IMG/VR virus record: IMGVR_UViG_3300033562_001863
Coordinates: 1 to 59,489 of that record
Reading direction: 5' to 3' (one strand)
Length of the DNA: 59,489 nt
Origin: a virus
Lineage: Duplodnaviria; Caudoviricetes
The notes under the pieces: model-generated
The model's database searches: none
Seen by the model: the letters and a program-made list of their open reading frames with translations, nothing else
What the model was told of the DNA's origin: nothing
Made by a program: the position numbers and the translations under genes
Shown here: one piece after another, positions 1 through 59,489 of the stretch
How the letters are laid out: every line of letters starts with the position of its first letter
Position numbering within the stretch: the stretch's first letter is position 1

Positions 1-177
1 AAAGTTGCCAGAATATTAAATAGAGAAACTAGCTTTAAGTATCATTTAGAGTTCTTTGAAAATGTAAATGGGCATACTTGCGGCGGTAGTGTCGAAATGG
101 GTCATGGGTACTATATTGGAGATAGGGAAATGGATGACTTAGAGTTAGTCAGTAAACAACTAGAGTTCCCATTCTAG
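1..177 (+). CDS. Partial (5'-truncated) small SH3-like family protein ending QLEFPF
   Basis: Frame 1 is open from base 1: ...EFFENVNGHTCGGSVEMGHGYYIGDREMDDLELVSKQLEFPF*; aligns by eye with ORF 13392-13658. Confidence 0.8.
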   Translation, partial: KVARILNRETSFKYHLEFFENVNGHTCGGSVEMGHGYYIGDREMDDLELVSKQLEFPF

Positions 178-184
178 AAAATAC

Positions 185-213
185 TTGACAAAGTTTTTAT
201 TTCATGGTATAAT
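185..213 (+). promoter_or_regulatory. sigma70-type promoter (repeated family)
   Basis: TTGACA-N17-TATAAT with TG extended -10. Confidence 0.85.
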
Positions 214-264
214 AATAGTACAAGGAAATAGCTCGTATGAGCGAAAAAACTTATAGGGGGTTAT

Positions 265-546
265 ATGAAGAAAGTGTTTTGCCTTTATTCTATTTATGGT
301 TCTGGCGATGGAGACACCGAGTTTCAACTGGAAGCAATCTGCGAAACCATAGAAAGGGCTTTAGAAGAAGCAAAGCGTGTTTTTTCTTATTTTAAAGACC
401 GAAGAATTAACCCTATCAATAAAAAAATGAATATCGAAAATAGCTTTACCTTCATTGGAAGTAGAGAAGACGCAGATGAAATCCACGGATGTGGTTATGA
501 CAATGCTGGCGGTTTCGTAATAGAAGAAACAGAAGTTCTATCGTAA
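265..546 (+). CDS. hypothetical protein
   Basis: ORF with GGGGG RBS after promoter. Confidence 0.75.
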   Translation: MKKVFCLYSIYGSGDGDTEFQLEAICETIERALEEAKRVFSYFKDRRINPINKKMNIENSFTFIGSREDADEIHGCGYDNAGGFVIEETEVLS

Positions 547-589
547 TAAATCCTATTTTAAGATATAATATATTGAGGAAGGGGGAAAG

Positions 590-982
590 ATGAAAATGAG
601 TAAAAATGTGGCAAATGTTGTCACGCTCGTTTCTACGGTACTATTGATACTGTTGATAGTATTCACAAGTTCCTGTGGTTTGGCGGCAAGGTCTGCCTAC
701 GGCGTAGCGCAGCGAACGCTTGACCCGGACAAGATTATCGGGGACTACCACTGGTTTGAAGACCAGTACGGTGTCATCAAGTCGATGGGCTTCAACATCG
801 AGCAGAAACAGGCAGAGTTCAACTCCATGGAAAATGGAGACGCCAGAGAGCGTATGCGAATGGAGCTGTCTGGTATGAAGGCCGTGTATTCAAGGAATGT
901 CCAAGAATACAACTCAAAATCTCGGCAGATAGATAGGGTGCTTTGGAAAAGCAAAGACCTACCTTATGAAATAACGCAGTAG
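590..982 (+). CDS. predicted lipoprotein
   Basis: Basic N-terminus, hydrophobic stretch, lipobox FTSS-C. Confidence 0.7.
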   Translation: MKMSKNVANVVTLVSTVLLILLIVFTSSCGLAARSAYGVAQRTLDPDKIIGDYHWFEDQYGVIKSMGFNIEQKQAEFNSMENGDARERMRMELSGMKAVYSRNVQEYNSKSRQIDRVLWKSKDLPYEITQ

Positions 983-1007
983 CACAAACATCCAAGGGGG
1001 AAAAAGA

Positions 1008-1541
1008 ATGAAGAAGATTTCAATGTTTCTGTTGGCCGTGATAGCTTTCACTATCACTTCGTGCGGACTTGACCTATCAGGCGGCTACGTCCCAACAGCG
1101 CAGCAGACGGCAGAAGTTGCATCTAAGGAATCGGCAAAGGTATCCTCAACTACCATTCCTGTTCCGAATCTCTCCTACTTTCAGGAGAGGCGAACCATCG
1201 CAAAGTGGGCTGAAAGGTGGGATATTCCCAACGTTGTAACCTATGTCTATCTTGTGTCCTACGGGAACATTATTGGATACTATGTGGCTGATGGTAAGCC
1301 CGCTTCTACTCGTTCGTATGTTACTCCTGAAAATACCTTTGTACACGGCGTCGATGTGGGGGAAAGTTATGGAGATGTCCTTGTGGAGGCTCCCGATATA
1401 GACGGAACCTATGGAGAAAACAACTCTGGTATTCGTTTCTTCACGGCAGATGGAGCCGCAGTAGAATGGGGAGGCAATGGAGCAACCTATCTGTATAGCG
1501 ATGTGCCGTTGTCGATAAACGTTCCCTTGCTCCATAAGTAG
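1008..1541 (+). CDS. predicted lipoprotein, paralog of 1590-2093
   Basis: Lipobox ITS-C; shares PVPxLSYFQERRT, DGKPASTRSY, APDIDGTYG with next ORF. Confidence 0.75.
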   Translation: MKKISMFLLAVIAFTITSCGLDLSGGYVPTAQQTAEVASKESAKVSSTTIPVPNLSYFQERRTIAKWAERWDIPNVVTYVYLVSYGNIIGYYVADGKPASTRSYVTPENTFVHGVDVGESYGDVLVEAPDIDGTYGENNSGIRFFTADGAAVEWGGNGATYLYSDVPLSINVPLLHK

Positions 1542-1546
1542 CTCCA

Positions 1547-1576
1547 AGCCCCACCTTTTGGTGGGGCTATTTTTTC
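1547..1576 (+). terminator. Rho-independent terminator
   Basis: AGCCCCACC-TTTT-GGTGGGGCT followed by T-run. Confidence 0.7.
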
Positions 1577-1589
1577 ATAAGGAACAAAA

Positions 1590-2093
1590 ATGAAGAAGTT
1601 CATCGTTCTATTCATTGCCATACTGGTAATGTTTTCTTCGTGTTCTATTGAGCCAAGTGCTCGGCAAAAAGCAGACACCGCTTCAAGGAGTACGGCAGAG
1701 GTAGCCATTTCTACCATTCCAGTCCCACAGCTTTCCTACTTTCAAGAGCGAAGAACAGCCAAAAAGTGGGCAGAGTATTGGGATATTCCCAATGTCATCA
1801 CATACGTCTACGTAGTAGCCAATAATGGCTCCATAGTAGGGTATTTTGTAAGTGATGGTAAACCCGCTTCTACTCGTTCATACCTGACGCCAGAGGAACA
1901 GTTTTATTCCTATGGTAATTCTACTATTGTGTCTGCTCCCGACATAGACGGAACCTATGGAGACAATAACCCCGGCATTCGTTTCTTTACAGCAGAGGGT
2001 GTCCCTGTAGAGGTTGGAGGCAACCTTGGCTATATCTATAGCCCTGCCCCATTGCCGCTCAATGTTCCGGTGCTTACACCAGTCAAGAAGTAG
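1590..2093 (+). CDS. predicted lipoprotein, paralog of 1008-1541
   Basis: Lipobox FSS-C; tandem paralog. Confidence 0.75.
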   Translation: MKKFIVLFIAILVMFSSCSIEPSARQKADTASRSTAEVAISTIPVPQLSYFQERRTAKKWAEYWDIPNVITYVYVVANNGSIVGYFVSDGKPASTRSYLTPEEQFYSYGNSTIVSAPDIDGTYGDNNPGIRFFTAEGVPVEVGGNLGYIYSPAPLPLNVPVLTPVKK

Positions 2094-2112
2094 CTTAAAA
2101 ACTAACTAATAG

Positions 2113-2140
2113 AAAGCCCTACCATTCTGGTAGGGCTTTT
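2113..2140 (+). terminator. Rho-independent terminator
   Basis: AAAGCCCTACCA-TTC-TGGTAGGGCTTTT. Confidence 0.7.
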
Positions 2141-2144
2141 GCTA

Positions 2145-2173
2145 TTTACAAAGTTTTGATTTCAGGGTATAAT
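2145..2173 (+). promoter_or_regulatory. sigma70-type promoter
   Basis: TTTACA-N17-TATAAT. Confidence 0.75.
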
Positions 2174-2194
2174 AATAGGGTGGAGGGCAACAAC

Positions 2195-2419
2195 ATGGCA
2201 ATACAAGATGCTATAAGTTTTATAAAGAGCAAAGCATTTAATGACTTACAGTACCTCTTTGAGCATGAAGTTAGTTATTGCTGGCAAGAAGAAACTCCTG
2301 ACGAGGTAAGGGCAAGTAGGGCTGGAACTATAATAAGAAGAGCAAACGAAGAAATAAAAAAAGCAAAAGAAAAATACAGGTCGAAGGTTGCGGAAAACTC
2401 TAACAGTTCTATCCTATAA
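2195..2419 (+). CDS. hypothetical protein
   Basis: ATG at 2195 after GGAGG. Confidence 0.65.
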   Translation: MAIQDAISFIKSKAFNDLQYLFEHEVSYCWQEETPDEVRASRAGTIIRRANEEIKKAKEKYRSKVAENSNSSIL

Positions 2420-2430
2420 GGAAGGTTACA

Positions 2431-2718
2431 ATGCCAACAGTTGATAAAGAAACACTGATAAGAAACTGTAAAATAATAATAGAAAAAGGAAAGTGTGTTG
2501 ATATTTTCTCAGAATATACTAAAACAATCTTTCGTGTAACTTGTGAAACCTGCCCTTTTACTTATCACCATCGTGAAAACAGCTTTGTAGATAAAGACAA
2601 AAAAATAGGTTGCGTAGAAAAGCTTGGATGTTTTGCTGAAAATGGGGATATAAAAGTTGCTTGGTTCAAAAAATGGTTGGCTAAAAATACTACTCCAGAA
2701 CAGTTTGAGCTTTTTTAG
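2431..2718 (+). CDS. Cys-rich small protein (NCKIII...WFKKWL family) ending QFELF
   Basis: Paralog of 9463-9723 and 10761-11000. Confidence 0.75.
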   Translation: MPTVDKETLIRNCKIIIEKGKCVDIFSEYTKTIFRVTCETCPFTYHHRENSFVDKDKKIGCVEKLGCFAENGDIKVAWFKKWLAKNTTPEQFELF

Positions 2719-2731
2719 AAAGGAGAAACAA

Positions 2732-3289
2732 ATGGATAAAGATTTCGCGTTAAGCAAAGGCATTTATCTTGAAGTTATCTCCTATGTACAAGAAAAACAC
2801 GCAGACCAATATAGAAAGTTTAGCATGGCTCCTTACTGGGTTCATCCCATACAAGTAGCTTGCTTGATTCAGAAATATAAAAAATCCCACAAAATAGATG
2901 AACTTGTGATTGCTTCCTTGCTCCATGATGTAGTAGAGGACACTGACACTACCATAGAAGAAATAGAAGAACTGTATGGCTCACTTGTAGCATCTTTGGT
3001 TGGAGAACTTACGTCTGATAAAACTGAAATAAAAATACTTGGTAAAACAACATATCTTTCTAGTAAAATGAAAAAGATGAGTTCTTGGGGTTTGGCAATA
3101 AAGTTATGTGATAGATTGAATAATATATCTGACCTTATATATGCCGACGAAGCATTTAGAAAAAAGTATATAAAAGAAACAGTGCTTATACTAAAAGCAC
3201 TAGAAGAAAGAGAGCTGACTTCAACACACTTAGAGATTATAAAAAGTATCAAGAGTTTTATTAGCATAGTAGCGGGGGAAAACCAATGA
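2732..3289 (+). CDS. HD-domain hydrolase, (p)ppGpp hydrolase (SAH/MESH1)-like
   Basis: HxxQxRK..PYxxHP, LLHDVVEDT, KLCDRLNN motifs; AGGAG RBS before ATG 2732. Confidence 0.85.
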   Translation: MDKDFALSKGIYLEVISYVQEKHADQYRKFSMAPYWVHPIQVACLIQKYKKSHKIDELVIASLLHDVVEDTDTTIEEIEELYGSLVASLVGELTSDKTEIKILGKTTYLSSKMKKMSSWGLAIKLCDRLNNISDLIYADEAFRKKYIKETVLILKALEERELTSTHLEIIKSIKSFISIVAGENQ

Positions 3290-3630
3290 ACGACCTTAAT
3301 AGTATAATACTCGAAGGAGTAGCTAAACTGGATGAACTACACGAAGTTCCTGGTGAAGAAGAAGTTTCTATTACTGTTTATAGTACAAAAACAAAAGTAC
3401 AAGTAATAGCTAAAAGCGCACTTGCTTTATCTGTGAGGGATTTTTGTGTTGGAGTAGATGCTTTTAGGTGCAGAGTAGTTGGTAGGCTAGAGTATGATGG
3501 TGGCGGTGTTTTTCTCGTAGCAGAACATATAGAATTCAGGCCCAAGCCCGAAGTTAAAATCCGGATTCCTTTTATCGGTTATCCAATGAAATATAGAGTA
3601 AGAGACAAACAGAAGAAGTTTGATTTCTAA
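3286..3630 (+). CDS. SSB-like OB-fold protein (spirochete-type), ends QKKFDF
   Basis: MNDLNSIILEG...RVVGRL...VAEHIEFRP resembles spirochete SSB-family proteins (recalled, not searched). Confidence 0.6.
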   Translation: MNDLNSIILEGVAKLDELHEVPGEEEVSITVYSTKTKVQVIAKSALALSVRDFCVGVDAFRCRVVGRLEYDGGGVFLVAEHIEFRPKPEVKIRIPFIGYPMKYRVRDKQKKFDF

Positions 3631-3635
3631 AAGTA

Positions 3636-3664
3636 TTTACAAAGTTCCATATCTATGGTATCAT
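3636..3664 (+). promoter_or_regulatory. sigma70-type promoter
   Basis: TTTACA-N17-TATCAT. Confidence 0.65.
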
Positions 3665-3690
3665 TATAGCAGCAACTATATGGGGGTTTT

Positions 3691-4620
3691 ATGGCAGTAG
3701 ATATGGTTTTACTTTTGGATATTTTTAATATATACTCTTCTTCTGGCGAAGAGAAAGAAATGGCAACTTTCATTATGGGACATCTTTCCAAAAATGGAAT
3801 ACCATTCAAAACAGATGCTTATGGCAATATATTTAGCATAAGCAACAATACTCCTTTGCTATCCTCTCATATGGATACAGTAATGAGGGAGAGGAAAATG
3901 TTTGATTCTCGGCCTATAACTGTTATTAAAAATCTTCTAACCAACAAGATGGAAGTAAGGGGAGAAAGGCCAAGAATAATAGGTGCTGACGACAAATGCG
4001 GTATCTATATAATACTAAAACTCCTTGAAGAGAAAAAGGACATAAACTTTTTGTTCTCTACTGGAGAGGAAGTTGGAGCAGTTGGAGCATTTGGCTTTGT
4101 TGAGGAAAACAACTTGACACATATTCCCTATGCCATAGTTCTAGATAGAGGACATAGCGGGGATATCATTTGCTCTAAAAACAACTACGGAACAAAAGAG
4201 TTTGAAGAGGCTCTTGAAAAAATAGGTGTTGGCTTTGGTTATAAATCAACGGGCGGTGTTTTCTCTGACTGCGATGCCATTAACGGGAAACTGTCCTGTG
4301 CCAATCTTTCGGTTGGATACTATGGCGCTCATTCGTTCAAAGAATATTTTGTCATAGAAGAAATGGAAAATGCTTTAAACTTTACGAGAGCTATCCTTGA
4401 AAATATAAAGGAAAAGTTCCCAGCACCAGATCTTCATAAAGTATATTTTTCAAGCAGACTCGATGATATATTTGTGAAAAAATGTTCTGTGTCTGGAGAG
4501 ACAAATATTGAAAAACTTATCTTCCTTGAAAAATATGGAGAGTACATTAGTATCGATGTTGTGCGCGAACTTATGATAAGGTTTAATCTTGTTCAAGATA
4601 AAACTATTAAAGGTAAGTAA
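3691..4620 (+). CDS. M20/M28-family zinc peptidase
   Basis: SSHMDTV, GADDKCG, GEEVG, SD, NLSVGY..H motifs. Confidence 0.85.
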   Translation: MAVDMVLLLDIFNIYSSSGEEKEMATFIMGHLSKNGIPFKTDAYGNIFSISNNTPLLSSHMDTVMRERKMFDSRPITVIKNLLTNKMEVRGERPRIIGADDKCGIYIILKLLEEKKDINFLFSTGEEVGAVGAFGFVEENNLTHIPYAIVLDRGHSGDIICSKNNYGTKEFEEALEKIGVGFGYKSTGGVFSDCDAINGKLSCANLSVGYYGAHSFKEYFVIEEMENALNFTRAILENIKEKFPAPDLHKVYFSSRLDDIFVKKCSVSGETNIEKLIFLEKYGEYISIDVVRELMIRFNLVQDKTIKGK

Positions 4621-4641
4621 AACATATTATAAGGAGTATCT

Positions 4642-4887
4642 ATGGTTGATTCTTCAAAGATAACCCCTTTCCCTGTTTTTCTTATTCAGGATTTAATAAA
4701 CATAGGAATACCTGAAACTTGGAATAGAAAAATACTTTACGGCGACAAATATATAAATACACTCAACTCCCTTATTGTAACTCAAGGTAAGACAACTGAT
4801 GATTGTTATGATAAGATTTTCAAAGTTCCAGATAGCCAGATGGTGGAGATGCCAGAGAACTTTTTTGATGGATCATTTACTCTATAA
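4642..4887 (+). CDS. hypothetical protein
   Basis: ORF with AGGAG RBS. Confidence 0.6.
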   Translation: MVDSSKITPFPVFLIQDLINIGIPETWNRKILYGDKYINTLNSLIVTQGKTTDDCYDKIFKVPDSQMVEMPENFFDGSFTL

Positions 4888-4893
4888 AAACTC

Positions 4894-4922
4894 TTTACAA
4901 AGAAAACTACTCATGGTATAAT
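4894..4922 (+). promoter_or_regulatory. sigma70-type promoter
   Basis: TTTACA-N17-TATAAT. Confidence 0.75.
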
Positions 4923-4956
4923 AATAGCACGGGACAAGAAAACTAAGGAGGCCACT

Positions 4957-5235
4957 ATGAGCAAGACTTGGGATGACGGTGCTATTCTCTATAAAGATAC
5001 AGAAGATGAAATCAAGATGATGGAAGAGCAGGAAGTCACGGCCAAAAATCGCGGAGAGGTTTATGGCGCTCATTGCTCGTTCCACGGCAAGGCAAGGGGA
5101 AGCTTCAAAACAAACACGAAGGTTTCTGTCCCCAGGGTCAAGAAAATGCACGTCAATACTTCTTCCAAGGTTTGGAAGGATTATATGGACAAGAAGATCT
5201 CTTTCGCTCAGATGAAATCTACTCTCGGCATATAA
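4957..5235 (+). CDS. hypothetical protein
   Basis: AGGAGG RBS. Confidence 0.7.
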   Translation: MSKTWDDGAILYKDTEDEIKMMEEQEVTAKNRGEVYGAHCSFHGKARGSFKTNTKVSVPRVKKMHVNTSSKVWKDYMDKKISFAQMKSTLGI

Positions 5236-5248
5236 GGAGAAATGGCAA

Positions 5249-7006
5249 ATGACAGAAGATGACAAGAACAATCTAGTTATTCTTGACAAAATGTTTGAGA
5301 AAAACTTTGACCTTGACCCAAAGTCGATAGAGTTTGCCAAGAACTGGCTTCGTGAGCCAAAACTTGACCCGAAGTTCGCTGCCATAGTGGGTGATGACTT
5401 TCGCGCTCGGTGGGATATTCCCGTTAGTGATTTTGGTGAAAACAAGGACAAGGCATGGGCTTTGTTCCAGATGTATTTTGGTAGTGGAACTTGCTCTTCG
5501 CTTGGTATAACATATGATGCGTTCTTGTCAAATACCTGTAAGGTTGGTAAGGACAATGTAAAAATAAGCAAAGTTCTCAACAAGTGTTTTGCTTCTAACC
5601 CCGGAATCTTCAAATCGCTTATATCCAATCAAGGTAGGCAAGTTTTTGCTGACCTCAAGGTTCCAGTAGACATTGGGGCCATGATTAGCGAATCGAATGA
5701 AGAGAAAATAAAGGGAAATATAGAAATATATATCACCAGAGCGAACGAAAAAATAGGGCAGATAAAACTACCCAAAGAGCAAGCTGGCTATCAGATAGTT
5801 CTTTCGTTCAACTTTGTTGATTGGCTCCTGGCTTCTACCGGAGATAGTTTCACTTCTTGCATCGGACTTGAAAGCTCTCATGGATATTGGTTCGGCCTCC
5901 CTTTTATGCTCGACGACAGGAGTAGGGGCTTCCTATACATAACAAAGAAGGTCGCTGAAAAGAAAGAATATCTCGGACTTAAGGCAGATCATCTCTCAAA
6001 TAGAGAATGGGTTTTTCTTGCGAACGACGATACGCTTCATGGCTTTAGGTGGTACCCGAAAGATACCCCTGTTGAGATTACTTTTCCTATGTTGTCTAAG
6101 CTAACTGGATTAAGTATTTCCAGTGAAGGATTTACAAAGTCGAAGTATCCTATAGGCGAAAATATTCATGTAAAAAATACAAATGTTTTTTGTACGCCAT
6201 ACCTTGATAATGTTGGAATCCAAAAATACTCAGAGGATGGTAAATATTACTATTCAACCCGTAATGGAAGTTCTGGAGCAAATATTTGTGGAGATAGGCA
6301 CAATGGTTCAAATATATATAATGGCTCTATTTTGCTTAAGACTCTATATAAGACTGGACTTGGCAATATAGAGGCAAGAGATTATTCAGTTTGCTCGCAG
6401 TGTATGGTAAAATACAAAAGAACAGAAATAAGATTTTTTGACGTTGTAAGTGAGGATGGTGTTTCCGAAAGTGTTTGTCCTACTTGCTACGAAAAGAAAT
6501 ATACGAAGTGCGAAGAGTGCGGAAGAACACACATAAAAGAAGAACTAAAGAAAACCAAGGATTATAAAAAAGGCATTTGCAAATCTTGTTTTAGTTCTTT
6601 ATATATAAAATGCGAAAGCTGCGGAGAAATTTCTCTGGCGAGAAGTTTGAAGAATGGCATATGCGAGAAGTGTGTTACAGACACGACTAAAATAGTTATC
6701 TGCGAATACAGCAAGGAACTTCTTGTGAAGAAAAAGGCATTCCCTGTTTACAACAAAGATACGATTTGGTATTTCAAGGATGCTGATGCCTATTCTTTGT
6801 TTGCCGAGGACGAAGGGTTGAACAAGAAAAACTTCAAAGGTTGTGATACTTGTGGAGAGGTAAGCCATAATTCTGTATTGATACAGAGTTACACTGGCGA
6901 AGTGATATGTAGAAAATGCGCTGACAAAGCAGCATTAAAGAAGCAGTTATGGTTTGACTTCAGTGTTCCAAAGAAAAAGAAGGAAAAAGCAGTAAAGGCC
7001 GGGTAA
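5249..7006 (+). CDS. Cys-motif protein (NFxDWxLxSTxxxxxSC family) with C-terminal CxxC zinc ribbons; sub-terminal QLWFDF
   Basis: NFVDWLLASTGDSFTSC...YWFGLP...D..R shared with 45071, 48096, 49529; many CxxC pairs. Confidence 0.75.
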   Translation: MTEDDKNNLVILDKMFEKNFDLDPKSIEFAKNWLREPKLDPKFAAIVGDDFRARWDIPVSDFGENKDKAWALFQMYFGSGTCSSLGITYDAFLSNTCKVGKDNVKISKVLNKCFASNPGIFKSLISNQGRQVFADLKVPVDIGAMISESNEEKIKGNIEIYITRANEKIGQIKLPKEQAGYQIVLSFNFVDWLLASTGDSFTSCIGLESSHGYWFGLPFMLDDRSRGFLYITKKVAEKKEYLGLKADHLSNREWVFLANDDTLHGFRWYPKDTPVEITFPMLSKLTGLSISSEGFTKSKYPIGENIHVKNTNVFCTPYLDNVGIQKYSEDGKYYYSTRNGSSGANICGDRHNGSNIYNGSILLKTLYKTGLGNIEARDYSVCSQCMVKYKRTEIRFFDVVSEDGVSESVCPTCYEKKYTKCEECGRTHIKEELKKTKDYKKGICKSCFSSLYIKCESCGEISLARSLKNGICEKCVTDTTKIVICEYSKELLVKKKAFPVYNKDTIWYFKDADAYSLFAEDEGLNKKNFKGCDTCGEVSHNSVLIQSYTGEVICRKCADKAALKKQLWFDFSVPKKKKEKAVKAG

Positions 7007-7015
7007 GGAGATAAA

Positions 7016-7342
7016 ATGAAAGTTCTTCTGGTAGAGGATAGCACCTATAGAATAGATGACTTCAAAATCTTGGCTAAAGCAAGAAAATGGGATTTGTGCA
7101 TAGCTAAGACCTACCAGAAGGCCATTTTATTTCTTATACTCTTTAAGTTTGAAACCATATATTTAGACCATGATTTAGCCAGTGATAAAACTGGATATGA
7201 TGTGGCTAAGTTTATAAAGAAACATAATATAAAAAGCTCTATCTATATACATAGTCAAAATGTTGTAGGAGCAGAAAACATAAATAGGATTCTTCCATAC
7301 GCTGAAAGGGTTCCTTTCCATCTTATCAGAGAGAGGATTTAA
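7016..7342 (+). CDS. cyclic-phosphate-processing receiver-like domain protein
   Basis: LLVED, YLDHDL, TGYDVAKFI, IHSQNVVG motifs. Confidence 0.7.
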   Translation: MKVLLVEDSTYRIDDFKILAKARKWDLCIAKTYQKAILFLILFKFETIYLDHDLASDKTGYDVAKFIKKHNIKSSIYIHSQNVVGAENINRILPYAERVPFHLIRERI

Positions 7343-7894
7343 ATGAATGAAAACGAAGCAATAAATCTGTTAAATCTGTGGCGATCCGTATCATTAACCG
7401 ATGACGCCTGCGAGTTTGCTGACCATGTTGGTATCGATTATGATCATGCTGCGGTCTCATTTTATTTAGGTTACAAAGCTGCCATAAACTCGCTGGCCGT
7501 GGAGCCAACAAAGCCCAAGATATCCAAAACCTGTTGGACGTGCAGAAAGAACAAAGGCGATAAGGACTGCGCAGACCACGACCAGCAGTACATGGGAGGG
7601 TGTCCTATTTGGGCTAGCATTGCACCAGAAATTGTAGAACCAAGTGATGATGCTGACGAGATAGCATGGAATATTGAAGGCTTATTTCATAAGAGGGAGC
7701 ATTATACAGACGATCATGAAAAGATAAAGTCTATCATAACCGCCCGCGACGAGCGCATCAGGCGGGAGTGCGCGGACAGGGCTCGGGAGGCGATAGTGAG
7801 TAAGCGTTGTTCCGTGATTCATAAATCTATGGCGGCTAATTACGCAGAACGAGCCATCCTCGGCACCGAGCCAGCTCGGGAGGAATCAGAATGA
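7343..7894 (+). CDS. hypothetical protein (higher-GC patch)
   Basis: CxxC..C..C cluster; ITARDERIR repeat also in next ORF. Confidence 0.65.
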   Translation: MNENEAINLLNLWRSVSLTDDACEFADHVGIDYDHAAVSFYLGYKAAINSLAVEPTKPKISKTCWTCRKNKGDKDCADHDQQYMGGCPIWASIAPEIVEPSDDADEIAWNIEGLFHKREHYTDDHEKIKSIITARDERIRRECADRAREAIVSKRCSVIHKSMAANYAERAILGTEPAREESE

Positions 7895-8424
7895 ACGAAC
7901 TTAAACCATGCCCGTTTTGCGGCGGAGAAGCAAGGCGAATTGATATCGATGCTACCAAGCCATCGGTACCTGACGCTGGTGCATCTTATATAGCTTGCGG
8001 AAGATGCTATGCCTGCTCGCCCATTATGTTCGGAGAAAAAACAGGTCTTGAAGAGTCATGGAATCGCCGTGCCCTCTCCACCATCGACCCCGATGCGAAG
8101 CCGAAAGAGCTAAGCAAGGATGTGCGTGATTTTACCCTGCAACTTACCAAGAGTTACGACACCTTGGGGGTTACTTACAAGAGATTGGATTGCCTAGATG
8201 CCCTCATAACCGCCCATGACGAGCGCATTCGCAATGAATATGAAAAAGTTATAAAACTTAAAGATGAAGCTAGAATAAATAATATACATCATTGTGCAGA
8301 AGTGATAAAATCGTCTAATGAAAATACAAGACAGAAAGCTTTGCTAGAAGCAGCTATGGAAATAGAGAAGATTAAAAAGCTGCTTCAAGATGAATATGAA
8401 TCTCAAGCAGGAGAATCGCTGTGA
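7891..8424 (+). CDS. Lar-like restriction alleviation zinc-finger protein
   Basis: LKPCPFCGGEA...C..C...WNRR. Confidence 0.7.
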   Translation: MNELKPCPFCGGEARRIDIDATKPSVPDAGASYIACGRCYACSPIMFGEKTGLEESWNRRALSTIDPDAKPKELSKDVRDFTLQLTKSYDTLGVTYKRLDCLDALITAHDERIRNEYEKVIKLKDEARINNIHHCAEVIKSSNENTRQKALLEAAMEIEKIKKLLQDEYESQAGESL

Positions 8425-8451
8425 GAAAAATACAACGAATAAGGAAAACAA

Positions 8452-9171
8452 ATGAAACTATTTGTTACAGGAGATATTCACGGAACACACAGCATAAGCA
8501 AACTATATAAAGAAAACTGGGAAGAAAAAGAGTACGATAGTTTTACAAAAGAAGATGTCATGCTCGTTACTGGAGACCTTGGGGCTGTATGGAATGGTGG
8601 TAGTGAAGATAAGGAAGTTCATAATATTTATGAAACACTTCCTTTTACTACGGTGTCTGTAAGGGGAAACCACGAAAACCATGAACTCATAAACCAACTC
8701 CCTTTGGTTGAGAAGTTTGGCGGTATGGTTAGAAAAATAAATGATAGCTTGTTTTTTCTTGAAACAGGCAGCATCTATAATATAGGCAAATGTTCTGTTC
8801 TTGCTTTTGGTGGCGGGTTGTCAATAGACAAAGAATACAGAATTCCTGGGAAATCTTGGTGGCCGGAAGAAATACCGGATATGGATACATTCAAGAGAAC
8901 ACTCGATCTATTAGAGAGAGTAAAGAAAGTAGATATAGTTTTAACCCACGCTATTTTTCAAAGTTCTTTCTTTGAAATACCTCGCAAGTTTGGATTGTCT
9001 CCTTTGAGCAGCCCAAAGTTTCAAGACCCACTACTGAATATGCTTGAGGCAATAAAAGCAGCTGTCAAATATAAGAAGTGGTTCTGCGGGCATTATCATA
9101 TAGATTACATCGACAAAGTGAATAAAGTTGAATATCTATATAATGATATAGTGAAAATAGGAGAGTGGTAA
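8452..9171 (+). CDS. calcineurin-like metallophosphoesterase
   Basis: GDIHG, GD, GNHE, TH, CGHYH motifs. Confidence 0.9.
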   Translation: MKLFVTGDIHGTHSISKLYKENWEEKEYDSFTKEDVMLVTGDLGAVWNGGSEDKEVHNIYETLPFTTVSVRGNHENHELINQLPLVEKFGGMVRKINDSLFFLETGSIYNIGKCSVLAFGGGLSIDKEYRIPGKSWWPEEIPDMDTFKRTLDLLERVKKVDIVLTHAIFQSSFFEIPRKFGLSPLSSPKFQDPLLNMLEAIKAAVKYKKWFCGHYHIDYIDKVNKVEYLYNDIVKIGEW

Positions 9172-9479
9172 TGTCTAAACTATACAGGGTAGTTAGAGAA
9201 GAAGAGGCTATAGAAAAGGTTAGAAAATGCTACCGTATTTCTAAAGAGAAAGCCACTGAAAGAGTAAAATATGGAAACTTATTTCATTTTTCTCCTGGTA
9301 TTAGTGTAATACCTTATTCTTTGAAAAGGAGACTTGGAAAATCTTTTAGAAGAGTTGATGAAAAAACAATAAGATTTTCTGGAGAAAAAGATACTCTTAC
9401 TTATAGTAAAGAAAGAGTAGAAGAGCTTTTAAATGTATATATTTTCTCCGAGGCAGAACAATATGAGTTCGAGTTTTAA
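9171..9479 (+). CDS. hypothetical protein ending QYEFEF
   Basis: ORF; C-terminal tail motif. Confidence 0.7.
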   Translation: MSKLYRVVREEEAIEKVRKCYRISKEKATERVKYGNLFHFSPGISVIPYSLKRRLGKSFRRVDEKTIRFSGEKDTLTYSKERVEELLNVYIFSEAEQYEFEF

Positions 9480-9723
9480 TTTTAACGATACTGACGAGAA
9501 AATAAAGGTAACTCTTGTTTCTAACTGCAAAATGATAATAAAAGAAAAAAATTGTGAGGGTGTTAGGTGTAGTATTATGACTTGCCCTTTTTATTTTGAG
9601 AGTGGTAGTTCTGACTGCGTGTCTATTTTTGGATATTTTGGTAGAGACGATGATAAACCAATGATTTGGTTCAAAAAATGGTTAAAAAAATACACATCAA
9701 TGCAATATGAGTTTGATTTCTAA
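9463..9723 (+). CDS. Cys-rich small protein ending QYEFDF
   Basis: Paralog of 2431 and 10761; start uncertain (9433 or 9463). Confidence 0.7.
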   Translation: MSSSFNFNDTDEKIKVTLVSNCKMIIKEKNCEGVRCSIMTCPFYFESGSSDCVSIFGYFGRDDDKPMIWFKKWLKKYTSMQYEFDF

Positions 9724-9728
9724 AAGTA

Positions 9729-9757
9729 TTGACAAAGAAAATAGTTTATGATATAAT
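9729..9757 (+). promoter_or_regulatory. sigma70-type promoter
   Basis: TTGACA-N17-TATAAT. Confidence 0.8.
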
Positions 9758-9771
9758 AGAAGGTATAGAAA

Positions 9772-10764
9772 ATGAGAAAACTTGCTTCGATAAAAATAGT
9801 TTCCATAGTTCCTCATAACAACGCAGATAAACTTGAAATAGCAAAAATAGATGGTTGGCAATGTGTAGTTGGAAAGGGCGAGTTCAAAACTGGAGATAGG
9901 GCTGTTTATTTTGAAATCGATAGTATTCTTAATAAAGAAGATGAGAGATTTTCTTTTATGGAAGATAAAAAATATAGGGTAAGAACTATATCTCTTCGTG
10001 GTCAGATTTCTCAAGGTTTGGCCATGCCTATTTCAAAGTTTCCAGAGTTAAAAAGCTATACGATAAATGATGACGTTACAGAAATATTGAAAGTAGAAAA
10101 ATATGATCCTCCCTTACCAGTATGCTTAGGGGGAGAGCATCGATGTTATTTCCCAGGGATAGTTCCAAAAACAGATGAACCAAGAATACAGTTGTTCCCT
10201 AATATATTTGATGATTTCAAAGGAAAAGAAATATATATTTCCGTGAAGTGTGATGGAACCTCTGGCTCCTTTATAAATATAGATGGAGATTATCACGTTT
10301 GTGGAAGGTCTGTTTCCTTCAAAGAAAATGACGATAATACTTTCTGGAAGTTAAGCAAAAAATATAATCTAAAAGAAAAAATGCTTGCTTATGGCAACTA
10401 TGCTATTCAAGGCGAAGTGTGCGGCCCAAAAATACAGAAGAATAGGTTGAATTTAAAAGACCACGAACTGTTTGTATTCAATGTCTATGATATAGATAAT
10501 AAGAGATATTTTGATTTTGACGATTTTATGCATTTTTGTAATAGTTTAGAGCTTAAAACAGTCCCTATTATATTTAGAGGAGAGTTACCTTTTTCAACTA
10601 TAGAAGAAGGGTTGCTATATGCTGATGGGAAATATGAAGGGACTGATAATCTTCGAGAAGGTATTGTAATAAGAGCGACTAAAGGTTTTCATTCAAACGT
10701 AATAGGTGGTAGAAGTTCGTTCAAGATAATTTCTAATAAATATCTTCTTGAAGGCGGGGAATGA
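9772..10764 (+). CDS. ATP-dependent RNA ligase, DRB0094/Rnl5-like
   Basis: N-terminal RKLAS..ADKLE..DGWQCVV..YFEIDS module; KCDGTS, QGE, EGIV, SFK motifs. Confidence 0.85.
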   Translation: MRKLASIKIVSIVPHNNADKLEIAKIDGWQCVVGKGEFKTGDRAVYFEIDSILNKEDERFSFMEDKKYRVRTISLRGQISQGLAMPISKFPELKSYTINDDVTEILKVEKYDPPLPVCLGGEHRCYFPGIVPKTDEPRIQLFPNIFDDFKGKEIYISVKCDGTSGSFINIDGDYHVCGRSVSFKENDDNTFWKLSKKYNLKEKMLAYGNYAIQGEVCGPKIQKNRLNLKDHELFVFNVYDIDNKRYFDFDDFMHFCNSLELKTVPIIFRGELPFSTIEEGLLYADGKYEGTDNLREGIVIRATKGFHSNVIGGRSSFKIISNKYLLEGGE

Positions 10765-11000
10765 AAAAGCCAACAGAACTGCTTATTGAAAACTGTAAAA
10801 TAATAATAAGCAATAAAAACTGTTATCATTGCGGTATTAGATGCACTCGTGATAGTTGCCCGCTTGTCTTCGAAATAAAAAGTATGGACTGTGCTTCTAC
10901 TTTTGGACATTTCAATGATGAAAACAATAAAAAGCCATTAGTTTGGTTCAAAAAATGGTTAAAAAAATACACATCAATACAATATGAGTTTGACTTCTAA
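10761..11000 (+). CDS. Cys-rich small protein ending QYEFDF
   Basis: Paralog of 2431 and 9463. Confidence 0.75.
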   Translation: MKKPTELLIENCKIIISNKNCYHCGIRCTRDSCPLVFEIKSMDCASTFGHFNDENNKKPLVWFKKWLKKYTSIQYEFDF

Positions 11001-11006
11001 AATCAC

Positions 11007-11035
11007 TTTACAAAGTTTTTAGTTAATGGTATGAT
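11007..11035 (+). promoter_or_regulatory. sigma70-type promoter
   Basis: TTTACA-N17-TATGAT. Confidence 0.65.
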
Positions 11036-11053
11036 TATAGCAAGGAGCAAAAT

Positions 11054-12166
11054 GTGCTTAAAATACAAGAGTTCATATCTTCTCATAATGACTGGGAAGC
11101 GCTTCTTAAAGAAAAACCATATGCTATATCTACTACCAAAAAAAATGGTCTTGTTCTATTCTCATATAATATGATAGACAGTGACCCAAAGAATGAAATA
11201 GTAAAAGAAGCAAGAGGGCTTATTCTTGAGGCCATTACTTTCAAGGCTGTTTGTGTTCCTTTCTTTCGATTCTACAATCATACAGAATCATACTGCTCTC
11301 CAATAGATTGGAACACTGCCAAAGTACAAGAGAAAATAGATGGAAGTCTAGAAAAACTTTACTTCTATAATGACAAATGGAATGTAGCAACGAATAATAC
11401 GATAGATGCTTTCGAGTGTAATCTTAATGTTGGTAAATATAACTTCTTTGGCGATTTGTTTGTAGCAGCTATGAGAATGTCTGCTCCTAAAGAGTTCCAG
11501 GATGATTTTTTCCATAACACGGGAGAAGTTCTTAACAAAAACTACACCTATATTTTTGAACTTGTATCGTTGTTTAATAGGATAGTAGTTCCATATGATA
11601 TCCCCGCTATCTATCACATTGGAACAAGAGATAATGTCTCACTCCAAGAAATAAATATTGACCTTGGAGTACAGAAGCCAAAAGAATATAAGTTTTCAAC
11701 AAAAGAAGATTGTTATGCTATGGCTGAAAAACTTCCATTTAGCGAAGAAGGATATGTGGTAGTTGATGCTGAGTGGAATAGGGTGAAAGTAAAGTCCCCT
11801 GCTTATTTGGCGGTTCATCACTTGAGGTCAAACGATGGTTCTGTGTCCCCAAAGAGAGCAGTAGAACTTATTATGACAGGAGAGGATATAGAGTTCCTTT
11901 CTTATTACAAAGAATATACTGAATACTTTGAAGAAATGCGAGCAAAAATAAACAACTATAAAAATGAGCTATTACTTATACAAAAACATTTAAGCGATGC
12001 TTATTATACCAATCGTAAGGAGCTTGCTTTGTGGGCTAAGACAACCATAAACAGTGATTTTGCTTTTGGGTTTGAGGATGGAAAATATAGCAATCCAGAT
12101 GATTACATGAATATTCTTTTCAAATCAAAAGGTTCTGATAGAATAGTGTCCATTCTGGAAGAATGA
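11054..12166 (+). CDS. T4 Rnl1 (RnlA)-like RNA ligase
   Basis: EARGLIL, PFFRFYN, QEKIDGS, FEL, EGYVV, RVKVK motifs. Confidence 0.85.
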   Translation: MLKIQEFISSHNDWEALLKEKPYAISTTKKNGLVLFSYNMIDSDPKNEIVKEARGLILEAITFKAVCVPFFRFYNHTESYCSPIDWNTAKVQEKIDGSLEKLYFYNDKWNVATNNTIDAFECNLNVGKYNFFGDLFVAAMRMSAPKEFQDDFFHNTGEVLNKNYTYIFELVSLFNRIVVPYDIPAIYHIGTRDNVSLQEINIDLGVQKPKEYKFSTKEDCYAMAEKLPFSEEGYVVVDAEWNRVKVKSPAYLAVHHLRSNDGSVSPKRAVELIMTGEDIEFLSYYKEYTEYFEEMRAKINNYKNELLLIQKHLSDAYYTNRKELALWAKTTINSDFAFGFEDGKYSNPDDYMNILFKSKGSDRIVSILEE

Positions 12167-12167
12167 A

Positions 12168-12437
12168 ATGAAACTAAAAACAGGGGACAAAGTAAAATGT
12201 ATTAACGGGTATCTGGGTGGTTGGGGAGGTATGACTGGAACCGTAGTAGATTTAAAAAAAGCAGCCGATTATTCTGATGACCACATACCAATAGATTTTG
12301 GCAAAAAAAGCCCCAAAGGCGAAGGCCATAAACTTGACGGCCTAATAAAAACTGAAACTGGTTGGTGGTTTCCCATCTGCCGCTGTGACTATTATTTACA
12401 AAAAGTGTCTGTAAAGCAGTATGAGTTTAGTTTCTAA
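12168..12437 (+). CDS. small SH3-like protein (GDKV..GW.G..G.V..DF..GH.L..TGWWFP) ending QYEFSF
   Basis: Paralog of 17566, 40306, 41253. Confidence 0.75.
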   Translation: MKLKTGDKVKCINGYLGGWGGMTGTVVDLKKAADYSDDHIPIDFGKKSPKGEGHKLDGLIKTETGWWFPICRCDYYLQKVSVKQYEFSF

Positions 12438-12448
12438 TAGGAGGTTCT

Positions 12449-12922
12449 ATGAAAGATTCCGTTTCTCTTATAGAAAGATTACCCTCCAATATAGTAGAAG
12501 CTTTGAAAAAGGCAGAGCAAAGTAAAAAATGGCATAAAGAAGGTTGTGTTTATAACCATATTTTAGAAGTAGTAGATAGAGCCATGCTGACTGGAGACAA
12601 TGATTTAGTGGTAGCAGCTATATTCCACGATCTTGGCAAACTTGATACCGAGACAAGAACCATAGTAAATGGGGAAGAAGCCATCCATCACTTCGGGCAC
12701 GAGTTTATTTCTCTCCGCTATTTAAGGGAACATTATTCTCTTTACGAAGATTTGATTATAGATTATAATAAAGTAGAGGAAATAGTTCTCAATCATATGA
12801 GAGCGCACTTATATGAAAATGGCACGTTGTCAAAGCCTAAAAAAAGAGAAACTTTCGAGAACCTGAAATATTTTAATGATATAATAGCGTTCTCCAAATG
12901 CGACGATGGAGGAAAACAATAA
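12449..12922 (+). CDS. HD-domain phosphohydrolase
   Basis: WHxEG..H, AAIFHDLGK, HFGHE, NHM. Confidence 0.8.
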   Translation: MKDSVSLIERLPSNIVEALKKAEQSKKWHKEGCVYNHILEVVDRAMLTGDNDLVVAAIFHDLGKLDTETRTIVNGEEAIHHFGHEFISLRYLREHYSLYEDLIIDYNKVEEIVLNHMRAHLYENGTLSKPKKRETFENLKYFNDIIAFSKCDDGGKQ

Positions 12923-13395
12923 TGAGTAAGCTGCTGATGTTATACGGTGTGGCAGGTTCTGGTAAATCAACTTGGGCTAAAAAGTTCTGTCTTGAAAATA
13001 AATATATGAGGATTTGTCCCGACGATATAAGGGAAGAAGTTGGCACTTCTATAAGTGATATGAGCAATGAATATATGGTTTGGATGATAGCGGAAGAACG
13101 ATTAACCCATTGTTTGGCTACCGATATTGATGTTGTTTTTGACGCTACCAATGTGAAGGCAAAAAACAGAAGAATGCCATTATTTATAGCAGGAGAGTTT
13201 GGAGCTGATGTGTCTTTTGCTATATTCTCTTGCGACAAAGAAGAAGCAAAAAGAAGAATACATAAAGATATAAAAGAAAAAGTAAATAGGTCAAATGTCC
13301 CAGACGATGTAGTTGATGCTATGTATAATTCTTATCTTGAAAATATAGAAGAAGCAAAAAAATATAAACACATAATAATAGAAAATGAAAAATGA
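12922..13395 (+). CDS. polynucleotide kinase-like P-loop protein (AAA_33)
   Basis: GVAGSGKST, DDIR, DATN..R, R..VP..V. Confidence 0.85.
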   Translation: MSKLLMLYGVAGSGKSTWAKKFCLENKYMRICPDDIREEVGTSISDMSNEYMVWMIAEERLTHCLATDIDVVFDATNVKAKNRRMPLFIAGEFGADVSFAIFSCDKEEAKRRIHKDIKEKVNRSNVPDDVVDAMYNSYLENIEEAKKYKHIIIENEK

Positions 13396-13658
13396 AACAT
13401 ACGTTCAAAGTAGGAGACGTAGTAGTAGTAAAAAGCCAAGGTTGGGATAAGCCAGAGATAGTTGGGAAAAAAGCAAAAGTATTGAAAGTTTTAAAGGATG
13501 TTTATAGTAGTAACCTTTATTATGGATTAAAGTTCTTTGAGAATATAGACGGCAACGATTGTTATGGAATGACTCGAATAGGATATGGATATTATTTAGG
13601 AACAAGAAAAGAAGATGATTTAGAGCTATATAACAAACAACTGGAGTTTTCGTTTTGA
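13392..13658 (+). CDS. small SH3-like protein ending QLEFSF
   Basis: FKVGDVV; paralog of ORF 1-177. Confidence 0.75.
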   Translation: MKHTFKVGDVVVVKSQGWDKPEIVGKKAKVLKVLKDVYSSNLYYGLKFFENIDGNDCYGMTRIGYGYYLGTRKEDDLELYNKQLEFSF

Positions 13659-14098
13659 AAAAAATAATGTTTGAGGATGCTATATATACTTTGAATAAAA
13701 AGATAAAAAAATATATAGTCAAAAACAAAATACCAGTGAGAGAAATAGATAAAGGATCACCTACTTGGTCTGGATATTGTATAGTAACAAGTAGAGACAA
13801 AGAAATAGTTATCAATAACAAACAAAGTATTTTTATAAAGCCATTTACTACATTACATGAGATAGGACATTTTTTTGATGAAAACTATGCAAATGTATCT
13901 GGCATTGGTGTAATAAAAGATTTTAATCTTGAAAAAACAGCAGACAACTATATATACACTTTCTGTAGAAAAAGATGCTCTATAATAGAACTTTTTTTAT
14001 TGAAAAAAATAATAGAGAACACCTCAAAAATGAGTATAGAGTTTTCTATTTTTGAGAAGCTGTGTATTAGTGTATTGAAAAAAGTTGGAAGAGTTTAG
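13655..14098 (+). CDS. HExxH metallopeptidase-like (ImmA/IrrE-type) protein
   Basis: TLHEIGH ... E..AD. Confidence 0.55.
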   Translation: MKKIMFEDAIYTLNKKIKKYIVKNKIPVREIDKGSPTWSGYCIVTSRDKEIVINNKQSIFIKPFTTLHEIGHFFDENYANVSGIGVIKDFNLEKTADNYIYTFCRKRCSIIELFLLKKIIENTSKMSIEFSIFEKLCISVLKKVGRV

Positions 14099-14114
14099 AA
14101 CTTAATAAAAGTTC

Positions 14115-14143
14115 TTGACGAAGTTTTTACTTCGTGGTATAAT
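14115..14143 (+). promoter_or_regulatory. sigma70-type promoter with palindromic spacer
   Basis: TTGACGAAGTttttACTTCGTggTATAAT. Confidence 0.8.
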
Positions 14144-14359
14144 AATAGCACGGGGAAATAAGTTTCCCTATAAAATGTTTTTTGGTTGTTATTCACTTTA
14201 TAGAAAACAGCTACACTGAAAGGCGCTATACAAAATGGATAGCTCCATTAGTAGAAAGGCCGCTGTGTTAAGTAGGTTCGGTAGGTTTCGTAGAGTAAAA
14301 CCTTATGTAAAGCCACGTTTATTGTATCGGGCATCCTACCAAACTTTATAAGGATAAAT

Positions 14360-14791
14360 ATGAATAAAGAAATAGATGAACTATTTGATAAACTTTATAT
14401 TTATATTTATAAAAAATACTATAATACACCTTGGCCAAAGCCAGATTTCTTTAGTGAAAGAGAAGGTATCGGCATTTTTTTTGATAGGTTCAAAATGGTA
14501 GGTGGTAAAGAAATAAAAATAGATGGAATAAAGGCATTGTTAAAAGAAGATAAAATATTAAGAAAGTTAGCGTATAACACATTTTCATCAAATGCTTTTT
14601 ACGAAATAGAGAGGTGCCCAGCGAGAGATGGGTTCTTTTGTTCTTGTAATAAAATATTTGAAGTAAATAATGAAAGTCTATATTCTGGATTTGGCGGCTC
14701 TTCTTGCGATAGATACTTTAGACAAGCCGTAAGTAAAAAAGTTAAAGCTCTCAAAGCAAAAGATGTTGATCAGCTTGAGTTTGAGTTCTAA
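14360..14791 (+). CDS. hypothetical protein ending QLEFEF
   Basis: ORF; tail motif. Confidence 0.7.
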   Translation: MNKEIDELFDKLYIYIYKKYYNTPWPKPDFFSEREGIGIFFDRFKMVGGKEIKIDGIKALLKEDKILRKLAYNTFSSNAFYEIERCPARDGFFCSCNKIFEVNNESLYSGFGGSSCDRYFRQAVSKKVKALKAKDVDQLEFEF

Positions 14792-14810
14792 TAAGTTAGG
14801 GGATAACTTT

Positions 14811-15083
14811 ATGGCTAGTGATTTTTTTGTGGGTGGTAAAAAAGTAACAATGACGCTGGAAAGTTTCTCCAAGAACCCAGTTAGAAATGACTTACATATC
14901 CCAAAAAAATGTATAATGGAAATGATAGAAAAGTGTAGAAAAGAAGACTTTACAATTATTAAGGATTGCAGCAAATCTGGAAATGACTTTTGCAAGTATT
15001 TATATACCTTTGAATATAGTCCATATGTATGGCCGACAGAATGGTTTTTTGAAACAAAAAAACAGCTTGAGTTTGAGTTCTAA
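14811..15083 (+). CDS. small protein ending QLEFEF
   Basis: ATG 14811 after GGGG RBS. Confidence 0.7.
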   Translation: MASDFFVGGKKVTMTLESFSKNPVRNDLHIPKKCIMEMIEKCRKEDFTIIKDCSKSGNDFCKYLYTFEYSPYVWPTEWFFETKKQLEFEF

Positions 15084-15092
15084 CAAAACTCC

Positions 15093-15121
15093 TTTACAAA
15101 GTTTTTCAATCGTGTTATAAT
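15093..15121 (+). promoter_or_regulatory. sigma70-type promoter
   Basis: TTTACA-N17-TATAAT. Confidence 0.75.
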
Positions 15122-15370
15122 AATAGCACGAAGAAAATAAAATCCCTGAGTATATCAGGGCGTCAGTAGGAACGATACACTTGCCGTTTTGAGTGTTCTC
15201 ATTAGTTAAACAATGCTCCCGCAAAACACTAAAGCGGATATCGTCAGTGTGATAACAGATTTAGCTTATAGTAAAGCATTCCGGTATAGCACCGGAAAAG
15301 AAGTTGGGTCGAACCGCATTCTGTTAAATGTTTCCTCGTATGAGGAACAAACTTTTTCTAGGGGGCAAAT

Positions 15371-15964
15371 ATGGATTTCAAGAAGATGATGGGCGCAGAT
15401 TTCGGCAAGGTAGATGGCAAGTACGGTCTCAGGCTCACGATGCTCGGTATCGGAGTTCTAACCAAGAACGGACAGATTTCTGTCTATGACAAGACGGCCA
15501 AGACCATTACGACCGTTCCCGACGATCTCTCCATTGGAGAGCTTCCCTTCTTCGCTTTCCCTGCTGACAAGATCGAAGTAGGTGATCTTGTCATCCACAA
15601 CGGGCTTATCAAGTCCATCACAGAGATAGATGAAAGTGGCGTAATCGCCATTGACATCCTCGCCCAGCGTGAGGAAATCATCCTCGTTTCCAAGAACTTG
15701 TTCGGCTTCAAGGGCATTTCCAAGGTCATCAGCTTGTTCCCCGCAGATGGCTTCGGCTCCGGTGGTTCTCCCTTCGGTGGAGATCTTACCAAGAACCCGA
15801 TGCTGATGATGGCGCTCATGGGCGACGGCAATCTCTTCGGTGGAGATGGCGACGACAGTCTCATGACAATGCTCATGCTTTCCCAGATGGGTGGTGTAGG
15901 CGGTGGCTTTGGAGACATTGCTAAGAACCCGATGCTGATGATGATGCTTATGAAGGGTCTTTAA
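15371..15964 (+). CDS. hypothetical protein with Met/Gly-rich C-terminal repeats (NPMLMM)
   Basis: Strong C/G-ending codon bias suggests high expression. Confidence 0.75.
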   Translation: MDFKKMMGADFGKVDGKYGLRLTMLGIGVLTKNGQISVYDKTAKTITTVPDDLSIGELPFFAFPADKIEVGDLVIHNGLIKSITEIDESGVIAIDILAQREEIILVSKNLFGFKGISKVISLFPADGFGSGGSPFGGDLTKNPMLMMALMGDGNLFGGDGDDSLMTMLMLSQMGGVGGGFGDIAKNPMLMMMLMKGL

Positions 15965-15974
15965 GGAGGCCGCA

Positions 15975-16394
15975 ATGAGCACAATAAACATCAAAGGCGT
16001 TCGCTTTGAGAAAGGAGCTGGCGCTCGCATCATAAGCGAGGAACAGCTCCGCGAAAGGTCGAGCCTCGCTTCAAGCTCCAAATGGCTTGAAATGATACGC
16101 AAGTACGGTGGTAAGAAACTCAAGGTGTATGGCTACGACCCCGACACCGACAGGGTATGGATGTCCGAAGACCACAGCGATACCTACAAATGGAAGTCGT
16201 TTATGTTGGACGATGTTTTCAAGGCAAATCCTGACAGAGAAAGTGTTCACAAAGAACTACATCGCCCAGTAGTTCAAAATGTTGCCGCCGTAAAACTTGA
16301 TCCGACCACCAACAAGGTGCTGAAGAAAAATAACCGCAGCAAGATTGTCAAGTTCATGCTCCTCATGAGCTTGATGAACAACGAAAAGAAGTAG
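15975..16394 (+). CDS. hypothetical protein
   Basis: AGGAGG RBS; followed by terminator. Confidence 0.7.
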   Translation: MSTINIKGVRFEKGAGARIISEEQLRERSSLASSSKWLEMIRKYGGKKLKVYGYDPDTDRVWMSEDHSDTYKWKSFMLDDVFKANPDRESVHKELHRPVVQNVAAVKLDPTTNKVLKKNNRSKIVKFMLLMSLMNNEKK

Positions 16395-16401
16395 ATTATA
16401 A

Positions 16402-16428
16402 GCGTAGTCCTTCGGGACTACGTTTTTT
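16402..16428 (+). terminator. Rho-independent terminator
   Basis: GCGTAGTCC-TTCG-GGACTACG-T6. Confidence 0.75.
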
Positions 16429-16431
16429 CAA

Positions 16432-16502
16432 GTTCCCTTCGTCTATCGGTAGGACAACACATTCTCAGTGTGTAAAGATTGGTTCGACTCCAGTAGGGAA
16501 TA
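16432..16502 (+). tRNA. tRNA-Glu(CTC) copy 1
   Basis: Cloverleaf; anticodon arm ACACA-TTCTCAG-TGTGT. Confidence 0.85.
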
Positions 16503-16520
16503 ATAAGTCAAGGAGAATCC

Positions 16521-17381
16521 ATGAAACTATTTTGTAATAACTGTGATGGAGTTTACGATAGTTTGGATGTTAGATTTACGAAATCCTGTGACAACAACTG
16601 TGATTTTTGTATAGAAAAACAAGGTATAGATAATCTTGGTATGGCAGAGCCATCTACTCTTATAGAAAGCACAAAAAAAGCAGGAATAAAAAGTGTTCTT
16701 ATTCTGGGTGGAGAACCCTTACTTTTTATTGAAAATGTTTTAGAATATATTAAAGGTATTAGAGATTTTGCTGATACCATATACCTTACAACTTCCCTAC
16801 CTATAACTATAATGAACAATAGAAAATCTGTTGATGAAATAATAAATCTTCTCGATGGAATAAATATTTCTATACAGAGTAGCGATTGGGAAGAGAATAA
16901 CAAAATACTAAAAGCCAGTAGTGAGTACAACAGAATAGAACTTTTAAAAAATCTAAATAAAAAACATTCAGATAAAATAAGGGTTTCTATCAACTTGGTG
17001 CGAGGTGGCATTGACAGCAAAGAAAAACTTTTGAAAACCATTTCAAAGCTTGAATCTTGTGGCTGTAAAAATATCAAGATAAATGAGCTTCAAAATAGTC
17101 CTTCTTTATATGTTTCATTTGAAGACATTATGAAAATAAAAATGAAATCTCCTTACTCTCACGGTTGTTCTACAAAGATAAAAATAGACGGAGTGACTGC
17201 TGGGCTTATTCTAAAAAGAAGTTGTTTCATAGAAGAAGTAAGTAGAGAAGCCACCGTAAGTGATTTTATAAAAGCACTTGTTAAGCATTATGTACATAAC
17301 AAGAAAAATCGTTTTTCTGTTATGTATGAAAACGGAATGGTGACAAAAGGATGGGCAACAAAATGTCAAACAAAAAACTGA
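16521..17381 (+). CDS. radical SAM enzyme
   Basis: CDNNCDFC (CxxxCxxC), GGEP. Confidence 0.9.
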   Translation: MKLFCNNCDGVYDSLDVRFTKSCDNNCDFCIEKQGIDNLGMAEPSTLIESTKKAGIKSVLILGGEPLLFIENVLEYIKGIRDFADTIYLTTSLPITIMNNRKSVDEIINLLDGINISIQSSDWEENNKILKASSEYNRIELLKNLNKKHSDKIRVSINLVRGGIDSKEKLLKTISKLESCGCKNIKINELQNSPSLYVSFEDIMKIKMKSPYSHGCSTKIKIDGVTAGLILKRSCFIEEVSREATVSDFIKALVKHYVHNKKNRFSVMYENGMVTKGWATKCQTKN

Positions 17382-17542
17382 CCGATATAACAAAAAAAAT
17401 CATTTACTTTGAGGAAGAGGAAGAAGCTCCAAAAACAAAAAGTAAAAAAACTTCTGGTGGTCACTGTGGAAGCAGTGGCGGTCACTGTGGAGTTTCTGGA
17501 ACTTCTGGTCACTGTGGAAGTAGTGGCGGTCACTGCGGCTGA
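17363..17542 (+). CDS. small peptide with four GHCG repeats; candidate RiPP precursor or metal-binding peptide
   Basis: Charged leader then SGGHCG-SSGGHCG-VSGTSGHCG-SSGGHCG; overlaps the rSAM stop. Confidence 0.7.
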   Translation: MSNKKLTDITKKIIYFEEEEEAPKTKSKKTSGGHCGSSGGHCGVSGTSGHCGSSGGHCG

Positions 17543-17565
17543 ACCTAAAATACATAGGAAGAAAT

Positions 17566-17862
17566 ATGATACCAAAGATTGGCACTAAAGCAGTATGTAT
17601 AAAAGATTATCACAATGGTGGATGGCTTAACTATACTGGAACTGTGGTAGCTATCAGGGGAAGTTTTACTAAAAATGTTGGTGTTGATTTTGGCGTCAGG
17701 TCAAGGAGTGGTTACGGACATAATCTACTTTGGAACGGAGACTCTGGCGGAGATTTCTTTAAGATAAAAAATGAAACTGGATGGTGGTTTCCTGCTGATA
17801 GATTTAATGAATATTTTAGATTATTAAAAGAACCAAAAGAGCAGTTTGAGTTTGTTTTCTAA
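17566..17862 (+). CDS. small SH3-like protein ending QFEFVF
   Basis: GGW..GTVV..VGVDF..GH.L..TGWWFP family. Confidence 0.75.
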   Translation: MIPKIGTKAVCIKDYHNGGWLNYTGTVVAIRGSFTKNVGVDFGVRSRSGYGHNLLWNGDSGGDFFKIKNETGWWFPADRFNEYFRLLKEPKEQFEFVF

Positions 17863-17868
17863 AAATGC

Positions 17869-17897
17869 TTGACAAAGTTTTTTGTTCGTGTTATAAT
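17869..17897 (+). promoter_or_regulatory. sigma70-type promoter
   Basis: TTGACA-N17-TATAAT. Confidence 0.8.
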
Positions 17898-17900
17898 AAT

Positions 17901-18109
17901 ACCAGAGAGAATGAAATGGCGGAACCCAAAAAAAGAAAATATACTTTTTTGAAATAAAAAAGTTTTTCTATTGGGTAGAAAATGAAAATGCCTGTTTTCA
18001 ATGTCTCTCTCCTGCCCTCTACTGCGTCGGACTGACGAGTAAGAGAAGGCCGATGAAACCATTGTGGAGTAGTTGGCACTGGCCGGTATCATTGATACCG
18101 GCTTTTTTT
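17901..18109 (+). ncRNA. candidate structured sRNA/leader between promoter and terminator
   Basis: No plus-strand ORF; several hairpins; ends in GCCGGTATC-ATT-GATACCGGC-T7. Confidence 0.45.
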
Positions 18110-18146
18110 ATTAAACTTATTGCTTTCTCTAACAAAGGAGAAAAGA

Positions 18147-18350
18147 ATGAACCTATACCTTGCTGAAATAAAATACGAAACAAGCTATTACGAAGGTAAG
18201 ACAGAAGAACTTCAAATGATTAGATTAGTCCGTGCCGATAGTCAGGAAGAAGCCGAAGGTAAGGCTTGGCATTATATTGAAAGTAAAACAGAAGAGTATT
18301 ACAAGTACTACAGAACTCTCTCTGTAGATATATCTTCCACAATAGAATAA
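18147..18350 (+). CDS. hypothetical protein
   Basis: ATG 18147 after AGGAG. Confidence 0.65.
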   Translation: MNLYLAEIKYETSYYEGKTEELQMIRLVRADSQEEAEGKAWHYIESKTEEYYKYYRTLSVDISSTIE

Positions 18351-18360
18351 AGGAAATAAA

Positions 18361-18723
18361 ATGAGTTCATATCTTACAAATAGATTAAGTTTGCTGGCTC
18401 AACTGAAAGCAGAATCTGCTAACTGGGTTGGTTATAACAGTGCTTTGGTAGATAAAGTAGCAAGTACTTTCAAAGACGTAGCCGAAGAAGCAGACGACGC
18501 AAGAAAAGAAAGAAAAATAGTTTTTGTTTGGGTGTTATCTATTTCTTTGGCTCTTATTGTTGGTATTGGTTTTTTAAAGAACGTAATAGACAACGATAAC
18601 TGGAGATTAAAAAAAGAAGCAGAACTTACCGAAACAATCACTAAAAATATATCTACAAAATACACTGAAGTTCATTCTGGGACAATATACCAGAAAGATG
18701 GTGTCTTGTATGTAAAGGAATAA
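18361..18723 (+). CDS. hypothetical single-TM protein
   Basis: Hydrophobic IVFVWVLSISLALIVGIGF. Confidence 0.65.
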   Translation: MSSYLTNRLSLLAQLKAESANWVGYNSALVDKVASTFKDVAEEADDARKERKIVFVWVLSISLALIVGIGFLKNVIDNDNWRLKKEAELTETITKNISTKYTEVHSGTIYQKDGVLYVKE

Positions 18724-18725
18724 AA

Positions 18726-19109
18726 ATGAATAAGTATCTTCTTAAGTTTATAAAGCAAATGAAAAAAGAAACCCTCATTGGCTCTCCTTATAAAGTTAAG
18801 AAGTATGTTTCTAAGTTTTGGGGAAAATATTTTGGAACTGTGTATATCATCACAGATGCTAAACATAAAATCAGAATAGATGTTAGAAGTGAAAAGCAAA
18901 AGGATGAAATCTGGCCGGTTATTTTTATTGATAGACAAGATTGTTTTGATAAACCTGCTAAATGCCCTATCCAGCTTCCTGTTCCAAAAAACGAAAAGGA
19001 GTATGAAAAACTTTTTATGTATATTCAGCTGATACTTATAGATGATTCTTGGTATGATATAAGCAATGAATATCAAACAGAGAAGTGGGTAAAAGGATAT
19101 GGCACCTGA
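18726..19109 (+). CDS. hypothetical protein
   Basis: ORF in tightly packed run. Confidence 0.6.
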   Translation: MNKYLLKFIKQMKKETLIGSPYKVKKYVSKFWGKYFGTVYIITDAKHKIRIDVRSEKQKDEIWPVIFIDRQDCFDKPAKCPIQLPVPKNEKEYEKLFMYIQLILIDDSWYDISNEYQTEKWVKGYGT

Positions 19110-19305
19110 CAACGATATGATTTTAACTGACAGAGAAGTTCAAGCATACAAAACTATTCTGGCAATATCTAGAGATAGTGATGTCAAGAAAGTTTTAACC
19201 AAAAGATTGACTAAGCATTTACTGCAAGTGATGTTCAGGGATGTGTACAGGCAATGTAGAAAAAAGAATATGAGATTTATGAAGGAACAAAAAGATGTGT
19301 CCTAA
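19099..19305 (+). CDS. hypothetical protein
   Basis: Overlapping-coupled ORF. Confidence 0.5.
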   Translation: MAPDNDMILTDREVQAYKTILAISRDSDVKKVLTKRLTKHLLQVMFRDVYRQCRKKNMRFMKEQKDVS

Positions 19306-19573
19306 GTGGTTATACTTAGGAGTTAGATATGCGCATCATTTCTATATTGACTTTTCGGATTCAACAAATCGAGGAACGAACTTTACTTGGAAAAAGTTTC
19401 CTAATCTAGTTGTTAGATTGACTTCTGTTCATGCTCCACTCTCTTATCCTAGAGGTAATAACAAATTGTTTGTGTCATTGAGTTGTATTACTGCCTATGC
19501 AGTAGCTTATATTTTGAGCTATGAGGATATTAAAATAGAGAAGAGATTGATTGAAGTAGAAGGGGCAATATGA
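19295..19573 (+). CDS. hypothetical protein
   Basis: Overlapping-coupled ORF. Confidence 0.45.
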   Translation: MCPKWLYLGVRYAHHFYIDFSDSTNRGTNFTWKKFPNLVVRLTSVHAPLSYPRGNNKLFVSLSCITAYAVAYILSYEDIKIEKRLIEVEGAI

Positions 19574-19854
19574 TACACTTTGATTTTACAGTGAACGAGG
19601 AAGATGCTACAAATATTTTTGATTGTATAAACTCAAAAATAACTGACGACGAAGTTCAACTAAGAAAATCTATAATAGATAACGAGAAGTACTTAAAATG
19701 GTACACAACAGATTGTGACGATAGAGCGCACGTAGCAGAGCTCTACAAAGACAGTAAAGAGAAAATATCTTGGTACGAAAAAGATATAGAATATTTGAAA
19801 GATTTGAAGATAAGAATGCGCAACAAATATAGTAACAAGGAAACTTTAGAATAA
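19570..19854 (+). CDS. hypothetical protein, paralog of 29603-29818
   Basis: MxHFDFxVxxExAxxIFDC shared. Confidence 0.65.
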   Translation: MIHFDFTVNEEDATNIFDCINSKITDDEVQLRKSIIDNEKYLKWYTTDCDDRAHVAELYKDSKEKISWYEKDIEYLKDLKIRMRNKYSNKETLE

Positions 19855-19878
19855 ATAAAAGAACTAAAGCGGGCAAAA

Positions 19879-20523
19879 ATGGGTCATTATGGTAGTGATT
19901 ATGAAGACAGCTATACATCAAAATCTGCTTGGACTCTTAGAGAAGGTTGTACTCCTTCTCCTGTTATACTAATGAATGCTAGTCAAGACAAACTTCATAT
20001 TGACCTTCCTGGGAGGAAATATATTAAGCACGAAAGATTAAGGAATGAGGGTTTTGCAGTTCATCAAAAACCAAATAGTCCAAGAGATACCATTGAAAAT
20101 AATGCAAAACCAAATATAGGTATTACAGAAGATTTAGAAAGTTTTGGGCACATACGAACATGGGAGCATTTTGGAGATTTAAGCCAAGATGATTATCCCC
20201 TTCTCGATTCTCTTGTCAGTAAGATTGGTTGGGTAGTTGGTAGTGATAAGCAAGGTAGAACTCTTTATCATTATTCAGCAGAACAATGTAAACAGCTTTT
20301 GCGTGAAGCTGGCTTTTTATGTGTTAAAATAAAAGATTGTCCTTTTTGTGGAAGTAAATCTAAAGTAGTTGAGTTACAAGATTGTGGAAGTAATAATCTA
20401 ACATATGTAGTTCAGTGTGAGAATTGCAAAGCAGAAACCACTGAGTTTGCTAATCCAGATATGGCTGTTCTAGCTTGGAACAATAGAATGACAGAAGAAA
20501 ATAAGTTAAAACAAAATACTTGA
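19879..20523 (+). CDS. protein with C-terminal Lar-like zinc finger
   Basis: CPFCGS...C..C...AWNNR. Confidence 0.6.
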   Translation: MGHYGSDYEDSYTSKSAWTLREGCTPSPVILMNASQDKLHIDLPGRKYIKHERLRNEGFAVHQKPNSPRDTIENNAKPNIGITEDLESFGHIRTWEHFGDLSQDDYPLLDSLVSKIGWVVGSDKQGRTLYHYSAEQCKQLLREAGFLCVKIKDCPFCGSKSKVVELQDCGSNNLTYVVQCENCKAETTEFANPDMAVLAWNNRMTEENKLKQNT

Positions 20524-20605
20524 CAAAGTTTTTATTTCATGGTATAATAATAGTACAAGGAAATAGCTCGTATGAGCGAAAAAACTTATAGGGGGTTATA
20601 TGAAG
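20513..20605 (+). repeat. 93-bp exact duplicate of 178-270 (promoter + leader hairpin + RBS + start)
   Basis: Base-by-base identity by eye; TTGACA at 20520, TATAAT at 20543. Confidence 0.85.
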
Positions 20606-20878
20606 CAGAAGAGTATCTATTCCATCGTCAGGGACGGTAACGGAAAGCGCATTGGAATGGTTGTGGCTTTTGGACCTGGGCAGGTGGGCTTTTCCAAGGT
20701 TCATCCCAAGGAAAAGTTCGACAAGAAACTCGGCATCTCCGTAGCCATCGCCAGGGCAGTTGATCCTGACACTATGGAATTTCATGTGAGCTACGTCAAA
20801 GGGAATATCCCGCCTGAATTCCAGTATCCCCTGGAAAGGATAAAGGATGCCTCGACCAGGTATTTTGCACCCGTGTAA
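20600..20878 (+). CDS. hypothetical protein
   Basis: GC-rich codons; follows duplicated leader. Confidence 0.7.
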   Translation: MKQKSIYSIVRDGNGKRIGMVVAFGPGQVGFSKVHPKEKFDKKLGISVAIARAVDPDTMEFHVSYVKGNIPPEFQYPLERIKDASTRYFAPV

Positions 20879-21143
20879 AAATTGCAAGCATTTCGCAGAA
20901 TATAGCACAGAAACAAGAAGCTACAAAGATGGTTATGGTTTTTGTTGTAATATAGATGCCGAACCATCTTTGACAAACTCTTCGTTTCATCCTTTTAGAA
21001 TAAATCCTACCGATACGGTAAGTTGCAATCAATACTTGGAGAAAAAGATTGAAAAGAACAAAGCAAGAGCGGCTGGAAAAGGAAAAGAAAGCAAAGACGA
21101 AGAAGATGACCTTGGAGAGTTCCAAAGAGATTTACAAGAATAG
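20847..21143 (+). CDS. hypothetical Cys-cluster protein
   Basis: CKNCKHF...GFCC...C; start uncertain. Confidence 0.5.
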   Translation: MPRPGILHPCKNCKHFAEYSTETRSYKDGYGFCCNIDAEPSLTNSSFHPFRINPTDTVSCNQYLEKKIEKNKARAAGKGKESKDEEDDLGEFQRDLQE

Positions 21144-21220
21144 ATTTCTAAATAAATACTCTTAAATAAGTTTAGTTTTGGCTCTCCTCTTTTGGAGAGC
21201 CAAAGTCATTGGAGGGGTAT

Positions 21221-21484
21221 ATGGAAAATACAGATTACTTATGTCCATATTGTGGATCTTTATCTTCTTTTACTTCTTCAAAGAAAGAACTCTTACATTG
21301 TAAAAAGTGTAATAACTTTTTTGCTTTGGAAAAAGAACTTGTAAGAAGAGAAAGCTGGAACCCGCATATTACAAGCAAAGAAAGAAGTGATATATTGAAT
21401 AAGGAGTATTACTTCTCTATGCTTAGAATAAAAGAAAGAATGGAAGAAGAGCTGAGGAGACAAAAAGATGAAAGTGAAAGTTAA
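21221..21484 (+). CDS. zinc-ribbon protein
   Basis: CPYCG...CKKC. Confidence 0.6.
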   Translation: MENTDYLCPYCGSLSSFTSSKKELLHCKKCNNFFALEKELVRRESWNPHITSKERSDILNKEYYFSMLRIKERMEEELRRQKDESES

Positions 21485-21593
21485 AGGGAAAACCGTAAAA
21501 ATCCCAAAAGGCATTGCTGGATTTGGTAATGTCAAGAAATATATAAAGAAAACAAAGAAAACTGGATCTTTCAAAGTTCAAAAAGGAAAGTAA
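21468..21593 (+). CDS. 41-aa very basic peptide
   Basis: MKVKVKGKTVKIPKG...; GAGGAG RBS; not in ORF track. Confidence 0.5.
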   Translation: MKVKVKGKTVKIPKGIAGFGNVKKYIKKTKKTGSFKVQKGK

Positions 21594-21884
21594 ATGCTTA
21601 AACTTGGAGATAAAGTAAGTTGCCTTGAAGAAGGAATAGACGAAGCCATAGTGGGTGGTATTTTTATTCCCGAAGACACAGATGAAACCCAGGTTCTATT
21701 GGTATTTCAAAAAATGTTTTCAAATACAATATCCGGGCACAATGGCTTTTGGATTAAGCCATATGCTAAAGATAAAAAATATTCTTATTTAGATAAAGAT
21801 TTCAGCAAAGAACAATACTCAAGTTATTGGGTTAGACCGCAGGAATGTAAGATTTTACGAACGCAGTTTGAGTTTGTATTCTAA
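21594..21884 (+). CDS. small SH3-like protein ending QFEFVF
   Basis: LKLGDKV..GH; tail motif. Confidence 0.7.
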   Translation: MLKLGDKVSCLEEGIDEAIVGGIFIPEDTDETQVLLVFQKMFSNTISGHNGFWIKPYAKDKKYSYLDKDFSKEQYSSYWVRPQECKILRTQFEFVF

Positions 21885-21889
21885 ACTTA

Positions 21890-21918
21890 TTGACAAAAAA
21901 TCGTATATACTGTATAAT
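21890..21918 (+). promoter_or_regulatory. sigma70-type promoter
   Basis: TTGACA-N17-TATAAT. Confidence 0.8.
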
Positions 21919-21935
21919 AATATGTAGGAGAAAAG

Positions 21936-22262
21936 ATGACGATAACTTCAAAACTGACTGTTCATTCTAACAGGATTTCAAAAGTAGATATATCAAGTGT
22001 GGTAGATGTAGAGGGCGATAATCCTGGCATTTTCAATATAAATGAAGTAGACACAAACTCTGTAGAGTTCGAGCTTGTTACTCCGTTCCCAAGTCAAACG
22101 GTAGATGTTCCTCAAGCTATTTTTGAAAATGAAACAGAACTAAAAAAGAATACTCTTGAGTACATTGAAGAGCTTATACAAATGTATAGGGAAATGTATG
22201 GCAGTATCTCTTCTTCCATAAACAAATTTGATGTAAGAAAAAAACTTGCAGAGGATGAATAA
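21936..22262 (+). CDS. hypothetical acidic protein
   Basis: AGGAG RBS. Confidence 0.65.
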   Translation: MTITSKLTVHSNRISKVDISSVVDVEGDNPGIFNINEVDTNSVEFELVTPFPSQTVDVPQAIFENETELKKNTLEYIEELIQMYREMYGSISSSINKFDVRKKLAEDE

Positions 22263-22489
22263 TGCTTCTTGTAAAATACAGTAATAAAGATACTGATTCT
22301 GCTGATTATGAAACATCTGGATATTCTATTAAAATAGACGGGAATATAGAAGCAGACCAAATATTAGAAAGTGTTATTATGCCACTTCTAAAATATCTTG
22401 ACTTCACCTTAGAGGAAGTGTTGGTTACTTCAGAAGAAAAACCTGAAAAGCGTAATAAAGCAACGAAAGAAAAATACGAAAATGTTTAA
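22262..22489 (+). CDS. hypothetical protein
   Basis: TAATG-coupled ORF. Confidence 0.55.
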   Translation: MLLVKYSNKDTDSADYETSGYSIKIDGNIEADQILESVIMPLLKYLDFTLEEVLVTSEEKPEKRNKATKEKYENV

Positions 22490-22563
22490 CCATATAGTAA
22501 GATTTTTTTTGAATGTAATACTATTCGCTGGATTAGTAATCTTATTTTTTTAAGGGGAGTAAA

Positions 22564-22737
22564 ATGGATCACAAGAATCTAAAAATTTTTTTGGACTGCT
22601 CTGGCAAGACGTTTGAATACAACCTCATCAATGACGATGGAGAGGTTATGCTCATGGGTGATGGATACGAAAGCGCGGATGAAATAATAGAAGAACTCTC
22701 TCTGTGGAACAATGCCCTTAAGCAAGTGTTTGGTTGA
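22564..22737 (+). CDS. 57-aa hypothetical protein
   Basis: MDHKNLKIFLDCSG...; GGGGAG RBS; not in ORF track. Confidence 0.55.
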   Translation: MDHKNLKIFLDCSGKTFEYNLINDDGEVMLMGDGYESADEIIEELSLWNNALKQVFG

Positions 22738-22743
22738 ACAAAA

Positions 22744-22847
22744 GGGGATAAAAGGTTTCGACATATATCTTGCTTAAAGCGACGCAAGGCCCACAGCTAT
22801 CGAAAGCTTAGAGATATATGGACCCGGCTTCAATGCCGGTATCTCCA
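22744..22847 (+). ncRNA. minimal tmRNA-like RNA (tRNA-like domain, ~40-nt interior)
   Basis: GGGGATA/TATCTCC-A acceptor with G3.U70; 5' GGTTTCGAC; 9-bp P2 CATATATCT/AGATATATG; GAC-CCGGC-TTCAAT-GCCGG T-arm. Confidence 0.75.
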
Positions 22848-22865
22848 GTACTTTAGAGGTATAAG

Positions 22866-23120
22866 ATGTATATTTTGAAAATGGTCGAGTGCATAGCTTA
22901 TTCAGGAACTTGGACAAGCTACTATGGCATTTTCTCAGATGATTCCATATCTTTAGTTGCCTTGGATAAGCTTAAAGTTTTTATTTCTAAACGTGATGGA
23001 TTAAAAATAGATTCGTGGGAAAGCATGGCTAGCGGAATTGGCTATGAATACCCTACAGGTGGAGATGGTTCTGTTGAAATATATTTAGAAGAAGTAGAGC
23101 TGAACAAAGAACTATTTTAA
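22866..23120 (+). CDS. hypothetical protein
   Basis: GAGG RBS. Confidence 0.6.
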   Translation: MYILKMVECIAYSGTWTSYYGIFSDDSISLVALDKLKVFISKRDGLKIDSWESMASGIGYEYPTGGDGSVEIYLEEVELNKELF

Positions 23121-23132
23121 GGAGCATCACCA

Positions 23133-23453
23133 ATGGCTATCACACTTCATAACGTAAAAATCAAAGATATAGAACATGAAATAAATGGTAGCAGTCTCGA
23201 TGATGCTATAAGTACTCTCAAAGAGCTTAGAGAGGAGTATTGGAATTCTTACGAGAAGCTTCATTTTGAAATTACTGTTGAAGACGATGCCGATTATAGA
23301 AGTGTCAGTGTTATGCTCGTAGGTGAGCGGAAAGAAACCGAGGAAGAGAAGATAAAAAGAGAGACAGAAGATAGGTTATCTCTAGAAACAGTAGAAACCT
23401 ACGAGAAGGCTGTACTCGCCAAGTTACTTGCTAAATATGGGACACCTGAATGA
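23133..23453 (+). CDS. hypothetical protein
   Basis: AGGAG RBS. Confidence 0.65.
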   Translation: MAITLHNVKIKDIEHEINGSSLDDAISTLKELREEYWNSYEKLHFEITVEDDADYRSVSVMLVGERKETEEEKIKRETEDRLSLETVETYEKAVLAKLLAKYGTPE

Positions 23454-23839
23454 CAAGTGTCTTTGTTTTATCAATAAGCATACCTTTGGTTTTCACTGTG
23501 CTTCTCAAAATTATCTATCTTATAAAAAATCCGTTTTTCTTAGAAACTCATCACACTATGACAAAAGAATCTTGCGACACTTACGAAAAAGGAACCTTTG
23601 ATGATTTTCTACGTTGCTATAATGCTAGAGTTTGGGAGCGAGATATAAACTTTCCAAGTTCTCATTTTGAAGCAGATATAGATTATCCTTATTATAATAG
23701 CCAAATCCACGCAAGCATTATCTGTTTTGATAAAGTAGGAATGTTGCTTGACAGAAAGTCGTACAAGAAGTTCAAAAAATGGGAAAAGGAAAACACTCTA
23801 TCTTGTAATAAAGAGGTTAATAATAAAATATGGAACTAA
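23450..23839 (+). CDS. hypothetical N-terminal TM protein
   Basis: Hydrophobic N-terminus. Confidence 0.6.
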   Translation: MTSVFVLSISIPLVFTVLLKIIYLIKNPFFLETHHTMTKESCDTYEKGTFDDFLRCYNARVWERDINFPSSHFEADIDYPYYNSQIHASIICFDKVGMLLDRKSYKKFKKWEKENTLSCNKEVNNKIWN

Positions 23840-23998
23840 ATCTTCTATTTAAGGAGCATCACCATGAAGAAGAATAAAGAGTTTATAGAGTTCTTTGGAG
23901 AGGGAGATATTCCAGAAGATGTCAAAAAGAAACTTCAAGAGACAATAGATAAAATGTCAAAAAAGGATATCGATAAAATCATTAAAGAAAAGGAATAG

Positions 23999-24454
23999 AT
24001 GAAAAATAAAATAATAAACTTATTTATAATAATATTGGCTGCATCCGCTCTTTCTTTTATGGCATATTTGTTAGGTGCTCCATTTTTAGCATCAAGCTGT
24101 TTTTTCTTTTCTTTTGGCTTTCTGGCTTTTGACAGCTATAATAGAAAGCAAAAGCAAATAGACTATCTAATAGACAGGATAGCTGAAGAAGCTATAATGA
24201 AGATTGATTTCATATTCAATGATGACACAAAAACTACTGAAGAAAAAGAAATTTTAGCCGAAGATGTGGTTGAATATAGCAATCTAATAAAAATCTTTAA
24301 CTCTATATTTGGCATTGATGAAAAAGAAAAAGACATTTCAATGGTAGTAGATGCTGTGCTTGGTGATTTTCTTTGCTTTAGTATAGAAAAATATGTAGTC
24401 CTGGAAAACAAGTTTCAATACTATTATTACGCAGAGTATAACAAAAACTATTGA
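23999..24454 (+). CDS. hypothetical membrane protein
   Basis: Two N-terminal hydrophobic segments. Confidence 0.6.
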   Translation: MKNKIINLFIIILAASALSFMAYLLGAPFLASSCFFFSFGFLAFDSYNRKQKQIDYLIDRIAEEAIMKIDFIFNDDTKTTEEKEILAEDVVEYSNLIKIFNSIFGIDEKEKDISMVVDAVLGDFLCFSIEKYVVLENKFQYYYYAEYNKNY

Positions 24455-24479
24455 CGAAGTTTTGACTTCGTGGCATAAT
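24451..24479 (+). promoter_or_regulatory. promoter with palindromic spacer
   Basis: TTGACGAAGTtttgACTTCGTggCATAAT. Confidence 0.65.
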
Positions 24480-24496
24480 AATACAGGGGAGAAAAA

Positions 24497-24886
24497 ATGG
24501 AAAATAGTTTTGATTTTATAACAAAGTGCCGCAAGAGGCATAATATATTTAATACTTCGATTTGTTTTTTGAAATCATTGAAAAACAACATTGCGAAGGT
24601 TCCTTGGTTTGATATAACTATGGAACATTCCTATCAGGAAGTTGAAGTCGATAAGAAAACTTCGTATCAACTTTATGAAAAGGGAATTATAATAGGCGAT
24701 GGTGATTTGATCTGTACCAAATGTGGAACTATTTCCCACAGTATGGTTGAACACAAAGATATAAAAGGGTATTTTTATTGTGATAACAACCATTGTGTTT
24801 ATACAAAGTCAGATTTTTCTGCTCAACTTTTTCTTTATATGGATTCAATAGCTGCTAGAGTAGAATCTTTTCTATCGAGGAAGTAA
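24497..24886 (+). CDS. hypothetical zinc-finger protein
   Basis: CTKCG...C...HC. Confidence 0.6.
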   Translation: MENSFDFITKCRKRHNIFNTSICFLKSLKNNIAKVPWFDITMEHSYQEVEVDKKTSYQLYEKGIIIGDGDLICTKCGTISHSMVEHKDIKGYFYCDNNHCVYTKSDFSAQLFLYMDSIAARVESFLSRK

Positions 24887-24891
24887 AATCT

Positions 24892-25215
24892 ATGGTTCCA
24901 CTTAGCAAAAGAGAAGAAGCAAGAAAAAATATATTGAATTGTGAGTGCCCAGAACCAGCAAAAAGGGTAAAGTTTCATGCAGAAACTGGCAATATATATT
25001 CTATATTTTCAAGTAACTTTTGGCCAAATAAAGTAGAAGAAGGACCTATAGCATATGTTGATAGAATAGCAAAATCTTTTTTATGGCCTGACTGCTTAAG
25101 TGATAAAAATCTTGTTTCTGCTATTCATAGGTATGATAGCTTAGAAGTAGCCGCATACTATATGATAAAGTATAGCAAAAAAGCTATGCAGTTTGAGTTT
25201 AACTTCAGCTCTTAA
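24892..25215 (+). CDS. hypothetical protein ending QFEFNFSS; paralog of 26219-26509
   Basis: RIAKxFLWPDCLxDKxLVSA shared. Confidence 0.7.
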   Translation: MVPLSKREEARKNILNCECPEPAKRVKFHAETGNIYSIFSSNFWPNKVEEGPIAYVDRIAKSFLWPDCLSDKNLVSAIHRYDSLEVAAYYMIKYSKKAMQFEFNFSS

Positions 25216-25280
25216 AGTAAAGGTAATAGCACCCTTTCTTATGGGCTGCTGATTTGCCCTCTTTTTTATTGGAGGAATGG

Positions 25281-25616
25281 GTGTATAAAGTTGGAGATAC
25301 TATAAAAATACGAAGTAAAGAGTATTTCCGGAATCTACCTGATTACGACGAAAGCGGATATGGGGTTCCTATTGGTGCTTATTTTACCGATATAATGTTT
25401 ATTTTTTGTGGTAGAAAGTTTATTATCGAATCGGAAACAAAGGCCAATATAATACTTCGTACTGGAGACCCTAAGATATATGGTGATTTAGACAAAATAT
25501 ATGCAGTAAGAAATATTGGTAAATACGATAGCAACGACGAATATGGAATAAGCAATTTTAAATTTTCAGAGTATATGTTTGAAAAACTAGCACAGCAGTT
25601 TGAGTTTAGCTTCTAA
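25281..25616 (+). CDS. small SH3-like protein ending QFEFSF
   Basis: GTG 25281 after GGAGG; YKVGDTIKIR. Confidence 0.7.
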   Translation: MYKVGDTIKIRSKEYFRNLPDYDESGYGVPIGAYFTDIMFIFCGRKFIIESETKANIILRTGDPKIYGDLDKIYAVRNIGKYDSNDEYGISNFKFSEYMFEKLAQQFEFSF

Positions 25617-25622
25617 AAATAC

Positions 25623-25651
25623 TTGACAAAGTTTTCTATTCATAATATAAT
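25623..25651 (+). promoter_or_regulatory. sigma70-type promoter
   Basis: TTGACA-N17-TATAAT. Confidence 0.8.
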
Positions 25652-25673
25652 AATAGCATACGTTTTTAATCTT

Positions 25674-25754
25674 GCCTCCGTGATGGAATGAATACATTTT
25701 GGACTTAAAATCCAACGCCCGTAAGGGATTGCGAGGTCGAACTCGTCGGAGGCA
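25674..25754 (+). tRNA. tRNA-Leu(TAA)
   Basis: TTGGA-CTTAAAA-TCCAA; long variable arm. Confidence 0.8.
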
Positions 25755-25780
25755 TATTCTGTTTTCTATAGAGGGGTTAT

Positions 25781-26143
25781 ATGTTTTGTAATAAAAAGTT
25801 GCGTGAAGCAATAAAAGTATTAAACGAGGAAGTAGAAAGAGCAAAGGCATATTGCGAAAAGGTAGAAAGAGAAAAGGCCAAACAGCCAGATGTTTTTGAA
25901 GTCCATTTTGATATGGAATATTTTTTCGACAGTTCTCCAGCTGATGTCAGAACTATCAGTAGGATTTTCTGCTATAGAAACAGAGAAAGAGCTTTGGCGG
26001 CAGTTAGTGCTCTACAAACAGGAAGCAAAATAAGCTTGCCTTCTATTATAGAAGAAGATACTGTGATAGAGGGTTTCTTTGAACATTATATTGATCCTAA
26101 AAATATAGTATTCAAAGATGTCTGGATAGAAATAATACCTTGA
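25781..26143 (+). CDS. hypothetical protein
   Basis: GAGGGG RBS. Confidence 0.6.
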   Translation: MFCNKKLREAIKVLNEEVERAKAYCEKVEREKAKQPDVFEVHFDMEYFFDSSPADVRTISRIFCYRNRERALAAVSALQTGSKISLPSIIEEDTVIEGFFEHYIDPKNIVFKDVWIEIIP

Positions 26144-26150
26144 AAAGTTC

Positions 26151-26179
26151 TTGACGAAGTTTTGACTTCGTGGTATAAT
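26151..26179 (+). promoter_or_regulatory. promoter with palindromic spacer (region ~26144-26206 duplicated at ~26799-26861)
   Basis: TTGACGAAGTtttgACTTCGTggTATAAT. Confidence 0.8.
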
Positions 26180-26218
26180 AATAGCACGGAAGAAAAAGTT
26201 AGAAAGGGGATATATTTT

Positions 26219-26509
26219 ATGGTTCCACTAAGGTATAGAGAAAATATAAGAAAATATATCATAGGAAACAAAAGTCCAAAGTCATTTGACGTAGTAAACT
26301 TTTATCATAGCCCTTATAACATTACTTCTTTTTTTGAAAAAAACTTTAGCAAGCGTGATAAAAATGAAAATATTACAGAATATATCAATAGGATTGCTAA
26401 GAATTTTTTATGGCCCGATTGTTTGAATGACAAAGAACTGGTTTCTGCTTTAAATTGTTTTGGATGTTTAGAAATAGCCAATTTCTATATGTTAAAATAC
26501 AATAAATAG
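26219..26509 (+). CDS. paralog of 24892-25215 lacking the QxEFxF tail
   Basis: ATG 26219 (MVPL...). Confidence 0.65.
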   Translation: MVPLRYRENIRKYIIGNKSPKSFDVVNFYHSPYNITSFFEKNFSKRDKNENITEYINRIAKNFLWPDCLNDKELVSALNCFGCLEIANFYMLKYNK

Positions 26510-26523
26510 CACGGGGGAAGAAA

Positions 26524-26796
26524 ATGAAAAATGAAAACATTTTTGGCCTTGATGTAGTTTCTTTTAATGTAGAAGATGCTCTTCCTCCAAAGAGGTCGTA
26601 TGTAATAGCAAAACTTGTAGACTCTGTTTCAAAGAAAGCAAAGTTGAGAAGTTCTTACTATGATAATGGTGTTTTCTGGGATAGCGAGAGCAGCCATGCT
26701 TCTGGTATAGAACATAGTTCAAGCGAATGTGACGATGAAGAAACATTGATATATAACTGGGAAGTAGTTTCTTGGTTTAAAGCTGATTTTTCTTAG
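26524..26796 (+). CDS. hypothetical protein (DUF551-like)
   Basis: VEDALP...V..W pattern. Confidence 0.5.
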   Translation: MKNENIFGLDVVSFNVEDALPPKRSYVIAKLVDSVSKKAKLRSSYYDNGVFWDSESSHASGIEHSSSECDDEETLIYNWEVVSWFKADFS

Positions 26797-26805
26797 TAAA
26801 AGTTC

Positions 26806-26834
26806 TTGACGAAGTTTTGACTTCGTGGTATAAT
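26806..26834 (+). promoter_or_regulatory. promoter with palindromic spacer heading the ncRNA/tRNA-Glu array
   Basis: TTGACG-N17-TATAAT. Confidence 0.8.
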
Positions 26835-27168
26835 AATAGCACGGAAGAAAAAGTTAGAAAGTTCCATGAAAATGTTGAGTTTTCTGACAGCGGCAAGGTA
26901 ATGTGGCTCACTCCGCATAGAGCGGTGGGTAAGACCTTGGAATAAGTCGTATAGACGACAACCACATAAAATGATTTTGGCTTTAGCAGTGTTCACCTTC
27001 CTTTTTTACGGTGGTAGGTTTGTGAACACTTAAATATAAATGAAAAACCGTTCCTATCTATGATGACCTGTTCCAACTTCATAGATGTATTAAAGTACAG
27101 GGGCAACTTTGGATGTTTTGACCTTTCTTCCTTAGTGGTAGTTTAATGGATTAGGTTATTGATTTTAG

Positions 27169-27313
27169 ATGCCCGTATAGACAAGCTTTTAGTTGTTGTA
27201 TTTTAAGTTGGGTGCAAGCCCACTTTAGCATGATAGCTACAAAGCCCTATATTCTAAAATCACTTATGCCTCTTAAGCCATGTTGCAACATGATTGCTTA
27301 GGCAAAATGGGCA
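27169..27313 (+). ncRNA. candidate structured RNA (ends pair)
   Basis: ATGCCCGT/ATGGGCAT closing stem just before tRNA-Glu copy 2. Confidence 0.45.
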
Positions 27314-27321
27314 TTTTATTT

Positions 27322-27392
27322 GTTCCCTTCGTCTATCGGTAGGACAGTTTGTTCTCAGCAAACAAAGATTGGTTCGACTCCAGTAGGGAATA
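27322..27392 (+). tRNA. tRNA-Glu(CTC) copy 2
   Basis: GTTTG-TTCTCAG-CAAAC. Confidence 0.85.
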
Positions 27393-27400
27393 TAGTTCAT

Positions 27401-27473
27401 TCTTCGGTAGCTCAGTTGGCAGAGCGTCTGGCTGTTAACCAGAATGTCGCAGGTTCAAGTCCTGCCCGGAGAG
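27401..27473 (+). tRNA. tRNA-Asn(GTT)
   Basis: Canonical cloverleaf. Confidence 0.9.
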
Positions 27474-27478
27474 CTAAA

Positions 27479-27727
27479 GTTTCTATCTAGTGTTTCTGTT
27501 CCATACAGCCAAAGTAGATCGACGTTTATGAGTAGGGGTAAGGAGTTATTGCGCCTTATCTTGAAAATAAGAATGGATGAAATGGTGTCGAGTTCAGGCA
27601 CAAAGGGAAACTCTTCTCTTGACTACTAAGAAGAGTGCGGCAAAAAGATTGAATGGAATGTTGGCAAACGGTGAAAGCTTATTGTCGATGTTTCAAACAA
27701 AACTTAAACGCAGGTAGGTAGTCAAAC
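27479..27727 (+). ncRNA. candidate structured RNA (ends pair)
   Basis: GTTT-CTATCTA / TAGGTAG..AAAC closing helix between tRNAs. Confidence 0.4.
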
Positions 27728-27729
27728 AA

Positions 27730-27800
27730 GTTCCCTTCGTCTATCGGTAGGACGCTCCCTTCTCAGGGGAGAAAGATTGGTTCGACTCCAGTAGGGAATA
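27730..27800 (+). tRNA. tRNA-Glu(CTC) copy 3
   Basis: CTCCC-TTCTCAG-GGGAG. Confidence 0.85.
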
Positions 27801-27807
27801 TATTTCT

Positions 27808-28151
27808 TTGGTGGCTTATAGAAAGAGGTTTAGCTCAACGTGCTACTGGTGATGTTGTTAAAATATGAAAATGATTTTAATAATGTTGCTTAGTTGCTAG
27901 GGCAAAACTCATTAGCTCGGCTTTTATTTTATTTTCGCCGTCTTGCTTTATTGTATTGCGAGATTAAGTAACAGTAAGACCCTGACCATAGGGTGACATG
28001 GCTCGCTAGGTTTGCGATAAGAAACTCCCTTGTTTTTTCGTTTAACTTTTTCTCTTGGGTTAAAAAGAAAAAGTAAAATAGTTTTATGTGCGCTGTGTTG
28101 CATATATAAAACTACTTATAGCCAGCTTGCAAACACAGGGCTGGCTACCAA
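27808..28151 (+). ncRNA. candidate structured RNA (ends pair)
   Basis: TTGGTGGCT/GGCTACCAA 9-bp closing stem bounded by tRNA-Glu copies 3 and 4. Confidence 0.45.
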
Positions 28152-28222
28152 GTTCCCTTCGTCTATCGGTAGGACAACACGTTCTCAGCGTGTAAAGATT
28201 GGTTCGACTCCAGTAGGGAATA
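28152..28222 (+). tRNA. tRNA-Glu(CTC) copy 4
   Basis: ACACG-TTCTCAG-CGTGT. Confidence 0.85.
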
Positions 28223-28249
28223 TACTTTCTTTTTTTAAGGAGGGTTGCT

Positions 28250-28426
28250 ATGAGTAGTGGAGAAAAGGAATGGCTTAAAGAAAGAGAAGCTTACGAAAAA
28301 GAACTGTATGAAGATTTCGAATCGCAAAATGCAAATGGCCCTGCTTTCTTGAGCAATGGAGAGTTTGTTCAGTATCTAATGTCCCGAATGTATCATGAAG
28401 GGCTTCCTTCAAAAGAACCAATGTAA
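28250..28426 (+). CDS. 58-aa hypothetical protein
   Basis: AGGAGG RBS; MSSGEKEWLKERE...; not in ORF track. Confidence 0.55.
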   Translation: MSSGEKEWLKEREAYEKELYEDFESQNANGPAFLSNGEFVQYLMSRMYHEGLPSKEPM

Positions 28427-28432
28427 AAGTCC

Positions 28433-28461
28433 TTGACTAAGTTTTTTGTTCAGTGTATAAT
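28433..28461 (+). promoter_or_regulatory. sigma70-type promoter
   Basis: TTGACT-N17-TATAAT. Confidence 0.75.
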
Positions 28462-28475
28462 ATAAGTAAGAGAAA

Positions 28476-28547
28476 GCGTTATTAGCTCAACAGTAGAGCA
28501 TTTGGCTTTTAACCAAAGGGCCGCAGGAGCGTCACCTGCATGACGCA
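28476..28547 (+). tRNA. tRNA-Lys(TTT), non-canonical D/T loops
   Basis: TTTGG-CTTTTAA-CCAAA; T-loop AGCGTCA. Confidence 0.75.
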
Positions 28548-28827
28548 TGAAAGTTTGTTATGAGAAGCGTTGAGTATGCCAACAAATCATAGAGTGAGTA
28601 TATCTTGCTGCTCCCTAATAAGGAATGGAAAAGTTGAAAGCAACTACATTTAAGTGCTGCTCTTCTGTTGTATCATAATAGGCATCCTCAACTTGCTATC
28701 GAGAGGAGAGCTTTAAACTTGTGGTGGAGAATGAGAGTTAGCTCCTTGTTAAGTTTTGAAAAAAACTTGTCTTGGAACGCTTTTGTTTTTTATTCATTAG
28801 CTAAGCTCAGGCGTAGATAGCATTCAA

Positions 28828-28898
28828 GTTCCCTTCGTCTATCGGTAGGACAGTTTGTTCTCAGCAAACAAAGATTGGTTCGACTCCAGTAGGGAATA
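28828..28898 (+). tRNA. tRNA-Glu(CTC) copy 5
   Basis: GTTTG-TTCTCAG-CAAAC. Confidence 0.85.
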
Positions 28899-28899
28899 T

Positions 28900-29211
28900 A
28901 GGCGTACTGTGGCTCATTGCTCACAGGCAAACAGCATTGGCGTAGCGAAGAGCTATACCAAGTTGCGCAAGTAGGTTTTGGTTAAGGGCTAAAAGCTGGT
29001 TGGGAGTAGTACAACTCTTGGGGCTTTAAAACAACCAGTAAAGCAAACTGTATAAGTCCCTGATTACAAATATGGTTATGTGATACAGTTTATGGAGGTA
29101 CTCAATCCTCCCCACATTAAGCAAGGTAGAGACGTTTATTTTGTGTGGTGCCTGAATAACTATTGCTTCACTCTGGCTAGCTGGTAACAAACTATCCCAG
29201 CCAGTACGCCT
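28900..29211 (+). ncRNA. candidate ~310-nt structured RNA
   Basis: Perfect AGGCGTACTG/CAGTACGCCT terminal stem bounded by tRNA-Glu copies 5 and 6. Confidence 0.55.
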
Positions 29212-29216
29212 TTTAA

Positions 29217-29287
29217 GTTCCCTTCGTCTATCGGTAGGACGGTTTGTTCTCAGCAAACAAAGATTGGTTCGACTCCAGTAGGGAATA
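29217..29287 (+). tRNA. tRNA-Glu(CTC) copy 6
   Basis: GTTTG-TTCTCAG-CAAAC. Confidence 0.85.
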
Positions 29288-29472
29288 ATAAGCCATTGGC
29301 CGCCCATTATTATCAGGGCGTGAGCTATTGGTTTTGATACGTTTGCTCAATTGCGTATCGCTGTTAAAAGCCGGTTTAATGCTGTTTTATTCCGTGGGTA
29401 ACTGCGGGTAGAATGATGTTCTATTGGCCTATAACAGTTGGGCTGTGCTATTAGAAATAATGGCACATTTAT

Positions 29473-29543
29473 GCACCGTTAGAATAGAAGTAGTTCGCAG
29501 GGTTTTCAACCCTGACAGGCGGGGGCGGTACCCGCACGGTGTA
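29473..29543 (+). tRNA. tRNA-Glu(TTC), non-canonical loops
   Basis: CAGGG-TTTTCAA-CCCTG; T-loop GGCGGTA. Confidence 0.7.
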
Positions 29544-29602
29544 TTGAACTCTAATGGCCTAGAACATTTTTAATCACCATTATATCATTTGGAGGTTCGC
29601 AG

Positions 29603-29818
29603 ATGGTTCATTTTGACTTTGTAGTAACGGACGAAGAAGCAGAAACTATTTTTGACTGTATGAACCTGGAAATAGAAAAATGCGATGACGAAGTTGATGT
29701 GATGAGTAAAGAAGAAGCTGCGCCAAACATTCAGTGGTTTTCTGACAGGAAAGGTTTCATAGATAAGCTCAAAGAAAAAATGAGCAACTATGTAGTAGAA
29801 GAAAGGGCAGTTGGATAA
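29603..29818 (+). CDS. hypothetical protein, paralog of 19570-19854
   Basis: GGAGG RBS; shared N-terminus. Confidence 0.65.
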   Translation: MVHFDFVVTDEEAETIFDCMNLEIEKCDDEVDVMSKEEAAPNIQWFSDRKGFIDKLKEKMSNYVVEERAVG

Positions 29819-29829
29819 ACGTATAACAT

Positions 29830-29901
29830 TGCCTTTTAGTTCAGAGGTAGAATAATGGTCTTTGAAGCCATTTGTCGCTGGTTCGAATCCAGCAAAGGCA
29901 A
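29830..29901 (+). tRNA. tRNA-Gln(TTG)
   Basis: ATGGT-CTTTGAA-GCCAT. Confidence 0.85.
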
Positions 29902-29956
29902 AAGAAAAAATAAAACAGATATTCAAAAGAAGAATATCAGAAAGGAGTGTTGCCAT

Positions 29957-30481
29957 ATGATATATTTTAGTTCAGATTGGCACCTTGGCCACTCCAATAT
30001 AATAAAGTTCTGTGACCGTCCCTTCTCTTCAACAGGAGAAATGGATAAAGCTATTCTGGATAGATACTGCGAAACAGTAAAACCAGAAGATACATTTTAT
30101 TTTCTTGGTGACTTTTCTTGGTATAACTGGAAAAGAAACTATGAAATCTGGAGTTCTCTCCCTGGAACCAAATATTTTATAAAGGGAAACCATGACAAGG
30201 ATGTAGATGAGTTTATAGACACATCCACCATAAGCAACATATGGGTTGAAAAAAACCCAGTAACTCTTTGCCATTATCCTATGCTATCATGGGATAAAAG
30301 CCATTTCGGGGCAATCCAGTTATACGGCCACCATCACACATTGGATACGAATAGTATTTTTCCAGGCAAGAGAATAAATGTAGCTTGCGACAAATGGGAC
30401 TTCAGGCCAGTTTCTTGGGATACTATAAAGCGTGTAGCAGATAAACTTCCAAACAACTGGGACTATATAGAGGGAAGATAG
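29957..30481 (+). CDS. calcineurin-like phosphoesterase (phage type)
   Basis: SDWHLGH, LGD, GNHD, CHYP, GHHH; ATG 29957 after AGGAG. Confidence 0.9.
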   Translation: MIYFSSDWHLGHSNIIKFCDRPFSSTGEMDKAILDRYCETVKPEDTFYFLGDFSWYNWKRNYEIWSSLPGTKYFIKGNHDKDVDEFIDTSTISNIWVEKNPVTLCHYPMLSWDKSHFGAIQLYGHHHTLDTNSIFPGKRINVACDKWDFRPVSWDTIKRVADKLPNNWDYIEGR

Positions 30482-30483
30482 TT

Positions 30484-30696
30484 ATGGATTATTCTATCGG
30501 TGAAAAAGTAGAATGTATCACAGATTTACATCCCTATATAAATAAAGGTTCTATTGGAAGAGTAATAGTTGTTGGTAGTATTATGTCAAGTATGGAAGTA
30601 GTTTTTTTAGATGTTTTGAAAGGTAAACCCATAGATTGGATATACGCTATACACATTAAAAAAACTATTCCAAAGCAACTTGAGTTTTCTTTTTGA
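30484..30696 (+). CDS. small SH3-like protein ending QLEFSF
   Basis: YSIGEKV..G..G.V. Confidence 0.7.
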   Translation: MDYSIGEKVECITDLHPYINKGSIGRVIVVGSIMSSMEVVFLDVLKGKPIDWIYAIHIKKTIPKQLEFSF

Positions 30697-30708
30697 AAGG
30701 TAAATAGC

Positions 30709-31209
30709 ATGGGTTTAAAGCATTGGTATAGATGGAATATACATACTCCAGTAAGACATTTTTTTGGGTTGAAAGCAAAGACAGATTGGATAGATGCTTA
30801 CTCTCATATGGCAAAAAAGATGCTCCCTTATCTCTATGATTTTAGGGATAATGAGAAGATGGGAACTCCTGTTTTTGACGAACCAAAATGTTGTATTGAT
30901 GAAACAAAAGAGCAAGCACAAACCAGAGAAGATAAATGGAAGCATATTATTGATGAAATAATCTTTGCTCTTGAATATTGCACTGGTGACAACGATGATG
31001 ATTGCCAAGTTCCAAATCTACTTTATAACCCCAACCAAAAAGAGTTCTTCAAAAGCACTCCTGTAGGTGAAGATGGAACATCGGCGCTTGAGTTCAATGA
31101 GGATTATGGAGCTACAAAAATAGACATAGAGCTTCTTAAAAAGAAAAATGAACGTGTTCAGAATGGCTTGAAACTAATGGGCGAATACTTTATGAACCTT
31201 TGGGATTGA
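30709..31209 (+). CDS. hypothetical protein
   Basis: W..IIDEIIFA...GLKLMGEYF.NLWD pattern seen in phage proteins. Confidence 0.65.
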   Translation: MGLKHWYRWNIHTPVRHFFGLKAKTDWIDAYSHMAKKMLPYLYDFRDNEKMGTPVFDEPKCCIDETKEQAQTREDKWKHIIDEIIFALEYCTGDNDDDCQVPNLLYNPNQKEFFKSTPVGEDGTSALEFNEDYGATKIDIELLKKKNERVQNGLKLMGEYFMNLWD

Positions 31210-31256
31210 AAGCGATGTAGCGACTGACGGTATATCCTTTTTATTTCATAAACTAC

Positions 31257-31285
31257 TTGACAAAGTTTTTTGTTTAGTGTATAAT
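31257..31285 (+). promoter_or_regulatory. sigma70-type promoter
   Basis: TTGACA-N17-TATAAT. Confidence 0.8.
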
Positions 31286-31290
31286 AATAG

Positions 31291-31582
31291 TACGGACAAT
31301 ATGGGAAGTTGGCTTAGAAGCAGCCATCTTATAATGAGTGAGGCATCGCGTTTTTGTCAGAGGGTTGAGTTCCAATAAGCCTACAGCTAAATATGAGCTA
31401 GGGGCGTAGTAAAGCTACAGATTGAATATAGTGAAGCCAAGTGGAAAGCTATATGCTGGTAATAAGTAGTTATTGGAGTAGTCTCACAAGACGAACGTTT
31501 TGGACGAAGGTAGTAGGGAGGCACCCCGTAAATGGTAAGGCTTAGCTCCTCTTTGGCGTAATAGCACACCATGTTGTCTGTA
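31291..31582 (+). ncRNA. RNA containing a mimic of 23S rRNA H43/H44 (L11-binding GTPase-associated centre)
   Basis: GTTGGCTTAGAAGCAGCCATC (31308-31328) and GCGTAATAGC (31556-31565); 14-bp terminal stem. Confidence 0.75.
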
Positions 31583-31589
31583 TTTTTTT

Positions 31590-31660
31590 GGATGTGTAGT
31601 GTAGTGGTAACACGCAAGCTTGTCGCGCTTGTATCGGGAGTTCGATCCTCCCTACGTCCG
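31590..31660 (+). tRNA. tRNA-Asp(GTC)
   Basis: CAAGC-TTGTCGC-GCTTG. Confidence 0.85.
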
Positions 31661-31663
31661 AAT

Positions 31664-31780
31664 ATGCCTCTGGCCAAGGATTCGTAGATCTCCTTAGCAG
31701 GCTCAAGTAGCAATACTTGACTGTACATAATTGAGGGCGCATCGTAGGGCGCTGACAGTCGGGAAGATAAAGACCGGCAT
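31664..31780 (+). ncRNA. candidate small structured RNA
   Basis: ATGCC/GGCAT closure, several hairpins, T-run after. Confidence 0.4.
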
Positions 31781-31799
31781 CTTTTTTAAAAGAATAAAT

Positions 31800-31922
31800 A
31801 GAGGTATGGTGTAATGGAAAAATAGTGCATGAAGCCACCGTCAAAAGAACTAGGTTAGGTTTCAGCATTAAACACACCGAGGCTGGTCTTCGGAGTTTTG
31901 GGTTCGATTCCTGATATCTCTG
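31800..31922 (+). tRNA. tRNA-like RNA with ~45-nt hairpin inserted in D-loop; atypical anticodon loop
   Basis: AGAGGTA/TATCTCT acceptor, GTGT/ACAC D-stem, TTCGATT T-loop; loop GCTGGTC. Confidence 0.55.
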
Positions 31923-31930
31923 ATTTTCAT

Positions 31931-32004
31931 AGCGGGTTAGAGCAGTGGTAGCTCGGGGGTCTCATAAGCCCTGTCTGTCAGTGGTTCGAACCCACTACCC
32001 GCTA
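31931..32004 (+). tRNA. tRNA-Met(CAT), initiator-like
   Basis: GGGGT-CTCATAA-GCCCT. Confidence 0.8.
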
Positions 32005-32069
32005 ACAGGTAAATGTGGATTAGTAGATGGTACCATCTGAAATCTAGGTTCGATTCCTAGGTACCTGTC
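32005..32069 (+). ncRNA. truncated tRNA-like element without anticodon loop
   Basis: ACAGGTA/TACCTGT stem; CTAGG-TTCGATT-CCTAG; palindromic AGATGGTACCATCT. Confidence 0.45.
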
Positions 32070-32077
32070 TTTTTTAT

Positions 32078-32153
32078 GCGGGTATATCCCCTCACTCTGA
32101 TAAGGTGTTGAAAGGGTAGTCGGTGCAGGGACGTTCAATTCGTCCAACCCGCA
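32078..32153 (+). tRNA. rearranged tRNA-like RNA, Ile(GAT)
   Basis: No D-arm 5' of anticodon; CACT-CTGATAA-GGTG; TAGTCGGT placed 3' of anticodon arm. Confidence 0.55.
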
Positions 32154-32170
32154 CTTTTAGTGAAAAAAAT

Positions 32171-32256
32171 GGCTTTGTGGCGGAACTGGAAGACGCAGCA
32201 GATTCAAAACCTGCCACACATAAAAGAGTGTATGGGTTCGAATCCCATCAAAGCTA
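32171..32256 (+). tRNA. tRNA-Leu(CAA)
   Basis: Loop TTCAAAA; long variable arm. Confidence 0.8.
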
Positions 32257-32284
32257 TAGATTATTATTTTTAAGGGGGACAAAA

Positions 32285-32494
32285 ATGGCAAGCAACAGTT
32301 CAGGTGGATTTGGCTTTACAGGGCTTTTGACGGTAGCATTTATTGTCTTAAAGCTTTCTGGTAAGATTGCTTGGAGTTGGCTGTGGGTACTAAGCCCAAC
32401 TTTAATCTCGGTTGCTGTAGGAGTTGTGATTTTTATCGCAATCGCAATTGAGAATAATCGCTGGTACGATAGAAAAAGTAAAAAATACAGGTAA
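32285..32494 (+). CDS. small two-TM membrane protein
   Basis: GGFGFTGLLTVAFIVLKL..I.WSWLWVLSP; ATG 32285. Confidence 0.75.
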   Translation: MASNSSGGFGFTGLLTVAFIVLKLSGKIAWSWLWVLSPTLISVAVGVVIFIAIAIENNRWYDRKSKKYR

Positions 32495-32501
32495 AGTATA
32501 G

Positions 32502-32575
32502 GGGCCTATAGACCAACGGCAGGAGTCACAAGTTTTAGACACTTGGTAGTTTGAGTTCGAATCTCAATAGGCCCA
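32502..32575 (+). tRNA. tRNA-Leu(TAG), short variable region
   Basis: CAAGT-TTTAGAC-ACTTG. Confidence 0.75.
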
Positions 32576-32599
32576 GTTTATTATTATAGATTTGAATAG

Positions 32600-32673
32600 G
32601 GGCTTGTAGCTTATCTAGCAGAAGCACCTGATTTGCAATCAGGATATAGTCGGGGCAGCACCGATCAGGTCCA
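32600..32673 (+). tRNA. tRNA-Ala(TGC), non-canonical T-loop
   Basis: G3.U70; CCTGA-TTTGCAA-TCAGG; T-loop GGCAGCA. Confidence 0.75.
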
Positions 32674-32710
32674 ATAAAAAGATATTATATAAGTTTCACG
32701 TTTCTAACAA

Positions 32711-32786
32711 CAGGGTGTATCTCAACAGTCTTCTAAACTGTAGCCGAGTAAATGGATCAATGCAGGTTCGATTCCTGTCTCCCTGA
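32711..32786 (+). tRNA. rearranged tRNA-like RNA, Arg(TCT)
   Basis: ACAGT-CTTCTAA-ACTGT enclosed by CTC/GAG; GG loop 3' of it; canonical T-arm. Confidence 0.55.
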
Positions 32787-32801
32787 TTAAAAGGATACTT
32801 C

Positions 32802-33179
32802 ATGAAAGAAAAGTATATTAAAGCTCTAGAGTTTTTAAAGCGCCCTGGTTATTCATATACCAATTTTCAAAGCAAGTATTTAGACCATTGCAATATTTTT
32901 AACCTTAAACTGTTTTTTACAGAAGATCCAAGAAATGAACATATTTACACTGATTTCAATGTAGAATCTATTTGGAAAAAATATAATAGATTTTGTCTTG
33001 AAATATTTCCTAATATTATGGAAAAAACTTATGATATAGAAACGAAAAGAAATCAGATGTTTAGCAGTGTTTATGAAAAAATGGGTATAAGGTTAAGTGA
33101 TTTATCTATAGAAAGTATTAACTTGATTTTGAATATTTTTTACGATAAAGAAGATAAGCAACTATATTTTGATTTTTAA
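32802..33179 (+). CDS. hypothetical protein ending QLYFDF
   Basis: ORF; tail motif. Confidence 0.7.
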   Translation: MKEKYIKALEFLKRPGYSYTNFQSKYLDHCNIFNLKLFFTEDPRNEHIYTDFNVESIWKKYNRFCLEIFPNIMEKTYDIETKRNQMFSSVYEKMGIRLSDLSIESINLILNIFYDKEDKQLYFDF

Positions 33180-33189
33180 GGGGTAAATA

Positions 33190-33420
33190 ATGGATGTAGA
33201 TGATGTTCTCAACGAGAGCTTCTATGTAGAGCAGCTTATGGCAGAAGATTAAGTTTTGGTTTTAAAAAACTTATTCTATGATTTTCTTACTGCTTGTAAA
33301 GAAAGTGAGGAAGAACCAAGAAAAAGTTATAGTGGTATAATAATAGACGATGACGGAGAAGAAGTTTTTGACGAGCTTGCCTATTTGACTTATTGGGATG
33401 GCTTAGATCAGGAACTTTAA
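33190..33420 (+). pseudogene. acidic ORF interrupted by in-frame TAA at 33250
   Basis: MDVDDVLNESFYVEQLMAED*VLVLKNLFYDF...DQEL* in one frame. Confidence 0.45.
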
Positions 33421-33679
33421 TATATATAAAAACCAGCACCATTCAGGAAAAGGTGAAAGGGTTCTAGATCTATCCTCAGTGAAGGTAGGCAGATAAATAT
33501 GACCTGAAAGGACTTGCGAGGCTGTTATCCGCAATATCCTGTTGGACTGCCCAAACTAAAAAAGTATATCCAGGGATGGTAAGTATCGGGCAGGTCATCT
33601 TATTAGCCATATATGTGGTACGCCGCTTTACAGCGACGTGGCTTGAAATAGTTAGCCGACAGTAGGGTGATAAAAAAGA

Positions 33680-33754
33680 GCTGGGAAAGTTTTTCAGGTA
33701 AAAACATACGGCTATCTTGTCGTAAGAATGTCAGTTCAACCCTGACTTCTAGCT
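33680..33754 (+). tRNA. tRNA-like RNA with 8-nt anticodon loop (undetermined)
   Basis: GCTGGGA/TTCTAGC acceptor; TACGG-CTATCTTG-TCGTA; GTCAG-TTCAACC-CTGAC. Confidence 0.5.
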
Positions 33755-33773
33755 TAAAATATAAGGGGATGCT

Positions 33774-34211
33774 ATGGGTTTTTCTATTATTATGTTTTTG
33801 ACAACAATGGCTGGTATGATTTATATTATTAAAAAAAATAATAATATAAATGCTTTTTATTTCATACTTATTCCAGTATTCATAACTATACTTATTATTA
33901 TTTTTACTTTTGCAGAGGGAGTTGGCAAAGGGTTTTTTGAAATAGAGAGAATACCAGTTGTAGAAAATATGTATGAGGGAAAATATCTTTTTAAAAGAGA
34001 TGTTGATGGCGGCTATTCTGTTTTAGAAAAAAGCAACAATAGTCTCGTCTATACTAAAATAATAAATGTTGATAAAGACAGTTCATATTCTCCAGATGAT
34101 AAACTGTATTTCATAGTATATGAAACTAAAGTTTCAAAGAGTGATTTTTTTAGAATAGGTGTAAAATCATTTAAACTAAAAGAATATTCCTTCAGTAGGA
34201 TAAAGAAATGA
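33774..34211 (+). CDS. membrane protein
   Basis: Two N-terminal TM segments. Confidence 0.6.
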   Translation: MGFSIIMFLTTMAGMIYIIKKNNNINAFYFILIPVFITILIIIFTFAEGVGKGFFEIERIPVVENMYEGKYLFKRDVDGGYSVLEKSNNSLVYTKIINVDKDSSYSPDDKLYFIVYETKVSKSDFFRIGVKSFKLKEYSFSRIKK

Positions 34212-34546
34212 AAGTAATAGTAGCAGGTGGAAGAAACTTTGAGCCAAAAAGCGAACACAAAAAATGGCTTAAAGAAACAATAAAAAAACTAAATGCTACT
34301 GAAATAGTTTGTGGTATGGCAAAAGGCGCTGATTTCTTTGGCTATGAAGTAGCCAAAGAAATGTATATTCCAGTAAAAGAGTTTCCAGCAAAATGGGCTT
34401 TGTTTGGTAAAGGTGCTGGATACTTAAGAAATGAGGATATGGCGCAATATGCTGATGCCTGTATATTATTTCCTGGAGGAAAGGGAACCGCTATAATGGA
34501 AATATTAGCAGCAAGATATAAACTGACTATCGTAAAATGGGAGTAA
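34208..34546 (+). CDS. SLOG (YspA/DUF2493) family protein
   Basis: VAGGRNF, GMAKGAD, AGYLRN..MA, FPGGKGT. Confidence 0.85.
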   Translation: MKVIVAGGRNFEPKSEHKKWLKETIKKLNATEIVCGMAKGADFFGYEVAKEMYIPVKEFPAKWALFGKGAGYLRNEDMAQYADACILFPGGKGTAIMEILAARYKLTIVKWE

Positions 34547-34551
34547 TCTTC

Positions 34552-34580
34552 TTTACAAAGTTTTAGTTCTATATTATAAT
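34552..34580 (+). promoter_or_regulatory. sigma70-type promoter
   Basis: TTTACA-N17-TATAAT. Confidence 0.7.
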
Positions 34581-34586
34581 ATATAC

Positions 34587-35255
34587 ATGGGGGAACAAAT
34601 GACTTATTTTTTTAGAAGATTATTCGGTGTAAAAAGTAATAGAACGAAGAACAAGATTATTACTTCTATGGATAAACTCAAAGCATCTGGAATAAAGCCC
34701 CCTTTTGTTTTTACTGTATTTGATACAGAGACAAATGGCCTTAATGCCAGAGACGGAGTTCTTTCTGTTTCTGCTGAAAAATGGTTTTTTGACGGTATTT
34801 CATACACACAGATTGGAACTTTTGAAAGGTTCTATTTTCCAAAATGGTTCCTTAATAAAAAAGCAATAGCAGTCAATGGCCTTAATAGAAAAGAGATTAG
34901 AAAAAGAAGAAAGGGACATAATTGGCCACGACTTTGGTATAAAGACATTGGCTCCCTTGCTTCTTTTATAGGAGCAGACACGGATGTGATAGTAGGGCAT
35001 AATGTGAATTTCGACCGTAAATTCTATAGATTCATGGATAACCGAAGATTATTCTGCACTATGTTTTCAAACATTAAAAAAGTAAATAGAAGAAATGAAA
35101 ATGGCAAGCTCATAGTTCCTAAACTAATAGGAACTGCCGAAGCTTATGAGATAAAAGTAGAAGAAGAAAAACTACATTTTTCATACTATGATGTGCATCT
35201 CACTGTAGAGGTTTTCAAGAAAATGGTAGATGAAAGTTTTATTCCAATATTTTAA
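34587..35255 (+). CDS. DEDDh 3'-5' exonuclease (DnaQ-like)
   Basis: FDTETNG, GHNVNFD, LH....DV. Confidence 0.85.
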   Translation: MGEQMTYFFRRLFGVKSNRTKNKIITSMDKLKASGIKPPFVFTVFDTETNGLNARDGVLSVSAEKWFFDGISYTQIGTFERFYFPKWFLNKKAIAVNGLNRKEIRKRRKGHNWPRLWYKDIGSLASFIGADTDVIVGHNVNFDRKFYRFMDNRRLFCTMFSNIKKVNRRNENGKLIVPKLIGTAEAYEIKVEEEKLHFSYYDVHLTVEVFKKMVDESFIPIF

Positions 35256-35282
35256 CAATAGAAACGGAGAAGAAATGAGAGT

Positions 35283-35807
35283 ATGATTAAAGAAATATTT
35301 ATAAATACTATCAGGGGTGACATTTCCCTTAAAAAGGAACAAAGCAAAAAAGAAACTGGTAGTTTTGCGGAACTATTAGGTTTTCCAAGCGTTCAAAGTT
35401 TTTCTATAAAGCTCGGTAACACAATAGAAAGTTGTTTCAGGAACTATGTTTTATCAAAAGGTATTGTTTTATCTAAGGGTTCTTTGGGCGGGCATCAAAT
35501 AGATTTGCTCTTTGAGTATGAAGATACAAAGTATTATTTTGAAATAAAAAATAATGTAAATCTTGATACAGAAAAATCTATAGCTGTTGTAAAAAAAATA
35601 ACTGATATGTGGAAATACGCAGATATATCTGCTTGTCTTTCTTTTAGAAAAGCAACGAATGAAGAGTTCTCAAGGTTTTCAAAACCTATTTTACAACCAT
35701 ACATATATGGGTATAACGACTTCTTTGATATATTTGGAGATTATCTGCCGGAAGCAGATTTTAATGAAATAATAGAAGAAATACTAGCCGTTTTTGAAGG
35801 TTCCTGA
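35283..35807 (+). CDS. putative PD-(D/E)xK restriction endonuclease
   Basis: IDLLF...YFEIK..NLDTEK; coupled to MTase. Confidence 0.6.
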   Translation: MIKEIFINTIRGDISLKKEQSKKETGSFAELLGFPSVQSFSIKLGNTIESCFRNYVLSKGIVLSKGSLGGHQIDLLFEYEDTKYYFEIKNNVNLDTEKSIAVVKKITDMWKYADISACLSFRKATNEEFSRFSKPILQPYIYGYNDFFDIFGDYLPEADFNEIIEEILAVFEGS

Positions 35808-36607
35808 TGACAAATAAAGAAACTGTGTTACCATTATTTAGATGGAGTGGCGGAAAGAGAAGTGAGATTGATTTATTCAGGCAGTTCTATCCAGAAAACT
35901 TTTCTACTTATGTAGAACCTTTCTTTGGAGCTGGCGCTGTATTCTTTGATTTACAATTCGCAGGAAATAATATCATAAGCGATATCCACCCAGAAAGTAT
36001 TAACTATTTAAAGGAAATACAAAAAGGGAATGGAAGAAAAATATATGATATGCTTAAAGAAGCAAGAAATGAAGAAGATTATTATTATTATATAAGAGAT
36101 GACTTTGAAATAAAAGACGATACTGATTCTGCTTTCAGGTTTATTTATCTCAGGAAAACTTGCTACCGTGGAATGTTAAGGTATAATAAAAAAGGCGGGT
36201 TCAACATTCCTTTTGGCAGGAGTAAATCTTTTACTTTTGAAGAAATACTAGACCCTAAATACTTTGAACTTCTATCAAGAACAACAATCTTGAACGAAGA
36301 TTTTAGAACAGTCATGGCAAAAACAGAAAGTCCAGAAAGTTTTGTTTTTTTAGACCCTCCATACGATTCTGTCTTCACTGATTATGGTTACTGTACGTTT
36401 GGCAGAAAAGACCATGAAGATTTAGCTAACATATTTAAATCTACTAAAAGCAAGTGCCTACTTATAATAGGTGGAACCCCTCTTATACAGGAGTTGTACG
36501 AACCTTATATTATTGGTAGTTATAGTAAAAAATATGCCTTCAAGATACATAGCGGTCGAGTATCATCTGAAATAGACAAAGAGCATTTAGTAATAAAAAA
36601 CTATTGA
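35807..36607 (+). CDS. DNA adenine methyltransferase (D12/Dam class)
   Basis: WSGGK, EPFFGAGA, FLDPPY. Confidence 0.9.
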   Translation: MTNKETVLPLFRWSGGKRSEIDLFRQFYPENFSTYVEPFFGAGAVFFDLQFAGNNIISDIHPESINYLKEIQKGNGRKIYDMLKEARNEEDYYYYIRDDFEIKDDTDSAFRFIYLRKTCYRGMLRYNKKGGFNIPFGRSKSFTFEEILDPKYFELLSRTTILNEDFRTVMAKTESPESFVFLDPPYDSVFTDYGYCTFGRKDHEDLANIFKSTKSKCLLIIGGTPLIQELYEPYIIGSYSKKYAFKIHSGRVSSEIDKEHLVIKNY

Positions 36608-36632
36608 CAAAGTTTCTATTATAGAGTATAAT
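36604..36632 (+). promoter_or_regulatory. sigma70-type promoter
   Basis: TTGACA-N17-TATAAT. Confidence 0.8.
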
Positions 36633-36652
36633 AAATATGAGGGAAAAATAAA

Positions 36653-36814
36653 ATGCAGAAAGCTATTTTTGTTCAAGATACTACTAAGGTTTTAAATGAC
36701 CATCTTGAAAATGGATGGGAAGTGTTAAAAATAGAAACTTCTAAACCAAGTTTTGGCGGAAATAGTTCCAGATCTGATGCTGGGCTTTTTCTAGTTATTT
36801 TGGAAAAGAAGTAA
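36653..36814 (+). CDS. 53-aa hypothetical protein
   Basis: MQKAIFVQ...LENGWEV...ILEKK; GAGG RBS. Confidence 0.55.
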   Translation: MQKAIFVQDTTKVLNDHLENGWEVLKIETSKPSFGGNSSRSDAGLFLVILEKK

Positions 36815-37039
36815 AAGAAGTTATATTGTAAATATAAATGTATAGGGTTTTAAAACGAGGCAATACTTTCCCTTAAAAAAAGTATATTAACCCATACCAC
36901 TTGTCGCCTTGGCAAAATGTAAAAAAGTTTATACAGTAATACAAGTGGTATATTTTTATTTTTATTGGGTCGTTGGCCGAGAGGTTTAAGGCATCTGTCC
37001 TGAATTATCATTTTGTGTTTTTTCAGACAAGATAATAAT

Positions 37040-37756
37040 ATGAAAAAAACAAAATGGATATGCCCTAAATGCGGTTTTGAGATAAAAAATAGCCGTGAGA
37101 AGCATTTAAATTATTGTAAAGGATACGGCCCCAGGAGCAAGAGGCATAAGATAATAAGAGGCTCCAAAGAGTTTAGCGAAAAAGTTTCAGACGGATTAAA
37201 GAAAAAATATTTAGATGATCCAGATTTAAAAAATAGAGTTAGAAATGGCCTAAAAAAATCATTTTTAGAAGAAAAGTATGATGGTAAAGCAAAAACTGAA
37301 AAACTAGAAGTAGAAAGAAGATTAAAAATATCTCTGACTGCTAAGAAAAACAAGATTTCTGGAGGATTGAGAAAAGGATCAGGAAGAGGTAAAAAGGGAT
37401 GGTATAAAGGATTTTGGTGTGATTCGTCATGGGAACTAGCTTATGTAATATATTGTTTAGACCATAATATAAAATTTTCAAGAAATAACAAAAAATTTGA
37501 ATACATATGGGAAAAAGAAGTACATCATTATACTCCTGATTTTATTATGGAAGATGGACTTTATATTGAAATTAAAGGGTATTTGACTAAACAAGTAGAG
37601 GAAAAAATAAGGCAATTTAATTATCCAATAGAAATAATAGATAAAAATAAAATTATAAAATATGTGGATTATGTCAAAGATAAGTATGGTAAAGATTTTA
37701 TTGAATTATATGAAAATGGAAGAAATAACTGGGAGGGCGTACCAGTGCTGCTTTGA
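37040..37756 (+). CDS. putative homing endonuclease (PD-(D/E)xK, TnsA-like C-terminal domain)
   Basis: CPKCG Zn finger; DSSWE..Y, YTPDF, IEIKG; ATG 37040. Confidence 0.75.
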   Translation: MKKTKWICPKCGFEIKNSREKHLNYCKGYGPRSKRHKIIRGSKEFSEKVSDGLKKKYLDDPDLKNRVRNGLKKSFLEEKYDGKAKTEKLEVERRLKISLTAKKNKISGGLRKGSGRGKKGWYKGFWCDSSWELAYVIYCLDHNIKFSRNNKKFEYIWEKEVHHYTPDFIMEDGLYIEIKGYLTKQVEEKIRQFNYPIEIIDKNKIIKYVDYVKDKYGKDFIELYENGRNNWEGVPVLL

Positions 37757-37803
37757 ATACAGATAGTGGTGAAAGCCATGCGGTTCGAACCCGCATTCTT
37801 CCG
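37718..37803 (+). tRNA. nested tRNA-Ser(TGA)-like RNA
   Basis: GGAAGAA/TTCTTCC-G; loop TTTGAAT; variable hairpin TGGT-GAAA-GCCA; TGCGG-TTCGAAC-CCGCA. Confidence 0.6.
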
Positions 37804-37847
37804 GTTGAAAGGCACCCAGGGTTCAAATCCCTGATGGCCCGTTTTTT

Positions 37848-37919
37848 CTAGTTGTAGCTCAGTGGCAGAGCGGGGCGTTTGGGACGCTCAGGTCGAGATT
37901 TCAAAATTCTCCAACTAGA
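37848..37919 (+). tRNA. tRNA-Pro(TGG)
   Basis: GGGCG-TTTGGGA-CGCTC. Confidence 0.85.
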
Positions 37920-38112
37920 CTTTCTTTCTAGGCTCGGGCCACTGCCTGACCGTTTGGGGCGACCTTACGGAATAAACCAAAGTGTGGAAGTTGTGGTAAT
38001 AAGCTAGAGGTGAAGAACCAGTTACCGAGAAGGAAGTTCCCCTATAAGTGGGTAAAAGATCCCAAATTCATCAAAGGGCGGCGGGCAGCGTGATTGTCCA
38101 CCTATATTTCTA

Positions 38113-38199
38113 GGGTAGTTGGTCGAGTGGTTTAAGACACGACCCTGCTAAGGTCGGGCATTTGAAAAGGTGCCGAGGGTTCAAATCCCTCATTACCCG
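38113..38199 (+). tRNA. tRNA-Ser(GCT)
   Basis: CGACC-CTGCTAA-GGTCG; long variable arm. Confidence 0.9.
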
Positions 38200-38208
38200 T
38201 TTTTTCTT

Positions 38209-38280
38209 ACCAGCATACCCAAATGGTTAGGGGACGCTCTGCAAAAGCGTTAGATGTGGGTTCAAGTCCCATTGCTGGTT
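38209..38280 (+). tRNA. tRNA-Cys(GCA)
   Basis: ACGCT-CTGCAAA-AGCGT; U discriminator. Confidence 0.85.
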
Positions 38281-38282
38281 CT

Positions 38283-38368
38283 GTGGTTGTGGCAGAGCGG
38301 TCGAATGCGTCAGTTTGTGGAACTGATAGGTTAAATCCTCAACGTGGGTTCGAATCCCATCAATCACC
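38283..38368 (+). tRNA. tRNA-His(GTG) with long variable arm
   Basis: TCAGT-TTGTGGA-ACTGA; C discriminator. Confidence 0.8.
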
Positions 38369-38394
38369 TCGCCGATATATTGGAGAAAAATGAA

Positions 38395-38730
38395 GTGAAA
38401 TGTAATGCATGCTTAATACACGAAGAAGTGACGAAATCACTAAATCATTTAGTTCTATCCTCCGATAGGGTTTATCGCTTGCTCGGTATATCCAGCGATG
38501 ATATGGATTGGTATTATATACTAGAAGCTATGAATGGAAAAATGGAATACCATTCTTGTGTTGGCGATTTTGAAGATTTGTTTCCAATACTGCCAGAGCA
38601 AAGGTATAAAGAACTTAGTGATAGTTTTGAAATGAACAAAAAATACAATTTAATACAAAAAAAGAGAATGGATAACATTCTTCCTACAATGTTAGATAAA
38701 TGTTATTGCGAAAAAATGGGATATAAATAA
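38395..38730 (+). CDS. hypothetical protein
   Basis: GTG 38395 after GGAG; the track's start lies inside tRNA-His. Confidence 0.6.
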   Translation: MKCNACLIHEEVTKSLNHLVLSSDRVYRLLGISSDDMDWYYILEAMNGKMEYHSCVGDFEDLFPILPEQRYKELSDSFEMNKKYNLIQKKRMDNILPTMLDKCYCEKMGYK

Positions 38731-38745
38731 CATTAGAAAAAGTCA

Positions 38746-38774
38746 TTGACAAAGTTTTTTAGATATGGTAAAAT
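38746..38774 (+). promoter_or_regulatory. sigma70-type promoter
   Basis: TTGACA-N17-TAAAAT. Confidence 0.7.
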
Positions 38775-38793
38775 TAAAGTAAGGAAGAAGTTT

Positions 38794-38866
38794 AGGCACA
38801 TAGTTCAACTGGCAGAATAGTGGATTCCAAATCCATTGGTTGAGGGCTCAAATCCTTCTGTGCCTG
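38794..38866 (+). tRNA. tRNA-Trp(CCA)
   Basis: GTGGA-TTCCAAA-TCCAT. Confidence 0.85.
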
Positions 38867-39154
38867 TAAAAGGAAACCAAGGAAGTAGCCACCCCCCCCC
38901 TTATTAGGTTGAAGGCTTTCCTTCTAGAAAAAAAGCTATACACAGTGTGGGATAAAACACTGCTAACGGCGTATCTTCCTTGGTGTAAAAGTTAGGTTCA
39001 TTCCTAACCATTACTGGGTCTAATTTTTGTTGGTTTTTATGGCCTGAAATAGAAAAACCAAAGAGGTTAGGTTCTGGTTACACCTGATCCAAAGGGTAAA
39101 AAAGGTGTTCTTGAAAATACCAGCAGAAATGCTGATAATATATAAGTTCTTTGA

Positions 39155-39238
39155 GGGTGATATTCCATACGGGAGACTGTAAATCTCTTGAGTTATTATG
39201 TATGGCGGCGTCAAGTGGTTCAACTCCTCTATCACCCA
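39155..39238 (+). tRNA. rearranged tRNA-like RNA, Tyr(GTA)
   Basis: GGGTGAT/ATCACCC-A; CCATAC/GTATGG encloses GGAGA-CTGTAAA-TCTCT. Confidence 0.55.
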
Positions 39239-39268
39239 AAGTTTTTTTATATCGTATATAATAATAGT

Positions 39269-39469
39269 ATGAAGAGAGAAGAACGTTTTATAGATTTTTG
39301 TTTTGGTAGTTATCGTGAAATGCTACAAATACATTATCTACCTGTTATTGAGATATATTCTCATAGGCATGGAGATAAGAAATACGGAAATCTGATACAT
39401 TTTCATGTTTTATTTCAGTTTATATTTTGGTATGCTGAAATACAAGTAGGAAGATATTTTAAAGAATAA
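39269..39469 (+). CDS. hypothetical protein
   Basis: ATG 39269. Confidence 0.45.
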   Translation: MKREERFIDFCFGSYREMLQIHYLPVIEIYSHRHGDKKYGNLIHFHVLFQFIFWYAEIQVGRYFKE

Positions 39470-39472
39470 ACT

Positions 39473-39545
39473 GCTTTGATAGCTCAGATGGCAGAGCATC
39501 TGCCTTGTAAGCAGAATGTCGAGTGTTCGATTCACTCTCAAAGCT
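39473..39545 (+). tRNA. tRNA-Thr(TGT)
   Basis: Canonical cloverleaf. Confidence 0.9.
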
Positions 39546-39584
39546 TGTAATCCCCCGTGGGCTGCTAATTAGCCCCTTTTTTAT

Positions 39585-39658
39585 GCGAGCTTAACTCAGT
39601 TGGTCAGAGTGTCTCGTTTACACCGAGAAAGTCGAAGGTTCAAATCCTCCAGTTCGTA
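39585..39658 (+). tRNA. tRNA-Val(TAC)
   Basis: TCTCG-TTTACAC-CGAGA. Confidence 0.85.
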
Positions 39659-39661
39659 AAT

Positions 39662-39733
39662 GCGGAAGTAACTCAATGGTAGAGTTTCAGATTTCCAATC
39701 TGACTGTTGCGGGTTCAAGTCCCGTCTTCCGCT
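39662..39733 (+). tRNA. tRNA-Gly(TCC)
   Basis: TCAGA-TTTCCAA-TCTGA. Confidence 0.9.
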
Positions 39734-40069
39734 TAATGAAGAAAGAAAAAATGCTTTTTATATTAGAATGGATATATAAATCTTTAACGTTCACTAGATA
39801 TAGAAATAGAGAACTAGAAAAAGATATTGAAGATCTAATAAGAGACATTAAAAAAGATACTAAAGATTGTTGAACACATTAAAAAGAATTTAGTGGGCGA
39901 GGCCGCAAGGAGGATTGGCGGCTGAATGTACGGGACTAAAGTGGCAATCTCGATGATATATAACGCCACCACCAGGCCGACGCTGGACACTTACAACACT
40001 GGCTGAAATAACGCCGCGAGATAGGGAAGTGCTATCCGCAACTCCTTGATGCGTGAAACGGGGATTTTT

Positions 40070-40151
40070 AGGAGCGTGGCAGACCGGGTAATGTCCCTAT
40101 CTTATAAGTAGTGTGCTCGAAAGAGAGTAGGTTCGATTCCTACCGCTCCTA
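40070..40151 (+). tRNA. tRNA-Ile(TAT) with long variable arm
   Basis: AGGAGCG/CGCTCCT; loop CTTATAA. Confidence 0.7.
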
Positions 40152-40152
40152 T

Positions 40153-40254
40153 AAATCATAGACCTTTAATGGTATTAGCTTGGTTCGACTCCAAGGCTGG
40201 GGTTAGCTTCGGCTTACCCTAGTGTTGTCATCGCGGAGGGATGGCCTATGATTT
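40153..40254 (+). ncRNA. Y-RNA (YrlA)-like circularly permuted tRNA mimic
   Basis: Closing stem, then T-arm, loop-closed acceptor-like stem, GG-containing D-like arm. Confidence 0.5.
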
Positions 40255-40258
40255 TTTT

Positions 40259-40286
40259 ATAACCTATTCAATATTGAATAGGTTAT
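40259..40286. terminator. perfect 28-bp palindrome / terminator
   Basis: ATAACCTATTCAAT|ATTGAATAGGTTAT followed by T-run. Confidence 0.55.
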
Positions 40287-40305
40287 TTTTATTAAGGGGA
40301 TAAAC

Positions 40306-40557
40306 GTGAAACTTTTTATAGGGCAGAAGGTTTTCTGTAATTTTGGCTCTTGGAAGAACCACACTGGTATTATAGCTGTAATTGTTGCCGATGAAGTCGG
40401 TATTGACTTTATTAAAGACCCTAGAACAAACCTGGGTCATAATCTAAGAGGGCACATAAACACTGATACTGGCTGGTGGTATCCAGGGTATATTTTTGAA
40501 GATAAAGAGTATTTCACGATTATTAAAGAAAATAAGCAACTTGAATTTGACTTCTAA
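40306..40557 (+). CDS. small SH3-like protein ending QLEFDF
   Basis: GH.L.G...TGWWYP family. Confidence 0.75.
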   Translation: MKLFIGQKVFCNFGSWKNHTGIIAVIVADEVGIDFIKDPRTNLGHNLRGHINTDTGWWYPGYIFEDKEYFTIIKENKQLEFDF

Positions 40558-40563
40558 AAGTTC

Positions 40564-40592
40564 TTGACGAAGTTTTGACTTCGTGGTATAAT
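40564..40592 (+). promoter_or_regulatory. promoter with palindromic spacer
   Basis: TTGACGAAGTtttgACTTCGTggTATAAT. Confidence 0.8.
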
Positions 40593-40613
40593 AATAGTAC
40601 GGGGGAAAGAAAA

Positions 40614-40958
40614 GTGAAAAAAAATATTTTTTTTATTGCGTTTATCTTTTCTGTTTTCTGCGCTTTTTCACAGGTTCCTAACGACAATATTTATGGAGAT
40701 TATAAAATAGATTGTGAAGGGTGCCCGTATTCTAGGATGTTTGTTTCTATAGATGGAACACTCTATCTTTTTCAAGATAAAAATACTAATCCTACCATTT
40801 ATGTTTATGATTTTATAGATAACCTTATGTTTATAGGAAACGCTGGTTATTATTACTCTTTCAAAAAAGAAAATGATATATGGGTTCTTACCATAATACC
40901 TGCTTTTGGAGAAGCTGGATACAATAAAGTTGTATGTTATAAACTCGGGAGTTATTGA
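40614..40958 (+). CDS. secreted hypothetical protein
   Basis: GTG 40614; signal peptide KKNIFFIAFIFSVFCAFS. Confidence 0.6.
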   Translation: MKKNIFFIAFIFSVFCAFSQVPNDNIYGDYKIDCEGCPYSRMFVSIDGTLYLFQDKNTNPTIYVYDFIDNLMFIGNAGYYYSFKKENDIWVLTIIPAFGEAGYNKVVCYKLGSY

Positions 40959-41242
40959 TGAGTTTTAAAGTTGGAGATAAAGTATTAGTTAAAAAAAATG
41001 TATGGGACAAAAAAGAACTAAATAATAAAATAGGCAAAATAGTAAAAATGAGTTCAGATAAAAGAGAATGTATTATTGAATTTAGAGAAAGCATGAAATT
41101 CTGTCACGACGGATGTAGATATTATATTGATGGAGTAGCAGATATTGTAGGAAAAGATGGATATTGCTGGGGCTTTATTATTAGTGGAGGGAACGATATT
41201 ATTGAGTTAGTTGGAGACAAGCAACTTGAGTTTGCTTTCTAA
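40955..41242 (+). CDS. small SH3-like protein ending QLEFAF
   Basis: FKVGDKV...IEF..H.G..GK.GYCW. Confidence 0.75.
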   Translation: MMSFKVGDKVLVKKNVWDKKELNNKIGKIVKMSSDKRECIIEFRESMKFCHDGCRYYIDGVADIVGKDGYCWGFIISGGNDIIELVGDKQLEFAF

Positions 41243-41252
41243 GGATAAACTT

Positions 41253-41525
41253 ATGAGACCACTTAAAATTGGAGACAGAGTAGTTTGTATTAGAGATTAC
41301 GACAATGGCGGGTGGGCGGGATTAAGTGGAACTGTTGTTGCCATATATGAAAAACGTGATGATGTTGGGGTTGAGTTTGATAGACAATCTAATAAAGGAT
41401 TTGGCTATGGGCACGACCTTAATAAAAGAATTGAAAATGATAACGGTTGGTGGTTTCCTTATTTCGATATATATTATTATGTAAAAATAGTAGAAAAAAA
41501 TAAGCAACTTGAATTTGATTTTTAG
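41253..41525 (+). CDS. small SH3-like protein ending QLEFDF
   Basis: ATG 41253; GGW.G..GTVV..VGVEF..GH.L..GWWFP. Confidence 0.75.
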   Translation: MRPLKIGDRVVCIRDYDNGGWAGLSGTVVAIYEKRDDVGVEFDRQSNKGFGYGHDLNKRIENDNGWWFPYFDIYYYVKIVEKNKQLEFDF

Positions 41526-41532
41526 AAAATGC

Positions 41533-41561
41533 TTGACGAAGTTTTTACTTCGTGGTATAAT
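41533..41561 (+). promoter_or_regulatory. promoter with palindromic spacer
   Basis: TTGACGAAGTttttACTTCGTggTATAAT. Confidence 0.8.
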
Positions 41562-41581
41562 TATTATACGGAGGGAGGAAA

Positions 41582-41776
41582 ATGCCAGAGTTTAAACCTA
41601 AATACCCTGTAGTTTGGAAAGCAATACTAAAAGCTTTAAGGGAAAGTGGAGGTTCTTCCTCTACAAAAATAGCGGTAGAATGTTATGAAGAAATAGAAAA
41701 CTTCATCAGTGCTACCAAGAAATGTGAATGTAAATGTCACGATGAAGATTTAATCAAAGCAGCAGAGAGTATGTAA
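41582..41776 (+). CDS. hypothetical protein
   Basis: GGAGG RBS; between two promoters. Confidence 0.6.
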   Translation: MPEFKPKYPVVWKAILKALRESGGSSSTKIAVECYEEIENFISATKKCECKCHDEDLIKAAESM

Positions 41777-41782
41777 AAATGC

Positions 41783-41811
41783 TTGACGAAGTTTTGACTT
41801 CGTGGTATAAT
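41783..41811 (+). promoter_or_regulatory. promoter with palindromic spacer
   Basis: TTGACGAAGTtttgACTTCGTggTATAAT. Confidence 0.8.
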
Positions 41812-41890
41812 AATAGTAAGAAGAAAATAACAACCCGTATGGGGGGTTCAACAAACAAATAGCTCCGTAAGAAGAGCACAGGAGAAACAC

Positions 41891-42262
41891 ATGAACAACA
41901 TTCAAACCAGCAAGACCGATGAGCGCTTCATTGCCGACATCTTCGTTCCCGGCGTTCCCGAGGAAGCCATTTCCGTTCTGGTAAGGCCAGACACCTGGGA
42001 AGGAAATGCTGGCGACCTCCGCGGCCACGACTTCACCGTGAAGATCAGGGCCGAGAGGCTCCCCGACAACTTCTGCGGTAACAAGTACGTTACCATGAAG
42101 CTCACCCAGGTCTTCGACGTGGACGTTGAGTTCGATCTCAAGAGGCTCCACTGGACTTACAAGGACGGCATCATTCGCGTGAGCGTTCCCAAGCAGCCCT
42201 TCGCCATTGGTGCGGCTGTTCCCAAGTCAGCCGACCTCTGGGTTGAAGCTACCAAGGCATAG
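41891..42262 (+). CDS. Hsp20/alpha-crystallin-like protein
   Basis: VPGV..E.I.V ... YKDGIIRVSVPK; high-expression codon bias. Confidence 0.65.
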   Translation: MNNIQTSKTDERFIADIFVPGVPEEAISVLVRPDTWEGNAGDLRGHDFTVKIRAERLPDNFCGNKYVTMKLTQVFDVDVEFDLKRLHWTYKDGIIRVSVPKQPFAIGAAVPKSADLWVEATKA

Positions 42263-42272
42263 TCCTTAAAAA

Positions 42273-42311
42273 GTGGCGGGGTCAGCTGTATAAGCTTGGC
42301 TCCGCCATTTT
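42273..42311 (+). terminator. Rho-independent terminator
   Basis: GTGGCGGGG...CTCCGCCAT-TTT. Confidence 0.6.
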
Positions 42312-42330
42312 GTTTTGTAAAGTTAATGGT

Positions 42331-42675
42331 ATGAAAATAAAAGATATCATTGTATTATTAGAATCTAAGAATAAACCTTGGACTGCTAATCAATACGAAA
42401 GAAAATGGAATCCTTCTGCTGGTAAGAAAGGTCTTTGGGAGTATAAACATAGGGCAAAGCTTGGCCTATATTCTACAGACACCGACAAAGTAGTCCACCA
42501 TAAGAATGGTAACATACACGATAACAGAAAAAGCAATCTCGAAATAGTTTCAAGGGCAACCCATGCAGCGTTGGGAAAACCGGCACTAAAACATGAAAAA
42601 TGTAGATACTGTAATAAACCTCATTTTGCTCATGGCCTTTGTAGAAGTCATTATTACAAGAAGTTCAAAAAGTAA
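42331..42675 (+). CDS. HNH endonuclease domain protein with C-terminal Zn finger
   Basis: VVHHKNGNIHDNRKSNL..H; C..C..H...GLC..HY. Confidence 0.8.
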   Translation: MKIKDIIVLLESKNKPWTANQYERKWNPSAGKKGLWEYKHRAKLGLYSTDTDKVVHHKNGNIHDNRKSNLEIVSRATHAALGKPALKHEKCRYCNKPHFAHGLCRSHYYKKFKK

Positions 42676-42725
42676 AACTCAAAAACCGTAAAGATAAATA
42701 AAATAAAAGTTTGGAGTTTTAATAT

Positions 42726-43286
42726 ATGAATATAGCAATGATTTTAGAGAGCGACACCTTCTATATAACAGAGGGTTTAACCTTTTTCAAAAACAGTAAA
42801 AGATTAAGTTCTTTAGCTAGTAAAATGGAAAGAAATCTTTCTTACGCCAGTAATGAACAAGAGCGTGAGGAAATAAGCGAATATATAAAAAACTTAAAAG
42901 AAGCAGCTCAAGAGTTTTCAAATATAGAAGCTAAATATACAACTGGAAATAAGATAGAAGCCAAAGCAGAATATGATAAACTTCGAGTAAGATATTTCAA
43001 ACTTATGAAAGACATCAACACAGAAACAATGAAAAAGTTCTTGCTTGGAGCTGGCCTATATGTAGGAATAGCTATTTTACTTAATGCTTTTCCTGTCGGA
43101 GTTTCTGGAGAGCAAATGCCTACAGGCCTTGATGCGATTAGAAAGCAGATAAGCATAAATAACTCACAGATTTCTTCAATAAAAAGCAGCACAAAACAAC
43201 TTGCTATAATGGAAAAGAATATGGGTCTTATGGAAAAACTACAGAGAGAAATGAGTAGGCTTCAAAGAAAGATGCCAAGAACTTAA
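42726..43286 (+). CDS. hypothetical coiled-coil protein with hydrophobic segment
   Basis: ORF with GGAG RBS. Confidence 0.6.
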   Translation: MNIAMILESDTFYITEGLTFFKNSKRLSSLASKMERNLSYASNEQEREEISEYIKNLKEAAQEFSNIEAKYTTGNKIEAKAEYDKLRVRYFKLMKDINTETMKKFLLGAGLYVGIAILLNAFPVGVSGEQMPTGLDAIRKQISINNSQISSIKSSTKQLAIMEKNMGLMEKLQREMSRLQRKMPRT

Positions 43287-43305
43287 TATCAACATCGGGG
43301 GAAGT

Positions 43306-43821
43306 ATGAAACAGCATAAATACGCATTTCTTGAAGAAAATGAAACTTCTTTCATTAGGACTTGGTATAACGATCAAACAAATAGTAAAGAAATAAGAAA
43401 CATTATAGAAAAAAATCCAATATACTTTTGTAGGTCAATAGATTTAAGTAAGGATAAGATAAAGGCAACTACTTCAATGGTCGTCCTCTCTTATTGTGAT
43501 AATGATTGTAAGCAGTTTTTCTTTAAGTATTTTAATAAATATGTTATAACAATACAGGACTTGGTTATTTTTCTAGACCAAGTAAAAGTATTCAGGGGAT
43601 TTGGAAAGGTTATCAAACTTTCAGTTTATAACTGGTTCAAAGATAAAACATTAGACCAAATAGAAAAAGAACTTTCCAGTAATATTGGAAACACCTCTTG
43701 GTCTAACAGGGACATTCTCAACAAGTTTCATATAAAACCTTGGAACGCTGATGTTTCAAATCTTTTCAAAAAGTTTGTAGAAGAGGAAAAAGTAAATGAG
43801 CAACGAGCTAGTTTTAGCTGA
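43306..43821 (+). CDS. hypothetical protein
   Basis: GGGGG RBS. Confidence 0.6.
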   Translation: MKQHKYAFLEENETSFIRTWYNDQTNSKEIRNIIEKNPIYFCRSIDLSKDKIKATTSMVVLSYCDNDCKQFFFKYFNKYVITIQDLVIFLDQVKVFRGFGKVIKLSVYNWFKDKTLDQIEKELSSNIGNTSWSNRDILNKFHIKPWNADVSNLFKKFVEEEKVNEQRASFS

Positions 43822-43984
43822 AAGTTTTATCGGTAAGCTAGTAAGTTTCAACAACGAACTTTCTAAAATAGTTTCTATAACTTATTCTTGCAATGATAAA
43901 ATACCTTTATTTCATTTAGAAAACGGATATGTTATGAATGCTAATATAGCAAAAGATGAAAATAACTCTTACTTTTATACTTGA
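43796..43984 (+). CDS. hypothetical protein
   Basis: Short ORF with GAGG RBS. Confidence 0.5.
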   Translation: MSNELVLAESFIGKLVSFNNELSKIVSITYSCNDKIPLFHLENGYVMNANIAKDENNSYFYT

Positions 43985-44009
43985 CAAAGTTTTATATTTA
44001 TAGTATAAT
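43981..44009 (+). promoter_or_regulatory. sigma70-type promoter
   Basis: TTGACA-N17-TATAAT. Confidence 0.75.
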
Positions 44010-44042
44010 ATATATAGGACATTTATATTATGGGGGACGAAA

Positions 44043-45074
44043 ATGACAACTTATTATAACGCTGATTCCATGAACTCACAATATGCCATAGGAACTCTTG
44101 CTACCAAAGCAATTTCTTTTAAGGATTGTTCTGTAGCTATTATGGAAGTTCCTACTGGAGCTAAAGCTTTCACTACAAAAATAGAGATGGAAAAAAACGC
44201 AGAAAACAAAGAAGTCCCAGTTGTTTATATTATGACAGATAATGTAGATAAAGATATACACATATTCAACGAAGGATTTGTGTCTGTATCAAAAAGACTA
44301 TTTGCTTACTTTGGCAGAGTAAAATATAATTTCGCTGGATATTATATAAAAGATGAAGCGGCTGAAAAATATGGTGTTCCAAGCGGAACTATCTGGATAC
44401 ATGACATCTATATCAATAGCAACTTTATTGACTTTCCACTTTTTACCAGAATAATGACAAATGCTGGACTTAAAATATTACCAGTTGTAAATATTATGAA
44501 GTTTTCTGAGGAAAGTGCAAAAAGCGTCATTGGAACTCCATCAATGATAAACCCAAAAGAAACAATAGAAGAAATATTTATTCGTAGAAGAATAGAAGAT
44601 TTGGAAGGTTCTGTTTCAACTTATAGTAGAGCGGCTTGCTTATATAAAAAACCAATTATAAATGTTCCAGCTATAATAAAAGAAGAGATCCCGTTATTGC
44701 CATTTGCTGAAACAGAAACAGAGGAAGAAGTTAGCCAGACAGAAATAGATAGAATACTGGAAGATATAAATGGAGAAAAAGAAGAAAAGCCAGTATCTAA
44801 AAAAATAGAAATGTTGAAAGAGTTCGTAAAGGATACTTTTGATTTCTATATAGAATCTAAAACAATGGCGGAAGAGCTTACCATTAGAAAAGTAGAACTT
44901 AAAAAAGAAAACTACTATCTTATATTAAGTTACATAAAATCAAAGTTTCTCAATTATATTCTTCTTGATAAAGATTATCAAGAAAGTAACCAGAAAGAGT
45001 TCAGGTTTTATTTTATAGATAAAATAATAACAGATGTTGCTAAAGATTTTATAAAGGAGAATCTTAAAGTATGA
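44043..45074 (+). CDS. hypothetical protein, possible degenerate RNA-ligase-2-like fold
   Basis: WIHDI, ILPVV, EEIFIR spaced like ligase motifs but no motif-I Lys. Confidence 0.45.
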   Translation: MTTYYNADSMNSQYAIGTLATKAISFKDCSVAIMEVPTGAKAFTTKIEMEKNAENKEVPVVYIMTDNVDKDIHIFNEGFVSVSKRLFAYFGRVKYNFAGYYIKDEAAEKYGVPSGTIWIHDIYINSNFIDFPLFTRIMTNAGLKILPVVNIMKFSEESAKSVIGTPSMINPKETIEEIFIRRRIEDLEGSVSTYSRAACLYKKPIINVPAIIKEEIPLLPFAETETEEEVSQTEIDRILEDINGEKEEKPVSKKIEMLKEFVKDTFDFYIESKTMAEELTIRKVELKKENYYLILSYIKSKFLNYILLDKDYQESNQKEFRFYFIDKIITDVAKDFIKENLKV

Positions 45075-46255
45075 ACGAAACAGATCTAGAAAACTTTTCT
45101 ATTATAAAAGATATAGTAGAAAAGGCCTTCTCTTTATCTGATAAGTCCTTATCTTTTTTCAAAGATTTTTTAGACTCGGGAGAAAATATAGCTCCCGAGT
45201 TTTTATCTATTTTAGGGCCAGATAGAAGAAAAAAGGTTAATGTTTCATTAAAAAACATAGAACCGTTTGATTCTGGTTGGGAAATATTCTCTCATGTATT
45301 TCAAGATTTTATAGAAGAAAATAAAATAGAATATAGTCATTTTAATTCTAATATATTTGATGGCAAAAAACTATTCAAGGCAATAATTAGTTCTTCTATT
45401 GGAAAAGAAGAGTATTATGGCAGAAGATATTGTGATAAATACACATTGCCTTATCATGCTTTTGTAAAATACATAAAAGAAGAAGATATAGTACAAAATA
45501 TATTAAAGACAATAGGGACAAAAAAACTTCCAAAATCAAATAGTTTTGAAATAATTATGACAGCAAACTTTGCCGATTGGTTTTTATGTTCTACAGGCGA
45601 AAGTTGGGGAAGCTGTATTGGGTTAGATAGTTCTTACGATAGTGCCTATTGGTCTGGACTTCCTGGTCTAGTAGGGGATAAAAATAGAATAATGATATAT
45701 CTTACTGATGGTAGCAAAAAAGATTATTTAGATATAAAAGTAGATAAAGTAATAGCTCGCTCTTTTGGGTTTTTAACAGAAGAAGGTTTTATCTATACTT
45801 TAAAAAACTATCCAGTAAATCTATTAAGTCCATTTTTTATGGAACATTGCTTCTCTAATTTTAAATTTTATCCTTTTAGTAACGATAGCAAAGTAAAATA
45901 TATTTCTAAATATCCAATAACTCCACTATATTTTAATGAAGGAAGTGGATGTTTTATATTCAACGATAATTCAGAGTTTTTTAAAAAAGCAGATGGTAGC
46001 TTATATATTAGTTCTAAAGGTGGCGGATATTCTGTATATAATGAAGAGGGAACATTATGCGAAGATTCCCCTGCTTTTTATTCAAGTGGGCTAACAAACT
46101 TACTTAGAAATGAAGAACAAATATCAGATCACTTTGAAGAGTTTTTTACTTGCCAAGAATGCGGTGTGGCTATGTCAAGTGAGGAATGCTTTCATATGGA
46201 CGATGGAATTTATTGTGAAGAGTGTTATATAAAAACTAATAGTAGGGAATACTAA
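45071..46255 (+). CDS. Cys-motif family protein with C-terminal zinc ribbon
   Basis: NFADWFLCSTGESWGSC..YWSGLPG..D.NR..YLTDG. Confidence 0.75.
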   Translation: MNETDLENFSIIKDIVEKAFSLSDKSLSFFKDFLDSGENIAPEFLSILGPDRRKKVNVSLKNIEPFDSGWEIFSHVFQDFIEENKIEYSHFNSNIFDGKKLFKAIISSSIGKEEYYGRRYCDKYTLPYHAFVKYIKEEDIVQNILKTIGTKKLPKSNSFEIIMTANFADWFLCSTGESWGSCIGLDSSYDSAYWSGLPGLVGDKNRIMIYLTDGSKKDYLDIKVDKVIARSFGFLTEEGFIYTLKNYPVNLLSPFFMEHCFSNFKFYPFSNDSKVKYISKYPITPLYFNEGSGCFIFNDNSEFFKKADGSLYISSKGGGYSVYNEEGTLCEDSPAFYSSGLTNLLRNEEQISDHFEEFFTCQECGVAMSSEECFHMDDGIYCEECYIKTNSREY

Positions 46256-46263
46256 AAAAATAC

Positions 46264-46292
46264 TTTACAAAGTTTTTACTCTATGGTATAAT
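46264..46292 (+). promoter_or_regulatory. sigma70-type promoter
   Basis: TTTACA-N17-TATAAT. Confidence 0.75.
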
Positions 46293-46359
46293 ATTATATG
46301 AAGAAATAGATTGTTTCTACTTTTGTAGGAAAAGCTTATTATTTGGGGGATGAAGCATT

Positions 46360-47454
46360 ATGTATGAAAAAATAAATAATGAAATGCTTCTTGAACTTTT
46401 TAGAATACCTGCTATGTCAGGAAAAGAAGATGCTGTAGCTGATTTTATTAAAAAGAAGTTAGTAGCAATGGAAGTTTCTTTTAATATAGATTCCTATGGA
46501 AATATTTATAATGTTTCCAATAAAAATAAGCCAATACTTTCATCTCATATGGATACCGTTCAAAGAGATGACGATGAAAAACTTTGCAAGTTTATAAATA
46601 TTTATCAAACAGATTCTGGCGTTGATGTTCTTAAGGGCCTCGGCGTAATTGGCGGGGATGACAAATGTGGTATATATGCCATTCTTGAAATATTAAGAAA
46701 GCACAAAGACATAAACTTCGTTTTTTCAAAAGAAGAAGAAGTTGGCTGTAAGGGAATAAGTGCCTTCGCCAAAGAGATAAATCTTAAAGATAAAGAAATA
46801 CTTTATGGTCTTATAATAGACAGAAGATTTGCAACAGATATAATCTGTACCCTCAACTCTTATGGATCAACTTCCTTTCAAGATGAATTATCTAAAATAG
46901 GAAAAGATTTTGGGTATTCTCCAGCAAGTGGATCTCTAAGTGACGCAAATACTTTAAAAGAATATTTTAGTTGCGCAAATCTTAGTTCGGGATATTTTAG
47001 ACCGCACTCAAAGCAGGAATATGTAAAACTTCCTGATCTTCTAAAAACGATAAACTATATCGAAAGTATAATAGAAAAAGTAACTGTTCCATTTTCTCCT
47101 TATGTTGCTCCAACAGTAAAGACCTATGATTATTCTAGTTATAGAGGTAAGGGGCCTTACTATGGTAAAGGTGAAAAAAAAGATTGGCGAAAAGACGATT
47201 GGGACGACGAGTATGCTTTTTATGGTAGAGAAGAAAAAAAAGTAAAAACAAAAGCAAGAGTAAGTAGCGGGGGTCTTGATAAATATTTTCCAGTTAAGCA
47301 TATTTGTGACTGCTGCAGTATTTTGACAGAATGCTATAGGTTAGATACTTTTTCTAAACCAATTTATGTATGCTCTGTTTGTTCCGATAAGCTGGAAACT
47401 GAATTGTCTGATATAAAGGTCTTGACTGATCCTTATTATTATGATGAAGTTTAA
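46360..47454 (+). CDS. M20/M28-family zinc peptidase, paralog of 3691-4620
   Basis: SSHMDTV, GGDDKCG, EEEVG, SD, NLSSGY..H. Confidence 0.85.
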   Translation: MYEKINNEMLLELFRIPAMSGKEDAVADFIKKKLVAMEVSFNIDSYGNIYNVSNKNKPILSSHMDTVQRDDDEKLCKFINIYQTDSGVDVLKGLGVIGGDDKCGIYAILEILRKHKDINFVFSKEEEVGCKGISAFAKEINLKDKEILYGLIIDRRFATDIICTLNSYGSTSFQDELSKIGKDFGYSPASGSLSDANTLKEYFSCANLSSGYFRPHSKQEYVKLPDLLKTINYIESIIEKVTVPFSPYVAPTVKTYDYSSYRGKGPYYGKGEKKDWRKDDWDDEYAFYGREEKKVKTKARVSSGGLDKYFPVKHICDCCSILTECYRLDTFSKPIYVCSVCSDKLETELSDIKVLTDPYYYDEV

Positions 47455-47662
47455 TATATTTGGGGGAAATAAAATAAGGAGAAAAACAGGATAAATAATG
47501 GGAGTGGATAAGTTAATAATAGTTTGCGCAACTGTGGTTTTGATAATATTTTTAATGGGCTCTTTTCCAACTGTGGCAGTTGCCCTTACTGCTATTTCTC
47601 TTGTAGCTCTATTTCTGCTAGATCGCAACTAGATTTTGGAAAGATAATCTTTAGAGGGTAAG

Positions 47663-47899
47663 ATGACGAAACTGACTTCAAACGAGCTAGCTGATTTAAT
47701 AGTAGATTATCTAGAGGAAAATAGATATCCAGATAAAATGTTATCTTTTATCTGGAAAACTATTTTTGATGGCGTTGAAGCATTTCCAGAAAATCCAAGA
47801 GAGTTTATAGATTTTATTCTTGATGAGATATATTCATCTGAATTAAAATACCTAGCAAAGATTTATAGAAAAATACAAAAAGAGGAAAACAATGAGTGA
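47663..47899 (+). CDS. hypothetical protein
   Basis: GAGG RBS. Confidence 0.55.
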   Translation: MTKLTSNELADLIVDYLEENRYPDKMLSFIWKTIFDGVEAFPENPREFIDFILDEIYSSELKYLAKIYRKIQKEENNE

Positions 47900-48074
47900 A
47901 AAAGTAGAAGTTAATATAGCTCCTAGTAATGTTGGAAAAACTGGAACTGTAATAGACATGCCAGTAATAAAAACTGAAGTTAAAGATGGATTAGAAGTTT
48001 CGTTTGAGACGTTTGTTTCAGCCAAGAAAGGCGTAGAGGTTTCTTTTGAGGTTGAAACTGTAAGCGGAAAATAA
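47892..48074 (+). CDS. hypothetical protein with internal KxGxEVSFE repeat
   Basis: KDGLEVSFE / KKGVEVSFE. Confidence 0.55.
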   Translation: MSEKVEVNIAPSNVGKTGTVIDMPVIKTEVKDGLEVSFETFVSAKKGVEVSFEVETVSGK

Positions 48075-48095
48075 AATATTTGGGGGTAAAGAGAT

Positions 48096-49475
48096 ATGAA
48101 CTCTTTAGATAGTAAAAACTTCTCTATAATAAATAAACTGGCTGGGGATTATTTTTCTTTATCTCCAGACAGTTTTATTGTTTTTAATAAAGCTCTTATG
48201 GAAGGAAGAGAACTTCCAGAAGAATTTGCTGCAATACTAAAAGACTCTCCTGATGGTAGAGCAAGGTTTAAGGCCCCAGTCACTATAAACGAAAAAATAG
48301 ATGATGGCTGGAGACTATGGAAAGAAAAGTATAGCTCATTTTTTCAAACAAATAAAATAAGCTATGAAGAGTATTACAACAATAGAGTTAATAGCGAAGA
48401 TAGCAAAGTTCAAAAACTATCAAAATTTATTTCTAAATGGTTTTTTGAAAATACAAAAAGTTTTATAGAGCAAATGGCAAGATATAACACTTTGCGCATT
48501 ATTTATTCTTTTCTTGCTGCAAATGATATATCAAAAGAAAAATTCTTCTCTGATGTATTTGAAAAAGAAGAAAATATAAAAGCAGCAGTTGAAACTTGCC
48601 AAGCAATGAAACTGTCTGCTAAAGACGGTAAGCTTAAGATAAAGTTTTCTGTTTCAAAGAATGAAAAAAGTTTTAGTTTATATATAACTTTAGAGAAGTT
48701 TTCAAAGATACCTTATCTTGAAAGTTTGATAAACTATTATATACTAAAATCAAATGAAGAGGTTGGCAGAGTTGCTCTTCCTAAATCAAAAGATTTAGAG
48801 ATAGTGTTTTCTACAAACTTTGCTGACTGGTTTCTTTGTTCTACATCAGAAAGTTGGAGCAGTTGTCTGTCCCTTACAGCTAACTATTCCTCTGCTTATT
48901 GGGCTGGTCTTCCAGGGACGATAACTGACAAAAATAGAGCTTTAGTTTATTTGACCGACGGTAAGAAAAAAAACTACGAAGGAATAGAAGTAGATAGAAT
49001 TATTACAAGGTCTTGGGTTCTTTTGATGTCAAATGGGAAAAAAGATGTGCTTCATTTTGTAAATGAATATCCTGGCGGGTTTTCCTTATTTGGATTAACT
49101 AAAGAAATATTAAAGGGTTTCTTTGAAAATATTCTTTCCATAAAAGATTTGGATGAATACTACACTTCAAAATATCCTTTTGTTGGTTTGTTTCACAGTG
49201 CAGACCAAAAAGCTTATATCATAAGTTCTATTTTCTTTGATACTACTTACTTAAGGTTTATTAAAGCAAATAAAGATGAATGCTTATTCAAACACTGTGT
49301 GGGAGGAAGAGGCGGAAGTTGTTATGGCTTCAGTAAGAACACAAACAGAATAGAAAATGATTACGGCCATATAGATTTAGATAGTAGTTATAATGGTGAA
49401 GAGGATGCTGGTAGTGGATTAGAGTATTTGAAAAATACTGGGAAAACAATAGCTGACAATATCGTTACAGGGTAA
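48096..49475 (+). CDS. Cys-motif family protein
   Basis: NFADWFLCSTSESWSSC..YWAGLPG..DKNR..YLTDG..RSW. Confidence 0.75.
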   Translation: MNSLDSKNFSIINKLAGDYFSLSPDSFIVFNKALMEGRELPEEFAAILKDSPDGRARFKAPVTINEKIDDGWRLWKEKYSSFFQTNKISYEEYYNNRVNSEDSKVQKLSKFISKWFFENTKSFIEQMARYNTLRIIYSFLAANDISKEKFFSDVFEKEENIKAAVETCQAMKLSAKDGKLKIKFSVSKNEKSFSLYITLEKFSKIPYLESLINYYILKSNEEVGRVALPKSKDLEIVFSTNFADWFLCSTSESWSSCLSLTANYSSAYWAGLPGTITDKNRALVYLTDGKKKNYEGIEVDRIITRSWVLLMSNGKKDVLHFVNEYPGGFSLFGLTKEILKGFFENILSIKDLDEYYTSKYPFVGLFHSADQKAYIISSIFFDTTYLRFIKANKDECLFKHCVGGRGGSCYGFSKNTNRIENDYGHIDLDSSYNGEEDAGSGLEYLKNTGKTIADNIVTG

Positions 49476-49481
49476 AAAATA

Positions 49482-49510
49482 TTTACAAAGTTTTTATTCT
49501 ATGGTATAAT
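49482..49510 (+). promoter_or_regulatory. sigma70-type promoter
   Basis: TTTACA-N17-TATAAT. Confidence 0.75.
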
Positions 49511-49528
49511 ATTATATAGGGGGATACG

Positions 49529-51961
49529 ATGGGAACCAATGAAGAAGCTATTTTTGAAATAGTTAAAAATAACTTTGGATATGACGCAGAGAGTAGTGAT
49601 TTTATATACAAGCAACTATACGATAGAAACTTGGATAAAAGTATTACTGAAGCATTCTCATCGTATCCAGATGGAAGAATAAGAGTAAAAATAGACAACA
49701 AATATAAGGAAAATATAGACGAAGGTTGGAGAACTTTCATAAGCTTTTTCCCTACATTTACAAAAGAGTATAAAGTATCTTATGAAGACTTTGTAGAAAA
49801 TAGAGTTCTTGTTAATAAGAACACTATGAAACTAAAGAAAGCTATCACAAACTATAATGTTGATAAAGCATTCTCTCAAATGAGAGAAAAGAACTATGAT
49901 TTTTCTAATAAAATAGAATACATTTCAATAATAGACGATGTTATAGGAAAGGATAAAGTCTCCGCTATTATAGAAATTAAAGATGGAAATAGAAACATAA
50001 CTAATGTAATCACTGCTAGGGTTCCTGGCAGCGGATCTTCAAACATTTCTTTCATAGATATATCAAGCATGAGTTTTAAAAAGAAAATGTCAAAAGTAGA
50101 TACTCCAAAGATTATTTGTTTTAATGCTTTTTCAAATGGAGGGAAAGCAAGAACCTCTGGAAGAATTGTAACAAAATATGTAGTGACTAAAAGTGAAAAT
50201 ATTTTTTCTTTATTCACAAGTTCTGGGTCAAATCTTAGTTTTTCTCATCTGTTTGATATCAACAATGAAGAAGTAATCTCGTTGCTAGAAAAATCCACTT
50301 GGGTATCTTCTTATAGCAATGCCTTAAATGAAATATTTTTAGTTGTTTCTAGCAAAGAAGGAATAAGTACATTTGGATTTGATATTGAAAGTGAAAAATT
50401 TGTTTTAACAACACCTATAACAAAGACCAATCTTCCAGCAACAGATTTTCCTTTGTTTTGTAAAATAAAAGAAACCTCAGAGTTTTTGATTGGTGTTGCA
50501 CTTAACAATGATAAATTTACTGTAGGATACATAAGTAAAGATGGTATAAACTTTGAAGAAACTACTAGAGTAAATAAGGTAAGAAATAAAGAAATGGTTG
50601 GAAATCTGAACGGGGTTAATGCCTATCTTTATCAAAATACTTCTATCCTGTTAAGTCCAGATGCTGATGATAAAGCAATTAAAGAAGCTCTATTTGATAA
50701 AGTAGATAGAGATATTACAGAAAAGTTTGAAATAATAGGAGCAAAGTCGCTACCTAAAAATAAACAACTTGAAATAGTTTTCTCTATAAACTTTGCTGAC
50801 TGGTTTCTTTGTTCTACATCAGAAAACTGGACTTCTTGCTTGAATCTTGATAGTCATAGTCCATCAAGCCATTATCAAGGTTTGCCTGGCCTCCTTGGAG
50901 ATCCTAATAGAATGATGGTTTATATAACAGATGGTTCAGTGAAAGCTTACGATAATATAAGATCAGAAAAAATGTTTTCAAGAGCCTGGGTTCTTTTGGA
51001 TAAAGATAGTATATTTAATATAATAAAATTTTATCCATTAGAACTGTTAGGTCCAAAAGATTTAGATGAAATAGCACACGATATAGGTTTTAAGTTTAAA
51101 TTTATGGGAGAAGATTTTGTTTCAAAGAATAGCATAACTCCTGTTTATTTTAGCTATCCTCGTAATGATAAATTAAAGTTTTCGTCTTTCATATTCCAAG
51201 ACAAAACTACATTCAAGCAAATAAAGGATAAGTTTCATTTAGTATGGTCTCCTTCGAATAGTTATTATACTATAGTTAAAGACAACAACACAAGCAAATC
51301 TAAAATAAAGAATACAAGTTTGTTTCATTATGATGGCGGAACAAGAAATCTTATAAGAGCGGGAATTAAGATTACTTCATATTTCAAAATGTTAGGAGAT
51401 ATTTTTGCTGTTTGTACTGTTTGTGGAATTGATATAAATGAAACTTCCTCAAGAGCATTTAGTCATGATGATAAACGTTATTGTAGGCATTGCTACGAGA
51501 AAATGTTTTCAAGATGTAGCATATGTGGTATTAACTTCTTATCAGAAGAAGCTAAAGAAATAGATGGAAAAACTATTTGTCCTAGCTGCCACGAAAGATT
51601 TTCTACATCTTGCCATATATGTGGGAAAAACACTATAAAAAGATATACTGTTTATGAAGGAAAAGAGACAGTACATTTATGCGAAGGATGTTGTAATGAA
51701 ATTTCGTGCGACTCACATGAACCTAAGTATAAGAAATATGTAGATGGTATAAGATGCGTTGAATGTTCTGCTATATTTGTAGATAAAGAAGCCGAACAAT
51801 ACAACGGGGAAGTATTCAAAACCAGGGACGGAACAAAAATGATAAAATGTGTTCCTTGCTTACACAAGTATCAAGAAGAAAATCATTATGATGATACAAA
51901 CAGTGATGAAGATGACGAGTATTACAATGACGAAGAAAACGGCGACGATAATGAAGAATAA
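49529..51961 (+). CDS. Cys-motif family protein with large insert, zinc ribbons and acidic tail
   Basis: NFADWFLCSTSENWTSC..GLPG..DPNR..YITDG..RAW; multiple CxxC. Confidence 0.75.
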   Translation: MGTNEEAIFEIVKNNFGYDAESSDFIYKQLYDRNLDKSITEAFSSYPDGRIRVKIDNKYKENIDEGWRTFISFFPTFTKEYKVSYEDFVENRVLVNKNTMKLKKAITNYNVDKAFSQMREKNYDFSNKIEYISIIDDVIGKDKVSAIIEIKDGNRNITNVITARVPGSGSSNISFIDISSMSFKKKMSKVDTPKIICFNAFSNGGKARTSGRIVTKYVVTKSENIFSLFTSSGSNLSFSHLFDINNEEVISLLEKSTWVSSYSNALNEIFLVVSSKEGISTFGFDIESEKFVLTTPITKTNLPATDFPLFCKIKETSEFLIGVALNNDKFTVGYISKDGINFEETTRVNKVRNKEMVGNLNGVNAYLYQNTSILLSPDADDKAIKEALFDKVDRDITEKFEIIGAKSLPKNKQLEIVFSINFADWFLCSTSENWTSCLNLDSHSPSSHYQGLPGLLGDPNRMMVYITDGSVKAYDNIRSEKMFSRAWVLLDKDSIFNIIKFYPLELLGPKDLDEIAHDIGFKFKFMGEDFVSKNSITPVYFSYPRNDKLKFSSFIFQDKTTFKQIKDKFHLVWSPSNSYYTIVKDNNTSKSKIKNTSLFHYDGGTRNLIRAGIKITSYFKMLGDIFAVCTVCGIDINETSSRAFSHDDKRYCRHCYEKMFSRCSICGINFLSEEAKEIDGKTICPSCHERFSTSCHICGKNTIKRYTVYEGKETVHLCEGCCNEISCDSHEPKYKKYVDGIRCVECSAIFVDKEAEQYNGEVFKTRDGTKMIKCVPCLHKYQEENHYDDTNSDEDDEYYNDEENGDDNEE

Positions 51962-51978
51962 ATAATAAAATAGCTAAC

Positions 51979-52007
51979 AAAAAAGCCCACCATTATGGTG
52001 GGCTTTT
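51979..52007. terminator. bidirectional terminator between convergent blocks
   Basis: A6-GCCCACCA-TTA-TGGTGGGC-T4. Confidence 0.8.
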
Positions 52008-52023
52008 GTATTTCTAAGTAATC

Positions 52024-54717
52024 TTAACTGATGGTAGTTCCAGTTTTATAAACGTTAAGATTGAGCTCTATGATTTCAATGGTTCCAGTTGGAACTATCT
52101 TGATAATACCCTTCATTATGTTTTGTGCCATAACGTCGGCTGTATTTATAGAACTGTCAATAACAACCTTATACTGCTCTATACCATTATCCTGCCTTAT
52201 TGGCTCAAGGATTGAGTTAATAAGGTTAGTAGCGCTCTGCCAGCTGTCAGTGTTATTCGGCTCAAAAAGCATCGTGTTCATTGCCTGCTTAATAAGCTTC
52301 TTTGCGTATATCGTCATTCTTCTTACATTAACTCTATCTAGAGCTGATGTATTTCTCAGGGCAGTTTTCTGTCCATAAACGATAACACCTTTGCTGATAA
52401 AATTGACTATCGGATTTACACAGTTAAGGCCACCATAAAGTTCCTCACGCTCATTGAACGAAGGGGACTTTTCAAGGTCTTGAACTGACAGCACGCCTCT
52501 AGTGTCTCCAGCTGGAGCATACCAAGGATTGTAAAGCCTATCAACCTCAAGAAGCTTAGCAGCCATAAACACAGACGGTGGGCACCAAACGTAAGCTTTG
52601 TTCTCACTGTCATATTCTTTGAGCCAAGGCCAATAAACAGCAGCGTAAGAAGAAGTAACAGCTGAAGTCCTTACAAACTTACCATTGTGCCAGTTTTTAA
52701 CCTGGAGGTAAGTGTAACCCATAGGCGGATCAACCAAATAAATAAAGTCAGCTCTATTTTCAGCAAGAGCTATAGCCGCATCCTGAACTATCTGGGACGT
52801 ATTATCTGGAGTGATAAGAATGTGGAAATTGTAAAGTTCGTCGTTTGCCAAATCGCCAGAGGTAGAAAGGGCATTAACAAACAGATCTTCTCCTCCGATA
52901 GATGGAATACCATCAGTTCCAATCATGTAGTCGTATGAACCAATAGAGTTATTTATATCACCATAAGAAACGTCGGTTGAACCATCGTTAGCTTTTCCTA
53001 AATTATAGGTTCCGTCTGGGAAATCTACTTTTCCATCTCCAGTAGTATCTACAGTATCAAACTTAACCCACTCAGAACCACCCTCTTCAACTGAGACATT
53101 TATAACTTTCTCTATAAAGTTATCATCTGCTATGGTGAGAGATATGTTTCCAAAAGTCTCTTGTAGCTCTCCATCATAATAAACTTCAACAGTATAAATA
53201 TCTTCATCTGTCAAAGCATTGACAGTGGTACTTTTTACTACTGATATTCTGGATGTTGAACTACCAGTCTCTAAGCTGTCTATGATTACTTTATCAGAAG
53301 TATCTGATGTAACAGCAGGTTCTCCGGTTTCTGGGTCATCAACAAGCAACATAGTTGTTAAGCTGCTTCCAACTGTTCCAGTAACAACGCTAGGAGCTGT
53401 GGTTGTATTGCTGGTGAATCTTATTTTTCTTGTTGCACTGCTTCTGGAAACAGTATAACCAGTTATTGCTAGTCTGCCTAAGTTAGCGGCATCAACTGTT
53501 CCAAATAAAGTTATTAAACTTGTTCCATTTATTGAGGTATCGTTGATAGCTAAAGTAACATCTCCAGTCTTGGATTCTCCAAGGGTTAATCTAACCTTAA
53601 GAGTATTTGGATTTTGTTCAGCTGAAACTATGCCAGCCACTATTCCTGACTGACCAGGTTCTGTTATTTCACTGCCCTCTGTTACAAGAGCCCTTAATAT
53701 GTTCTCAGATCCTTCAACAACAGATTCAGGAATACTATTAACTCCAACAAAAGCAGAACTGCCCATAGCAGTTGAAACAAATAGTAAGTTACCACCTACA
53801 TGATAACACCTTGCCGCTATCTTCTGAGTAATCAAGGCATTATTTATTAGAGATACTGCTCCATTAACATCAACTGATGTTGGAGTTGGAATATATACTT
53901 CAGTGAATAAACTGTCGGTAGATACTGTCTTTATGAAAAGCTTGTATCCTGTATGCCCATCTCCACCTATAGTTATAGTTCCAGCTTCTCCATCTAAAGC
54001 CCATGATGTATATCCTCTTGTTCCACTAGTTATAGCTTCATTTATTTTTGTGGCTATATTAGAAAGACTGTCCGTGCTTGAAAGCTGGAGCATTATTTCT
54101 TGGTTATTTGATGAGTTTGAATATATATTAGCTCCACCAACGAGTATGTTCATTCCATAAATAGTTGAGCCATTTATTGAAACAGCTCCAGAAGAAAACT
54201 CTTGGAAGCTTCTAGTTACTCCAAAACCACTTTCTATCTGTGAATAGATATTATCCATATACCATCCACCAGAAGCAGGTGATGATAGATAAATCGGAGC
54301 TTCTGATCCAGATGCTCCAACTTTAAATGAATAAACTTTACCATTAGTAAAACCAGCTGTGCCTACAGGAACATCACTACTTCTTGTAAATTCAGTGTAT
54401 CCATTTATCTGATCTTTTGTATTGTTTATAACCCTTCTTGATGAAAGAGCCATATCACCACCATCTATCTTAGCCACTCTAGTAAACACTACTTGGTTTC
54501 CTTGCTTAAAAGCATTGATGATAGCTAGATAAGAGTACGGTATCCTCGAGCAATATCCAAAAATCTTTTTAAAACTTTTGAGAGAAGTTACCATAGTAGG
54601 TACTCCAATAGGTCCTTTAGTAGCGTATCCTACCACTGCAAGCACAGTTTCTGAGCTTGTCACTGTATAAGTAGATAAGTCTTTTTCTATAAGCGTTACG
54701 CTTGGTGACTTTGCCAT
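52024..54717 (-). CDS. contractile tail sheath protein with large inserted domains
   Basis: N-terminal SP.V...E.DLS..G.A.KGP; C-terminal YWPW, PPS, W.APAG..RG, GQKT..SALDRVNVRR, FEPN. Confidence 0.9.
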   Translation of the reverse strand: MAKSPSVTLIEKDLSTYTVTSSETVLAVVGYATKGPIGVPTMVTSLKSFKKIFGYCSRIPYSYLAIINAFKQGNQVVFTRVAKIDGGDMALSSRRVINNTKDQINGYTEFTRSSDVPVGTAGFTNGKVYSFKVGASGSEAPIYLSSPASGGWYMDNIYSQIESGFGVTRSFQEFSSGAVSINGSTIYGMNILVGGANIYSNSSNNQEIMLQLSSTDSLSNIATKINEAITSGTRGYTSWALDGEAGTITIGGDGHTGYKLFIKTVSTDSLFTEVYIPTPTSVDVNGAVSLINNALITQKIAARCYHVGGNLLFVSTAMGSSAFVGVNSIPESVVEGSENILRALVTEGSEITEPGQSGIVAGIVSAEQNPNTLKVRLTLGESKTGDVTLAINDTSINGTSLITLFGTVDAANLGRLAITGYTVSRSSATRKIRFTSNTTTAPSVVTGTVGSSLTTMLLVDDPETGEPAVTSDTSDKVIIDSLETGSSTSRISVVKSTTVNALTDEDIYTVEVYYDGELQETFGNISLTIADDNFIEKVINVSVEEGGSEWVKFDTVDTTGDGKVDFPDGTYNLGKANDGSTDVSYGDINNSIGSYDYMIGTDGIPSIGGEDLFVNALSTSGDLANDELYNFHILITPDNTSQIVQDAAIALAENRADFIYLVDPPMGYTYLQVKNWHNGKFVRTSAVTSSYAAVYWPWLKEYDSENKAYVWCPPSVFMAAKLLEVDRLYNPWYAPAGDTRGVLSVQDLEKSPSFNEREELYGGLNCVNPIVNFISKGVIVYGQKTALRNTSALDRVNVRRMTIYAKKLIKQAMNTMLFEPNNTDSWQSATNLINSILEPIRQDNGIEQYKVVIDSSINTADVMAQNIMKGIIKIVPTGTIEIIELNLNVYKTGTTIS

Positions 54718-54789
54718 TTTTATTCCTCCAAATTTATTTTTTCTATAAAAAGTTCTATATCTTTACTTTATCTTTGCCAAATGAGAAAA

Positions 54790-54945
54790 CTACATTAGTT
54801 TGACTGTTATAAATCCCTTGTTTTGTAGCTGACTTATTTGATCTGTTAGCTTTTCTATAATAATAGAATCACTAGGCCATATATTCTTACCATCATCTAA
54901 TGTTATAACTTGCCTTAGTTTATTTGTTATCTTATACTTCTTCAC
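54790..54945 (-). CDS. 51-aa hypothetical protein
   Basis: GTG start after GAGG; MKKYKITNKLRQ...; not in ORF track. Confidence 0.5.
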   Translation of the reverse strand: MKKYKITNKLRQVITLDDGKNIWPSDSIIIEKLTDQISQLQNKGFITVKLM

Positions 54946-54963
54946 AAAATAACCTCTCTTATT

Positions 54964-55572
54964 TTATTTATTTATTTCTTCTTCCAAATCTATATTTTGT
55001 ATTAAATAATCCTCTGAAAAATCTACAGGTAGATAAGCTCTTGGAATGGTTATTGTAAATGTTTTTTTAACTAACAAATCCTCTAATCCTGGGTCTGCTA
55101 CACTTTCATTATTTAGTGAGTGGGAATACCACTCTATCCATTGCCCATCAAAAAATAAAGCCATTTTGTTGTTTTTTCGGGCATAAGCCAATGCTTGATA
55201 AGCCATTCTATCGCAATCTACTGGATTAGCAGCTAAAATAGTTACTTTATAGTTCAACTTATATATAATAGGTGCAGGAACCATTCTTGCCTTATCGCTT
55301 ACTGTCTTGAATTCTTTTACATATCCAAGAAGGTTTTCATTTTCAGAATACTCCGTGCTTTCCAAAAAGAATGTTATAGTAGGGTTTAGGTTCCCGCCAT
55401 TCATAACAGGAACAAGATATTTAGCAAATGCTCTTGATGGAGTTGCGTAATTTACATCTACATTCTCATCTTCTGGATATCTATTAAGGTAGAATACTTT
55501 CTTGAGAAACTCTTTGGTTTTTTTACCGTAAGAAACAAAAAGGTCAAACTCGCTTGGTCTTGTTTGTATCAT
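54964..55572 (-). CDS. putative tail completion/terminator protein
   Basis: Position upstream of sheath; P.I.YKLNY.V.I pattern. Confidence 0.5.
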   Translation of the reverse strand: MIQTRPSEFDLFVSYGKKTKEFLKKVFYLNRYPEDENVDVNYATPSRAFAKYLVPVMNGGNLNPTITFFLESTEYSENENLLGYVKEFKTVSDKARMVPAPIIYKLNYKVTILAANPVDCDRMAYQALAYARKNNKMALFFDGQWIEWYSHSLNNESVADPGLEDLLVKKTFTITIPRAYLPVDFSEDYLIQNIDLEEEINK

Positions 55573-55862
55573 ATATTTAAAAAGCCATTGACAACAAAGA
55601 AATCATCATCTTCTATTTTTTCTTTGTCTTTGGCAGAAGTTTTTTTAATAACCCCTCCAGACAAGAAAATGTTTCCTATATTGCCCTTGACTTCTACTCC
55701 TTCTTTAAAACTTAAATCCAAAACACCATCTTTGAAAGAACAATCTTTAACAAAAGAATGTGTCTTTATATAAGCAATGAAAGAGTTTATTTTGCTTTGT
55801 ATCAAAGCATCCTTACTTTTTTCTATGGCATTTAAAAAAGACTCAGTACTAAACTTTTCCAT
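55569..55862 (-). CDS. hypothetical protein
   Basis: ORF in structural operon. Confidence 0.55.
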   Translation of the reverse strand: MEKFSTESFLNAIEKSKDALIQSKINSFIAYIKTHSFVKDCSFKDGVLDLSFKEGVEVKGNIGNIFLSGGVIKKTSAKDKEKIEDDDFFVVNGFLNI

Positions 55863-55866
55863 TTTG

Positions 55867-56694
55867 CTATATACTTATCTTTCTCATTCCATACTGGCGC
55901 TTTTCTATTTCCAATCTATAGTTGCCTGGCAGTCCATCCAAGACATCAAGTTCTATAAGATTGCATTCTAGTGTGTATGTAGCATAGTTCCAGCCAAAAT
56001 CACTTGTAGGGTTAGCACTCTTTACTTCATAAACTCGCCATTTTTCTGTTATTAAAACGTCCCCCATTTCAATAACGTCTGTCATCTTATCGTAAGTTAT
56101 ATCTTTTATGACAAGTACTAAACGTTGGTTTCTAAAGCTGGTCTTGTTAAAATCTTCTATTTTAGAACTCTCTTCGTTTAATAGATATGTAGCAGACATA
56201 CCAGGTACAGTGTTTATTTCAGCAGACAGTTTTTTGAATGTCCCAAAATCTACTGTGGAAACAGTTTTGGTTAAAATAGTATTTAGATAAATATTTATTA
56301 TATTGCCCGTTTTTTCTATCTCTGGCTTCTCCGCTCCAGCATATTCTATATACATTTCTGTAATATTCTTGTCTTTTATATCTCGTATTGTTTTAACCAT
56401 ATTGTCAAAATTTACTACTATTTTTATATTTTCTTCTTTTTCTTCATAATCATCTGACCCTATAAGCCCCTGCCAAGGGTTGGTAGCATGCATAGCATTT
56501 ATCTCAAACGGAGGCAGGTATATACGGGAATGAGTTTCTGTTCCATATAGTTCATGTATCTTGGTATTTTCTTTATCGAGCTTAAATATCTTAATCTTTG
56601 GTCCTACCAGATTTATATACTTCTCGTTCATATAAGAAAAATATCTTGAGGTGTCAGAGTTTTTTAATAAATCATAGTAGTTAGTATCACTCAT
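55867..56694 (-). CDS. putative neck/head-closure protein (T4 gp14-like)
   Basis: E.I...G..I..F......LYG..; GD.L...YEV...FGW..Y.L.C; synteny. Confidence 0.55.
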   Translation of the reverse strand: MSDTNYYDLLKNSDTSRYFSYMNEKYINLVGPKIKIFKLDKENTKIHELYGTETHSRIYLPPFEINAMHATNPWQGLIGSDDYEEKEENIKIVVNFDNMVKTIRDIKDKNITEMYIEYAGAEKPEIEKTGNIINIYLNTILTKTVSTVDFGTFKKLSAEINTVPGMSATYLLNEESSKIEDFNKTSFRNQRLVLVIKDITYDKMTDVIEMGDVLITEKWRVYEVKSANPTSDFGWNYATYTLECNLIELDVLDGLPGNYRLEIEKRQYGMRKISI

Positions 56695-57301
56695 TATTTA
56701 TTTTTTCCATCGACTTCACGGCATTATATTTGAACGCAGTAGCTTGAGCTTTGGCTTCCCTGATACCAATGGTATATTTTATGGCTTGATATGTTATATT
56801 GCCGGGAGATGGGGGCCAAATAGGTGGCTCGCCAGTAGATTTAATAATAGCATTTATAATAGCTCTTTTTACATCTGGTGAGTTTTGTATATTTTTAGGA
56901 AGTTTCAAGAACTCTTCCTTTGCTCTACTTGTTTCTTTGCCGTAAGATTTTTCATCAATGGCAGAATATACATCCTTTAAAAGGTCTCCATATTCCCTTA
57001 AGTTCTGTTTTTCATCATTATATATTTTATTAACCAGAGGATCTTTTCTGGCATAACCCATATATTTTGAAACATCTTCATCTTTTACATCTTTTATTTC
57101 TTTAAACTCTTTTATGGCAATATTCCAACTGCGGGTTATTCCCTTTAAACCTTTTGACAAAGCAAAAAGAAGTTGGGCTCCGCCATAAGCAGAAACTAGA
57201 GCGACAGTAGGAAGACCAAGTACGACAGCAGCCGCCATCCCAGCATCTTCATTTAAAGCGTTTTCTTCTTTGCTATCTATAAAATCCCTAAAATCGTTCA
57301 T
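56687..57301 (-). CDS. hypothetical virion-region protein
   Basis: ORF in structural operon. Confidence 0.55.
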   Translation of the reverse strand: MNDFRDFIDSKEENALNEDAGMAAAVVLGLPTVALVSAYGGAQLLFALSKGLKGITRSWNIAIKEFKEIKDVKDEDVSKYMGYARKDPLVNKIYNDEKQNLREYGDLLKDVYSAIDEKSYGKETSRAKEEFLKLPKNIQNSPDVKRAIINAIIKSTGEPPIWPPSPGNITYQAIKYTIGIREAKAQATAFKYNAVKSMEKINNE

Positions 57302-57717
57302 TAAATAACTCCTTCTCTTTTTATACCAGAAATCTTGTCAGCCCAGTTTTCTGGATATCTTTTATAATAATCTTTTCCAAACTCATTTGAAAGCCTTGAT
57401 ATGATATTAAAAGTTATAGAAGGTATTCCAACTATTATCAAATAGAGTGGGCCAAGTATAACACTTTGTATTGTATGTCCGTATTCGTGTTTTTTGGTTG
57501 TCTCTCCAGCATCTTTTGTAGTTTTATAAATAGTTCCTAAAAAAATCATAGTACCAAGAGACACTCCATAGTTCCAGTTACCAACCCAATATACTGTGGC
57601 AACTCCAATGGTTTCTTTTTCTACTATTTTCTTACATAAAAAAAGCCAGACAAGAAAACCAAGAATATGTTGAGGAAATCCTATTACGCTTAATATAATC
57701 TTTAAAAATATTTTCAT
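57301..57717 (-). CDS. membrane protein with HExGH motif
   Basis: HEYGHTIQS.ILGPLYL...PS...E.WAD. Confidence 0.65.
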   Translation of the reverse strand: MKIFLKIILSVIGFPQHILGFLVWLFLCKKIVEKETIGVATVYWVGNWNYGVSLGTMIFLGTIYKTTKDAGETTKKHEYGHTIQSVILGPLYLIIVGIPSITFNIISRLSNEFGKDYYKRYPENWADKISGIKREGVI

Positions 57718-57728
57718 TTGTTTTTTCC

Positions 57729-59489
57729 TTATCCAAACATTATTAAAAGAGGTTCGCTTTGCGATTTCATTTTTTCTTTCAAAGCAGCAAGTTCTTCTTT
57801 GCCTTGTGATATTAAATCTGCACCATTAAGCTGTATCATTTCACCACCACCAGGGATGGAAGAACCAAAGGTAGAACGTATAGTTCCAAGTATTATCTTT
57901 GCTTTTGCTAAAACATACTCCCTGATATGCTGATTTGTGAGTATCTCATCTATAGTAAGAGTTGCTCTATATTTTATGCCAACCTGTAATCCAGATGAAG
58001 GAGGTATAGGATACAAGAACATTTTACCACCAACTATCTCCCAGCGTGGTTCTGTTCCAAGTATTAAGTTCATATCCTTTTCAAAAGACAGGAATAAAGA
58101 ATAATCAGTTAAGAAACCTGGCTCTGTAGGACGTCCATATTTATGGAATAAATACTGAATATAAATATTACTTGCCATCTCACCAGAAGCAGAGAAGTAT
58201 CCAAACGGCATTCTTGGCTTAACTATTACATCAATAATAAAATCAGAGCCACCTATAATAGATGGAACATCATAGCCAGACCTACCATCTCCAGTAAGTG
58301 TCATATAATGGATACTTTCATTAAAGTTTCTCCATCTATTTACTTCATAAACTGCTTCTGAAAGACAGGTTTCGAGTTGCCCGTCTGTAAGTTCTACTGG
58401 AACAATCGGTGCTCCAAGATTATGTCTTACAAAATCAAATATTGGAGAATAATCTACTACATTAACCACACCAGCATCTTCTCCAAGATCAGTTGCTTCG
58501 TATCCCCATATAATATCAAGACAGTCATCAGCAGTAGCTTCGCTTATAGATATAAAAGCATCGGCTCCTTTGGTAGCTGTTTGAAGAACGAGATGACCGA
58601 ACCCATCATCTTTGGCTATATCTAACCCAGGAACAGCAGCGGCATTTATAGCAGATTTTATTTCTTCCAGGGTAACAGCTGACGGATTAGCAGCTCCCAC
58701 AGAGACATCTACTTCCAGAGTTCCTTGGTCAGTAGTTATTTTTACTTTGTTATTAACAGATAAATCTACTGCGGTAATCGCTATTGTTCCAGTAATGACA
58801 GCAGATTTCTCGTCTCCACTTTCTGTTATGATATCTATATTGTCTATCCAGCAGTCAGTGGTTCCATCACTTTCAAAAAATACACGTATTATAAGAGATG
58901 CTTCTTCGTTGAAATAAAGATCCTGAAACTTTGTTTCTATTACTGATGCTGTTACACTTTGTGAGAAAGTTCCATCTCCACTTCTCCAATCTCCAGACAA
59001 ATAGTAATACCAAGTGGCTCCTATTTTTACCGAGAAGTGACATCCACTCGAACAAACTACATTTAAATCTTTTACTTCTTCTTCTTTAAATCCAGTTCCG
59101 AACTCTATATCAACATAAGGAGTGTCTGTAGGGTATGGAGTTAAAGCAGCTGTCTCTACTATATAGTTCTTAAAGTTTTGAGGAACCTTATAGACAACCA
59201 GTTCATCAATCTTATAAATATTGGTTGGGCTTCCAGACAAAACAAGCTTTGTATTTACAGAACTTCTAACAAGCTCATATGGCTCAACTCCAATAAGTTT
59301 TCCATCAAGGAATAAGAATAAAGAACTGTCTGTCCAAGTTAGCTCAAAAGCATAGAATGTAGTATTTACATTTGAGAATATCCCAAAATCTTTTTCTACT
59401 ACCAAGGCACCAAGATAGTTATACATTTTAACTATTATGTGGGAAGTAGTAGTATGAGTTATTTCTATTTTATTGTTGTTGTTTATTCC
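57729..59489 (-). CDS. neck protein (T4 gp13-like C-terminus) with long N-terminal extension; start lies beyond the window end
   Basis: LGAP.V.VEL..Q, A.AK..LG..R..F...PGG..LNG..L...G.EE; frame open to base 59489. Confidence 0.7.
   Translation of the reverse strand, partial: GINNNNKIEITHTTTSHIIVKMYNYLGALVVEKDFGIFSNVNTTFYAFELTWTDSSLFLFLDGKLIGVEPYELVRSSVNTKLVLSGSPTNIYKIDELVVYKVPQNFKNYIVETAALTPYPTDTPYVDIEFGTGFKEEEVKDLNVVCSSGCHFSVKIGATWYYYLSGDWRSGDGTFSQSVTASVIETKFQDLYFNEEASLIIRVFFESDGTTDCWIDNIDIITESGDEKSAVITGTIAITAVDLSVNNKVKITTDQGTLEVDVSVGAANPSAVTLEEIKSAINAAAVPGLDIAKDDGFGHLVLQTATKGADAFISISEATADDCLDIIWGYEATDLGEDAGVVNVVDYSPIFDFVRHNLGAPIVPVELTDGQLETCLSEAVYEVNRWRNFNESIHYMTLTGDGRSGYDVPSIIGGSDFIIDVIVKPRMPFGYFSASGEMASNIYIQYLFHKYGRPTEPGFLTDYSLFLSFEKDMNLILGTEPRWEIVGGKMFLYPIPPSSGLQVGIKYRATLTIDEILTNQHIREYVLAKAKIILGTIRSTFGSSIPGGGEMIQLNGADLISQGKEELAALKEKMKSQSEPLLIMFG

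Follow-up and report, generated by a model that had tools for sequence, protein, structure and literature searches.

In a 59,489-nucleotide stretch of DNA from a virus of the Caudoviricetes (IMG/VR record IMGVR_UViG_3300033562_001863; here called the window), the gene of a small radical SAM (rSAM) enzyme overlaps an open reading frame for a short peptide that ends in four Gly-His-Cys-Gly units. This locus raises the question of whether the enzyme and the peptide belong together and, if so, whether the peptide is modified by the enzyme, as the substrate in a RiPP system, or rather serves it as an accessory arm. To our knowledge, nearly all examples of rSAM peptide chemistry come from bacterial gene clusters.

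The radical SAM enzyme

An earlier note, made from the sequence of the window alone, had read the frame at 16521-17381 as a rSAM enzyme with the motifs CDNNCDFC and GGEP, and the present analysis confirms this. Both motifs are present, the first one providing C23, C27, and C30, and the 286-residue product matches the Pfam model Radical_SAM PF04055 (E 1.1e-11, 45.6 bits versus a cut-off of 29.5). The CX3CX2C motif, together with a PF04055 match above the gathering score, places the protein in the radical SAM superfamily. C23, C27, and C30 are invariant in all 20 homologues compared and in 28 of 28 proteins of the fused clade described below. The AF2 model of the protein (pLDDT 89.4) shows a partial TIM barrel, and its best structural matches in Foldseek are rSAM structures. 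The following features were assigned to the gene:

16521..17381, + strand: rSAM enzyme gene (286 aa, stop codon TGA; PF04055 match)
16542..16544, + strand: codon of Cys8 in the motif NSCDG, first extra invariant Cys and candidate auxiliary-cluster ligand
16587..16610, + strand: codons of C23-x3-C27-x2-C30, the ligands of the SAM-binding [4Fe-4S] cluster
17166..17168, + strand: codon of Cys216 in the motif HGC, second extra invariant Cys
17223..17225, + strand: codon of Cys235 in the motif KRSCF, third extra invariant Cys, directly preceding the leader-docking segment
17226..17288, + strand: predicted leader-docking surface, residues 236-256 (interface of the complex model; spans helix 246-258 and the invariant D248)

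Additional cysteines had been noted in an N-terminal CNNC motif and near the C-terminus. This holds for C8, C216, and C235, which are the extra invariant cysteines among the 20 homologues and were also examined in the fused clade, but not for C5 of the CNNC motif, which varies. Only about 100 residues follow the rSAM core, and they contain two of these conserved cysteines, C216 and C235. We infer that C8, C216, and C235 are the ligands of a second Fe-S cluster in which one coordination site stays open. In MoaA, the second cluster is held by three cysteines.

The partner peptide

The overlapping 59-residue frame ending in four GHCG units was recovered as described, at 17363-17542 with its core at 17453-17539. 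It overlaps the 3' end of the enzyme gene by 19 nt when counted from the ATG at 17363, which is preceded by AAAGGA 11 nt upstream, and by 31 nt when counted from an alternative ATG at 17351 that would yield 63 aa (17351..17542). Its parts are:

17363..17542, + strand: gene of the partner peptide (ATG at 17363, 59 aa; stop codon TGA)
17369..17413, + strand: leader, peptide residues 3-17, NKKLTDITKKIIYFE (from the peptide alignment and the confident contacts of the complex model)
17411..17452, + strand: charged linker EEEEEAPKTKSKKT (read from the sequence)
17453..17539, + strand: core with four G-H-C-G units (Cys35, Cys42, Cys51, and Cys58 of the 59-aa form)

The core reads SGGHCG-SSGGHCG-VSGTSGHCG-SSGGHCG and is directly followed by the TGA stop codon. 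The observation that codons differ between the repeats is only weakly true, since GGT CAC TGT GGA is identical in three of the four units and the two 21-nt SSGGHCG units show three differences, all of them synonymous. Such near-identical repeat DNA looks like a recent DNA duplication. Within the window the frame stands out: of the 1669 stop-to-stop segments with a length of 20 aa or more, only 7 show at least two His-adjacent cysteines in their last 70 residues, and among these seven the peptide frame alone has four such cysteines and alone has the leader motif.

Comparison with the peptides of related loci showed that GHCG as such is not conserved. What is conserved is a Cys beside a His, in either order, present in 1 to 6 copies that are separated by 1 to about 20 residues; the number found most often is two, i.e., two Cys and two His. 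Within a peptide as well as between peptides the two residues may swap places, CH...HC being a common arrangement. Such swaps count against the peptide being a substrate, as they are unusual for motif recognition by an enzyme and easily explained for a set of metal ligands. In clusters made at 90% identity, the flanking residues vary but not the HC/CH positions, and close variants of a peptide carry in-frame indels between the motifs. An alignment of 28 peptides revealed two invariant Cys columns and a common leader motif, [IL]TK[IL]x[KR], whose copy in the window is LTDITKKIIYF and whose counterpart in the partner peptide of Lak phages is ILDNITKYI. The Lak phages, which are distant members of the family, have Gly-Cys units without His, as do some of the fused variants.

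Coupling of enzyme and peptide

The homologue search yielded 360 rSAM homologues at E<=1e-3, and with a limit of E<=1e-30 and clustering at 50% identity the family comprises 148 clusters; it is mostly viral or phage-borne. Loci on viral contigs were taken from an alignment-based scan, none of them being confirmed by a single-protein scan. Clustering of the 76 complete loci (75 fetched ones and the window) at 70% identity gave 37 clusters. An enzyme was regarded as paired when an ORF with at least two His-adjacent cysteines was found on the same strand within 300 nt, or was fused to it in frame.

By this measure, the pairing is found in 31 of the 37 clusters, with the peptide downstream of the enzyme in 21, upstream in 8, and fused in frame in 2. 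Outside the 300-nt zone, only 13 of 2853 ORF-like segments (0.46%) have these properties. The rSAM enzyme and the Cys-His peptide are a dedicated pair and not a chance association. The analysis of homologue neighbourhoods for GHCG-like peptides or fusions, as proposed in the earlier note, thus gave a positive answer, to which in-frame fusions in 21 of 203 family proteins can be added; the homologues do not lack the peptide, which stands beside or is fused to the enzyme in those 31 clusters. On the rSAM tree the gene order has switched repeatedly and the adjacency was kept, the downstream and the upstream state each requiring 7 changes by parsimony on a quick tree; on this quick tree only, the starred branches force at least two changes of gene order.

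The coupling has its gaps. In one clade of 13 near-identical loci (the L045 clade), no peptide was found within 1.5 kb in 12 loci and the remaining one has a peptide 724 nt upstream, and no peptide was found in the clusters L070, L089, and L090. For an enzyme that would depend on the peptide as its substrate, these loci count on the negative side.

No conserved second gene family accompanies the rSAM gene in 35 representative loci; the only second "family" returned by the neighbour search is an antisense frame of the rSAM gene itself. Likewise, no conserved protease, exporter, immunity gene or second enzyme was detected within 1.5-3 kb in these 35 loci. The missing protease, exporter, and immunity genes are a further observation that counts against the substrate reading.

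Fused forms

Among the 203 family proteins with a C-terminal anchor, the 21 fused ones end in a tail with at least two His-adjacent cysteines, compared with a median tail of 5 aa in the family proteins without a Cys-His tail. The fused tails contain Lys/Pro/Ser-rich linkers similar to the linker of the separate peptide. The fused forms have neither the leader nor the long docking helix: the distance from the last conserved Cys to the motif YxNG has a median of 23 aa in the fused proteins versus 33 aa in the others (counted on rows that were not de-duplicated), and the docking segment is shorter and Pro-rich, with no helix at this place in the fused protein P0240. The tail itself is predicted to be disordered (AF2 pLDDT 31-46), and no tail Cys is placed confidently. 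According to the model, the fused tail is a flexible arm and not a folded metal domain. With the units fused to it, as is frequent, an enzyme molecule has a single substrate; this fits an accessory arm better than it fits a natural product.

A predicted docking site for the leader

Modelling of the enzyme-peptide complex gave ipSAE values of 0.80, 0.73, and 0.75 (median 0.75), and the best of three controls gave 0.00. In the calibration of such models, the mark was reached by 58 of 80 solved complexes and by 2 of 110 mismatched pairs. At least 21% of the contacts are common to the runs, and the pLDDT of the partner is at least 45. Confident contacts connect peptide residues 3-17 to enzyme residues 236-256 and include the invariant D248 with the conserved Thr10, so that the leader of the peptide is predicted to dock on the C-terminal helix of the enzyme. 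Only the leader gives confident contacts, and the Cys-His core is left unplaced in the complex model (partner pLDDT about 45).

Most RiPP enzymes use a RRE/PqqD domain. The search of the rSAM protein with the Pfam model of this domain (PF05402) gave no match at E<=1, and the same is true for the SPASM model PF13186, which bears out at Pfam level what the earlier note had said about both domains.

Relation to named families

By sequence and by fold, the nearest named relatives of the enzyme are viperin/pVip and MoaA. The match to pVip has an E of 2.6e-14 (51 bits), viperin-like PDB chains match residues 15-188 at an E of 1.9e-10, and Foldseek gives TM values of 0.63 for MoaA and 0.52 for viperin. 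Both act on nucleotides and not on peptides, which speaks against a peptide substrate, and we know of no cognate peptide in either family. Membership in these families was rejected. For viperin/pVip, the scores are 38.8 bits versus 180 for NF038283 (viperin_w_prok) and 27.5 versus 450 for TIGR04278, and the PDB matches end at about residue 188; for MoaA, the score is 40.2 bits versus 284 for TIGR02666 and the domain Mob_synth_C (PF06463) is lacking. In contrast to the core, the C-terminal third of the phage enzyme is unrelated to viperin and MoaA.

The His-Xaa-Ser system (repeat peptide HxsA, rSAM proteins HxsB and HxsC) resembles the phage pair in that HxsC, a small rSAM protein without SPASM, is linked to a peptide built of short repeats that contain His. 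A weak match to the HxsC model was found for 9 of 20 family members (best E 2.1e-8). An assignment to HxsC was nevertheless discarded, as the window protein reaches 24 bits versus 267.9 for TIGR03977 and has no HxsA, HxsB or HxsD neighbours. The motif also differs, being His-x-Ser there and Cys-His in the phage peptide.

Neither the peptides nor the enzymes, split or fused, reached the cut-off of any NCBIfam model, and as judged by these models no curated family fits the enzyme-peptide pair. A literature search, which was limited for subscription journals, returned no paper on this enzyme-peptide family or on phage rSAM peptides. Taken at face value, the pair looks like an undescribed virus-carried peptide-modifying system.

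Substrate or accessory arm

Two of the features by which a RiPP is defined are found here, namely a precursor gene linked to an enzyme gene and a conserved leader followed by a C-terminal CH/HC core. On balance we lean towards the peptide being a leader-guided substrate, with the enzyme acting on the Cys of each CH/HC unit; the pair would then be a putative RiPP system. The basic amphipathic N-terminal helix LTDITKKIIYF would dock on enzyme residues ~236-256, and this helix docking would replace the RRE/PqqD domain. The flexible charged linker might then feed the four Gly-His-Cys-Gly units successively into the active site, where the 5'-deoxyadenosyl radical would attack each Cys-His unit; the likeliest outcome would be a C-S bond or another change of the Cys, with the thiolate possibly coordinated by the free iron site of the second cluster. 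In the sister clade, in which the units are fused to the C-terminus of the enzyme, the tether would stand in for the leader. In its favour are the genetic coupling, the adjacency that was kept through changes of gene order, the fusions, the invariant HC/CH positions, the shared leader with its predicted docking, the disorder predicted for the fused tail, and the absence of another conserved gene family in the 35 loci. Variable copy number and spacing are expected of independent substrate units, and the joint loss of leader and docking helix in the fused forms follows the logic of substrate delivery.

Alternatively, the Cys-His peptide or tail might be an accessory arm with a role in metal, Fe-S, redox or sulfur chemistry, the true substrate being something else; the earlier note had itself named a His/Cys metal or Fe-S carrier as its alternative to a modified peptide. 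We regard this as a serious competitor, although we would not expect it to be the case. The Cys and His residues could ligate a labile metal or Fe-S centre, e.g., by completing or feeding the C8/C216/C235 cluster, which has three and not four extra invariant cysteines and therefore room for an outside ligand. Other possible tasks of the arm would be the transfer of reducing equivalents or hydrogen atoms, or the donation of sulfur, by which it would be consumed. The true substrate would perhaps be a nucleotide as in viperin and MoaA, the closest relatives by the values given above. The commonness of the C-terminal fusion, the interchangeable CH/HC order with two units as the commonest number, as fits a ligand set, and the lack of conserved RiPP tailoring or export genes nearby all support such an arm. 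On the other hand, spacings of 1 to about 20 residues and 1 to 6 copies are hard to fit to one defined site, and the Lak and some fused variants do without the His. The predicted disorder of the fused tail, with no Cys placed confidently, and a conserved leader with a docking helix of its own, both lost upon fusion, also speak against it, and as to viperin and MoaA, no match comes near the cut-off of the family or extends beyond the rSAM core.

It is very improbable that the locus represents an ordinary sactipeptide or ranthipeptide system, based on a SPASM/twitch rSAM enzyme, that merely resides in a phage. Like the maturases CteB, SkfB, and SuiB, the phage enzyme has a rSAM barrel and extra cysteines and is encoded beside a short peptide in which a leader precedes a core with Cys and a variable number of repeats, and Foldseek matches to SuiB, CteB, and SkfB were obtained at E 7e-9 to 4e-7. 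These matches have TM values of 0.5-0.58 at 14-16% identity, though, and reflect the shared rSAM barrel only. Unlike these maturases, the phage enzyme (286 aa) lacks SPASM and RRE/PqqD at the threshold given above, has only the short segment with two conserved cysteines after its core, and is predicted to bind the leader on a C-terminal helix; NCBIfam models gave negligible scores, e.g., 18.8 bits versus a cut-off of 625 for StsB. The phage family further differs in its Cys-next-to-His unit, its mostly viral distribution, and its frequent fusions. The comparison with sacti- and ranthipeptides drawn in the earlier note therefore fails, as the defining SPASM domain is absent. That the small frame is an untranslated reading frame within a Gly/Ser-rich DNA repeat, unlinked to the enzyme, is hardly credible despite the near-identity of its four units in DNA, since such peptides also accompany, or are fused to, homologues that share only 28-58% identity, in quite different DNA and with in-frame indels, against the low background rate.

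Returning to the peptide as a substrate, the occurrence of fused forms does not exclude a RiPP. Borosins are reported to include, within a single family, enzymes fused to their core peptide as well as split systems with a separate precursor (10.1101/2021.12.24.474128; PMC8429565). The borosin enzyme is a SAM-dependent alpha-N-methyltransferase of unrelated chemistry, and the analogy is one of architecture and not of homology.

The system is compact, consisting of two genes or of one, and most of its carriers are large phages that have not been cultivated, among them the gut Lak megaphages and phages from digesters and microbial mats. Should the peptide prove to be the substrate, the pair would show a new mode of leader recognition and a new target motif, Cys next to His, and viruses would become a source of modified peptides. 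Should it prove to be an accessory arm, this would be a new way in which a rSAM enzyme carries a consumable or metal-binding tail of its own. In its most far-reaching form, which we consider unlikely as a whole, the proposal would be the first virus-encoded class of rSAM-modified peptides. Here, an enzyme without SPASM or RRE would read its substrate helix to helix and perform radical chemistry on adjacent Cys-His pairs in n repeats, on a separate peptide or on its own fused tail. The products might contain an intramotif C-S link to the alpha-carbon or the imidazole of His, or be thiohistidine-like, and they would serve huge phages of anoxic habitats during infection, either as a peptide with redox or metal activity or as a cofactor derived from it. 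Under either reading the system is small (286 + 59 residues), and the 148 clusters suffice for comparison.

Local context in the window

Three further features lie upstream of the enzyme gene:

16403..16428, + strand: terminator-like hairpin (8-bp stem, TTCG loop, T6 run; read by eye)
16432..16502, + strand: tRNA-Glu (anticodon CTC), directly 5' of the rSAM gene, one of six copies in the window
16510..16515, + strand: AAGGAG, resembling a Shine-Dalgarno site, 5 nt upstream of the rSAM start codon (ATG)

The tRNA-Glu gene had been singled out as the direct neighbour of the pair. This is correct for the window but is not a feature of the family, and the tRNA was dropped as a part of the system, since tRNA genes are found in the fetched flanks of only 5 of 30 related loci. 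A megablast search with positions 14000-20000 against a phage collection gave no match. In the region 15900-18200, promoter-like and terminator-like sites are no commoner than in shuffled sequences (7 versus 5.7 and 1 versus 1.1, respectively), and the hairpin is not among the sites of this pattern scan. As read by eye, the hairpin closes the upstream gene at 15975-16394 and marks the start of the unit formed by tRNA-Glu, the rSAM gene, and the peptide gene.

A radical SAM gene overlapped by a Cys-His peptide gene in phage DNA

The window is phage DNA. Its genes include those for a tail sheath, a head-tail adaptor, a peptidase and two RNA ligases, and 22 tRNA genes are also present. The earlier note had proposed a candidate viral RiPP made up of a radical SAM (rSAM) enzyme and a (GHCG)x4 peptide, and its coordinates and motifs for the two ORFs agree with the ORF calls and the sequence. 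The features are as follows.

16403-16428: terminator-like hairpin, read by eye and absent from the results of the terminator pattern scan
16432-16502 (+): tRNA-Glu(CTC), 3' of the hairpin
16510-16515: AAGGAG site between tRNA-Glu(CTC) and the rSAM ORF
16521-17381 (+): rSAM ORF, 286 aa (CDNNCDFC; PF04055, E 1.1e-11)
ATG 17363 (59 aa) or 17351 (63 aa) to TGA 17540-17542: partner peptide ORF
52027-54717 (minus): tail sheath (phrog_23, E 2e-60)

The partner peptide (MSNKKLTDITKKIIYF-EEEEEAPKTKSKKT-SGGHCG-SSGGHCG-VSGTSGHCG-SSGGHCG) is encoded by an ORF that overlaps the last 19 nt of the rSAM ORF. That codons differ between the repeats was an overstatement: the GHCG codons are identical in three of the four units, and the part that stands is that between the two 21-nt SSGGHCG units there are three differences, all of them synonymous. 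A tRNA occurs in the flanks of just 5 of 30 related loci.

The enzyme belongs to an uncurated, largely viral family

The 286-aa ORF encodes a radical SAM protein, as the PF04055 match exceeds the gathering score. Pfam gives no SPASM, PqqD or Mob_synth_C domain in it at E<=1, in line with the first reading that a clear SPASM or RRE domain was missing. A word-indexed search yielded 360 homologues at E<=1e-3, the best of which (50-58% identity, about 285 aa) lie on contigs of up to 363 kb. A 20-member profile matched 1877 cluster representatives at E<=1e-3; the number falls to 304 with a limit of E<=1e-10 and to 148 with E<=1e-30. Each of the 15 Lak megaphage records has a homologue (32% identity), and in the ESM Atlas clusters closest to the enzyme, where few members bear a taxon, 80-100% of those that do are labelled Viruses/Uroviricota. 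Among one genome per species (185,579 species) there were only 8 loci of this family, all of them on MAG contigs.

No curated family fits the enzyme, and none of the peptides, split enzymes or fused enzymes scores above an NCBIfam cut-off. The best NCBIfam matches to the enzyme were MoaA (40 bits, cut-off 284) and prokaryotic viperin (38.8 bits, cut-off 180), and PADLOC pVip matched with E 2.6e-14. The AF2 model is confident (pLDDT 89.4, pTM 0.87) and its best PDB neighbours are viperin, MoaA (TM 0.63), SuiB, BlsE, CteB, SkfB, PFL activase and EpeE, all at 12-16% identity, so that the likeness is that of the common rSAM barrel. In a profile search of PDB sequences, viperin-like enzymes match residues 15-188 only. 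Six Cys are invariant in the 20-sequence alignment, namely C23, C27 and C30 of the SAM cluster together with C8, C216 and C235, and all of them are likewise invariant across 28 members of the fused sister clade. Judging from this conservation, C8, C216 and C235 probably hold a second Fe-S cluster.

The peptide is a conserved partner of the enzyme

Homologue neighbourhoods, which the earlier note had suggested searching for peptides or fusions, were fetched for 14 IMG/VR loci, 66 metagenome loci, 8 genome loci and 4 phage records. A complete rSAM was present in 75 fetched loci, which with the window formed 47 clusters at 90% and 37 at 70% identity. A stop-to-stop frame with at least two His-adjacent Cys in its last 70 residues lay within 300 nt on the same strand, or was fused, in 31 of the 37 clusters (in one, L056, as an atypical longer ORF). 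Among the 2853 segments of at least 20 aa that lie farther away, 13 (0.46%) have these properties, and two of the 13 look like true members. In 21 clusters the peptide ORF is downstream of the rSAM gene, and in most of these it overlaps the rSAM stop, by 6-31 nt, as it does in the window; in 8 it lies directly upstream, and in 2 (L061, L088) it forms an in-frame C-terminal extension of the rSAM. On a quick maximum-likelihood tree of 47 enzymes, parsimony counts 7 changes for the downstream arrangement and 7 for the upstream one; at least two arrangement changes are required by well-supported branches, and the two fusions are of separate origin. Adjacency kept through such repeated rearrangement argues strongly for a functional link. 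In 35 representative loci the rSAM gene has no other conserved gene family beside it. The two genes are very probably a dedicated pair.

Outside the 31 clusters, Lak phages encode a downstream protein of 153-166 aa with an N-terminal leader motif (ILDNITKYI) and a tail of the form SGGCG...SGGC that lacks His, and L067 has a candidate peptide 319 nt downstream. In a clade of 13 near-identical loci, one member (L044) carries a typical peptide 724 nt upstream and the remaining 12 have none within 1.5 kb. No peptide was found in the fetched loci L070, L089 and L090. In the IMG/VR contig L017 (2501-3499; clade of L014, L015 and L018) the 3' end of the rSAM gene is changed and there is no peptide ORF, which may reflect a deletion or an assembly error. 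A tmRNA lies 1-2 kb upstream of the pair in the phage contigs L009 (589-967) and L015 (1383-1789).

Split peptides and fused tails share the Cys-His unit

In an alignment of 28 peptides, a basic amphipathic N-terminal stretch (M..[IL][IL]TK[IL]x[KR]hh) is followed by a spacer, which ranges from a few residues to about 120, and by two columns of invariant Cys in the C-terminal part. What is conserved in each unit is a Cys next to a His, flanked by Gly or Ser, in the order CH or HC, with CH...HC pairs being common. Two units per peptide are most frequent; 3, 4 or up to 6 occur in L057/L087, L020, L025, L026, L028, L032 and the window. Unit spacing ranges from one residue (ACHGCHG) to about 20, and close relatives are separated by in-frame indels between units (e.g., GSGG, GVG and GNGSG in L036-L042). 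As an exception, the frame of L021 continues for about 60 residues beyond the units.

The C-terminal anchor Y-x-N-G-x(3-8)-W is present in 203 of the 266 family proteins analysed. In 21 of these, all among the more distant homologues (P0141-P0256), the chain goes on beyond the anchor for another 19-100 residues that include 2-5 His-adjacent Cys; 4 have one His-adjacent Cys in the tail, 6 have at least two Cys with fewer than two His-adjacent (e.g., SSGGCSSGGCR), and the others stop at a median of 5 residues past the anchor. Within three 90%-identity clusters of fused forms HC/CH is invariant and the neighbouring residues vary. The leader motif is absent from fused forms, and the stretch that links their last conserved Cys to the anchor is Pro-rich with a median of 23 aa, versus 33 aa otherwise, counts that include near-identical cluster members. 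This stretch forms helix 246-258 in the window enzyme, whereas it is not helical in the AF2 model of P0240, a fused protein whose tail (263-280) has a pLDDT of 31-46.

The leader is predicted to bind the enzyme

Folding of the complex from an enzyme alignment, a peptide alignment, two 4Fe-4S clusters and SAM gave enzyme-peptide ipSAE values of 0.80, 0.73 and 0.75 (median 0.75), against 0.00 for the best of three controls; the ipSAE mark, calibrated on 80 solved complexes (58 positive) and 110 mismatched pairs (2 positive), is only a rough guide here because our own alignments were used and ligands were included. Contact agreement between runs was at least 21%, and the partner pLDDT of at least 45 leaves the peptide's own fold uncertain. 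The contacts predicted with confidence run between the leader (peptide residues 3-17) and residues 236-237, 243-246, 248-249, 252-253 and 255-256 of the enzyme; the conserved Thr10 is touched by the invariant D248 and the near-invariant F236. The model does not place the Cys-His core. It supports, as a prediction, binding of the peptide leader to the enzyme.

Substrate or accessory arm

We moderately favour the peptide as a leader-guided substrate on which the enzyme would act at each Cys-His unit, because the units behave as independent, countable modules, leader and docking helix are both present or both absent, the tail is flexible, and Cys, not His, is kept in distant members. Speculatively, the enzyme might form a C-S link inside the unit, alter the Cys in another way, or work on a thiolate that is bound to open iron. 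Since rSAM enzymes make S-C(alpha) links between adjacent residues (thiomorpholine rings) and Cys-His thioethers occur in copper proteins, such products are chemically reasonable.

The main rival, which we regard as credible and less probable, is an accessory arm that would carry sulfur, reducing equivalents, or a centre made of metal or Fe-S. It would accommodate the interchangeable order of CH and HC, the fact that sets of two Cys plus two His prevail and that fusions are frequent, the place that a three-Cys site leaves for an outside ligand, and the action of the nearest relatives on nucleotides.

The pair, with its putative substrate peptide, falls under the known 'rSAM enzyme with cognate ribosomal peptide', but is set apart by its domain composition, the way in which the leader would be recognized, the target motif, the occurrence of both fused and split forms, and its carriage by viruses. 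A full-text literature search, with most subscription journals outside its coverage, returned no publication about this enzyme family or about rSAM peptides encoded by phages. A precedent for fused and split forms is given by the borosins, which have both in one RiPP family (10.1101/2021.12.24.474128, PMC8429565).

Other features of the window

Six of the 22 tRNA genes are tRNA-Glu(CTC) (16432, 27321, 27730, 28152, 28828 and 29217, +), and a tRNA-Ile with anticodon TAT lies at 40069-40152. A 197-aa ORF (15371-15964, +), for which the Pfam search gave no match, has a Met/Gly-rich C-terminal half with repeated NPMLMMxLM motifs. The motif Q[LYF]EF.F (e.g., KQLEFEF, EQFEFVF) ends 15 of the 414 stop-to-stop segments of at least 50 aa, with + strand ORF ends at 177, 9479, 9723, 11000, 12437, 13658, 14791, 15083, 17862, 21884, 25616, 30696, 40557, 41242 and 41525. 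Its carriers are small proteins (58-165 aa), one of them encoded directly after the partner peptide (17566-17862), and it may represent a C-terminal tag common to these proteins or a DNA element that is conserved where genes end. Just 3' of ORF 17566-17862 lies a perfect sigma-70-type promoter match (17869-17897, +; TTGACA, 17 nt, TATAAT, with TG), followed downstream by a terminator-like hairpin at 18081-18103.

What the first reader, a model, noticed from the sequence alone, without database searches (positions are those of the whole stretch)
22744..22847. 104-nt mini-tmRNA: intact alanyl-tRNA-like domain with almost no mRNA-like domain
Seen: GGGGATA...TATCTCC-A acceptor with G3.U70 and A discriminator, stemless D-loop AAAGGTTTCGAC, a perfect 9-bp P2 helix, the 3' GAC plus T-arm typical of ssrA, and only about 40 nt inside (hairpins CTTGC/GCAAG and AGCT/AGCT; one frame ends ...AAA GCT TAG). 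Established: bacterial tmRNA is roughly 350 nt with pseudoknots and a tag ORF; tag-less forms are known from some mitochondria; the tRNA-like domain binds SmpB, AlaRS and EF-Tu. Inference: either an SmpB sponge that blocks host trans-translation, or a minimal rescue RNA that frees ribosomes without adding a degradation tag.
Basis: partly seen in the sequence, partly recalled or inferred. Interest (0 to 1): 0.8.

Follow-up and report, generated by a model that had tools for sequence, protein, structure and literature searches.

The report
Tag-less mini-tmRNA in a large phage
This 104-base gene in a large uncultured phage is a real, stripped-down copy of the bacterial ribosome-rescue RNA (tmRNA) that keeps the alanine-accepting tRNA-like part but has no tag-coding part; one phage example of this kind was already published, and relatives turn out to be common in uncultured phages.

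Summary
Window 22744-22847 (+) has a 7-bp acceptor stem with G3:U70, an A discriminator, GGTTTCGAC, a 9-bp P2, GGAC and a T arm. It exactly fills the gap between two + strand ORFs in a myophage fragment estimated about 25% complete.

ARAGORN and Rfam do not call it. A covariance model built from 13 relatives without the window hits only this site (93.4 bits, E 4.8e-25).

Capped pattern scans gave 57 distinct validated relatives, nearly all from viral or metagenome contigs. G3:U70 is kept in 57 of 57 and discriminator A in 55 of 57. All four helices covary (94% paired; 0 of 500 shuffles reach this). No reading frame or stop codon is conserved, so the RNA is tag-less.

A 3-4 bp inner helix closes a conserved loop (GACGAAAGGCCCA...ACGAAA). 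The same model also finds the published 'TLD-only' ssrA of mycobacteriophage DS6A (42.7 bits), which carries a similar loop motif.

So this is a new member of a known kind. By published precedent such RNAs inhibit host tmRNA, perhaps by titrating SmpB. The universal alanine identity suggests that charging matters. Function is untested here. Interest is moderate.

The parts
22744..22750 (+). Acceptor stem, 5' strand (GGGGATA)
   Evidence: Pairs 7 of 7 with 22840-22846. G3:U70 is kept in 57 of 57 relatives. G1-C72, G2-C71, G3-U70 and G4-C69 are invariant in 21 of 21 aligned sequences, and pairs 5-7 covary.
22751..22761 (+). D-loop analogue without a D stem (AAAGGTTTCGA; with C22762 it makes the tmRNA signature GGNTTCGAC)
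   Evidence: It is the only GGNTTCGAC in the window. GG and TTCGAC are invariant in the 16-sequence alignment A1. They match the RF00023 consensus GGaUUCGAC printed.
22762..22770 (+). P2 helix, 5' strand (CATATATCT)
   Evidence: 9 perfect pairs with 22812-22820. All 9 pairs show changes on both sides across 21 sequences. Contiguous P2 pairing averages 6.7 bp in 57 relatives against 1.8 bp in the mismatched-partner control.
22777..22780 (+). Inner helix Pa, 5' strand (AAGC)
   Evidence: Pairs with GCTT at 22806-22809. All 4 pairs covary, e.g. AGC/GCT, TCC/GGA, CCC/GGG and GGA/TCC.
22781..22805 (+). Conserved 25-nt loop GACGCAAGGCCCACAGCTATCGAAA (family consensus GACGAAAGGCCCA-N4-6-ACGAAA)
   Evidence: In the 13 relatives, GAC, AAA and CGAAA are invariant and GCC is nearly invariant. 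The window copy departs at two of these positions, an invariant A (C at 22785) and a nearly invariant A (T at 22800), and its spacer is 1 nt longer. DS6A carries GACGAAAACCGCA in its interior. The loop's function is unexplained.
22806..22809 (+). Inner helix Pa, 3' strand (GCTT)
22812..22820 (+). P2 helix, 3' strand (AGATATATG); its last G is the first base of GGAC
22820..22823 (+). GGAC, the 3' junction typical of the tmRNA tRNA-like domain
   Evidence: Invariant in alignment A1. Matches the RF00023 consensus GGACG printed.
22824..22839 (+). T arm: CCGGC / TTCAAT / GCCGG (5-bp stem, 6-nt loop)
   Evidence: All 5 pairs covary and are 100% paired in 21 sequences. The 6-nt loop class, closed by C:G or U:A, occurs in 13 of 57 relatives.
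22840..22847 (+). Acceptor stem, 3' strand (TATCTCC) plus discriminator A; no CCA is encoded
   Evidence: The discriminator is A in 55 of 57 relatives and CCA is encoded in 19 of 57. Only 1 of the window's 22 tRNA genes has CCA at its end.
21890..21918 (+). Candidate promoter of the transcription unit that holds the element (TTGACA-17-TATAAT, 12 of 12)
   Evidence: Consensus scan. No terminator-like site lies between 21800 and 23600. This is a match to a consensus only, not shown to function.
22564..22737 (+). Upstream neighbour ORF (57 aa); it ends 6 nt before the element
   Evidence: No PHROG match. Not conserved next to relatives.
22866..23120 (+). Downstream neighbour ORF (84 aa); it starts 18 nt after the element
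   Evidence: No PHROG match. Not conserved next to relatives.

Best explanation
The element is a one-piece, tag-less mini-tmRNA (a 'TLD-only' ssrA) carried by a large myophage.

**Likely expression and processing (inferred).** It is probably transcribed with the neighbouring small genes. It would then be cut out like a tRNA, given CCA by a CCA-adding enzyme (none was found in the window, so presumably the host's), and charged with alanine by host AlaRS through G3:U70 and A73.

**Likely action (inferred).** With its intact SmpB-binding elbow (GGNUUCGAC, GGAC, T arm) it would compete with host tmRNA for SmpB, EF-Tu and stalled ribosomes. Phage-directed translation products would then not receive the degradation tag, and host trans-translation would be blunted.

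**What is shown and what is not.** Shown here: the anatomy, the covariation, family membership, the phage context and the lack of a conserved tag frame. Taken from the literature: a TLD-only molecule inhibits tmRNA in E. coli. Inferred: processing, charging, SmpB binding and the benefit to the phage. The role of the conserved inner loop is unknown.
For: **Family membership**
- A model built from 13 relatives without the window hits only 22744-22847, at 93.4 bits and E 4.8e-25. The next best hit is a tRNA-Ser at 14.8 bits.
- The same model hits the published DS6A TLD-only ssrA, L235:28478-28557, at 42.7 bits and E 1.5e-9.
- Three relatives pass Rfam's tmRNA gathering score of 47 bits (68.9, 59.9 and 50.8 bits).

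**Structure**
- In 21 sequences, 94% of cells are paired and 21 of 25 pairs change on both sides. 0 of 500 shuffles reach these values, and slid controls give 40-52%.

**Alanine identity**
- G3:U70 is kept in 57 of 57 relatives and A73 in 55 of 57. Neither was imposed by the search pattern or the filter.

**Tag-less**
- No frame or stop codon is shared. Close relatives differ by 1-nt indels inside the loop.

**tRNA-like expression context**
- 17 of 57 relatives have a same-strand tRNA within 1 kb, 13 of them within 100 nt. Examples are L012, L004, L007 and L014.
- The window element fills an intergenic gap exactly.

**Phage origin**
- The window is a virus record with a tail sheath gene and 22 tRNA genes.
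- The strict stem test (5 of 5 T-stem and 7 of 7 acceptor pairs) is passed by 10 of 12 viral pattern loci, but only 6 of 95 loci from bacterial and archaeal genomes.

**No phage SmpB**
- None was found in the window or in 5 related phage records, 3 of them at least 90% complete. Host SmpB would therefore be the partner.

**Published precedent**
- PMC4131195 (passages read) and PMC11915505 (passages read).
Against: - There is no expression evidence for this element.
- Alanylation, SmpB binding and inhibition were not tested and cannot be tested with these tools.
- Mao et al. 2009, the only experimental source, is not in the held library. I know it only through two citing papers, which say inhibition occurred 'whether or not chargeable'. 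The strict conservation of the alanine identity is therefore not explained by simple titration.
- The window copy has a 6-nt T loop and departs from two otherwise conserved loop positions (one invariant, one nearly invariant).
- It is not reported by RF00023, by ARAGORN, or at E<=10 by any full-length Rfam match.
- The conserved inner loop has no role in this explanation.
- The window is only about 25% of the phage, so a canonical tmRNA or an SmpB gene elsewhere in the genome is not excluded.
Confidence: 0.6

Rival explanations
1. Tag-less rescue RNA. Ala-mini-tmRNA with SmpB and EF-Tu enters stalled ribosomes and accepts the nascent chain, adding one alanine. The ribosome is then freed by drop-off or by a release factor or hydrolase. 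Phage ribosomes are recycled without the product being marked for proteolysis. The conserved inner loop would help in this step, for example by occupying the empty mRNA channel.
For: - The alanine identity set is kept (G3:U70 57 of 57, A73 55 of 57), although the citing paper says inhibition does not need charging.
- A conserved inner hairpin loop is under selection beyond the tRNA-like domain.
- The element sits among phage translation-support genes: 22 tRNA genes and an RNA ligase.
- Tag-less mitochondrial tmRNAs that co-occur with SmpB are thought to help with incomplete mRNAs (PMC11915505).
Against: - No release mechanism is evident. No RF-1/ArfB-type or peptidyl-tRNA hydrolase domain is in the window, although only about 25% of the genome was seen.
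- No stop codon is conserved in the loop.
- No experiment supports it.
Confidence: 0.25
2. Minimal coding tmRNA. In the window the loop would template a very short tag (read ...ATQGPQLSKA, then stop at TAG), so this would be ordinary trans-translation with a tiny mRNA-like domain.
For: - One frame in the window ends at TAG within GCTTAGAG.
- Four relatives (L094, L048, L012, L059) share a frame reading (S/R)DE(R/K)P..TKA followed soon by a stop.
- Tags as short as 2 aa are known in bacteria (PMC11915505).
Against: - That frame is broken by 1-nt indels in the window itself and in L029, L073, L047, L119 and others.
- L009 has no stop after the motif in any frame, and the frame through the motif runs on without a stop in L013.
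- The TAG lies in the covarying Pa/P2 strands, whose sequence changes freely in relatives.
- The putative tags lack the usual hydrophobic Ala-Ala ending (recalled feature of tags).
Confidence: 0.05
3. Decaying remnant of a once complete phage tmRNA gene, with no present function.
For: - The window copy departs from two otherwise conserved loop positions (one invariant, one nearly invariant) and has a short T loop.
- Standard detectors miss it.
Against: - All four helices are kept by compensatory changes across very different sequences (element G+C 38-71%).
- G3:U70 is never 'repaired' to G:C in 57 sequences.
- The size class is discrete and the inner loop is conserved.
- The element fills its intergenic gap exactly.
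Confidence: 0.05
4. Phage attachment site (attP) fragment. Many integrating elements carry a copy of the 3' end of ssrA to restore the host gene after integration.
For: The BLAST search with a relative's 3' half did find such 3' ssrA fragments next to integrases in temperate phages, e.g. Pseudomonas phages MR13 and MR15.
Against: - attP copies hold only the 3' part. Here the 5' acceptor strand, the D-loop analogue and the 5' strand of P2 are all present and covary with their 3' partners.
- No integrase is near the element.
- The phage is a tRNA-rich myovirus.
Confidence: 0.02

Closest known systems
'TLD only' ssrA of Mycobacterium phage DS6A (Hudson, Lau and Williams 2014, PMC4131195; Mao et al. 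2009, RNA Biol 6:355, not read)
   Same: - Phage-borne, one-piece and tag-less.
- GGGG acceptor with G3:U70 and discriminator A, a short P2, a T arm and no encoded CCA.
- Its interior carries GACGAAAACCGCA, like the family's GACGAAA(A/G)GC(C/G)CA.
- It is hit by the family model at 42.7 bits, E 1.5e-9.
- Like the window element, ARAGORN -m misses it and it is not annotated in its GenBank record.
   Different: - DS6A is 80 nt, with a 5-bp P2 that closes the motif directly. The window family is 101-110 nt, with a 9-bp P2, an asymmetric internal loop, the extra helix Pa and a second ACGAAA repeat.
- DS6A is a GC-rich temperate siphovirus. The window is an AT-rich (about 35% G+C), tRNA-rich myovirus fragment.
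- DS6A's D-loop reads GGTGGTCGAC.
Canonical one-piece bacterial tmRNA (Rfam RF00023)
   Same: - The tRNA-like domain matches the consensus: GGGG..GGaUUCGAC...GGACG, T arm..CUCCA (consensus printed).
- Three relatives exceed the gathering score by aligning both ends of the model.
   Different: - About 290-300 model positions are missing: the pseudoknots, the resume codon, the tag frame and the stop.
- The window copy itself is not reported by RF00023.
Tag-less organellar tmRNAs: jakobid and other mitochondria (Rfam RF02544) and the ~65-bp plastid forms of Mallomonadaceae (PMC11915505)
   Same: They are reduced to the tRNA-like domain with no tag frame, and are thought to act with SmpB.
   Different: - The mitochondrial genes are usually permuted.
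- RF02544 gives only a partial 13.8-bit match (gathering score 65) to the 3' half of the window element.
- They are organellar, not viral, and have no GACGAAAGGCCCA loop.
Two-piece (permuted) tmRNA genes, including phage ones
   Same: They share the tRNA-like domain sequences. Such genes do occur in phages (PMC9004378; and five cultured phages seen here).
   Different: In permuted genes the 3' acceptor piece comes first and the GGGG 5' piece follows downstream. Here the order is standard and the RNA closes on itself within 104 nt. tmRNA_permuted (RF04321) gives only a truncated 11.8-bit match.

Membership tests
tmRNA tRNA-like domain (TLD) | 7-bp acceptor stem beginning GGGG with the G3:U70 wobble pair and an A discriminator (alanine identity) | tested here: met
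   GGGGATA/TATCTCC plus A. G3:U70 in 57 of 57 relatives and A73 in 55 of 57. Pairs 1-4 are invariant in 21 of 21 sequences.
tmRNA tRNA-like domain (TLD) | D-loop analogue GGNUUCGAC without a D stem, and GGAC before the T arm | tested here: met
   22754-22762 and 22820-23. These columns are invariant in alignment A1. They agree with the RF00023 consensus printed.
tmRNA tRNA-like domain (TLD) | T arm with a 5-bp stem and a 7-nt UUCRANN loop | tested here: inconclusive
   The stem is 5 of 5 and covaries, but the loop is UUCAAU, 6 nt, closed by C:G. The same variant occurs in 13 of 57 relatives, so it is a conserved alternative and not damage. Whether it folds as a T loop is not testable here.
tmRNA tRNA-like domain (TLD) | Helix P2 joining the 5' and 3' halves directly after GAC and before GGAC | tested here: met
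   9 perfect pairs. All 9 pairs covary. The family mean is 6.7 contiguous bp against 1.8 bp in the control.
tmRNA (Rfam RF00023) as curated | Score at or above the gathering threshold (47 bits) | tested here: not met
   There is no RF00023 match to the window element at the gathering threshold or at E<=10. Relatives L242, L243 and L244 score 68.9, 59.9 and 50.8 bits and pass. L245 scores 33.1 bits and fails.
Functional trans-translation tmRNA (with mRNA-like domain) | Resume codon and a conserved tag reading frame ended by a stop codon | tested here: not met
   Three-frame translation of 19 family members shows no shared frame or stop. 1-nt indels separate close relatives.
Functional trans-translation tmRNA (with mRNA-like domain) | Pseudoknots PK1-PK4 | tested here: not met
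   Only 39 nt lie inside P2. The covariation-supported structure is a single 4-bp helix with a 25-nt loop. I found no complementary partner for the loop's GGCCC by eye; that is inference only.
Phage TLD-only ssrA (DS6A type) | Homology to the published DS6A element | tested here: met
   Model R1, built from the window's relatives, hits L235:28478-28557 at 42.7 bits, E 1.5e-9, over the full model length. The two share the GACGAAA..C.CA motif.
Phage TLD-only ssrA (DS6A type) | Encoded in a phage genome, with no tag frame | tested here: met
   The window is a virus record with a tail sheath gene and 22 tRNA genes. There is no conserved frame.
Phage TLD-only ssrA (DS6A type) | Inhibits host tmRNA tagging; binds SmpB | not testable with these tools
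   This is known only from the citing papers' account of Mao et al. 2009. No RNA-protein prediction tool is available.
Two-piece (permuted) tmRNA | 3' acceptor piece upstream of the 5' GGGG coding piece | tested here: not met
   The order is standard and the match to R1 is full-length. RF04321 gives only a truncated 11.8-bit match.
tRNA (RF00005) | Cloverleaf with D stem and anticodon arm | tested here: not met
   Rfam reports no tRNA match here even at E<=10. ARAGORN makes no tRNA call.

The most novel reading that the evidence does not exclude
TLD-only mini-tmRNAs are a widespread class of phage RNAs that is largely uncatalogued. They are not mere SmpB sponges.

- They must be alanylated, as shown by G3:U70 never being lost.
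- They carry a second functional module, the Pa hairpin with its GACGAAAGGCCCA...ACGAAA loop, which is shared even with DS6A.
- That module would act on the stalled ribosome or on a host rescue factor, for example by plugging the empty mRNA channel, or by serving as a second SmpB or S1 site.

The result would be a phage counter-measure that redirects ribosome rescue away from tagging and degradation.
Probability: 0.3. Interest if true: 0.75.

Novelty: new member of a known kind. Interest (0 to 1): 0.5.

Why it matters
Trans-translation is the main ribosome-rescue and quality-control pathway in bacteria. One phage (DS6A) was known to carry a tag-less tRNA-like-domain RNA, and the 2025 tmRNA database lists only 9 'standard, no CDS' sequences among 97,179.

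This work adds four points:
- The window element belongs to the same kind.
- Dozens of distinct relatives sit in uncultured phage contigs, often inside tRNA gene arrays.
- ARAGORN called none of the copies I gave it (the window's and those in 25 related loci) or DS6A's, and Rfam does not report the window copy.
- The family keeps the alanine identity and a conserved inner loop.

If phages commonly interfere with or hijack host ribosome rescue, that bears on phage-host conflict over translation: tRNA-cleaving defences, mRNA-cleaving toxins, and the tagging of phage proteins. It also offers small natural RNAs as probes or inhibitors of tmRNA-SmpB.

Tried and rejected
- **Standard detectors.** ARAGORN finds 0 of the mini-tmRNAs, in the window, in 25 related loci or in DS6A. 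Lowered thresholds gave only spurious permuted calls. Rfam at the gathering threshold and at E<=10 gives no full match for the window copy.
- **BLAST against 50,697 phage records.** The 1.6-kb region and the element alone gave no match. A relative (L048) matched only 3' halves of canonical or permuted tmRNA genes and attP-like fragments. No cultured phage with a mini form other than DS6A was found. The 'phages' collection cannot be pattern- or model-scanned.
- **Expression.** No RNA holder was listed for the region, and read laying was not used.
- **Partner proteins.** The window has no SmpB, RF-1/ArfB-type, peptidyl-tRNA hydrolase or CCA-adding domain, and five related phage records have no SmpB. 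No protein family recurs next to the element; the most widespread is in 3 of 20 loci, all close relatives. The neighbours have no PHROG hits.
- **Motif outside mini-tmRNAs.** A scan for the loop motif in viral contigs gave 8 loci: 4 mini-tmRNAs (2 already held, plus the same new element in two records) and 4 in other contexts (3 distinct sequences), one of which I read as coding. That is roughly what I estimated chance would give.
- **Ideas for the loop, considered by eye and dropped (inference only).** These were a pseudoknot with an upstream GGGC (no partner exists); dimerisation through GGCC (not conserved; L094 and L004 have AGCC); a Shine-Dalgarno mimic (not conserved); and pairing of ACGAAA with the D-loop UUCG (cannot be tested by covariation because UUCGAC is invariant).
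- **Sources not available.** Mao et al. 2009 is not held, and supplements were not consulted.
- **L207.** This 99-nt 'mini' in a Pseudescherichia MAG lies at the normal chromosomal ssrA locus. It is probably an internal deletion or an assembly artefact, so I do not count it as evidence for the phage family.

Full report
**1. What is there**

The window is a 59,489-base virus record, estimated about 25% complete. It carries a tail-sheath gene at 52024-54717 (-), an RNA ligase at 9772-10764 and 22 tRNA genes. G+C is about 35%. Its sheath protein is under 40% identical to any cultured phage. It is therefore a fragment of a large uncultured myovirus.

- an acceptor GGGGATA/TATCTCC with G3:U70 and discriminator A, with no CCA encoded;
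- GGTTTCGAC, the only GGNTTCGAC in the window;
- a perfect 9-bp P2 (22762-22770 with 22812-22820);
- GGAC followed by a T arm.

The composite pattern occurs once in the window and in 0 of 100 shuffles. The element fills the gap between the + strand ORFs 22564-22737 and 22866-23120. A perfect sigma-70 consensus lies 830 nt upstream at 21890-21918, and no terminator-like site is nearby. The window's tRNA genes also lack CCA (1 of 22 has it).

**2. Detectors miss it, but it belongs to a family**

ARAGORN does not call it. Rfam reports nothing for it at the gathering threshold. At E<=10 Rfam gives only partial hits to the 3' half: mt-tmRNA at 13.8 bits and tmRNA_permuted at 11.8 bits.

I scanned public collections with a pattern for the tRNA-like domain and a short interior (GGGG N6-8 GGNTTCGAC N35-65 GGAC N5 TTCRA).
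- Viral contigs gave 12 loci.
- Bacterial and archaeal genome contigs gave 95 loci.

The pattern fixes neither the 3' acceptor strand nor the 3' T-stem strand. Requiring 5 of 5 T-stem pairs and 7 of 7 acceptor pairs at the predicted distance is therefore an independent test.
- It is passed by 10 of 12 viral loci, 55 of 119 metagenome loci and 6 of 95 genome loci.
- Of the 6 genome loci, 2 contain masked N. A third (L207) is the chromosomal ssrA locus of a MAG with an internal deletion, probably an artefact.
- After removing duplicates and rows with N, 57 distinct sequences remain: 1 from the window, 10 viral, 42 metagenome and 4 genome.

**3. Tests that do not depend on how the set was chosen**

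- In the 57 sequences, the partner of G3 could have been C or U. It is U in 57 of 57.
- The discriminator is A in 55 of 57.
- CCA is encoded in 19 of 57.
- P2, which was not used for selection, has a mean of 6.7 contiguous pairs. The control that pairs each 5' strand with another sequence's 3' strand gives 1.8.

A covariance model (R1) built from 13 relatives, without the window, hits the window only at 22744-22847. The score is 93.4 bits, E 4.8e-25, over the full model length. The next hit is a tRNA-Ser at 14.8 bits.

On a 21-sequence model-fitted alignment:
- 94% of cells pair.
- 21 of 25 pairs change on both sides.
- 0 of 500 shuffles reach any of the five measures.
- Sliding the partners gives 40-52% paired.

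Caveat: 13 of the 21 sequences built the model and the alignment is fitted to it. The anchor-based counts do not share that bias.

**4. Anatomy inside P2**

The window's closest relatives are L094 (104 nt) and L048 (105 nt). In the subfamily scoring 77-110 bits (the window plus 13 relatives), P2 is followed by these parts:
- a 5-12-nt 5' bulge;
- a 3-4-bp helix Pa, which covaries (AGC/GCT, TCC/GGA, CCC/GGG, GGA/TCC);
- a 23-25-nt loop of consensus GACGAAAGGCCCA-N4-6-ACGAAA;
- a 2-4-nt purine bulge.

The window copy departs at two conserved loop positions and has one extra spacer base.

Three-frame translation of 19 members shows no shared frame or stop.
- Four members share (S/R)DE(R/K)P..TKA followed by a stop.
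- 1-nt indels break that frame in the window and in most others.
- L009 has no stop after the motif in any frame.

I conclude that the RNA is tag-less and that the conserved loop acts as RNA. I could not explain what it does.

Thirteen of the 57, the window included, have a 6-nt T loop (UUCRAU) closed by C:G or U:A.

**5. Context of relatives**

Seventeen of the 57 have a same-strand tRNA gene within 1 kb, and 13 of those within 100 nt. In L012, L004, L007 and L014 the element sits inside a tRNA array with spacers of 5-13 nt. This fits co-transcription and tRNA-type processing.

No protein family recurs next to the element. Five related phage records, three of them at least 90% complete, have no SmpB and no full-length tmRNA. 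In three of the five, the mini form itself passes Rfam's tmRNA gathering score (68.9, 59.9 and 50.8 against 47 bits).

**6. What is known**

- *Hudson, Lau and Williams 2014* (PMC4131195, passages read) list 'Mycobacterium phage DS6A (TLD only)'. [quoted passage not shown] They cite Mao et al. 2009, which is not held, so I did not read it.
- *The 2025 tmRNA database paper* (PMC11915505, passages read) repeats this. It counts 79 phage sequences and only 9 'standard, no CDS' sequences in all.
- *The huge-phage survey* (PMC7162821, passages read) assigned tmRNAs with ARAGORN, which misses these forms.

My full-text searches found no description of a broad phage family of TLD-only tmRNAs. Supplements were not seen and subscription journals are mostly not held, so this is not proof of absence.

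I located the DS6A element myself at L235:28478-28557 (80 nt, not annotated in the record). Model R1 hits it at 42.7 bits, E 1.5e-9. Its interior reads GACGAAAACCGCA..., like the family motif.

**7. How it most likely works**

Shown:
- It is a homologue of the tmRNA tRNA-like domain under purifying selection.
- It keeps the alanine identity set.
- It has no tag template.
- It is carried by phages that lack SmpB.

From the literature: such a molecule inhibits tmRNA.

Inferred: it is cut out like a tRNA, receives CCA, is charged by AlaRS, and binds host SmpB (and EF-Tu). It thereby competes with host tmRNA at stalled ribosomes.

The strict retention of G3:U70 is not needed for titration alone. 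It points either to entry into the ribosome as a charged complex or to tag-less rescue. The conserved Pa loop may act at that step.

I put 0.6 on the competitor reading (which includes the sponge), 0.25 on productive tag-less rescue, and 0.05 or less each on a tiny tag, a decaying remnant and an attP fragment.

**8. Verdict**

The functional proposals are reasonable, and one of them has published precedent.

This is a new member of a known kind. Its added value is the evidence that the kind is common in uncultured phages, that it keeps its alanine identity, and that it carries a conserved inner module.

Interest: 0.5.

Noticed in passing
L237 (Stenotrophomonas phage Mendera), L238 (Xanthomonas phage X1), L239 (Alcaligenes phage vB_Af_QDWS595), L240 (Xanthomonas phage JGB6), L241 (Acinetobacter phage BUCT628); around locus positions 1400-1700: These cultured phages carry what look like permuted two-piece tmRNA genes. 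A 3' acceptor piece ends ...CTCCACCA (…GTCCACCA in X1). Then, 29-129 nt downstream, comes a 5' piece starting GGGG (GGGC in X1) and containing GGNTTCGAC (GGCTTTCGAC in QDWS595), whose first 7 bases pair 7 of 7 with the acceptor 3' strand. In four of the five records no feature is annotated at the matched 3' piece; in JGB6 a hypothetical-protein CDS on the opposite strand overlaps it.
   Followed up: partly
window 16432-16502, 27321-27393, 27730-27800, 28152-28222, 28828-28898, 29217-29287: There are six tRNA-Glu(CTC) genes. Five of them lie in a run at intervals of roughly 390-680 nt, which suggests a tandemly amplified tRNA-containing unit.
   Followed up: no
window 32600-32673 and 32711-32786: Rfam reports two further tRNA matches (40.2 and 35.6 bits) that ARAGORN does not list.
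   Followed up: no
window 9772-10764 (+); DS6A gp76 (record 49300-50502): The window encodes an RNA ligase (Pfam RNA_ligase, E 7e-27). DS6A, the published carrier of a TLD-only ssrA, encodes an RtcB-like RNA ligase. Both phages therefore pair an RNA-repair ligase with a mini-tmRNA. This may be coincidence.
   Followed up: no
13 of 57 mini-tmRNAs, e.g. window 22829-22834, L013, L047, L059, L063: A recurrent T-arm variant has a 6-nt loop UUCRAU. Its closing pair is C:G or U:A instead of the usual G:C with a 7-nt loop.
   Followed up: partly
L207:4791-4889: A Pseudescherichia MAG has, at its normal chromosomal ssrA locus, a 99-nt tmRNA gene that lacks the whole middle. The flanks match the ordinary ssrA neighbourhood of enterobacteria. 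It may be a real deletion or an assembly artefact.
   Followed up: partly
L086 (38-134 and 5714-5774, -) and L085 (2118-2214 and 8522-8616, +): Two metagenome contigs each hold two separate matches to the mini-tmRNA model. One match is only 61 nt long.
   Followed up: no
L015:850-923 (-): ARAGORN calls a tRNA with anticodon CTA (labelled tRNA-Pyl) 56 nt from a mini-tmRNA in a metagenome contig. It may be an amber-suppressor tRNA in a phage.
   Followed up: no
L071:149-232 and L144:1414-1521: ARAGORN labels these two mini-tmRNA-like elements as tRNA-Ala. L144 lies in a Candidatus Uhrbacteria MAG contig of 175 kb, so it could be a cellular reduced tmRNA rather than a phage one.
   Followed up: no
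window 19879-20523 (+): This ORF has a C-terminal match to Lar-like restriction-alleviation proteins (phrog_599, E 8.8e-11). It lies 2.2 kb upstream of the element among small genes of unknown function.
   Followed up: no

Follow-up and report, generated by a model that had tools for sequence, protein, structure and literature searches.

The phage DNA described here carries six copies of the gene for one isoacceptor, tRNA-Glu(CUC), that differ from one another in the anticodon stem and at position 26. They lie within a stretch of 59,489 nt (the window; IMG/VR record IMGVR_UViG_3300033562_001863), five of them in an array on the + strand at 26806-29543. The virus is a large uncultivated myophage, and because the record is estimated to be only about 25% complete, its genome is probably of jumbo size. 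The array is more suggestive of an arms race fought over tRNAs between phage and host defences than of an established library of structured RNAs. The tRNA-Glu genes, all called by ARAGORN, and the neighbours of the distant copy are as follows.

16401-16431 (approximate): terminator-like hairpin, directly upstream of the sixth tRNA-Glu copy
16432-16502, + strand: sixth copy, anticodon stem ACACA/UGUGU, also found by the exact pattern, 10.9 kb upstream of the others
16521-17381: radical-SAM ORF, downstream neighbour of the sixth copy
27322-27392, + strand: copy 1, anticodon stem GUUUG/CAAAC, also found by Rfam
27730-27800, + strand: copy 2, anticodon stem CUCCC/GGGAG, G at position 26, also found by Rfam
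28152-28222, + strand: copy 3, anticodon stem ACACG/CGUGU, also found by Rfam
28828-28898, + strand: copy 4, identical in sequence to copy 1, also found by Rfam
29217-29287, + strand: copy 5, stem of copy 1 with G at position 26, also found by the exact pattern

The initial annotation had reported five copies of the same 71-nt tRNA-Glu; all five were called where it had placed them, but the sixth had been overlooked. An exact tRNA-Glu pattern recovered 6/6 copies in the window. With Rfam model RF00005, the five copies that were listed scored 44.7-49.3 bits (gathering score 29), and a scan of the array at E<=5 listed four copies at 44.7-48.6 bits; the copy at 29217, one base from copy 1 and called by ARAGORN, was not listed by cmscan in either case.

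Across the six copies 60 of 71 positions are identical, including the acceptor stem, D arm, anticodon loop, variable loop and T arm. The 7/4/5/5 cloverleaf is intact in every copy (126/126 cells paired), and among its 21 pairs all five of the anticodon stem have changed on both sides (13 cells) while the 16 others are invariant. The result is four versions of the 5-bp anticodon stem, fully compensatory and differing between copies at up to four of the five pairs, with position 26 also changed; the covariation score was not reached by any of 500 shuffles. A 21-nt block of the D arm recurs unchanged in 10 cellular tRNA-Glu genes found in metagenomes and, because of this common D arm, the phage tRNA is assigned to the Glu type, in agreement with its CUC anticodon. 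Since the loop, arms and acceptor stem are invariant and the pairing of the anticodon stem is kept by double changes, the copies look, from their sequences, like working tRNAs under selection of their own.

Six copies could also reflect gene dosage, with a GAG-decoding tRNA amplified for the late genes, stems that vary by neutral compensatory drift or by selection against recombinational deletion, and spacers that are functionless filler or remnants. In the tail sheath gene the Glu codons, about 44 in all, include 17 GAG, ARAGORN found no tRNA-Glu(UUC) in the window, the stem changes cut the identity between copies into blocks of 24 and 28 nt, and the other tRNAs of the island likewise have about 160 to 600 nt between them. 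However, neutral drift would hardly leave 60 positions untouched while up to four of five stem pairs changed between copies, the full identity of copies 1 and 4 makes any avoidance of recombination incomplete, and the composition of the spacers, with a G+C content above that of coding DNA and a reversed AT skew, argues against recently decayed genes. We regard dosage as an unlikely explanation of the array.

Phage tRNAs have recently been recognised as countermeasures to immune systems that cut tRNAs; to our knowledge, those with a known anti-defence role comprise one resistant copy per isoacceptor. In the T5 case, phage tRNA-Lys, tRNA-Thr and tRNA-Asn are described as replacing host tRNAs destroyed by AriB of PARIS, whose cut falls between positions 40 and 41 of the anticodon stem, and T5 tRNA-Lys as escaping AriB by two mutations around the cut site (PMC12409363). 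Further accounts report a T5 tRNA-Tyr acting against the retron PtuAB (PMC11555353) and a phage tRNA-Thr that resists P2-OLD through stem changes, that cut not being repairable by phage ligases (PMC12445682). The tRNA-Glu copies share with the T5 and P2-OLD cases the presence of RNA-repair genes in the same genome, and they vary among themselves in the anticodon stem, where such nucleases cut; this variation may correspond to the stem changes of those tRNAs. Unlike them, they comprise six copies of one isoacceptor with four stem versions and an otherwise identical body, and the presumed target is tRNA-Glu(CUC). The RNA-repair set of the window, with two RNA ligases, a polynucleotide kinase and phosphoesterases, spans 8452-13395 on the + strand and was recognised by Pfam and PHROG profile matches (PF09414, 7e-27; PF00149, 9e-13; phrog_968, 1e-77; phrog_562, 2e-37; phrog_505, 8e-22; phrog_2244, 1e-5).

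8452-9171, + strand: metallophosphoesterase
9772-10764, + strand: RNA ligase
11054-12166, + strand: T4 Rnl1-like RNA ligase
12449-12922, + strand: tRNA-nucleotidyltransferase-like ORF, weak match
12898-13395, + strand: polynucleotide kinase

We read the array as an early tRNA operon in which one gene, that for tRNA-Glu(CUC), was amplified to six copies whose 5-bp anticodon stem, with position 26, was rewritten into four versions while the rest was kept identical. By analogy with these systems, such stem-only diversification would most likely provide escape from, or bet-hedging against, nucleases of the host or of competitors that cut the anticodon arm, and the RNA ligase, kinase and phosphoesterase genes of the same window would act alongside the stem variants. 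This explanation has, in our judgement, an even chance of being correct. Several observations speak against it. Diversification is incomplete, since copy 4 repeats copy 1 exactly and copy 5 is one base off copy 1. A C34 tRNA reads only GAG, the minority Glu codon in both genes counted: the tail sheath gene has 17 GAG and about 27 GAA, an 810-codon gene 6 GAG and about 52 GAA, with GAA counted by hand. Of the helices of a tRNA-Glu, the anticodon stem may just be the one under the least constraint, the identity elements residing in the acceptor stem, augmented D helix and anticodon; drift together with gene conversion, or selection against recombination between copies, could therefore give the same picture. 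A further point against it concerns the spacers, whose structural signal overlaps that of one of three coding controls (z -1.96). The features that surround copies 1 to 5 are listed below, with folding z-scores relative to shuffled sequences.

26798-26861, + strand: early promoter cassette TTGACG-17-TATAAT with TG extension, and 5' leader; a 64-nt exact copy of 26143-26206 (family D1, 100% identity)
26862-27321, + strand: spacer A, about 460 nt, a non-coding leader; no confined ORF, no Rfam match, z -1.95 for 26846-27321
27401-27474, + strand: tRNA-Asn(GUU), 8 nt past Glu copy 1; ARAGORN, Rfam 70.4 bits
27475-27729, + strand: spacer B, 255 nt, non-coding, between tRNA-Asn and Glu copy 2; z -2.39, no Rfam match
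27801-28151, + strand: spacer C, 351 nt, non-coding, tRNA-Glu on both sides; z -3.41 (+ strand) vs -2.84 (- strand)
28250-28426, + strand: small 58-codon ORF, preceded by a strong ribosome-binding site (AAGGAGG); no PHROG match
28425-28468, + strand: second promoter, TTGACT-17-TATAAT, of the same promoter family
28476-28547, + strand: tRNA-Lys(UUU); ARAGORN, Rfam 58.2 bits
28548-28827, + strand: spacer E, 280 nt, non-coding, between tRNA-Lys and Glu copy 4; z -1.82, no Rfam match
28899-29216, + strand: spacer F, 318 nt, non-coding, with a perfect 10-bp end helix; z -2.82 (+ strand) vs -1.97 (- strand)
29288-29602, + strand: spacer G, 315 nt, non-coding, highest G+C (0.44), not closed against a tRNA; z -3.95 (+ strand) vs -1.67 (- strand)
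29603-29818: ORF of 71 codons, into whose ribosome-binding site spacer G runs

The promoters that had been noted at 26806 and 28433 were borne out: both are sigma-70-like, each matches 11 of 12 consensus positions, and both belong to a repeated promoter family (D2) of up to 17 copies at 14-42 kb of the window. No terminator-like site was found within the spacers, the sole + strand match of the region falling inside a tRNA. With its genes on one strand behind a shared promoter and free of internal terminators, the array has the sequence features of a tRNA-punctuated polycistron, and its best reading from the sequence is a co-transcribed early tRNA operon, co-transcription and processing being what we infer. 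RNase P and 3' processing enzymes cut at tRNA ends; given one strand, strong promoters and terminator-free spacers, the RNA between the tRNAs would be cut out by them, with RNase P acting at the tRNA 5' ends and an RNase Z-type activity at the 3' ends, which lack CCA. Such tRNA punctuation operates in animal mitochondria and in engineered tRNA-guide RNA arrays, where RNase P and RNase Z separate the units. The phage array resembles these in that tRNAs flank other units on one predicted transcript with predicted cut sites at their ends; it differs in that the units there are known genes, whereas here they are putative RNAs, and in that the tRNA itself appears to be under diversifying selection.

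The region had been described as almost free of ORFs. No ORF is confined stop-to-stop to a spacer, whether read with table 11, with TAG=Q or with TGA=W, longer frames cross tRNA genes, and 10 candidate spacer ORFs gave no PHROG match; the interval 28223-28475, however, holds the credible 58-codon ORF and the second promoter. That unrelated spacers alternate with tRNA-Glu is likewise correct in part. The spacers are indeed mutually unrelated, with no direct-repeat family linking them and a mean column identity of 43% in a MAFFT alignment of six, but only spacers C and F have tRNA-Glu on both sides, and two others are bounded by tRNA-Asn and tRNA-Lys, which lie inside the region and were absent from its first description. 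A CRISPR-type array, with repeats of 23-50 nt and uniform spacers, was ruled out, since here 71-nt tRNA genes form the repeats and the spacers differ in length (255-476 nt). No hidden tRNA-like T-loop was detected on the + strand of spacers A-G outside the called tRNAs, and, when the rest of the window was searched for sequences antisense to the spacers, the 25 longest of 132 pairs showed nothing beyond chance pairing of A+T-rich DNA. Spacers A, C and F carry the motif TGGCTYAY close to their 5' part, and G has it on the - strand where the spacer begins. These are four of its 11 matches in the window, against 6.3 expected window-wide, and the motif, defined post hoc and lying in differing predicted structures, was not relied on. 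Apparent pairing of spacer F with the anticodon arms of both tRNA-Lys and tRNA-Glu was dismissed as expected between hairpins.

The spacers might instead form a library of structured RNAs, each distinct and self-closing, as the initial annotation proposed. These would be functional, and the repeated tRNA-Glu would act chiefly as a processing signal that can be used again and as a repeat for recombination, in a natural cassette array punctuated by tRNAs. Their lack of coding content and their composition fit this idea. Six of the seven intervals fold somewhat better than shuffles, with spacer z-scores of -1.8 to -3.95 and spacer G the best, the exception being the ORF-bearing interval 28223-28475 (z +1.87), and in all three spacers tested (C, F and G) the transcribed strand folds better than its complement; this range nonetheless includes the coding control mentioned above. 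Five closing helices next to the tRNAs had been proposed, and one stood up: the perfect 10-bp pairing of 28900-28909 with 29202-29211 in spacer F, 2 and 5 nt from the flanking tRNAs, which is present in the minimum free energy (MFE) fold both in isolation and in context. Perfect 10-nt inverted repeats number three in the 2,771 nt considered, about the chance number by our own arithmetic; the helix of spacer F is therefore unusual by its position and not by its existence. On these predicted folds, spacer F appears to be the only one with a terminal closing helix clearly beyond chance. The 9-bp helix of spacer C and the 7-bp helix of spacer B contain G-U pairs and are absent from the MFE folds, and the 27169/27313 and 29292/29464 helices are internal and not terminal. 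A variant of spacer C, seen at low depth in a minor strain contig of run X1 (27904-27998; 16 substitutions and two deletions), fitted the long MFE helix poorly, with three compatible and four disruptive changes in this single variant.

Precedents for non-coding RNAs near phage tRNAs exist. The small RNAs RNAC and RNAD sit in the tRNA cluster of T4, are co-transcribed with it and are released by tRNA processing. They are described as non-coding RNAs of unknown function (PMC9697503), and GOLLD and ROOL as large phage non-coding RNAs near phage tRNA islands, next to or interrupted by tRNA genes, which are sometimes found in the GOLLD linker (10.1101/2024.12.08.627333). Like RNAC and RNAD, the candidate RNAs belong to a myophage that also carries tRNAs, T4 being of that type; compared by description, they are larger (255-476 nt), more numerous and interleaved with one repeated tRNA. 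Like GOLLD and ROOL, the spacers adjoin phage tRNA genes, but they are shorter, and the GOLLD and ROOL models of Rfam matched none of them even at E<=10. The scan of the spacers that had been suggested, GOLLD and ROOL included, gave no match in Rfam 15: at the gathering threshold tRNAs alone were found in the whole window, and at E<=5 and E<=10 spacer matches were far below gathering scores, those of spacer G being at noise level.

The search for homologues of the array was equally without result among phage, viral, metagenome and genome sequences. With blastn against 50,697 phage records, tRNA-Asn was the sole match; exact tRNA-Glu patterns had no match in viral contigs; and searches anchored on the phosphoesterase, sheath and RNA ligase proteins led to relatives at 31-41% identity that were without Glu arrays. 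The 21-nt D-arm block occurred at 10 loci in metagenome contigs, each a single cellular tRNA-Glu gene, and at six loci in genome contigs, where a 24-mer had none; none of these is an array. A promoter-pattern scan returned two records with one site each, which we judged to be chance.

A sixth tRNA-Glu copy that has no long non-coding spacer beside it also argues against the RNA library, as does the consideration that a pure processing signal needs no invariant anticodon loop and D arm. We thus find a library of functional RNAs doubtful, its observational basis being confirmed in part and its interpretation supported in part. Under the preferred reading of stem variants directed against nucleases, spacer F, with its paired termini, and perhaps C and G, may still persist as stable RNAs. 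A two-layer cassette joining both ideas can be imagined, in which diversified Glu isodecoders would ensure that at least one survives any host anticodon-arm nuclease, while the same tRNAs would act as RNase P/Z sites and recombination handles that release and shuffle unrelated, closed anti-host RNAs; this we consider decidedly improbable.

To exclude phantom repeats, the array was compared with independent sequence pieces. In run X1, a unitig set that may be the source sample, eight perfect pieces tile 26000-30500 at an even depth of 14-18, cover every spacer and end at the repeated promoters or inside Glu copies, and one unitig (27366-27801) spans all of copy 2; run X2, from a second study, contributed four pieces of 137-151 nt with 0-2 differences. 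No RNA run was among those listed as matching. Three of the Glu stems are unique and anchor their neighbours. As far as phantom repeats go, the concern that the repeats might be artefacts was thereby allayed. Collapse or chimeric joining of the repeats, such that the array is not as written, is what 71-nt repeats, two of them identical, could produce in a short-read assembly, and the unitigs do break inside them; since the copies at 27322 and 28828 have one and the same sequence, spacer order depends on the original assembly. Against this, all spacer unitigs end within a Glu copy at even depth, and with the unique stems, the spanning unitig and the pieces from the second study we hold an artefact to be highly implausible.

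If the preferred reading is true, the six copies would constitute a natural experiment on what anticodon-arm nucleases recognise and would point to an unknown defence directed against tRNA-Glu(CUC). The spacers, on thermodynamic hints only, are candidate new phage non-coding RNAs.

The window encodes a tail sheath gene and the completeness of the 59,489-base IMG/VR record is estimated at 25% (CheckV); it therefore represents part of a large myophage genome. ARAGORN called 22 tRNA genes on the + strand, to which Rfam added two, and it placed the five tRNA-Glu(CUC) genes exactly where the initial annotation had them (starting at 27322, 27730, 28152, 28828 and 29217), together with three genes absent from that list:

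16432–16502, + strand, sixth tRNA-Glu(CUC) copy
27401–27474, + strand, tRNA-Asn(GUU)
28476–28547, + strand, tRNA-Lys(UUU)

The two tRNAs called by Rfam only, at 32600–32673 and 32711–32786 (40.2 and 35.6 bits), have a T arm or variable arm that appears atypical by eye. Gaps of the tRNA island (~31800–31925, 32005–32068, 37780–37845 and 40183) carry T-loop-like motifs flanked by acceptor-like complementarity (direct-repeat family D18); neither ARAGORN nor Rfam called a tRNA at these motifs, which may represent tRNA-like elements of a degenerate, interrupted or unusual kind.

In X1, a sequencing run that may represent the source sample, 96% of sampled words were found, and eight perfect unitig pieces tiled 26000–30500 at an even depth of 14–18, with breaks at repeated promoters or within Glu copies. 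X2, a run from another study with another habitat label, held four pieces of 137–151 nt with 0–2 differences. Given the even depth of the spacer unitigs in X1 and the near-identical pieces in X2, the repeats are not phantom, and an assembly artefact, a possibility raised by the initial annotation, is very improbable; since copies 1 and 4 do not differ, cassette order still rests on the original assembly.

The six tRNA-Glu(CUC) copies agree at 60 of their 71 positions, and all differences fall in the anticodon stem or at position 26. Counted on the cloverleaf, both-sided changes occurred in all five anticodon-stem pairs (13 cells), the remaining 16 pairs were invariant and pairing was retained in 126/126 cells; the observed covariation score was reached by none of 500 shuffles. 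The stem occurs as GUUUG/CAAAC (three of six copies), CUCCC/GGGAG, ACACG/CGUGU and ACACA/UGUGU, with no variation in the anticodon loop. At all ten metagenome loci holding the 21-nt D-arm block of the phage tRNA-Glu, the block belonged to a cellular tRNA-Glu (CUC or UUC), and five of the six reference genomes holding it are Spirochaetales or Treponema MAGs, a weak hint at the host lineage. The invariant loop, the cellular Glu D arm and the kept pairing indicate that selection has maintained the copies as tRNAs, with one helix repeatedly recoded and the remainder held identical. Such a tRNA has work to do, given that in the sheath gene GAG accounts for 17 of ~44 Glu codons, and in a second large gene for 6 of ~58 (GAA counted by hand), but GAG demand alone hardly needs six copies, and an account of plain dosage combined with drift or recombination avoidance is unlikely.

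The array had been described as almost free of credible ORFs, with mutually unrelated spacers. The spacers are indeed unrelated to one another, and the first statement holds for the spacers themselves, where no open frame confined to a spacer was found under table 11, TAG=Q or TGA=W; the exception among the intervals is 28223–28475, which contains the second promoter as well as a credible ORF of 58 codons. Ten candidate ORFs from the array and its surroundings had zero PHROG matches, and no T-loop motif of a hidden tRNA was present on the + strand of the spacers outside called tRNAs. Spacer G+C (0.36–0.44, compared with roughly 0.30–0.35 for most coding kilobases) and an AT skew that is zero or negative across 27–30 kb argue against recently decayed genes. 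The motif TGGCTYAY, defined post hoc, occurs early in spacers A, C and F (+ strand, 26904, 27812 and 28910) and inverted at the start of G (− strand, 29288), with 4 of its 11 window matches within 2.7 kb.

Fold z-scores, computed against dinucleotide shuffles

26862–27321, spacer A, −1.95 (folded as 26846–27321)
27475–27729, spacer B, −2.39
27801–28151, spacer C, −3.41
28548–28827, spacer E, −1.82
28899–29216, spacer F, −2.82
29288–29602, spacer G, −3.95
28223–28475, coding interval, +1.87

Three coding controls of 315 nt scored −1.96, −0.94 and −0.47, and for each of C, F and G the opposite strand folded 14–29 kcal/mol worse, with a weaker z-score; the predicted structure signal is moderate, strand-specific and short of proof. 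The claim of self-closing ends stood only for spacer F, whose perfect 10-bp helix begins 2 nt past one tRNA, stops 5 nt short of the next and is kept in MFE folds; the other proposed helices are shorter, G-U-containing or internal, and MFE folds leave them unused. By our own arithmetic, chance would give about as many perfect 10-nt inverted repeats in 2.77 kb as the three present; what is unusual is therefore where the F helix lies. X1 also contains a depth-2 variant contig of spacer C (16 substitutions and 2 deletions, 27904–27998), and therefore a second, diverged strain coexists in that sample. Read by eye on this one low-depth contig, three changes are compatible with the MFE helix and four disruptive, while in the hairpin 27979–27983/27990–27994 pairing is kept via one double and two wobble-compatible changes. 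Spacer composition, the strand bias of folding and spacer F agree with the library of structured RNAs initially proposed, yet the Rfam 15 scan suggested for the spacers matched no family, whether gathering thresholds were applied or hits up to E = 10 admitted, covariation is lacking, the sixth Glu copy is flanked by a terminator hairpin and a radical-SAM ORF, and conservation extends to parts of the tRNA that would be superfluous in a mere cut site. We consider such a library unlikely.

Both promoters claimed, at 26806 and 28433, are present, with 11 of 12 consensus positions matched in both cases, and belong to a near-consensus early family of 17 copies (direct-repeat family D2) spread over 14–42 kb. 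The cassette 26798–26861 duplicates 26143–26206 at 100% identity, and no terminator-like site was found within the spacers, the sole + strand match in the array region being inside a tRNA. We give about an even chance to the locus being an early tRNA operon in which a tRNA-Glu was amplified and its stem diversified, the spacers being putative excised non-coding RNA.

Many small early ORFs share the C-terminal words Q-L-E-F-E/D-F plus stop directly before an early-promoter copy (families D6, D8, D10 and D11; 14759–14793, 15052–15085, 17831–17864, 25177–25206, 25584–25613, 30673–30699, 40525–40560, 41211–41245 and 41494–41528), which looks like a repeated junction of stop and promoter through which small gene cassettes could be shuffled. 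The segment 15149–16520 comprises a promoter, a 220-nt untranslated leader and ORFs 15371–15964 and 15975–16394, then the terminator hairpin, the sixth tRNA-Glu and the radical-SAM ORF; with G+C of 0.46 over 15001–16000, it looks like an imported module. Two Lar restriction-alleviation domain proteins, a Dam-type N6-adenine methyltransferase and an HD_4 domain protein (7891–8424, 19879–20523, 35807–36607 and 2657–3289) suggest additional functions in anti-restriction or host takeover.

T4 mends tRNA cut by anticodon nuclease with RNA-repair enzymes of the kinds encoded here:

8452–9171, metallophosphoesterase
9772–10764, RNA ligase
11054–12166, T4 Rnl1-type RNA ligase
12898–13395, polynucleotide kinase

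A second phosphoesterase (29957–30481) lies directly behind the array, and the cluster 8452–13395 includes a tRNA-nucleotidyltransferase-like ORF (weak match). Full-text searches of openly accessible literature turned up no account of a phage array in which a single isoacceptor varies in its anticodon stem and nowhere else. PARIS AriB cleaves inside the anticodon stem, where changes let T5 tRNAs escape (PMC12409363), and P2-OLD cleaves both strands of the stem at a CNG motif, a cut beyond repair by phage ligases that phage tRNAs resist via stem changes (PMC12445682). If an anticodon-stem nuclease targeted the host tRNA-Glu(CUC), a set of stem variants would be the expected outcome; by analogy with these systems, and with somewhat less than even confidence, we suggest that stem diversification serves an anti-nuclease role.
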